Source: Planctomycetota bacterium (GTDB lineage Bacteria > Planctomycetota > GCA-002687715 > DRQF01). From it: 21,363 bases of DNA. Positions 1 to 21,363 of the stretch are shown one piece after another. Where the stretch lies: positions 1-21,363 of the forward strand of contig JAZGFI010000062.1 of NCBI GenBank assembly GCA_036479435.1, written 5' to 3'. Numbering within the stretch: position 1 is the first letter of the stretch; each line of letters begins with the position of its first letter. Position numbers and translations under genes: made by a program. The notes beneath the pieces are model-generated. The model ran no database searches. It saw nothing but the letters and a program-made list of their open reading frames with translations, and was not told the DNA's origin.

Positions 1-30
1 CGGGCAGTCCACTCGGTCCTCATCACTTAG
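1..30 (+). CDS. Probable C-terminal fragment of the intron-encoded RT/maturase (RAVHSVLIT*)
   Basis: Frame 1 reads RAVHSVLIT-TAG and ends 17 nt before domain V, where IEP ORFs usually end. It resembles RxVHS tails I recall from En-minus IEPs. Only 9 codons are visible. Confidence 0.5.
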   Translation, partial: RAVHSVLIT

Positions 31-121
31 CGAACCCGTCTAACGAGGAGCCGGATGCGTCAATCGCGCACGTCCGGATCTGTGGGGGGCTGGGGAGAAA
101 AATCTCCCTGGTCTACCCGAC
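1..121 (+). mobile_element. 3' end of a group II intron (domain V 48-80, domain VI ~84-118, 3' splice site after AC at 120-121); the 5' part lies outside the window
   Basis: GAGCCGGATGCG-TCAATCG-CGCACGTCCGGATC matches the domain V consensus with the AGC catalytic triad at 49-51. GGGGGGCTGGGGAGA-AAAA-TCTCCCTGGTCT-A-CCC-GAC folds as domain VI with a bulged branch-point A at 115 and terminal AY. Confidence 0.9.
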
Positions 122-189
122 GACCAATTCCTCCACCCTTTGAAGGTGGTTGACGCGGATGACGTGCCTCAGGGGTGAAGGAATTCGTC
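122..189. repeat. Imperfect inverted repeat (hairpin) starting at the first base of the intron 3' exon
   Basis: GACCAATTCCTCCACCC (122-138) pairs with GGGTGAAGGAATTCGTC (173-189) at 15 of 17 positions, with further bulged pairing inward. Confidence 0.7.
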
Positions 190-227
190 AGACGCCGTAC
201 ACCAACGCTCGGTGTGAAGTAGCACCA

Positions 228-270
228 GGCACACAAAAGGCCCCCAGAGACTGGGAGCCTTTTGTGTGCC
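228..270 (-). terminator. Intrinsic terminator / long hairpin downstream of tRNA-Trp
   Basis: Perfect 14-bp inverted repeat GGCACACAAAAGGC (228-241) / GCCTTTTGTGTGCC (257-270). On the minus strand the inner stem GGCTCCCAG-TCT-CTGGGGGCC is followed by TTTTGTGT. It may act bidirectionally. Confidence 0.8.
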
Positions 271-274
271 TTAG

Positions 275-347
275 CACGGGCAGAGGGACTCGAACCCCCA
301 ACCTGCTGATTTGGAATCAGCTGCTCTACCAATTGAGCCATGCCCGT
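275..347 (-). tRNA. trnW: tRNA-Trp (anticodon CCA), 3' CCA end not encoded
   Basis: Reverse complement folds as a cloverleaf: acceptor ACGGGCA/TGCCCGT, D arm GCTC-AATTGGTA-GAGC, anticodon arm GCTGA-TTCCAAA-TCAGC, T arm GGGGG-TTCGAGT-CCCTC, discriminator G, then CTAA. Confidence 0.97.
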
Positions 348-385
348 AGATTTTGGTCCCGGTCGGGTTATGACCGAAGGTGCCT

Positions 386-413
386 ATGGTAGCCGGGAAG
401 TTTCTGGGAGCAA
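386..413 (-). promoter_or_regulatory. Possible sigma70 promoter for the tRNA
   Basis: Minus strand reads TTGCTC-N16-TACCAT about 40 nt upstream of the mature tRNA 5' end. Weak match. Confidence 0.3.
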
Positions 414-434
414 GACGTCCCCGGAGGGCCGATC

Positions 435-1226
435 TTAATGCGATTTCGGGGTTGGCTTGGAAGTTGGTGGTGCGGGTTTCGATGACTTGGGGGCGCCAAA
501 TTTCCATTTGCGATAACGAAAAGTGTGCCGGACCTTGCCCGCCCGGACGATGACGCGAGTCGGCACGGTCCAGCCCGCAAGGTGGACGTGGCTGATCTCG
601 CGGGCGCTCGTGCCGATGCCTGTCGCTGAGGAGGATTTCACCAACCACAAGTCGCCACGTTTTCGGTACTGGTAGCTCACTGCGAAAACCACCCGCCCCT
701 GCGCATCGCAGAGCGCCTGTTTTTGAAGACGGCCTTGCTCGTCGGCCGTGTACAGAGTCGAGCGAATGGGTGCTTTGAGATCTTGGCCCTTGGGGATTGA
801 GAAGCGTACCGAGTTGGGACTCTCCAGGCTTACATGGTGTGACTTTAAGAGGATCTCGGGATCGATGCCGACGGCGTCCGCCATAATCCGTTGCTGCAGC
901 GCGGGATTGATGGGAACGACCTTGCCGGACTTGTCCACCACGACGGTCTTGTCGGCCTTCCAATGGAAGAAAAAGGGGCCTGATGTCGTCACCTGACTCT
1001 CCTTGGGCCGTGCTTCGTCCAGCTGCTCGATGCTGACCTGAAACCGAACTTCCTTAAGACCCGCGATGCGTGGACGGTAGATGAGGCTTGAAAACTTCTT
1101 GAAAACGGCCAAGCCGCGCTCGTCTTGCTTGAGGGTGGGAGCCTTGGTGGTTTTGTCTTCGGCGCCTTTTTCCTGGGCACCAAGACTCAGGCACAGCAGC
1201 GAAACCAGGGCGATGGTCTTGATCAT
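435..1226 (-). CDS. Secreted/periplasmic hypothetical protein
   Basis: Start reassigned to ATG 1226 (GAAAGG upstream). Sec-type signal peptide MIKTIALVSLLCLSLGAQ, a beta-strand-rich basic body and a Pro/Lys/Ser-rich tail. No family recognised. Confidence 0.7.
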   Translation of the reverse strand: MIKTIALVSLLCLSLGAQEKGAEDKTTKAPTLKQDERGLAVFKKFSSLIYRPRIAGLKEVRFQVSIEQLDEARPKESQVTTSGPFFFHWKADKTVVVDKSGKVVPINPALQQRIMADAVGIDPEILLKSHHVSLESPNSVRFSIPKGQDLKAPIRSTLYTADEQGRLQKQALCDAQGRVVFAVSYQYRKRGDLWLVKSSSATGIGTSAREISHVHLAGWTVPTRVIVRAGKVRHTFRYRKWKFGAPKSSKPAPPTSKPTPKSH

Positions 1227-1347
1227 CGGGGGGCCTTTCGGGACATGCACGGCGAATGCGCATAGAGTGGCTTGCGATCAAAAGAGCGTAGCATCTTCGT
1301 TGCTTCTTCCCATGAAGACCGCCCTCGATGTTCCAGCAACGCTCGCT

Positions 1348-1381
1348 TGCTATACTTCGCCCATTCCCCACGCCGAGGAGG
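1348..1381 (+). promoter_or_regulatory. Extended -10 promoter element and RBS of the AhpD-like/kyn operon
   Basis: TGcTATACT at 1348-1356 (TGn plus a near-consensus -10). GAGGAGG at 1375-1381 precedes GTG 1386. Confidence 0.6.
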
Positions 1382-1385
1382 CCCT

Positions 1386-1967
1386 GTGAAGCCAAGTCCT
1401 GCCCTTTTTTACATTCGCACCGTTGACGAATCGGAAGCCCAAGGACCGCTGCAAGCGATCTATGCCGCGAGCCTGAAACGCGCCGGCAAGGTCTTCAACA
1501 TCGTGAAGATCATGAGCTTAAGGCCGCGGCAGATAACGGCCTCGATGAGCCTCTACGAAAACCTGATGCATGGCGATTCTGAACTGACGCGAACCGAGCG
1601 CGAGATGTTGGCGACCGTCGTCAGTCGGATCAACGAGTGCTTTTACTGAACCGAAGCCCACGCACGAGACCTCCGGTCGGAGGTCAAAGACGACCAAGCG
1701 GATTGGGTCGCAAAGATCAAAGAGAGTTTTGAGACCGCCGAACTCAGCCCGCGCCAACGTGCTCTCTGCGAATTCGCAAGAGATCTGACTATGGCGCCTC
1801 AAAAGATGAACGCAACGCGACTGGATCCGTTGCGCGACGTTGGCCTTAGCGATGCCGGTGTCTTGGACGCAACCCAAATCGTATCGTATTTTAACTACAT
1901 CAACCGCGTCGCCGATGCCCTCGGCGTTCCCCCGGAATCTGATTGGGATCTAAAGCATGACCTCTGA
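1386..1967 (+). CDS. AhpD-like / carboxymuconolactone decarboxylase (peroxidase-related) family protein, probable selenoprotein with CxxU (C85, U88), 193 aa
   Basis: GTG start with a strong RBS. ...LTRTEREMLATVVSRINECFY-TGA(1647-1649)-TEAHARDLR... continues in frame through ELSPRQRALCEFARDLT...LRDVGLSDAGVLDATQIVSYFNYINRVADALGV to TGA 1965-1967. Both halves match the AhpD-core peroxidase family, and the TGA sits at the second Cys of the CxxCxxxH motif. Confidence 0.9.
1668..1685 (+). promoter_or_regulatory. Putative bacterial SECIS element
   Basis: Perfect 7-bp stem GACCTCC/GGAGGTC with a G-initiated GGTC loop. 25 nt separate the in-frame UGA from the loop. Confidence 0.75.
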
Positions 1968-3174
1968 TACCAGCACACGCGAAAACCCAAAGCACGACCC
2001 TGGGCTGTTGGCTTGGCGCAAAGAGTTTCCAATCTTGGAAACCACGACCTACATGAACTCGAACTCGCTCGGCGCGATGCCCCGCGGCGTGCGCGACGAG
2101 ATGAACGACTATTGCGACCTCTGGGCGAAGCGCGGCGTCCGCGCTTGGCACGATCGCTGGATTGACTTGGTCGACGAAGTCGCGGACATTTACGCCGATG
2201 TTTTTGGTGCCTCACACGGCTCGGTGTCCATGCACCAAAACGTCGCGATCACCGAGTGGATCTTGCTCTCCGCATTCGACTTCTCCGGCCCGCGCAACAA
2301 AGTCGTTTACACGGACATGAATTTCCCGTCGGTCATGTACATCTACGAAGAGTACCGCCGCCACGGCGCCGTACTTGACGTGATCAAAAGCGACGACGGG
2401 CTCACGGTTGATCTCGACAAGATCCTCGACGCCATCGACGAAAAGACCTTGCTCGTACCCGTGTCTTTGGTGCTGTTTCGCAGCGCCTACATCCAAGACG
2501 CCAAAGCCATCATCGAAAAGGCTCATGCGGTCGGCGCCAAAGTCATCCTCGATGTCTACCAGGGCGCGGGCACCGTGCCGATCGACCTTACGGCCCTGAA
2601 CGTCGACTTCGCGGTCGGCGGCAGCGTCAAGTTTGTCTGCGGAGGGCCGGGAGCCGGGTATCTTTACGTCCGCCCCGATCTCGCCGACTCGCTGGAGCCA
2701 ACCTGCACCGGATGGTTTGCCCACCAGCGCCCCTTCGAGTTCGAAACCGGCAAGATCAAGTGGGCCGATGCGCGCCATCGCTTCAACAACGGCACTCCGC
2801 ACATCCCCGCCATCTACTCGGCGAAAACGGGGATCTCTTTGCTGAAGGAGATCGGCGTGAACCGCATTCGGCAAAACTCTTTGGCCCTCACCGACCGTTT
2901 GATCGCGCGCGGCAAAAAGTACGGATTTGATCTAACCGTTCCCATTTTGCACGCGCACCGCGGCGGCACCGTCGCCTTTGATGTGCCTCACGCCAAAAAA
3001 GTCACCGCCGAGCTTTTGGAACGCGACATCATCGTGGACTGGCGCCCGAACTGCGGCATTCGCGTTTCGCCCCACTACTACACGACTCCCGAAGAGTGCG
3101 ACTTCGCCGTGGATCAAATCAAAGAGATTCTCGACAGCGGAGCCTTCAAAAAACACGGCGACGACCTCTACTAG
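1957..3174 (+). CDS. kynU: Kynureninase-like class V PLP-dependent enzyme
   Basis: Motifs YMNSNSLGAMP, LDVYQGAG, GGSVKFVCGGPGAG (PLP Lys), GWFAH, GTP, RGG and DWRP..IRVSP. Adjacent to kynB. Confidence 0.78.
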   Translation: MTSDTSTRENPKHDPGLLAWRKEFPILETTTYMNSNSLGAMPRGVRDEMNDYCDLWAKRGVRAWHDRWIDLVDEVADIYADVFGASHGSVSMHQNVAITEWILLSAFDFSGPRNKVVYTDMNFPSVMYIYEEYRRHGAVLDVIKSDDGLTVDLDKILDAIDEKTLLVPVSLVLFRSAYIQDAKAIIEKAHAVGAKVILDVYQGAGTVPIDLTALNVDFAVGGSVKFVCGGPGAGYLYVRPDLADSLEPTCTGWFAHQRPFEFETGKIKWADARHRFNNGTPHIPAIYSAKTGISLLKEIGVNRIRQNSLALTDRLIARGKKYGFDLTVPILHAHRGGTVAFDVPHAKKVTAELLERDIIVDWRPNCGIRVSPHYYTTPEECDFAVDQIKEILDSGAFKKHGDDLY

Positions 3175-3175
3175 C

Positions 3176-3805
3176 ATGTCGGGGCGCATCATCGACATCT
3201 CTCAAGCCATAGGGCCCGAAACCGTGGTTTGGCCGGGCGACACGAAGTACTCACAAAAACGAGTGATGGAACTCGACAAATCCTGCCCCTGCAACGTCAC
3301 CACGATCACCATGAGTGTGCACTGCGGCACGCACGCCGATGCACCCCTGCACTACGACGCCGCGGGCTGCACGCCAGCCGAGATGGACTTAGCGCCCTTC
3401 ATCGGTCCTTGCCGCGTCATCGATGTGCAGTCAGACGACGCGATCTATCCGTCTGATTTCGACGACGTCGACCTCGGCCACATCAGACGCCTGATTTTCC
3501 GGACCAAAAGACCGAGCCCCGAAAAGACTTGGCGCGACGACTACGCCTACATGAGTCAAGAGGCGGCCACGGTCCTGGCGGCAGCCGGGGTGCTTTTGGT
3601 GGGGAGCGATGCCGCCAGCATGGATCCGATGACCAGCAAGACCTTGGATGCCCACAAGACCATGAATACCGCAGGGATTCGCTGGCTCGAAAACCTCGAC
3701 CTTTCTCGCGCCCCGGCCGGCGACTACGAACTGATCGCAGCCCCTTTGAAACTCAGCCACGCGGACGCCGCCCCGGTTCGCGCCCTGCTTAGGACCCTCT
3801 CATGA
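3176..3805 (+). CDS. kynB: Kynurenine formamidase (arylformamidase, cyclase family)
   Basis: Start reassigned to ATG 3176, 1 nt after the kynU stop. Motifs IIDISQ, VWPGD, HCGTHADAPLHY (HxGTHxDxPxH), SMDPMTSKTLDAH, LENLDL and ADAAPVRA. Confidence 0.9.
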   Translation: MSGRIIDISQAIGPETVVWPGDTKYSQKRVMELDKSCPCNVTTITMSVHCGTHADAPLHYDAAGCTPAEMDLAPFIGPCRVIDVQSDDAIYPSDFDDVDLGHIRRLIFRTKRPSPEKTWRDDYAYMSQEAATVLAAAGVLLVGSDAASMDPMTSKTLDAHKTMNTAGIRWLENLDLSRAPAGDYELIAAPLKLSHADAAPVRALLRTLS

Positions 3806-4221
3806 CCGACGCCAGAATCATCAATCCGAAAGAATGGCCCAAGCCCATCGGCTACTCAAATGGCGTTGTTGCCTCGGGGCCGATGCTCTACCTCGGCGGC
3901 CAGGTTGCCTTCGATACGAAGGGCGAGGTTGTCGGTGAAGGCGACTTGGTCCTTCAGTTTGAGCAAGTCATGAAGAACCTCCAGACGGTTTGTAAGGCCG
4001 GAGGGTCTTCGCTGAAGGATGTCGTCAAACTGACGATCTTCGTGCAAGACCGCGACGACTACAAAGCCAAGGGGCGCGAACTCGGTGCCGTCTATCGACA
4101 GTATTTTGGCCGGCACTATCCGGCGATGACGCTCGTCGAGGTCGCGCGTTTTTATGAGACAAAAGTCCTGATCGAGATCGAGGGCATCGCGGTCGCTGAC
4201 CGAAGTTGCGACAACGATTAG
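3802..4221 (+). CDS. RidA/YjgF/YER057c family enamine-imine deaminase
   Basis: Motifs PIGYSNGV, LYLGGQV, YFGRHYPAMTLVEV and LIEIEGIA. ATGA overlap with kynB. Confidence 0.92.
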   Translation: MTDARIINPKEWPKPIGYSNGVVASGPMLYLGGQVAFDTKGEVVGEGDLVLQFEQVMKNLQTVCKAGGSSLKDVVKLTIFVQDRDDYKAKGRELGAVYRQYFGRHYPAMTLVEVARFYETKVLIEIEGIAVADRSCDND

Positions 4222-4231
4222 ATTAGATTAG
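4216..4231 (+). repeat. Short tandem repeat (GATTA)x3+G
   Basis: GATTAGATTAGATTAG spans the RidA stop codon. Confidence 0.85.
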
Positions 4232-4247
4232 CTCTCAACGCTCACGA

Positions 4248-6197
4248 CTATTTGATCTCGATCCGATGCTCACAGGCGGTGATTTCGGGAAGCGTCATCA
4301 CCCGCGGCTCACGCCCCTCGACGAAGATCAAGTAGGTATCGACCGTCGATACGAGACCGAAATGGTGGCGGCGGACACTATCAGGGTTCCGAGCGGCACC
4401 CGGAAAGTGACGCAGAACACCCACGACCGTACCGTCCGCCCCGCCATTCATCGCCACCACACACACCTGATTTTGGCTCAGATTTTTGGCTATTGCCAAC
4501 CTCAATTCAACAACGACCTTCAGTTCTTTGATGTTCGTCAAAGTCGGCTCAATCGTTCGCCTGATGACTTCATGGTTCGCCGCGTTGATCTGACGCTCGT
4601 CGATTCGGTGGCGCGGGGAAAAACTCCGCACGCGGTAGTTGCCGGTTTCGCCGAGAGGCACACTAAACTGAGGCCAGTTCTTGTCGACCTGTTCGCGGTA
4701 AACGTGTTCTCCAAATCCGCACACCCGATTCGAATCATCCAAGACCACGCAGGCGGAGTTGAGAGCGTTCCAACTTTGGGGGCTCATCACGCTCAGGTAC
4801 AGATAGGGCAACGACCAAGGTTGGCCCTCGGCCCCTTGGATGCGAAGTTTGCCCTCGTGAGCCTTCCAGATTTGGGCCAGCACTTGGCCGTCCCGCGCCG
4901 CATCGGTCGCCCGAAGATCGAGCGATCTCAGCGAAGAAGAATGCGCCAGGGCGCCTAGAGAAGAGCGATCCTCAAGGTGAATTCCCATCAGTCGCAACGA
5001 GCTCAGCTTTGGGAGACGCAAGATCGCCTCAAAGCTCGCCCGACCCAAACCGACACAGTTGTTCAGTGACAGCTCAGAAAGACCGGTCAGGCCGCCGAGC
5101 TGAGCCCACCCTTCGTCGTCGGGGCCGTCGACGTAAGTTAACCTCAAGGTCTGCAAGGACTCCAGGGAACGAAGAGCCGAAAGCGCCTCGCCTTGAATCG
5201 TCAAAGGTGTGAACCCGTCGCCACCTACTTCCAAGTGGCGCAAGTTTGGCGTCGCCGCCATGGCGGCGATGAGTTCGGTGCCGTCCTCGCTAGAGATGCC
5301 CCCACTGGCGAGGCGCCAAAGTGCCGCATGATTGGCGAGGGGCGCGAGATCGGCGGCTGAAAACCTCAAGTGGTTGAGGCCGAGGCTGCGCAAGTTTGGC
5401 AAGCCTTGGATGAGCGCCGAGATCGTGGGTCCGGAAGCTTGCGTCCCACTGATGTCGAGTGACATCAGCTGCCCCATGTTCAGCAGCTTGCGTAAGCCTT
5501 GGTCGCTGAGCTTGCTGCCCGGCATGACATACTCGGGCTCCTCTCCTTGGGCACCTTCGAATTGAATGGAGGCGGTCTGACCGACAAAGCCCGTAAGATC
5601 GAGCCTGCGAAGCTGAGGCAAGCGAGTGACAACCTCGAGCCCGGCATCCGTCATCACCGGGCATTGGGCCAAACTGAGATCAATGAGCCGCTCGAGTCTC
5701 GCCAGTGGCTCAAGGCCCCGATCTGTTACGTAGGAGCCACTCAGCACAAGGCTCTCAAGCTCAGGGCAACGATCGACAATCTGCTTCAGTTCCGGGTCGG
5801 CGAACTTCTGGCCGTAGACTCTCAGAAATTTCGTCGCCGGAGCTAGCCCCACGATCGCCGCGGGATTCCTCAAGTACACAGGTGGTGATAGCGTGCCGTC
5901 TTCTTCTCCTGAGTCAAAAGCGACATTCGTGGCCGCATTTTGATCCTCGTGAGCGGCCTCTTGGCCCCACCCGGACTCACGCCAGACAAAAGCACCGATC
6001 ACCAGCAGAACAACTGCCGCTGCAGCTAAACCCGACCAAGGGATGTTGCGTCGTGGAGACTTTTTCTCAACCGCTCTTGGCGCAGGTTGGCCCGGGCTCT
6101 CGCCACGAAGAGTCCAAGCCAGGGCCGCATCAATGAGTTTGTCGGCGGCGCGGTCTTGGGCATCGTCGGGCCGAGTGCTGTTTTTGTGCTCGTTCAT
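4248..6197 (-). CDS. Membrane-anchored leucine-rich repeat protein, putative anti-sigma factor (649 aa)
   Basis: Start reassigned to ATG 6197, 2 nt after the sigma stop. Short N-terminal region, one TM helix (WSGLAAAAVVLLVIGAFVW), many LxxLxLxxxxxTDxGL repeats and an unrecognised C-terminal domain. Confidence 0.78.
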   Translation of the reverse strand: MNEHKNSTRPDDAQDRAADKLIDAALAWTLRGESPGQPAPRAVEKKSPRRNIPWSGLAAAAVVLLVIGAFVWRESGWGQEAAHEDQNAATNVAFDSGEEDGTLSPPVYLRNPAAIVGLAPATKFLRVYGQKFADPELKQIVDRCPELESLVLSGSYVTDRGLEPLARLERLIDLSLAQCPVMTDAGLEVVTRLPQLRRLDLTGFVGQTASIQFEGAQGEEPEYVMPGSKLSDQGLRKLLNMGQLMSLDISGTQASGPTISALIQGLPNLRSLGLNHLRFSAADLAPLANHAALWRLASGGISSEDGTELIAAMAATPNLRHLEVGGDGFTPLTIQGEALSALRSLESLQTLRLTYVDGPDDEGWAQLGGLTGLSELSLNNCVGLGRASFEAILRLPKLSSLRLMGIHLEDRSSLGALAHSSSLRSLDLRATDAARDGQVLAQIWKAHEGKLRIQGAEGQPWSLPYLYLSVMSPQSWNALNSACVVLDDSNRVCGFGEHVYREQVDKNWPQFSVPLGETGNYRVRSFSPRHRIDERQINAANHEVIRRTIEPTLTNIKELKVVVELRLAIAKNLSQNQVCVVAMNGGADGTVVGVLRHFPGAARNPDSVRRHHFGLVSTVDTYLIFVEGREPRVMTLPEITACEHRIEIK

Positions 6198-6199
6198 GC

Positions 6200-6712
6200 T
6201 TAGAGGCTCCGTTCGAGGCAAACGCGGATAAGACCGCGCGCCCGTTGCAAGATCGTGGAGACGTTGGAGGTACTCAGGTCGAGGGTCTTCGCGATTTGAT
6301 GTTGGGGTTGGCCTTGGCGATAGAAAAGGTCGACCGCTTGGCTGGCTCGACCATCGAGTTTGCCGACGCATTCGCGAAGAGCCGCGAAGAGAGATTCAGG
6401 ATTGTCGTCGGGTACCAATCGGGTCCAGACGGCTTCGGCGGCATCCGTTTCGAGGATTTCTCGTCGGCGCGATTGCTGCCGGCGTTCGGATACAAAGTGG
6501 TTTTTGGCCGCGGCGCGAAGATAGGCGCTCAAGCCGTCCAAGGAGCGCGGCTTGGCCCGACCGTCAAGAATACGCAGGAAAACCTCGTGGACGAGGTCGT
6601 CTGCCTCAGCGGGGCTCGCCCCCAGGCTCCTGACAAAGAGCCAAACCCCTGGCCGCGCGTCGTCGAGACGTTTTGCCAGAACATCGCCGGTGATTTCTTT
6701 CATGGCTTGCAT
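6200..6712 (-). CDS. ECF-type RNA polymerase sigma-70 factor
   Basis: Region 2 (AEADDLVHEVFLR...SAYLRAAAKN) and region 4 (LRECVGKLDGRASQAVDLFY...IAKTLDLSTSNVSTILQRARGLIRVC). 170 aa. Confidence 0.92.
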   Translation of the reverse strand: MQAMKEITGDVLAKRLDDARPGVWLFVRSLGASPAEADDLVHEVFLRILDGRAKPRSLDGLSAYLRAAAKNHFVSERRQQSRRREILETDAAEAVWTRLVPDDNPESLFAALRECVGKLDGRASQAVDLFYRQGQPQHQIAKTLDLSTSNVSTILQRARGLIRVCLERSL

Positions 6713-6896
6713 GCCCCATAGGCGCGTGGCGAGCCTGTAGCATCACAAAAAACCGCAAGATTCACCTTTTCTCCGACCGCGAACACCCCTGAGCCCACCC
6801 AAACCCTGAACATTCGGGTCAGACCAAAGTCACCACCCTTTCAAACCAAATCTCAGACTTTCAACCAGTCGGGCGGCGAGACGATGGGGATGAGGT

Positions 6897-7100
6897 TCAA
6901 AGGCCCTCGTCGTAGGGTTGCTCCCAGTCTATCCCGAGGTCGTTGATGATCTGCCACATGGCGGCGCTGGCGAACTGCAAGTTGGAGCTAACGCAGGGGG
7001 CGAGGTCGTCTTGTTGCCCCAGGGCTTTGAGGCGGCGATAAGTTTCGAGAATCTCAGTTTCGGTGGCGTCCAGCTCGCGCCCAATCAGATCTTTGGCCAT
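6897..7100 (-). CDS. Small acidic hypothetical protein (67 aa), last gene of the CoA-ligase operon
   Basis: ATG with AAAGGA RBS, 24 nt downstream of the ligase stop. Helical, protein-like composition. Confidence 0.75.
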   Translation of the reverse strand: MAKDLIGRELDATETEILETYRRLKALGQQDDLAPCVSSNLQFASAAMWQIINDLGIDWEQPYDEGL

Positions 7101-7124
7101 GGTCGGAATTCCTTTCGTCGTGGT

Positions 7125-8462
7125 TCAGGCTTTTGGACGGCTGTCGATGAGGCGCTTGGCCTTTAGCTCGAAACGCGGGAGTTCGCCCGTCGCGACCTCC
7201 TCGACGTTGATGCGCAGACCTTCGTGATTACGCTTGAGATCTTTGGCGAGGCTGGTGCCCAGGGCCGCCGCGTCGATACCGTGATTGGGCAGAAGCTCGT
7301 ACTTGACCGTGATCTCGTCGATGCCACTCTCAGTTCTCCACACGAGAATCTGGAACTCATCGATCTCGCGCGACTCGCGCACGATCGACTCAATCGCACG
7401 CGGGTAGACGTTGGTGCCGCGCACTAAAAGCATGTCGTCAGCGCGCCCCAAAATCCCGCCTTCGTAGAGGTCAAAGGTTCGCCCGCATGAACAGCGATCG
7501 TGCGGAACTTTCTTGACGAGATCGGTCGCGCGGTAACGAATGAGCGGGATCATCCCGCGGCCAAAACTTGTCACCACGCGCTCGCCCATTTCGTCGTAAC
7601 CCAGCGCTTCGTCGGTATCGGGATCGATCACTTCTTCGATGAAGTGGTCTTCAATGATGTGCGTGCCACCGGGTTGTTTTGCACACTCGAACATCATGAT
7701 GGTGCCGATCTCCGTCATCCCTGCGGTGTCGGCGCACTTGGCTCCCCACTTGTCTTCCAACAGGCGCTTGGTGGCGGGGATTGAACCGGCGGGTTCGCCG
7801 GAGACGATGAGTTTGTCTACCGCACTTCCCGGCAAGTCAATGCCCTGCTTCTCGGCTTCAAGCGCCATCCGCAGGGCATAGGTCGGAGTGGCACAAACCG
7901 TCGTGACGTCCATCTCGACGATCTGTCGCACACGGTTCTCGGTGGTCATGTTGCCGGATGGCAACACCAAGGACCCGATCTTTTCGCAGCAGTAATGGGC
8001 GCCCCAAAAGCCGATGAAACTGCCGTAGCTAAAGGCAAAAAACACCGTGTCAGTCGGCCGCACGCCAAAGGCCCAAAACCCGTAAGCCCAACACTCAGCG
8101 ATCCACTGCCAGTCTTTTTTGCCGTCCAAAACCCGCAGCGGTTGGCGACCACTGGTGCCGCTGGTGAGGTGATAACGAATCGCCCGGTCACGGGGTTGGC
8201 TGAGCATGTCACCAAAGATTGGTTTGGCCGCCTGGCTCTCCATCCATGCCTCACGTGTCATGAATGGCAGCCGGCGCAAGTCATCGAGCGACTTGATGTC
8301 TTCGGGGCCGACCTTGGCATCGTCGTAGAGTCTGCGATGAAAGGCGCTCTTGTCGTAGGCGTAAGCGACGAGGCGCTTCAACTTGGCAAGTTGCAAGGCC
8401 TTTAGGTCGTTACGAGAGAGCGTCTCGCATTTGGGGTTCCAATAGGGCTGGGGCTTAGCCAT
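7125..8462 (-). CDS. Phenylacetate-CoA ligase (PaaK) family aryl-CoA ligase
   Basis: Start reassigned to ATG 8462 (GAGGTG RBS). Motifs YWNPxxETLSR, TSGTSG P-loop, SGEPAGS, AGMTEIG, LIRYRATD, GRADDMLLVRGTNVYP and LPRFELKAKR. Confidence 0.9.
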   Translation of the reverse strand: MAKPQPYWNPKCETLSRNDLKALQLAKLKRLVAYAYDKSAFHRRLYDDAKVGPEDIKSLDDLRRLPFMTREAWMESQAAKPIFGDMLSQPRDRAIRYHLTSGTSGRQPLRVLDGKKDWQWIAECWAYGFWAFGVRPTDTVFFAFSYGSFIGFWGAHYCCEKIGSLVLPSGNMTTENRVRQIVEMDVTTVCATPTYALRMALEAEKQGIDLPGSAVDKLIVSGEPAGSIPATKRLLEDKWGAKCADTAGMTEIGTIMMFECAKQPGGTHIIEDHFIEEVIDPDTDEALGYDEMGERVVTSFGRGMIPLIRYRATDLVKKVPHDRCSCGRTFDLYEGGILGRADDMLLVRGTNVYPRAIESIVRESREIDEFQILVWRTESGIDEITVKYELLPNHGIDAAALGTSLAKDLKRNHEGLRINVEEVATGELPRFELKAKRLIDSRPKA

Positions 8463-8469
8463 GTCTAAA

Positions 8470-9651
8470 TCACCTCGAGTCCTGGTCATGACGAGTCTTG
8501 TCTTTACCGACGAGGTCCCGTGCAATGATGATGCGTTGGATGTTTGACGAGCCCTCGTAGATCTCAAGACCGACGATGTCTCTTAGATAGCGCTCAACGG
8601 GAAACTCGTTGTTGTAGCCGCGGCCGCCGTGCAACAAGACGGCCTGGTGACAGGCCTCGGCCGCAGCTTCCGTAGCAAAGAGCTTGGCCACCGAAACGCT
8701 GCGGGTCGCGGGGCGTCCCCTATCTTTGTCCCAAGCGGCCTTCCAGGTCAAGTAGCGGGCGGCCTCCAAGGAACAATGCATGTCCGTGAGGGTCTTTTGC
8801 ACCAACTGAAAGTCCCCGATGCGTTTTCCGAACTGCCGACGCTTCCGCGCGTAGTCAATGCAAGCGTCCATACAGGCCGCGTGAACGCCAACCGCGCCGG
8901 CCGCAACGCCAACTCGTCCGTGGTCGAGGGCGCTCATCGCAATTTCGAATCCCTGCCCCACTTCGCCCATGCGAAGGGAATCGGAGATCTCCAGATTTTC
9001 AAAACGAAAACGTGCGTGTACCGAACCCCGGTGGCCCAGTTCGGGCGCTTCCATTTTTTCGCGGACAAAGCCGGGAAAATCTGTCGGCAGCAAAAAACAG
9101 GTGATACCGCGGTGCTTTTGTTCGGGATCGGCCTGAGCGAAAAGCAAGGCGCAGTCGGCGACCGTGCCGTTGGTAATCCACATCTTGGAGCCGTTTAGGA
9201 CCCAAGCATCGCCTTTCCTCACCGCGCGCGACTTCATAGACGCAACGTCGCTGCCGGCGTCTTCCTCAGTAAGGCCGTAGCAGCCGATCGCCTCCGCCGA
9301 GCAGAGTTTCGGCAACCACTTCTCTTTTTGTTCGTCGCTGCCCCAATCTTGAATGCAGGAAGCGACGAGCCCGGTTTGCACGGCCATAAAGCCGCGAACC
9401 GAAGAGTCTACTTTTCCGAACTCCTCGTAGACCAAGGCCTGGGCGACGTGGTCGAGCCCCAAGCCACCGTAGGTTTTTTGGATGGGCCCACCGAGTAAGC
9501 CGCTCGCGCCAACGGCGCGGATAAGCTCAGGGTCAAACCGCCGCTCCTCATCAGAGGACTTTGCCTGCGGAGCGATGATGCGGGCGGCGACGTCACGGGC
9601 ACGGGCTCGGATTTCCTCGTGCTCTTTGGAGAGTTCAAAGTCGATCGGCAT
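8470..9651 (-). CDS. Acyl-CoA dehydrogenase
   Basis: Motifs GLTEEDAGSD, LNGSKMWITNG, RRQFGKRIGDFQLVQ, HGGRGY and IYEGSSNIQR. Confidence 0.96.
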   Translation of the reverse strand: MPIDFELSKEHEEIRARARDVAARIIAPQAKSSDEERRFDPELIRAVGASGLLGGPIQKTYGGLGLDHVAQALVYEEFGKVDSSVRGFMAVQTGLVASCIQDWGSDEQKEKWLPKLCSAEAIGCYGLTEEDAGSDVASMKSRAVRKGDAWVLNGSKMWITNGTVADCALLFAQADPEQKHRGITCFLLPTDFPGFVREKMEAPELGHRGSVHARFRFENLEISDSLRMGEVGQGFEIAMSALDHGRVGVAAGAVGVHAACMDACIDYARKRRQFGKRIGDFQLVQKTLTDMHCSLEAARYLTWKAAWDKDRGRPATRSVSVAKLFATEAAAEACHQAVLLHGGRGYNNEFPVERYLRDIVGLEIYEGSSNIQRIIIARDLVGKDKTRHDQDSR

Positions 9652-10451
9652 TACCTTCCCTCAAAGCGCGCGCTGCGCTTTTCGCGGAAAGAAGCCAAGA
9701 ACTCGCGATGATCATGGCCCATCAGCATCAAGGCCTGGGCCTGGGCTTCGGCCTCGATGGCGGAGCCGATCTCCATCGTCCACTCGGCGTTGATCATACG
9801 CTTCGTCATACGGATGGCGTAGCCCGGTCCCGCTTTCAAGCGGGCGGCGTATTCTGCCGCGGCAACCATGACTTCGTCCGCCGGAACAACTTTGTTGGCG
9901 AGCCCAATTTCCAGTGCTTTGGCCGCAGACACCGATTCACCGAGCATCAAGATCTCAGTAGCCCTGGCATTGCCAACCACCCGTGGCAACAAGAACGCCG
10001 CCCCCATGTCCGCCCCAGTAAGGCCGACTTTGGCAAACAAAAACGCGATCTTGGCCGCATCACAGAAAACGCGAAAGTCGGCGGCCAAGGCGATAACCGC
10101 TCCGGCTCCGGCCGCGATACCGTTGACCGCCGCGACAATGGGTTTGTCCAGCTCGCGCATGTTTTGAATCAGCTCGCCGGTCATGCGGGTGAAGTCGAGG
10201 ATTTCTTTCATGTCTCGGTTGACGAGATCGCCGATGATGTCTTCAACGTCACCACCGGAGCAAAAGCCGCGGCCGGTTCCGGTAATAACGATAACTTCGA
10301 CATCGTCGCGCTGGCGAAGGTCGTAGAAGCAATCGGTCAGTTCGCGGTAGACATCGAATGTCAAAGCGTTCAGCCGATCGGGACGGTTCAAGATGATGGT
10401 GGCGAGGCCTGATTCGACATCAAAAATGAATTGCTCGTAGGTTTTGCTCAT
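9651..10451 (-). CDS. Enoyl-CoA hydratase/isomerase family protein (type seen in anthraniloyl-CoA clusters)
   Basis: Start reassigned to ATG 10451. Motifs LNRPDRLNALTFDVY, FCSGGDVEDIIG and FLFAKVGLTGADMGAAFLLPRVVG. TAATG overlap with the ACAD gene. Confidence 0.92.
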   Translation of the reverse strand: MSKTYEQFIFDVESGLATIILNRPDRLNALTFDVYRELTDCFYDLRQRDDVEVIVITGTGRGFCSGGDVEDIIGDLVNRDMKEILDFTRMTGELIQNMRELDKPIVAAVNGIAAGAGAVIALAADFRVFCDAAKIAFLFAKVGLTGADMGAAFLLPRVVGNARATEILMLGESVSAAKALEIGLANKVVPADEVMVAAAEYAARLKAGPGYAIRMTKRMINAEWTMEIGSAIEAEAQAQALMLMGHDHREFLASFREKRSARFEGR

Positions 10452-10455
10452 GAGA

Positions 10456-11232
10456 TCAGGGTGCGACGGCACCGCCCGCGACGCCGAGGGCTTGGCCGGT
10501 CGTAGCTCCGGTATTGGGACCGAGAAAAGACATGACCGCCGCGGCAACTTCTTCGGGCGTGACCAGTCGCCCCAAGGGGCTGTCGGAGGCCAAAGCCGCG
10601 ATGGCCGCGTTGCGATCGCAGCCGGTCTTGTCCATGATATTCGCGAGAGTGCGTGCCGTCATGGGGGTGTCGACATATCCAGGACAAACGGAGTTGACAG
10701 TAACTCCAGATGCAGCCAATTCGACGGCCTGGGCTCGTGCGAACCCCAACAGGCCGTGCTTCGACGCGGTATAGGCCGCCGTATAGGCGTAGCCTTTTTG
10801 CGCCGCGGTTGAAGCGATGTTGACGATTCGGCCCCAGCCCGCTTCTTGCATGACCGACGCGGCCGCCCTCGAAAGCTGAATAGCCGCCCTGAGATTGAGC
10901 GTCATCGTGCGATTCCAAAGGTCATCGCTGCTGCGGTGCAAGGGCGCCGACTCCGCGAGTCCGGCGTTATTCACCAAGATGTCCAGACGGCCACATTCCG
11001 CGAGAATCTTGGGCACTAAGGCCGAGGTAGCCACGGCATCCGCAAGGTCGACCGTGAAGGTCAAGGGTCGAGTACCCGCCGCAGAAAGCTCCAAAGCCAG
11101 CTCGTCCAGGGCTTTTTTGTTTCGGGCAACTAAGATGGTTCTAGCGCCTTCAGCCTGTAGCCGGGCCGCAATAGCCGCTCCAATACCACGGCTGGCCCCG
11201 GTCACGAGGGCATGGCGATCAACAAGCTGCAC
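10456..11232 (-). CDS. Short-chain dehydrogenase/reductase (SDR)
   Basis: Start reassigned to GTG 11232 (GGAGGAGG RBS). Motifs TGASRGIG, LVNNAG, NIAS, YTASK (YxxxK) and VCPGYVDT. Confidence 0.94.
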   Translation of the reverse strand: MQLVDRHALVTGASRGIGAAIAARLQAEGARTILVARNKKALDELALELSAAGTRPLTFTVDLADAVATSALVPKILAECGRLDILVNNAGLAESAPLHRSSDDLWNRTMTLNLRAAIQLSRAAASVMQEAGWGRIVNIASTAAQKGYAYTAAYTASKHGLLGFARAQAVELAASGVTVNSVCPGYVDTPMTARTLANIMDKTGCDRNAAIAALASDSPLGRLVTPEEVAAAVMSFLGPNTGATTGQALGVAGGAVAP

Positions 11233-11552
11233 GCGGCCTCCTCCATTTTTCTTTCCTGCCAGGAGGAGACTATCTTTAGGGGGCCCCTTGGTAAAGATGG
11301 TGTAAAGTCTTACCATTTATTCGTTTAAGGACCCCTGCCTCAAATCGCGGCCTTGAGCAAAAAATAATTGTCAGGGAAATCGCCACCACAAGGGCCAGAT
11401 ATTGCGTTCACCAGGTGTGGGCAGAGCCACTCGTTGAGGTCAAGATCGTCGCAACTGGCGAAATAGTCAAAACTTCCGGCGGCGAGTTTTTCGGAATTTT
11501 TGCCATGCGAGAACCCTCAAAGAGTAGAACTTAGGCAGAGAGGGAGGAGAAT

Positions 11553-12203
11553 ATGCTGGGATTCTTGGCGACTTTGGGCCTTTGTTTCTTTTTGTGGCTG
11601 AGCCATCGGGTTTGTCACGCCTACTTGCGCGCGGTGGCGCGCGAAGAGCGCGGCCTGTACAGATTGTCGCAGGCGACAGCCGCTTCCGGCGCGCCAACAC
11701 CGCACAGCCACCTCGGTCCGAAGCTCTTTTTTGTACTCGATCTCATTCTGCTCGCGGCGCTTGTTGCTGGCTTACGAACGTGGCTGCCCTTTTTCGCCAT
11801 CAAAGATCCCAGCAGCATCCAGGCGGGTGCCGAGCTTTTGATGTTCGGATCGGTCGTCATGGGTTTGGGCTTGGTCAGCGAGGGGCGGCTTCTCCAAAGT
11901 TTCTACCAACGCATGATTCGCAGTGTTCGCACCCTGCGTCGCGGCCGCGCAGAGCTGGCATTCGAAGATCAAATCTTGGGCCACGAACGGCATGACCTTA
12001 GGCGCGTCTTTGTTGCGGGCGTCATAGCTTGGACGGCCTTGCCGCCAGTGCTGGCGCTGTTCGGCGTGCGCCTCATCTCAAATGGCACCAGTGAATCTGA
12101 AGCGCTCGCCTTAGTGACCGCCTACTTTGTCTTGCCGCAACTGGCTTTGGGCGCCTATCTCATCAGCGTTGTCCGCCGCGTCAGGCATTCGCTCTACCAC
12201 TAG
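11553..12203 (+). CDS. Hypothetical integral membrane protein (~5 TM helices)
   Basis: GGAGGAG RBS before the ATG. Five hydrophobic segments separated by Arg-rich loops. Confidence 0.72.
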   Translation: MLGFLATLGLCFFLWLSHRVCHAYLRAVAREERGLYRLSQATAASGAPTPHSHLGPKLFFVLDLILLAALVAGLRTWLPFFAIKDPSSIQAGAELLMFGSVVMGLGLVSEGRLLQSFYQRMIRSVRTLRRGRAELAFEDQILGHERHDLRRVFVAGVIAWTALPPVLALFGVRLISNGTSESEALALVTAYFVLPQLALGAYLISVVRRVRHSLYH

Positions 12204-12289
12204 GCTTTCTTTAGGCGATCGACGGACGAAAACGGCGACGCTGGATATCCTCCAGCGCCGCCGTTTTTATTCGTCGATTGCTGTATTTC

Positions 12290-12775
12290 TTAGCTCGGCG
12301 CGGGTTGCAGCTCGCGAAGGCAGGCCTCAACTTTGTTGAGGGTTGCCCGCGACACTCCGTCCTTGCCGTTGACCGTGATCAGACACCCCGAGCAACGTTC
12401 TTCAGCCAGACGCATCAGATCCCTGGAGCCAGGAGCGTCATCAACCCAAAGGAAGGGACGCGTAAAGTCGATACCGGACACCTTGCCGAGCCCCTTGCGG
12501 TAGTCACCGTAACCCACCTTCATTTCGAGGAGGTCCGCGACTTCACGGGCGGCACCCCGCGAAAGCTCCGTCATGAAGACGAGCTGAAAGCGATCGGCGA
12601 TCTCTCGCACAAACTCTTTGGCGAAAGGAACCACGCGAAAACTCGATCCCTCTTGCAGAACCAAAGTCCCGATGATGTCCAAGTACAAGATGGGCCGTTT
12701 GGGCTCCGACCGTGCCGAATCCAGGGCCTTGGAAGCCCCTCCGGCTTGTGGTTGTCTCTTCTTCGTTTGAACCAT
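12290..12775 (-). CDS. HAD-fold-like hypothetical protein (degenerate motif I)
   Basis: ILYLDIIGTL (motif I-like), LVFMT (motif II-like), K in GLGKVSG, and PFLWVDD (motif IV-like). Confidence 0.65.
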   Translation of the reverse strand: MVQTKKRQPQAGGASKALDSARSEPKRPILYLDIIGTLVLQEGSSFRVVPFAKEFVREIADRFQLVFMTELSRGAAREVADLLEMKVGYGDYRKGLGKVSGIDFTRPFLWVDDAPGSRDLMRLAEERCSGCLITVNGKDGVSRATLNKVEACLRELQPAPS

Positions 12776-12861
12776 GGCGCTCTTCTCGTTCCCGTGGCGA
12801 AGTCACACTTTCCTGCATATTAATTCGACCAAGGGTGGCTGAAATCTTGAGTCGCGCGACC

Positions 12862-12893
12862 AAAAGAAAAAGACCGCCTCGAAAGAGACGGTC
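12862..12893 (-). terminator. Intrinsic terminator downstream of the TPR gene
   Basis: Minus strand reads GACCGTCTC-TTTC-GAGGCGGTC followed by TTTTTCTTTT. Confidence 0.85.
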
Positions 12894-12940
12894 CAGATGC
12901 AGTCAAGACAGCGCTTGAGGCCTACTGAGGCCAGCGAGGC

Positions 12941-13432
12941 CTATTCAATTCGAGTCGTGACGCGTGAAAGCGCCACACGAGCCAGCGTGTACTCGGGGTT
13001 TTCCTCGAGCGCCATGCGGTAGAACTCCTCAGAGGCCTCCAGATCGCCCAGTTCCTCGTGGATCTGACCGAGGTTGTAGTAGGCAAAGAAGGGGCAGGCG
13101 TAGCGCGGTGAGCGCAGCGCAGACTCCAGCCAGGGGATCGCCTCTTCGAGCTCACCCTTTTGGATGAGATAGGCCCCAATGTCGTTGTAGGGGTTGCCGT
13201 AGTCCTCGTCGAGCTCGATAGCGCGCTCGCAAAGGGCAATGGCCTCGTCCCATTCCTGACGGAATGAGCGGCACCAACCGTAGAAAGTGAAGGCTTCGGC
13301 GGTCGGATAAAGAGCAATGCTCTTTTGGTAGTAGTTATCCGCTGCCTCCAAGTCACCATCCATCTGGGTCTTGTAGGCCGCTTCAAAGAACTTGATCGCG
13401 GTCGGCTTGCGGTCCTCGTAATTCAGCATCAC
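12941..13432 (-). CDS. Tetratricopeptide repeat protein
   Basis: About four TPR motifs (AEAFTFYG...AIALCERAIELD, PYNDIGAYL...EEAIPWLESAL, AYYNLGQIHEELGD). Start is GTG 13432 or ATG 13429. Confidence 0.9.
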   Translation of the reverse strand: MMLNYEDRKPTAIKFFEAAYKTQMDGDLEAADNYYQKSIALYPTAEAFTFYGWCRSFRQEWDEAIALCERAIELDEDYGNPYNDIGAYLIQKGELEEAIPWLESALRSPRYACPFFAYYNLGQIHEELGDLEASEEFYRMALEENPEYTLARVALSRVTTRIE

Positions 13433-13621
13433 TGGTCTCGTCGTTCGGATTCGGGCATTGGAGTCTTTCGAGATCCAAGCCCCCTCTGCTTTAGACCTGG
13501 GTCTTTCTGCAGCCGAATTTCGAAAAATGCTTAGCCGAACGATGGGTAATACTGCTCTAAAGGTTGCATTTTTTGCCGAACTGATAGGGAACGGTCCCCC
13601 CGAGACCGCCCACCAACGCGT

Positions 13622-14533
13622 CTAGGGGAGTTCCGCACTGCCGGGGATGCGACGGCCTTCGTCGTCATAACGGTAGACGCCCTGCGCGACTTTGCGACCG
13701 AGACGCCCCGCCTTCACCAGGTCGAGGATAATCGGGCAAGGCTCGTAGGTCGCGCCCAAATGCTCATGCAGGTTGCCGAGACTGGCGGCGCGCACATCGA
13801 GGCCGACCAAATCCACGAGTTCAAACGGCCCCATGGGGTGATTGAGACCGAGCTTTAGGGCCTTGTCGATGTCCTCGGGGGACGCAACCCCGGCTTCCCA
13901 CATCCGAAAGGCCTCGTTGCCAATGAGGGCATTGACACGGCTGGTGACGAATCCCGCGGATTCGTTGACCTCGACGGTCTCTTTGCCCATTGCCTTGGAA
14001 ACCGCCTCGGTGACGGCAAAGGTCTCCGCCGAGGTTTTCTGAGACCGGATGATCTCGATCAACTTCATGATGTGAACCGGATTAAAAAAGTGCATCCCAA
14101 TGACCCGGTCCGGGCATGACGTTGCCTCGCCAATCTCAGAAATCGACAGGCCGGAGGTGTTGGAAGCCAAAATCGCGTGGTCGCCCATGAGGGCATCGGC
14201 CTTGGCAAAGAGTTCGCGTTTCAGAGCCATCTTTTCCGGGATGGCCTCGATCATCATGTCCGCACCCGTCAACATCGCATCCAGGTCGGTCGAGATCTCG
14301 AGCCGATCCTTGGCCGCAGCGGCCGTCTTGGCGTCGACTTTTCCCAGCGACACGCCCTTGTCGAGATTGCTATATATTTTGGATTGGGCCCGTTCGAGCT
14401 GATCTTGCTGAATGTCAAACAGGCGGGTCGAAAACCCTCCCATCGCGGCGACCTGGGCGATGCCCAAGCCCATCGTCCCACCACCGACGACGGTAATCGT
14501 TCGGATCTTGCTGATGTCGGTTTTGCTGTTCAT
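13622..14533 (-). CDS. 3-hydroxyacyl-CoA (3-hydroxybutyryl-CoA/PaaH-like) dehydrogenase
   Basis: Motifs VVGGGTMGLGIA, EAIPE, ASNTS, GMHFFNPVH, GLNHPMGPFELVDLVGLD and GRLGRK. Confidence 0.96.
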   Translation of the reverse strand: MNSKTDISKIRTITVVGGGTMGLGIAQVAAMGGFSTRLFDIQQDQLERAQSKIYSNLDKGVSLGKVDAKTAAAAKDRLEISTDLDAMLTGADMMIEAIPEKMALKRELFAKADALMGDHAILASNTSGLSISEIGEATSCPDRVIGMHFFNPVHIMKLIEIIRSQKTSAETFAVTEAVSKAMGKETVEVNESAGFVTSRVNALIGNEAFRMWEAGVASPEDIDKALKLGLNHPMGPFELVDLVGLDVRAASLGNLHEHLGATYEPCPIILDLVKAGRLGRKVAQGVYRYDDEGRRIPGSAELP

Positions 14534-14550
14534 GAGTTAGTCCCTCGTGT

Positions 14551-15315
14551 TCACTTTTTCTTGCGCTCCAAAAAGCGCGTCATGCGTTGACGTTGATCTT
14601 CGGTGTCGAACAAGGTGCCCTGCCCCAAGATCTCGACCATCGCCGAACGGCGGTCAACGGTGTTGACTGCGGCATTTAAGGCGAGCTTGGCGATGCGCAC
14701 CGCGGGGTGGCTTCGCTTCAAGATGGTCTGCATCATTTTGCGCGCCTCGTCGACAACGGTTTCATCGCTGTAGACGTGATTCAACAGACCAATTCGCAAC
14801 GCCTCTTCGGCGCCGATGATCGCGCCGGTGAAAATCAGCTCCCGTGCCATGCCGGGCCCGACCGTCCGCGTTAGACGATGCGGCGCACCGGCCCCGGGAA
14901 TGATGCCGAGCTTCACCTCCGGCTGCCCCATCTGCGCAGAGCGACCGCCCAACCTAATGTCCATTGCGAGCGCCAGCTCACAACCGCCACCCAAAGCGTA
15001 ACCGCGGATCGCCGCGATGGTGGGCCAAGGGAAGTCTTCGATCTTTTGAAACAGCCCGGCATTGATGGCCAAAAAGGCATCTTCCTTTTTCCGTTTCAAC
15101 AGCTCGGAAATATCGGCACCCGCGACGAAGGCTTTGCCGCCCGCGCCGTGGAAAATCAAGCCGCGAACGTCGGCCTTGTCTTTCAATTCGTCCATCGCTC
15201 GGTGCAGCTCTTGCACCATTTCGAGATTGATGGCGTTGAGAACAGCGGGGCGGTTGAGGACCACTTCAGCCCAACCCTCACAGATGTTGATCTCGATGGC
15301 TTGGTAAGCGCTCAT
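14551..15315 (-). CDS. Enoyl-CoA hydratase (crotonase)
   Basis: Motifs LNRPAVLNAI, AFVAGADI, ALGGGCELALAMD and GQPEVKLGIIPGAG. Both catalytic Glu residues are present. Confidence 0.95.
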   Translation of the reverse strand: MSAYQAIEINICEGWAEVVLNRPAVLNAINLEMVQELHRAMDELKDKADVRGLIFHGAGGKAFVAGADISELLKRKKEDAFLAINAGLFQKIEDFPWPTIAAIRGYALGGGCELALAMDIRLGGRSAQMGQPEVKLGIIPGAGAPHRLTRTVGPGMARELIFTGAIIGAEEALRIGLLNHVYSDETVVDEARKMMQTILKRSHPAVRIAKLALNAAVNTVDRRSAMVEILGQGTLFDTEDQRQRMTRFLERKKK

Positions 15316-16340
15316 GGCTTCAAAATGACCTTTCCGAACACGGCGCGTTCTTCGAGTAGTTGGTGGCCGCGAGCGACATCATCTAACTTGAGGACCTCCG
15401 CCACGACCGGTTTTAGTTTGCCCGCACAAAGGTGTCCCCAGACTTCGTGCATCTCACCCATCCCCCCCATCGTCGACCCGAGAATCGAGAGGTTCTTGAA
15501 GAAGATCAGACGAATATCCGAAATTAAAGCGGGATCTGCAGTGGCGCCACAAGTCACGACGCGACCGCCGCGAGCTAAGGTCCGAATGCTCTTCGCGAAG
15601 TTCTCGCCACCGACATGATCCACAATGATGTCAGCGCCACGTTTATTGGTGATCTTCGCGACTTCCTTGCGAAAGTCGGTCTCGCGGTAGTTGAAGGCAT
15701 GGTCTGCGCCAAGCTCAAGGCCACGTTTCACTTTCTCGTCGCTACCCGCCGTCGTAAACACGCGGGCGCCATGCATCTTGGCGATCTGAATCGCCGCCAT
15801 CGACACACCGCTTCCGGCCGCGTGTATCAAGACATCATCCCCAGCCTTGATGCCGCAGCGATTGACGACCATGTGCCAAGCCGTCAAAAACACGAGTGGC
15901 GCCGCCGCCGCGTTCTCGAAGCTCATGTCTTCGGGCATGGGCAAAACATTGCGCGCCGGAATGCACAGAAACTCCGCGTTCGTTCCGTCGCGAGTCTCCC
16001 CGACGATGCCGTAATCGCGGCTCAGGTTGTGTTCGCCGCGCAAGCTCTCCGGCGAAGAGCCATCGCTAAGGCCCGGAGAAATCGCCACACGGTCGCCGAC
16101 CTTGACGTGCCGAACGAGCTCGCCACTGGCATCGATGACTCCGGCGCCGTCACAACCCAACACCAGCGGCAAGGGAAAAGTGTGACCTTCGACCCCTTTG
16201 CGCACCCAGAGGTCGAGATGGTTCATCCCCGCCGCCTTCACCGCGATGCGCACTTCATCCGCGCGAGGCTCAGGGATCGGAATGTCGGCGAATCCCAGAA
16301 CTTCAGGCCCACCGTGCTCTTTGACTTGAACGGCTTTCAC
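15312..16340 (-). CDS. Medium-chain dehydrogenase/reductase (zinc-ADH-like / quinone oxidoreductase family)
   Basis: Motifs HGGPEVL, NHLDLW, LGCDGAGV, VLIHAAGSGV and FGKVIL. GTG start at 16340. Confidence 0.92.
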   Translation of the reverse strand: MKAVQVKEHGGPEVLGFADIPIPEPRADEVRIAVKAAGMNHLDLWVRKGVEGHTFPLPLVLGCDGAGVIDASGELVRHVKVGDRVAISPGLSDGSSPESLRGEHNLSRDYGIVGETRDGTNAEFLCIPARNVLPMPEDMSFENAAAAPLVFLTAWHMVVNRCGIKAGDDVLIHAAGSGVSMAAIQIAKMHGARVFTTAGSDEKVKRGLELGADHAFNYRETDFRKEVAKITNKRGADIIVDHVGGENFAKSIRTLARGGRVVTCGATADPALISDIRLIFFKNLSILGSTMGGMGEMHEVWGHLCAGKLKPVVAEVLKLDDVARGHQLLEERAVFGKVILKP

Positions 16341-16341
16341 T

Positions 16342-17190
16342 TCACTCTCCCCTAAACTCGGGGCGACGCTTTTCGTTGAAGGCCAACATCCCTTCCTTCG
16401 CGTCGTGGCTTTGGAACAACTGTTGTTGAAGCTCGCGCTCGAAAGCCAGGCTTGGTTCGAATGCCATTTCGGAACCGCTCACACAGGCCCTCTTGATCAG
16501 GCCCACAGCTTTTGAGGCTTTCTGCGGCGAGACGAACTGCTGCGCGCGCTCCAGGACTCTGTCGAGGAATCCGGCGCGGTGGTCGGCGCCCTGCGTTTCG
16601 GTCCCGCCATTGCCCTCGTCGCCCGACCCCACGCCGCAGTCGATCAAGTCGTCGATCAAGCCCGCCTCCTTAGCGGCGGCGAAATTCATATTGTCACCAC
16701 TGATCATCAGTTTCAGCGCCTTCGACCGGCCGACGAGCCGCAGCAGTCGCTGGGTTCCTCCGGTGCCGGGTAAGACCCCCAGATGGACCTCCGGCAGACC
16801 GCATTTACCACCGTGCTCTTTGGCCCAGCGCAGGTCGCAGGCGAGGGCAATCTCCAAGCCACCGCCGACACAATGACCATTCAACGCTGCAATCGTGAGT
16901 TTTGGCGTTTGCTCGAGACGACTCAGAGTCTCGTTTGCGTGCAGGCAAAAGTAGTATTTGAAGGCGGGGTCAACCTCCTGAAGCATCTGAATGTCGGCGC
17001 CGGCGCAAAAGAACTTGTCTCCGTCGCCGGTCACCACGATGACCTCGACCTCGGTGTCGAACCGAGCCTTCAAGATGGCTTCGTCTAAAGCCAACATCAT
17101 TTCGTGGGTGTAAGCGTTAGCCGGCGGATCGCTCAGCGTCAGGACGGCGATCTTTTCGTGGATTTCGTAACGAACAAGTTTTTGGGACAT
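16342..17190 (-). CDS. Enoyl-CoA hydratase/isomerase family protein
   Basis: Motifs FFCAGADI, NGHCVGGGLEIALACD, GLPEVHLGVLPGTGGTQRL and EKRRPEFRG. Confidence 0.93.
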   Translation of the reverse strand: MSQKLVRYEIHEKIAVLTLSDPPANAYTHEMMLALDEAILKARFDTEVEVIVVTGDGDKFFCAGADIQMLQEVDPAFKYYFCLHANETLSRLEQTPKLTIAALNGHCVGGGLEIALACDLRWAKEHGGKCGLPEVHLGVLPGTGGTQRLLRLVGRSKALKLMISGDNMNFAAAKEAGLIDDLIDCGVGSGDEGNGGTETQGADHRAGFLDRVLERAQQFVSPQKASKAVGLIKRACVSGSEMAFEPSLAFERELQQQLFQSHDAKEGMLAFNEKRRPEFRGE

Positions 17191-17336
17191 GGCGAGGAAG
17201 CTCCCTGGTGTCGGCCGCGATTCTAACGAGGGTTAGCGCAGCGCCCGAGGGAGGAATCGCAGAGATTGCGGCGATTGGGATCAAAACGGCAAGTAAACCG
17301 TGGAACGGCGACCGAAGCGACGGGCGGCGCCGGAAA

Positions 17337-17735
17337 CTACATGATCGAAACGATCGGAATCTCCTCGTGCTGATCCAAACGGAGGAGGCGGGAGTGCTCA
17401 GTCGCGGCAATAGCGGTAGCACCATTTGCAACCGACATACGCAAGAGCGACGCCCGAGGATCAAAAGGCCCCGATGCGGGTCCCTCGTCGTCTTTGACGA
17501 CAATCGCGCAGTCGCGAACAAAGCGGCACACTTCGCGCGCTCCCGCTGGCGAAAAGCCCAGTCCGTCTTGAAGAACTTGGCTCAGCTCCAGCAACATGCT
17601 TTCGCAGGTCATGAGCTTGATGCTCTGTGATACTGCCATCTTGACCAGCTCTTCGGCGGGGCCGCCGTATAGCAGGCCCTCGATCCAAATGCCGGTGTCA
17701 ACGGCAATAAGCTCGGTTGAGGATTCTGTGCTCAT
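17337..17735 (-). CDS. PIN-domain protein (VapC-like/TIGR00305 type), degenerate active site
   Basis: IAVDTGIWIEGLLYGGP...MLLELSQVL...FDPRASLL...NGATAIAATEHSRLL follows the PIN layout. It lies directly downstream of an RHH gene. Confidence 0.72.
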   Translation of the reverse strand: MSTESSTELIAVDTGIWIEGLLYGGPAEELVKMAVSQSIKLMTCESMLLELSQVLQDGLGFSPAGAREVCRFVRDCAIVVKDDEGPASGPFDPRASLLRMSVANGATAIAATEHSRLLRLDQHEEIPIVSIM

Positions 17736-17762
17736 GCGCGATGAAGTTCCTGGTGGCCGGAT

Positions 17763-18005
17763 TTAGACCGCGATCTCTTCGATGATTTTCTCGACGTCGA
17801 TGTGGCCCGTGCCTGCGGCCGAGCCCTTGGCGGCGCTGTACTCGCGCAGCGCGTGCCAGCGCCGCATCTTCAAGTACTGACGAAGCGCTTCACGATAAAG
17901 CTCACTGCGGTTGCGATGCTCGTGGTCGCATACCTGGTCAAGCTCTTGAACGAGTTTCAAGGGAATCGAAACGCTGACGATTTTGATGTCCTGAGCCATC
18001 CTCAC
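17763..18005 (-). CDS. CopG/ribbon-helix-helix DNA-binding protein (antitoxin-like)
   Basis: IVSVSIPLKLVQELDQVCDHEHRNRSELYREALRQYL is an RHH signature. Start is GTG 18005 (GGAG RBS) or ATG 17999. Confidence 0.88.
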   Translation of the reverse strand: MRMAQDIKIVSVSIPLKLVQELDQVCDHEHRNRSELYREALRQYLKMRRWHALREYSAAKGSAAGTGHIDVEKIIEEIAV

Positions 18006-18451
18006 GACTTCTCCGACTTAGGGTCGATGAACACGGGCGGCCGCAATTTAGAAAGCACCGGCCTATTACCTGAGATAATGCCCAGTTGGCAAAGGCAAGA
18101 TCGGCGCTTCCAAGTGACCGGGCCCGTGTGTGAAGAGGCCCGAGACTCATGCGGAAGGCCTCTTCTTTAATGAACCCTGTGAAAGCCGTCAACGTCTGAG
18201 CGAGCATTTCTGGAGTGGCCGACGGTGGCGGCTTCGCCCCGTGACATTTCGCAGCACAGCAGACGCCGAATCCGGGATGTGATGGCCGATTGAGCGCCGT
18301 CACGAATTTGGGTGGCGGGCTTGGGCATCGCCAAATTTTTGCCACAACTTCGCTGAGAGCTTTGCGATTTTTGCCCTTGAAATGATCGCGAAAAAAATTG
18401 CAATGTTGGCATCGCTCGACACCCATCCTGGCGCCAGAAAGGAACATTGAC

Positions 18452-19138
18452 TTGTCAATCAGACCTGATTCCTGTCTCGTGTTGATGGCCAAGACGCCGC
18501 AACCGGGATTCGTAAAGACGAGACTCGTGCCGCCCTTGAACTCGGAACAAGCCGCGACCCTCTACGACGCGATGCTGCGCGACAGTTTAGATGCGTCCTA
18601 CGCGCCGCAACTTTGGCAACTCGTGATCGCGTTTTGGCCAGAGGAACATCGTGGATTTTTCGAAGGCCTCATCGGCGATCGTGACGTTGAATTGTTGCAA
18701 CAAAAAGGTTGCGACTTGCCGGCTCGAATGAGCGGAGTGTTCCAGACTTTGACGCAGCGATTCGAACGCGTCGTGATGCGCAACACGGACAGCCCTCAGC
18801 TTTCAACGGAACAGTTAGCGAAAGCCTTGGCGACACTTTGCGACCGCGATGATCTTGTATTCGGGCCCGACCAGGGTGGCGGCTACTATTTGGTCGGAAT
18901 GAGCGAGTTCAAAGACACACTGTTCGACGCCCAAGCATCCACAGATTCCAACTACGATGAAACTTTAAGCCGGGCCCAAGACATCGGATACCGACCGCAC
19001 GAACTCGGGGCCGAACTCGACGTGGATCACATTCGCGACCTGAACGCGCTCGCTGAAAAGTTAAGATTGGGCAAGCTTTCTGCGTCAAGTTGTCACGCGA
19101 CGCGAGAATACTTGCGAAAGTTGGGGCGGCTCAGCTAG
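18452..19138 (+). CDS. DUF2064 / TIGR04282-family (rSAM/selenodomain-associated, CofC-like) transferase
   Basis: Start reassigned to TTG 18452 (GAAAGGA RBS). Motifs MAKTPQPGFVKTRL, QKGCDLPARM, TDSP, LVFGP..GGYYLVG and DVDHIRDL. Confidence 0.88.
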   Translation: MSIRPDSCLVLMAKTPQPGFVKTRLVPPLNSEQAATLYDAMLRDSLDASYAPQLWQLVIAFWPEEHRGFFEGLIGDRDVELLQQKGCDLPARMSGVFQTLTQRFERVVMRNTDSPQLSTEQLAKALATLCDRDDLVFGPDQGGGYYLVGMSEFKDTLFDAQASTDSNYDETLSRAQDIGYRPHELGAELDVDHIRDLNALAEKLRLGKLSASSCHATREYLRKLGRLS

Positions 19139-19622
19139 CGAGGATGTCGAAGCGAACGCGGTAGCCAAACAGCAAGATCTCAGCGACGAGCACCAGCAAC
19201 ACCATCGAATTGAGGGTCACACTGAGTTGGTGGGCGCGATTGTAGGCTTCGCGAATGGCGACATTGTCGTGCGTGCCAGCTGAACTTGCCGCGGAATGGC
19301 GCAACTTGCGCACGCGCGGCATCACGACCTTGCCCGCGTACAAAGACACCGAAGTCGCCACGAGCGCCAAGATCCAGATCGTCCACACCAGCCCGAGCTT
19401 CAGATCGCGAATCAAGGGTACCAGCCCCGCGATCAGCATGGTCAATCCGCAAAGGTAGCCGAGATTGTAGTAGCGGGGAAAAATGACCGAGATGAGGTCG
19501 GCAGCTTGATTCCTGGGCAATCGCTCGAAAATCACCGGGGCGGTAAAAAACGAGAAGAAGACCACGCCACCGAGCCAAACGCCCAACGCCATCAGGAAGA
19601 TCGTATTACTGAAGGCTTCCAT
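19131..19622 (-). CDS. DUF4149/TMEM205-like membrane protein
   Basis: Start probably ATG 19622. Motifs VWLGGVVFFSFFTAPVIFERL, IFPRYY, VVMPRV and YNRAHQLSVTLN. Four TM helices. Confidence 0.88.
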   Translation of the reverse strand: MEAFSNTIFLMALGVWLGGVVFFSFFTAPVIFERLPRNQAADLISVIFPRYYNLGYLCGLTMLIAGLVPLIRDLKLGLVWTIWILALVATSVSLYAGKVVMPRVRKLRHSAASSAGTHDNVAIREAYNRAHQLSVTLNSMVLLVLVAEILLFGYRVRFDILAS

Positions 19623-19743
19623 TGCCAGGACCCGGTCCTTCCGCTCTTCTAAGTCACTATCGTTGCGCCTAAGCCTAAGCTTATCATCAGGCGCTGATTT
19701 TTGCCGTGCAAACAAGCATCATTGAGCGGGCGCCGCTCATTAA

Positions 19744-21252
19744 TCAGTACAAACGGGCGGCCTTTTCGATCCAGGCCAAGGCCGGCTCGACACCGATTCC
19801 CAAAAACGCCATCCCGCTGCCGTACAAGACGCACAAAGCCAGCAGAAAGGCGACGAGAACCGAAACCGCCGCTCGGGGCCGTTCTCGGACGAGAATAGTT
19901 CCGGGGCGATCCGCCGCAACCGGCGCGGCGAATCTAATTGAGACGGCGAGCGCGGCGTAGAGGCCCACGACACCGGCCACAATACCAAGGATGGCCAAAA
20001 GCATAAACGACTCATCAGCTTGTTGACGACTCGTTTCAATCGCGGCGCGAATCTCCAACAAGCGTCCCAAAAAGCCGACGGTGCCGGGAAGCCCGGCCAG
20101 ACTGGCCGCAAAAAGGGCGAAGGCACCGGCGAGGTAGGGGTGGCGCTTGCCGATGGCCGCCAAGTCCTCGCGAACCACGGGACGTCGCAACTCCGCCTCC
20201 ATCACCGCCAAGGCCGTGAAGGCGCCCAAGACTGCGATGGCATGAGCGAGCAAGGTCACCAACAGGGCCTCGACGGCCGTTTGACAATTCGCCCCCTGAC
20301 GCATGGAAGCGACCGCGACCAACAAGTGCCCTACTTGGGCCACGGTCAGATACCCCAAAAGTCGGCGCAAGTCGTTCTGGGCGAGCGCACCCAAACTACC
20401 GGTAGCAAGCGTGACGGCGGCGAGCCACCACAAGAACTCGCGAACGTTCTCAGCATCACCGAGGTTCAGCTCGAACAACAAACGCGTAAACAAAATCCCG
20501 CCCAAGCACAGACCTACGACCCCACGATATGCCGACACCGGAATCGGCGAGCCTTGCAGCACATCCGGCAACCAAAAATGGAACGGGACAGCACCCAGCG
20601 CGATGGCAAAACCCGCGACGACAAAGCCGACGCCTAGCACGGCAAGGGAGTTCATCGTTCCACTGACGGCCGCCTCGCCGAGGTCGGCCAACTCCAAGGA
20701 ACCGCAGGCACCGAAAACGAGCGCCGCGCCGAAGAGCAACAGGCAAGTGCCAAATGAACCCATCAACAAAGACTTCGTCGCGGCCTCCAAGGACAGAACG
20801 CGCTGCCGATAAAATCCGGTCAAGGTGTGAGCGCAAATGCCGAAGATCTCGAGCCCCAGGGCAATCACCAATAGGTTTCTGCTTTGAAGCGCGACCAAGG
20901 CGCCCAGGACAGAAAGCAGCAGCAAGACTTCGAACTCTGGCCGCCGCCGGCGCCGCCGATCGAGATCGTCGACCCCTACAACCAAGGCGACGCCTGCGGA
21001 TGCAAACACCAAGGCACCCGCGAACAAACCCAAGGGGTCCGCTTGGAGCAATCCCGCGCCCAGATCCGAAACGGAACCGGTCTGCCAAAGCCACGCGAGC
21101 TGTACAAAACCCATGGACAAACCGCCGACGGCGATCACAAACGAACCCCCGTAGCCACGTTCGGGGCTCCGGCGACGTCGCAGCATGAGCAACAAGACCG
21201 CCACGACCGGCCAAAGCATGGGAGCTAAGGCTCGAAAATCAGCCCAAGTCAT
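19744..21252 (-). CDS. nuoN: NADH-quinone oxidoreductase subunit N-like antiporter subunit (divergent)
   Basis: About 14 TM helices. Motifs ALGLE, SLEAATK, VPFHFWLPDVLQGSP, ALAQNDLRRLLGY and SLAGLPGTVGF. Follows a NuoM-like C-terminus. Confidence 0.88.
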   Translation of the reverse strand: MTWADFRALAPMLWPVVAVLLLMLRRRRSPERGYGGSFVIAVGGLSMGFVQLAWLWQTGSVSDLGAGLLQADPLGLFAGALVFASAGVALVVGVDDLDRRRRRRPEFEVLLLLSVLGALVALQSRNLLVIALGLEIFGICAHTLTGFYRQRVLSLEAATKSLLMGSFGTCLLLFGAALVFGACGSLELADLGEAAVSGTMNSLAVLGVGFVVAGFAIALGAVPFHFWLPDVLQGSPIPVSAYRGVVGLCLGGILFTRLLFELNLGDAENVREFLWWLAAVTLATGSLGALAQNDLRRLLGYLTVAQVGHLLVAVASMRQGANCQTAVEALLVTLLAHAIAVLGAFTALAVMEAELRRPVVREDLAAIGKRHPYLAGAFALFAASLAGLPGTVGFLGRLLEIRAAIETSRQQADESFMLLAILGIVAGVVGLYAALAVSIRFAAPVAADRPGTILVRERPRAAVSVLVAFLLALCVLYGSGMAFLGIGVEPALAWIEKAARLY

Positions 21253-21255
21253 CGG

Positions 21256-21363
21256 CTAGCCCCCCATTCCTTTCGCCACGGCCGGGACCCAGGCTTCAAG
21301 CCCAAGTTCAATCCGCTGCAATAACCAAAATGGGAACAGGCCCGCCGCGAGGTTCAGGACCAG
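21256..21363 (-). CDS. nuoM: C-terminal fragment of a NuoM-like subunit (LVLNLAAGLFPFWLLQRIELGLEAWVPAVAKGMGG*)
   Basis: Open frame from the window edge to TAG at 21256-21258, 3 nt before the nuoN start. The GLFP helix-end motif is typical of the last NuoM helix. Confidence 0.6.
   Translation of the reverse strand: MVLNLAAGLFPFWLLQRIELGLEAWVPAVAKGMGG

Follow-up and report, generated by a model that had tools for sequence, protein, structure and literature searches.

A predicted AhpD-like selenoprotein gene ahead of kynU, kynB and rid in a planctomycete: most likely a member of a known family, placed there by inherited gene order

On contig JAZGFI010000062.1 of a Planctomycetota bacterium (assembly GCA_036479435.1), a gene with an in-frame UGA directly precedes genes of kynurenine breakdown. 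The locus raises the question whether a selenoenzyme takes part in tryptophan catabolism, whether selenium supply controls the genes downstream, or whether the genes are neighbours through inherited order. The window, i.e. the whole stretch of DNA analysed, comprises 21,363 nt; the genome under study is designated G000, and other G numbers denote comparison genomes. In an initial annotation, the locus had been described as a selenoprotein gene coupled to a kynurenine operon without kynA, which selenium could gate through UGA read-through. Either a genuine functional link with tryptophan catabolism or control by selenium of a pathway that does not itself use it would be a new finding if true.

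All open reading frame coordinates of the earlier description were confirmed when the sequence was re-read. The AhpD-like frame (1386..1967, forward strand, 193 aa) runs from a GTG at 1386 to a TGA at 1965-1967, with the UGA at 1647-1649 as codon 88 of the motif C85-F-Y-U88. It overlaps by 11 nt the kynureninase-like gene kynU (forward strand, 405 aa; ATG 1957 to TAG 3174). A single base (3175) separates kynU from kynB (forward strand, 209 aa; ATG 3176, TGA ending at 3805), which in turn overlaps the rid gene (3802..4221, forward strand, 139 aa) by ATGA. The tight packing claimed for the four genes is borne out by these coordinates, and from the sequence they look like one operon in G000. Overlaps are ordinary in this genome: of 1303 closely spaced ORF pairs in the same orientation, 34% overlapped by a crude count. 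Annotation pipelines are expected to split the AhpD-like gene at the UGA. A tRNA-Trp gene is located 1 kb upstream of the locus. It was set aside as a Trp-regulatory link since it lies on the opposite strand behind another gene and was present in only 8 of the 19 relative loci scanned.

With the UGA read as Cys, the AhpD-like protein scored 162.1 bits against TIGR01926 (cut-off 81.8) and matched PF02627. Alignment with homologues placed the UGA on the second Cys of CxxC. A SECIS-type hairpin (GACCUCC-GGUC-GGAGGUC, 1668..1685, forward strand) with a G in the loop follows just 3' of the UGA, the loop beginning 25 nt past it. Its pairing in 113 homologous sequences, which are related to one another, averaged 5.07 of 7 pairs in the register taken from the window, compared with 4.19 +/- 0.09 (maximum 4.48 in 1000) under a synonymous-recoding null. 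The genome contains selA, selB, tRNA-Sec (selC) and selD, and in G041, which has no selA, the best homologue is devoid of a stop codon. If the UGA were a true stop or an assembly error, the locus would hold a split gene or pseudogene, and the window hairpin by itself is indeed unremarkable (shuffle z -0.52; p 0.055 under synonymous recoding). Against this reading, UGA was found at the same codon in 30/30 loci and in 95/95 homologous matches listed from several phyla, the protein halves before and after it are both conserved, and selA is present in 36/36 genomes with a UGA-bearing homologue. Furthermore, contigs of runs X3 and X5 (both from one sample, possibly the source of this DNA) carry an identical stretch including the UGA, and run X6 covers the UGA unchanged. 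A stop or an error is considered extremely improbable. The gene bears every sequence mark of a selenoprotein, and the initial claim held with respect to the CxxU codon, the conserved hairpin and the Sec machinery.

The longer NF041238 family (AhpD_rel_CFYUT, 357 positions) was rejected despite the same motif, based on a score of 86.5 bits (cut-off 175) and coverage of positions 152-337 only. The CxxU form of the TIGR01926 family has already been listed as a selenoprotein (PMC13188914, in part), and 299 GOS sequences were assigned to 'AhpD-like 1' in the accessible part of PMC2398784. Among the selenoproteins of environmental bacteria, AhpD-like CxxU proteins rank with the most frequent. A second CxxU paralogue of G000, on contig C201, has no kyn neighbours. 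The best solved structure for the family profile was PDB 6k40 (E 7e-48, full length, CxxC-x3-H aligned), which we take to be DR1765 of Deinococcus radiodurans. A DR1765 mutant is sensitive to H2O2, and the CxxC matters, according to the portion of PMC8945050 consulted. In the window protein, SelB would read the hairpin and insert Sec88, and the C85/U88 pair together with His92 may reduce peroxides or the oxidised thiols of partners, the apparent role of the Cys homologue DR1765.

The kynU product (1957..3174) matched PF22580 and PF00266, and its best solved match was the P. fluorescens-type kynureninase 1qz9 (E 1.5e-43). Compared with the active site of the P. fluorescens enzyme, the residue roles of which are assumed here, W64, F129, D201, K227, W256, T282 and R375 are retained. 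The replacements D132>V, H204>Q and Y226>V are shared by most of 25 orthologue matches. Judged by its score against TIGR01814 (146.6 bits, cut-off 246.4), KynU is an atypical subtype under the standard HMM cut-off. The idea that this PLP enzyme serves the selenoprotein, as a cysteine desulfurase or a Sec lyase, was rejected (E 3e-17, versus 1.5e-43 for kynureninases; SclA, 48.7 bits, cut-off 525). The adjoining kynB (3176..3805) encodes a kynurenine formamidase (arylformamidase; TIGR03035, 231.8 bits, cut-off 223.05; PDB 4cob, E 1.4e-46). The last gene had been named RidA, and this identity fails: the protein matches PF01042, has Met at the catalytic-Arg column of RidA (PAM instead of PAR), reaches 90.3 bits against TIGR00004 (cut-off 106.25) and resembles the Rid4-7 type. 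The catalytic residue of RidA is Arg105/107 (PMC4433059, in part).

No kynA was found within the window, as had been stated; the search for it elsewhere in the genome, proposed as a check, located the gene on contig C153. It lies on a different contig in 19/19 order genomes with both kynA and kynU found. In G039, G045, G047, G049 and G055, kynA is directly upstream of the kynU orthologue; this context, like the adjacent kynB in G000, fits a kynureninase. The lack of kynA in the operon is unremarkable, given its presence elsewhere in the genome and the precedent of Pseudomonas aeruginosa. Together with KynB and KynU, KynA, whose gene is unlinked, is predicted to turn Trp into anthranilate and alanine. 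Anthranilate may then enter a CoA route through a PRK08255-like monooxygenase/reductase on contig C170 (1074.3 bits, cut-off 1078) and the CoA ligase and beta-oxidation genes at 7125-11316 of the window; CoA ligase, acyl-CoA dehydrogenase, enoyl-CoA hydratase and SDR genes were found near the kyn genes.

Gene order was surveyed in 23 genomes of the order, 19 of which contain both the AhpD-like gene and kynU. The neighbourhood of the two is conserved: they lie within about 1.5 kb of each other in 16/16 genomes where both are on a single contig or on contigs whose ends overlap exactly, and the remaining 3/19 are compatible with this distance. The AhpD-like gene is upstream and co-directional in 17/19 (3 across contig breaks) and divergent in 2/19. 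A SirB1-like gene stands between the two in 14/19 (11 on one contig, 3 across contig breaks); kynA as the intervening gene was rejected, the gene actually being SirB1/Transglut_core2. In two of the 19, kynU is preceded by a spacer of 103 nt and a strong RBS (-9.5 kcal/mol), and the overlap with kynU occurs in G000 only (1/19). A PF13369 search of G000 gave no match. In the kynU tree, G000 groups with G003 as its sister (100/99) and away from G001/G005; G003 has retained sirB1. The AhpD tree (6/22 branches starred) is too poorly resolved for congruence with kynU. The ancestor probably had the order ahpD(U) - sirB1 - kynU - kynB - rid, within a larger aromatic/acyl-CoA catabolic cluster, and loss of sirB1 in G000 would have brought the AhpD end against the kynU start, resulting in the 11-nt overlap.

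Taken with the UGA position, the conserved hairpin and the Sec machinery, these arrangements in relatives suggest that the gene product is a selenoprotein of general thiol/peroxide redox function, belonging to the known CxxU family, and that inherited order, not a role in Trp breakdown, placed the gene ahead of kynU-kynB-rid. In line with inherited order, further genes of the region share the synteny: the PaaK-like ligase gene was found within 10 kb of kynU in 10/20 order genomes, and a TPR/3HCDH pair is adjacent in 9/9 family genomes. We hold this explanation to be probable. Several findings weigh against it. The AhpD-like gene stayed beside kynU across the order, through inversion (G009, G018) and two sirB1 removals. 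This linkage is tighter than the synteny of the PaaK-like ligase gene. The assemblies are fragmented, and genes on different contigs need not be distant from each other. The KynU assignment, moreover, is under the TIGR01814 cut-off, and co-occurrence outside the order exceeds expectation: a kynU orthologue was present in 56/88 AhpD genomes (odds ratio 9.3, confounded by kinship).

Retention and phylum-wide co-occurrence would also fit a Sec enzyme kept beside kynUB by selection as a pathway partner, either for peroxide protection in O2-dependent Trp/anthranilate breakdown or acting on an intermediate. One example would be a reductive dehalogenation acting on halogenated Trp catabolites; the debrominase Bmp8, which has the AhpD fold, offers the analogy. 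The profile match to Bmp8 (E 1.4e-5) is weak and far exceeded by those to peroxidase-related proteins (E 7e-48 to 2e-35). The oxygen-using steps (kynA, PRK08255-like enzyme) are outside the operon, KynB and KynU being hydrolases, and G004 has a sirB1-kynU-kynB-rid block without the AhpD gene. Outside the order, the two genes were within 10 kb in 1/56 genomes with both, and in 55/56 they were not within this distance on one contig. A single-protein query of genome contigs retrieved no relative; an alignment query did, giving at least 583 cross-phylum loci. Of the best 80, which were examined, 76 had no kyn, rid or sirB1 gene in a flank of up to 6 kb, and recurring neighbours of AhpD-like genes were confined to lineage groups. 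The linkage for which the neighbourhood survey had been proposed is conserved in the order and near absent outside it, and a pathway partner appears unlikely.

Expression signals were compared for the four genes. The extended -10 promoter-like motif claimed upstream of them is present (TGCTATACT, 1348..1356, forward strand, predicted). Its class occurs 138 times genome-wide (0.013 per kb per strand), and TGGTATACT is found at a similar position in G003. A TTGACA/TATAAT scan yielded no forward-strand promoter at the locus, and a promoter/terminator scan no signal exceeding shuffles. The AhpD-like gene is preceded by the Shine-Dalgarno sequence GAGGAGG (1375..1381, forward strand; anti-SD duplex -11.8 kcal/mol), and the duplex energies for kynU, kynB and rid are -4.0, -3.5 and -3.9 kcal/mol (median -5.3 over 836 reference starts). 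The statement that kynU lacks a clear RBS was right insofar as a strong one is absent, yet -4.0 is within the normal range and beats about 38% of reference starts.

If UGA read-through in the first gene were a selected control point of a Trp-catabolic operon, its layout should recur. The upstream, co-directional position in 17/19 genomes (3 across contig breaks) is consistent with such a sensor, as is an overlap between the AhpD stop and the start of the next gene, which is clear in two of the 17 (G000, G003) and ambiguous in 4 more. The other 11/17 have no in-frame overlapping start (likely gaps of 45-336 nt). Four of the 17 have a strong RBS of the next gene, 8 a -10-like hexamer in the spacer (a raw count, taken without background control), two genomes are divergent, and one lacks ahpD. 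A conserved sensor is very unlikely and, as far as sequence can tell, largely refuted by these arrangements. Coupling to kynU is found in G000 only; therefore, a built-in selenium switch is unlikely. The gate of the initial annotation is not supported as a design, with sirB1 between the genes in 14 of 19 genomes, two divergent cases and two with a strong RBS of their own for kynU.

An incidental effect in G000 is a different matter. There, with sirB1 and its spacer gone, kynU-kynB-rid may rely on the promoter of ahpD and on ribosomes that terminate at 1967; a shortage of selenium would then measurably lower kyn expression via Rho polarity or lost coupling. The 11-nt overlap, the weak kynU RBS (-4.0), loss of the -10-like spacer in G000, two rho matches in the genome and the 307 nt from UGA to kynU start are in line with this. 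In fdhF(Sec) of Treponema primitia, failed UGA reading reduces transcript downstream of the Sec codon, and E. coli fdhF has no such effect (both from the accessible part of PMC3892789). Further points against are the rank of the kynU RBS above about 38% of reference starts, four in-frame restart codons past the UGA (all with weak RBS), a post-UGA stretch that is not notably C-rich (C/G 1.11), and an arrangement that is not conserved. We consider incidental gating possible but doubtful. It can be reconciled with the inherited-order explanation as a side effect rather than a conserved mechanism; whatever influence selenium had on kyn expression in G000 would then be incidental polarity.

It is distinctly improbable that both ideas apply, i.e. 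that the selenoenzyme is a working part of Trp/anthranilate catabolism in the order, as a peroxide reductase or Sec-dependent reductive dehalogenase, and that sirB1 loss in G000 lets selenium supply gate kynU-kynB-rid. If true, this would place an orphan selenoprotein family that is very common in a pathway for the first time. The tie is limited to a single uncultured order, and the coupling to G000, making it a weak lead.

Among known systems, the 2-aminobenzoyl-CoA (anthranilate) pathway of Azoarcus evansii has a gene cluster to which PRK08255/PRK08258 and Rid genes presumably belong. The pathway has been outlined (PMC4539516, PMC3534580, both in part); G000 resembles it in the PRK08255-like flavoenzyme and the CoA-route genes, and differs in that its flavoenzyme gene lies on a separate contig and the ligase near the kyn genes belongs to the PaaK-like kind. 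In P. aeruginosa, where these genes form the KynR regulon, kynB and kynU are co-transcribed as an operon and kynA has a promoter of its own (PMC8707732, PMC12451312, in part). In G000 too, kynB and kynU are together and kynA is separate. Unlike P. aeruginosa, the window has the order kynU-kynB, no adjacent Lrp-type regulator, an atypical KynU and an upstream selenoprotein gene. A literature search, with most subscription papers and supplements outside its scope, found no paper linking AhpD or a selenoprotein with kynureninase or Trp catabolism, nor a match for kynU, kynB or kynA in Planctomycetes. The claim that no such system is described holds for the AhpD-kyn pairing in this literature and not for selenium-dependent polarity past a Sec codon, which is described for T. 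primitia fdhF (PMC3892789, in part). That polarity acts inside the selenoprotein gene itself; in G000 it would act on downstream genes of another pathway. DR1765 has Cys where the window protein has Sec, and the portion of the D. radiodurans literature consulted reports no kyn link. The kynurenine-operon context was not found for the AhpD-like CxxU family (TIGR01926/COG2128, 'AhpD-like 1') in the literature search. The window gene shares with this family the HMM, the CxxU motif and the SECIS-type hairpin, and most likely is a further member of this known type, its position in the cluster being inherited.

The four genes were re-read in the sequence, and the positions and junctions of the initial annotation were borne out: the AhpD-like open reading frame (ahpD, 1386-1967, + strand; UGA as codon 88, within C-F-Y-U) overlaps the start of kynU (1957-3174, +) by 11 nt, a single base separates kynU from kynB (3176-3805, +), and the ATGA at the end of kynB is shared with the start of the Rid gene (3802-4221, +). 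The extended -10 motif TGCTATACT was confirmed at 1348-1356 (+), 29 nt upstream of the ahpD start, which has a strong ribosome-binding site (RBS); its motif class occurs only 138 times genome-wide. The claim that kynU lacks a clear RBS held in part: the site is weak (-4.0 kcal/mol), yet about 38% of 836 reference starts have a weaker one. Gene overlaps are common in this genome (34% of 1303 close co-directional pairs, by a crude ORF count).

Codon 88 very likely specifies selenocysteine. With UGA translated as Cys, the protein exceeds the TIGR01926 cut-off, and the AhpD family profile matched peroxidase-related proteins of solved structure over full length, with CxxC aligned. The genome encodes tRNA-Sec, selA, selB and selD, the last itself UGA-containing. 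A search of 61 genomes gave 30 loci, all with TGA at the Sec codon; another 100 loci gave 95 matches of more than 38% identity, again all with TGA. selA was present in all 36 genomes found to carry a UGA-bearing homologue. A 7-bp hairpin with a GGUC loop (1668-1685, +) occupies a SECIS-type position 3' of the UGA. Taken alone, it was unremarkable (shuffle z -0.52; p 0.055 under synonymous recoding). Across 113 distinct, mutually related homologous sequences, examined in the register derived from the window, 5.07 of 7 pairs were kept versus 4.19 ± 0.09 under the synonymous-recoding null, and 55 sequences kept at least 6 pairs (null maximum 33).

A second AhpD-like gene of this genome with an in-frame UGA (C-H-Y-U; contig C201, 8654-9196, +; 32% identity to ahpD of the window) has no kyn neighbours, and several relatives likewise hold two such genes. 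In five Gaiellales-type loci (L120, L129, L138, L159, L163) the gene after the AhpD-like Sec gene encodes a GTPase with a SelB-like start.

Among the 23 genomes of the same order, the selenoprotein gene was found in 20, kynU in 20 and both in 19. The proposed neighbourhood recurs in relatives, but the ahpD-kynU overlap occurs here alone (1 of 19). A SirB1-like gene (sirB1) separates the two on one contig in 11 of the 19 and across contig breaks in three (in G006 and G011 the break falls within sirB1; for G007 the join is not shown). ahpD is divergent from sirB1-kynU-kynB in two genomes (G009, G018) and lies immediately 5' of kynU in two others (G001 and G005, the latter joined via a 145-nt exact contig overlap), with a 103-nt spacer containing TATCGT and an RBS of -9.5 kcal/mol. 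No ahpD orthologue was found in G004 (88% complete), where sirB1-kynU-kynB-rid lies in mid-contig. The SirB1 label was based on PF13369 in five of five such proteins scanned, and on tblastn for the rest. PF13369 was not found in the present genome (92% complete) and is located away from ahpD-kynU in G001 and G005. In a kynU tree of 25 sequences the present genome is sister to G003, which retains sirB1, so the 11-nt overlap would most simply reflect a lineage-specific loss of this gene. In most of the order, this HEAT-repeat SirB1/Transglut_core2 gene stands directly 5' of kynU (e.g. L070:6138-6992, in G004). In G004, G006 and G007 its ATG is preceded, at a distance of 6-7 nt, by TAGGAT or TACAAT, which suggests leaderless transcripts there.

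It had been proposed that UGA read-through of ahpD could gate the kyn operon via selenium supply. Among 17 co-directional ahpD junctions measured, two had clear overlaps, four were ambiguous and 11 had no overlapping in-frame start; eight spacers contained a -10-like hexamer (a raw count with no background rate). With the overlap restricted to one genome, a conserved, evolved gate is highly improbable. Incidental selenium polarity on the kyn genes of this genome is plausible, though less likely than not, and is compatible with a general reductase in inherited gene order. It would draw on the absence of a spacer promoter between ahpD and kynU and on the presence of rho (two matches above the TIGR00767 cut-off, C267:21509-22747 and C147:4647-5747). 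For Treponema primitia fdhF, selenium-dependent loss of transcript beyond the Sec codon is reported, but the same source reports no such effect for E. coli fdhF (PMC3892789).

Outside the order, the suggested survey of co-occurrence with kynU/kynB found the linkage nearly absent. Across 283 further Planctomycetota genomes, ahpD was present in 88, a kynU orthologue in 87 and both in 56 (odds ratio 9.3, kin not being independent). One pair lay within 10 kb (G077, 5.3 kb apart with other genes between), one at 16 kb; three shared a contig at distances of 0.8-2.2 Mb, and the remaining 51 were split between contigs. The best 80 of at least 583 cross-phylum loci included three order members and G077; in 76 of the 80, no kyn, rid or sirB1 match was found in flanks of up to 6 kb, and recurring neighbours were limited to lineage groups. 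As a baseline, a PaaK-like ligase was no more than 10 kb away from kynU in 10 of the 20 order genomes, and nine of nine family genomes had an unrelated TPR/3HCDH pair side by side, which points to inheritance of the region as a block. The protein is probably best regarded as a general thiol/peroxide reductase adjoining kynUB through inherited order. Against inherited order weighs that ahpD is held tighter to kynU than the ligase is. A dedicated role of the Sec enzyme in the kynurenine pathway is improbable.

KynB scored above its equivalog cut-off. The PLP enzyme at 1957-3174 scored under the TIGR01814 cut-off, and its closest solved structures are kynureninases. It differs at three positions that we take to be in the active site (D132>V, H204>Q, Y226>V; P. 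fluorescens numbering), and the same differences recur in most of the 25 matches to orthologues. The kynureninase assignment is supported by five genomes from outside the order, in which kynA immediately precedes the orthologue. This below-cut-off subtype is widespread (loci L038-L066) and, in genomes other than this one, has kynA on one side and kynB on the other. The fourth gene had been called RidA; its product has Met at the expected catalytic Arg and was therefore grouped with Rid4-7 proteins, reported not to hydrolyse imines (PMC4433059). The operon was said to lack kynA, which is correct for the locus but not for the genome, where kynA lies on contig C153. Of the 23 order genomes, 22 gave a kynA match, and in all 19 with both genes kynA and kynU sat on separate contigs. 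P. aeruginosa, too, has a kynBU operon, with kynA under a separate promoter (PMC8707732, PMC12451312).

A PRK08255-like flavoenzyme scoring just under its cut-off, together with CoA-ligase and beta-oxidation genes near the kyn genes, suggests removal of anthranilate by a CoA route. The nearby genes, convergent on the kyn genes (6897-11316, - strand), comprise an SDR, a PRK08258-type enoyl-CoA hydratase, an acyl-CoA dehydrogenase, the PaaK-like CoA ligase and a 67-aa ORF. They stand near kyn genes in many Planctomycetota, as a candidate anthraniloyl-CoA route; in G001 the distance from rid to the CoA ligase downstream of it is at most about 0.7 kb. Between the two clusters lie an ECF sigma factor and a membrane-anchored leucine-rich-repeat protein (4248-6712, -), likely an anti-sigma pair. 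Divergent from the operon are a tRNA-Trp gene (274-347, -; also nearby at 8 of the 19 loci scanned in relatives) and a 271-aa uncharacterised protein with a signal-peptide-like start (435-1250, -; in seven family loci). An RHH antitoxin-like gene and, after it, a PIN-domain gene (17337-18005, -) are likely a VapBC-type pair.

The gene is a further member of a known selenoprotein family, catalogued as 'AhpD-like protein, TIGR01926, CxxU' (PMC13188914) and as 'AhpD-like 1', for which the GOS survey counted 299 sequences (PMC2398784), in an order-specific neighbourhood. No description of this neighbourhood was found in searches of the open-access literature. The position beside kynUB would be inherited gene order, and the C85/U88 pair would perform thiol/peroxide reduction as in a Cys homologue, DR1765, which we take to be the solved structure matched by the family profile. 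Loss of DR1765 is reported to make Deinococcus H2O2-sensitive (PMC8945050); DR1765 carries Cys where the present protein has the predicted Sec (U88).

Follow-up and report, generated by a model that had tools for sequence, protein, structure and literature searches.

A Predicted AhpD-like Selenoprotein Gene with an In-Frame TGA, Upstream of Kynurenine-Pathway Genes in a Planctomycetota Bacterium

The Locus and Its Genes

The DNA considered here, called the window throughout, is a stretch of 21,363 nucleotides of contig JAZGFI010000062.1, from a Planctomycetota bacterium whose genome (5.47 Mb) is 92% complete. Near its beginning lies a gene predicted to encode an AhpD-like selenoprotein, followed on the same strand by genes of the kynurenine pathway (Table 1).

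Table 1. Features of the AhpD-like gene and the genes that follow it (positions are those of the window).
Feature	Position	Strand	Basis or remark
Shine-Dalgarno-like GAGGAGG	1375..1381	+	4 nt ahead of GTG; seen in sequence, putative function
AhpD-like (TIGR01926) selenoprotein gene, predicted	1386..1967	+	GTG start, TGA stop 1965-1967; translation, profile, model
Active-site helix pair E73, C85, Y87, U88, H92	1602..1661	+	invariant columns; residue set as given in PMC3141380
In-frame TGA, predicted selenocysteine 88	1647..1649	+	TGA at the same codon in homologue loci
Bacterial SECIS hairpin, predicted	1668..1685	+	7-bp stem, GGUC loop; fold, covariation, codon constraint
58-aa C-terminal fragment, annotated as a separate gene	1791..1967	+	exact sequence in protein collection; artefact of the split
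Kynureninase-like gene kynU	1957..3174	+	PF00266 and PF22580; TIGR01814 146.6 bits, below the 246.4 cut-off
Arylformamidase (kynB) and Rid-family genes	3176..4221	+	TIGR03035 230.5 bits, over the cut-off of 223.05; PF01042

Read from the GTG, which is taken as the putative start, the frame has 87 codons, the in-frame TGA, 105 sense codons (1650-1964) and a terminal TGA; in close homologues the start is mostly 81-84 codons ahead of the Sec codon. Under translation table 11 the open reading frame is instead 1272..1649, ending at the in-frame TGA. The product read with selenocysteine has 193 amino acids, with ECFY-U88-TEAH at its active site (YFNYINRVADALGV). The last 11 nt of the AhpD-like gene are also the first of kynU, ATG included, so that the stop of the one overlaps the start of the other, and kynU has no clear Shine-Dalgarno sequence. 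The AhpD-like gene, kynU, kynB and the Rid-family gene probably form an operon; kynA is on another contig, C153. Between 1100 and 4400 no sigma-70 promoter-like site was found, and terminator-like sites were at chance level (5 vs 3.9).

The rest of the window holds other kinds of genes. A tRNA-Trp(CCA) is found at 274-347. At 435-1250 (-) is a divergent ORF of 271 amino acids that begins like a signal peptide and matched nothing in Pfam; 6 of 7 loci from the same family have a homologue of it (24-28% identical) at the equivalent position. Beyond the kynurenine genes, 4248-6712 (-) encodes an ECF-type sigma factor and then a leucine-rich-repeat protein of 707 amino acids, which has a single hydrophobic segment and, its N-terminus being anti-sigma-like, may have an anti-sigma role. 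An acyl-CoA degradation cluster occupies 7125-17190 (-), comprising a CoA ligase-like gene, an acyl-CoA dehydrogenase, three enoyl-CoA hydratases, a 3-hydroxyacyl-CoA dehydrogenase and an SDR, and a ribbon-helix-helix and PIN-like pair is at 17337-18005 (-).

A Frame That Continues through TGA

An earlier note on this DNA, made from the letters alone, had proposed one frame across the TGA, encoding a 193-amino-acid protein with Sec88 and with the TGA at the second Cys of the family motif, and every one of its coordinates was upheld by translation. Its further claim, that the 105 sense codons beyond the TGA complete an AhpD core, was borne out by the TIGR01926 profile, to which the read-through protein scored 162.1 bits against a cut-off of 81.8 over profile positions 2-177 of 178, and by conservation of the downstream half in homologues. 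Taken separately, the N-terminal half scored 58.4 bits and the C-terminal half 84.7. In a hexamer model trained on the genome both halves came out as coding (0.26 and 0.22), and the two alternative frames of the 3' half as non-coding (-0.48 and -0.90). Contigs of two of four sequencing runs (X2 and X4) span the stretch with zero differing letters, an agreement that is not independent since both runs are possibly the source of this DNA; runs X7 and X8 do not contain the codon. The AhpD-like gene is almost certainly one continuous gene, in which the TGA at mid-gene encodes selenocysteine.

The Selenocysteine Machinery of the Genome

The earlier note had made its proposal depend on the Sec machinery, and selA, selB, selC and selD were all present in the genome. 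In a genome profile search each scored over its cut-off: selA with 463 bits, selB with 323 bits (together with a same-frame match to positions 495-579 of the C-terminal profile), and selD, which has an in-frame TGA of its own, with 372 bits. The selC tRNA-Sec, with a TCA anticodon, scored 67 bits, likewise over cut-off. The selA, selD and selC genes are clustered on contig C117.

Signs of further selenoproteins were seen. An AhpD-like paralogue with CHY-TGA and 32% identity lies at G000:C201:8660-9196 (+), with the hairpin CGGCGC-GGTCT-GCGCCG 18 nt downstream; its orthologues keep the TGA and mostly the GGTCT loop. Genome-wide, a Cys is found three residues away from 27 of 537 coding-flanked TGA codons, against 5 of 552 for TAG and 6 of 390 for TAA, and a hairpin is present at 18 of the 27 TGA codons with a nearby Cys. 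At least six long thioredoxin-like genes have W-U-[GP]-P-C (on C112, C170, C181, C211, C263 and C290), and the hairpin ACGAGC-GGTC-GCTCGT is identical in five of the six. Other UGA contexts are, to judge by their motifs, putatively FdhA-, MsrA-, deiodinase- and peroxiredoxin-like. Judged by its sequence, the genome is selenoprotein-rich.

Codon 88 among Homologues

Whether homologues have TGA or Cys at this codon, and whether they conserve the half beyond it, had been singled out in the earlier note as the telling comparison, and the outcome went its way on both counts. A search for related loci with the single protein gave no matches, and with an alignment the loci were recovered. Among 61 genomes, 36 of which had matches, 45 of 46 matches contain TGA. 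Where the position was checked, TGA stood at codon 88 in 30 of the 30 best loci, the window locus among them, and in 9 of ten further loci, the tenth having TGT (G041). The selA gene is in all 35 TGA-bearing genomes of the 61; in the sole Cys-only genome, G041 with its TGT form, selA, selB and selD were not found.

Among the homologue matches in this genome and 200 relatives of the phylum, 107 of 109 contain TGA, a count of the presence of TGA whose codon position was not checked match by match. A hand cross-tabulation of these 201 genomes placed the TGA form in 82 of 152 selA-positive and 3 of 49 selA-negative ones. Among the selA-negative TGA genomes, G080 has selB and selD, and G140 has selB and a 68.8-bit tRNA-Sec. 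In G121 (90% complete, in 140 contigs) selA, selB and selD were not found despite two TGA copies, which lie at C69:7370-7900 and C104:31848-32372; it is the one unexplained exception, for which an assembly gap may be responsible. In another genome, a TGA-bearing AhpD-like gene and selA are 60 nt apart on opposite strands (G122:C15:64551-66226). Across GTDB, TGA was at codon 88 in 80 of 80 loci, these being the best 80 of 595, from the Acidobacteriota, Actinomycetota, Chloroflexota, Planctomycetota, Latescibacterota and others. All of these TGA counts are biased to the Sec clade, as the profile was made mostly from TGA-bearing rows and the best matches were taken, and they are not independent, as the genomes are related. 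A Cys-containing homologue, P0006 (CFYCTEAHGEDLR), sits among the Sec rows in a tree made by a quick method, in which 9 of 50 branches are well supported and from which no order of events is claimed; it is possibly, if weakly supported as such, a Sec-to-Cys reversion.

The SECIS Hairpin

The hairpin that follows the TGA, GACCTCC-GGTC-GGAGGTC, has a 4-nt loop, 7 bp, a spacing of 25 nt from the UGA to the loop and an energy of -11.6 kcal/mol. All of these values agree with the bSECIS consensus, given in PMC13188914 as a loop of 3-9 nt with G in the first two loop positions, a stem of 4-16 bp, a spacing of 16-37 nt and an MFE of -7.5 or lower. The earlier note was right about the coordinates, the 7 bp and the spacing of the hairpin, which by itself does not go beyond chance. 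Folding energy was rejected as evidence for a SECIS, the z-score being -0.33 to -1.27 in five windows, and the consensus rule has a background of about 5% in this genome, being satisfied downstream of 44 out of 903 ordinary TGA stops and of 82 out of 1500 Cys codons in frame. The rule combined with a GGTC loop is satisfied at 4 of the 903 TGA stops and 1 of the 1500 Cys codons.

Since the energy is unremarkable, the support for a SECIS comes from conservation. In 29 distinct rows, with the helix tested being the structure derived from the first row, the 7-pair helix is paired in 84.7% of 203 cells; 14 cells show a double change, and the covariation score is 0.206. None of 500 shuffles reached the values for pairing, double changes and covariation, and slid controls were 31-55% paired; there are only 3 covarying pairs, a number that 38 of 500 shuffles reach. 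The stronger test is that of synonymous variation, made over 108 distinct loci. One pair of the stem is C-G 73 times and U-A 23 times. CTC accounts for 95 of the 99 Leu codons at +8, against 40% elsewhere in the same genes, and the loop Arg at +9 is CGT or CGG in 95 of 95, with CGC in none of the 95 against 48% elsewhere in the same genes. The codon bias at +8 and +9 is, as read from these alignments, selection on the RNA, yielding the G[G/U] loop of the bSECIS model as set out in PMC13188914. The RNAalifold consensus is weak (-1.22 kcal/mol, 4 pairs) and the innermost seventh pair is present in about 31 of the 108 loci; from the alignment, the hairpin of the family appears better described as one of up to 6 bp with a C-G-[G/U]-NNN loop. 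Loops of GGTCT are also found in selD, in the C201 paralogue and in a gene of the same genome that is, to judge by its motif, putatively FdhA-like.

Fold and Active Site

Besides TIGR01926, the protein matched the TIGR00778 core domain (33.2 bits vs 27.8), and it missed the cut-offs of NF041238 (86.5 vs 175 bits, over profile positions 152-337 of 357) and of the YciW-related (seleno)protein model NF053654 (22.1 vs 310 bits). The best solved relatives are 6K40, 3C1L, 2OYO, 2PFX and 2PRR. C85-F-Y-U88 aligns with the CVYC, CYYC and CLYC of 6K40, 3C1L and 2OYO, and the TGA is thus opposite the second Cys of CxYC. An AlphaFold2 model, for which the input was a 44-row alignment with Sec entered as Cys, is all-helical, with a pLDDT of 94.6, and superimposes on 6K40 with a TM score of 0.87, an rmsd of 1.7 A and a Z of 25.0. 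E73, C85, position 88 and H92 are invariant in the 44-row alignment; one locus containing N (L026) was left out of alignment A3. Among 22 database homologues, 6 have Thr at position 85 and keep Cys88. As modelled, the Sec protein possesses the AhpD-like helical fold with its E/C/Y(H)/C(U)/H relay. Of the name "AhpD-like peroxidase" that had been given to the gene in the earlier note, the first part stands, with TIGR01926 over its cut-off, while the peroxidase part is borrowed from relatives only.

The Kynurenine Neighbourhood

In loci of the same family or order, kynU is within 1.6 kb of the AhpD-like gene in 14 of 19, downstream on the same strand in 12 and divergent in 2; the remaining 5 have short flanks. 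Relatives have a gap of 900 nt between the AhpD-like gene and kynU. The gene that usually fills it is transglutaminase-like, with PF13369 in 3 of the 4 ORFs scanned, and its initial assignment as kynA was wrong. The PF13369 gene of the relatives was not found in this genome, where the AhpD-like stop and the kynU ATG are left overlapping by 11 nt. Outside the order, kynU was near the gene in 0 of 10 loci, and across phyla in 1 of 80 (the best 80 of 595), that one being from a same-family genome; these counts led us to reject a functional tie to kynU in general. A literature search found no link between kynureninase and AhpD. The adjacency, to judge by gene order, is most likely inherited.

Mechanism and Alternatives

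The reading that we favour, at a probability of about 0.9, is that the one gene encodes a 193-amino-acid, all-helical AhpD-like selenol oxidoreductase with a predicted Sec88. The conserved frame across the TGA, the conserved hairpin and the full Sec machinery are established by sequence and comparison; by the established bacterial mechanism, SelB-dependent decoding of UGA 1647 as Sec88 would then be expected with very little doubt. SelB-GTP carrying Sec-tRNA(Sec) would bind the apical G[G/U] loop 25 nt downstream, and the bound complex would decode UGA 1647 as Sec88. In the enzyme, the Sec88 selenolate would be the attacking nucleophile, activated by a relay of E73, H92 and water, and would reduce a peroxide or hypohalite-type oxidant; Cys85 would resolve the oxidised Sec88 to a selenenyl-sulfide, from which the enzyme would be restored by a donor of the lipoyl or thioredoxin type. 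Attack by Sec88 is suggested by the homologues with Thr85 and Cys88, and by M. tuberculosis AhpD, whose second Cys is reported as the exposed, attacking one (PMC6626918). The same source describes the first Cys of B. thailandensis AhpD as mattering more than the second, and the attacking position is thus not universal.

Two readings would do without selenocysteine. That the halves are translated apart as two genes, or that a nonsense codon has made a pseudogene of them, agrees with the presence of exact 87-aa N-terminal and 58-aa C-terminal fragments in the protein collection, where 2 of 4 window pieces were looked up; the earlier note had foreseen such a split by automated annotation. The C-terminal half alone is also barely over the TIGR01926 cut-off, a start-type codon stands at most 2 codons from the TGA in 11 of 108 homologues, and G121 has no detectable sel genes. 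Yet the break would fall in the catalytic helix, between C85 and H92, and a restart at the first in-frame ATG past the TGA, codon 136, would drop residues 89-135. In 97 of the 108 homologues a start is lacking within 4 codons, in the 80 best loci the stop is TGA without exception, and the codons past it are under constraint at the RNA level, all of which makes a split or broken gene very improbable. The other reading, in which TGA is read as Trp in a recoded genome or is a sequencing error, has in its favour the W found at position 88 in 6 of the 7 closest full-length database homologues (P0002-P0005, P0007 and P0008). These W88 homologues, however, sit on contigs of about 1 kb, and the W is probably a spurious Trp from code-4 miscalls of TGA. 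As TGA is the commonest stop in this genome, ending 903 of 2031 long coding-like ORFs, the genetic code is not reassigned; the only tRNA in the genome with a TCA anticodon is tRNA-Sec, and the TGA recurs in more than 100 genomes. On these sequence comparisons the Trp or sequencing-error reading is effectively refuted. With selenocysteine the annotation is corrected, the 87-aa and 58-aa database fragments belonging to one gene.

As to function, reduction of peroxides or hypohalous oxidants by Sec88, with Cys85 resolving, seems the likeliest role, by analogy with three relatives: DR1765, whose mutant is reported as H2O2-sensitive, with its CxxC of importance for complementation (PMC8945050); PA0269, with the same Tyr in its relay, described as only a weak peroxidase acting on H2O2 (PMC3141380); and RclX, reported to protect against HOCl and HOSCN. 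The main alternative, tentative yet deserving to be kept in view, is that the selenoprotein reduces not peroxide itself but the disulfides of a partner such as a peroxiredoxin or Ohr/OsmC, as mycobacterial AhpD does. AhpD is reported to reduce AhpC, and in Corynebacterium OsmC (PMC8945050), the second Cys of AhpD forming a mixed disulfide with AhpC (PMC6626918), and the genome has many thioredoxin- and peroxiredoxin-like UGA genes; against this, neither ahpC nor another peroxiredoxin or partner gene was found among the 24 window ORFs scanned, and M. tuberculosis AhpD is structurally far (Z about 11, 7-8% identity) by comparison with DR1765 (Z 25). Far less probable is a role of the Bmp8 kind, in selenol-based reductive dehalogenation or some other tailoring step linked to tryptophan or kynurenine catabolism. 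Bmp8 shares the fold and is proposed to debrominate by oxidising its cysteines to a disulfide (PMC5577590), and kynU is nearby in the 14 family or order loci. But the identity to Bmp8 is 14-16%, against 32% to DR1765, kynU was near none of the 10 loci outside the order and only 1 of the 80 across phyla, and where present it is divergent in 2 of 14 and usually has another gene between. In its wider form, equally improbable, the selenoprotein would serve kynurenine-pathway catabolism as a Bmp8- or deiodinase-like dehalogenase of halogenated tryptophan or anthranilate intermediates, and/or kynU translation would be gated by selenium. Given the overlap of stop and start and the lack of a clear kynU Shine-Dalgarno sequence, only ribosomes that read Sec would reach kynU and couple to it; if this were true, selenium supply would gate tryptophan catabolism.

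Relation to Known Systems

The gene is a member of the AhpD-like selenoprotein family with CxxU, which has been catalogued since 2005, and is nothing different in kind. The 2005 Sargasso survey reported 27 sequences of an "AhpD-like protein" (COG2128, CXXU; PMC1088965), the 2008 GOS survey 299 AhpD-like selenoproteins (PMC2398784), and a 2026 review lists an "AhpD-like protein, TIGR01926, CxxU" (PMC13188914); the family also serves as the worked example of BSepDB (PMC13326102). Among the titles and abstracts examined, none concerned the biochemistry of a family member with Sec, and a search for a selenoproteome study of Planctomycetota gave nothing on the subject. The family is abundant, and this clean case, which combines a strong hairpin with a fold like that of DR1765, would be a sensible choice for a first assay.

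With this family ("AhpD-like 1") the gene has in common a TIGR01926 score over the cut-off, CxxU, an in-frame UGA with a downstream bSECIS, and Cys homologues; particular to it is only the local context, kynU-kynB-rid with the overlapping stop and start. The literal CFYUT motif is shared with the alkylhydroperoxidase-related (seleno)protein NF041238 (AhpD_rel_CFYUT), of whose 357-position model the protein here does not have about the first 150 positions, and it is not a member. The debrominase Bmp8 (6OHI/6OHJ) has the same fold and a similar length (Z 18.6-18.8, profile E 4.4e-07), and there is no bmp-like cluster here. M. tuberculosis AhpD has the same spacing in E118/C130/H132/C133/H137, with Tyr here in place of His132 (PMC3141380), yet differs in topology and has ahpC as its partner, which is not beside the gene here. 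In PA0269 the spacing of E36/C48/Y50/C51/H55 is identical to that of E73/C85/Y87/U88/H92, according to the residues given in PMC3141380. Closest of all are Deinococcus radiodurans DR1765 (6K40), named COG2128 in PMC6300522, and 2OYO, 2PFX, 2PRR and 3C1L, which have the same fold (Z 24.4-25.0), 27-32% identity and the same E/C/Y/C/H set, and from which the predicted protein differs in having Sec rather than Cys at the second position.
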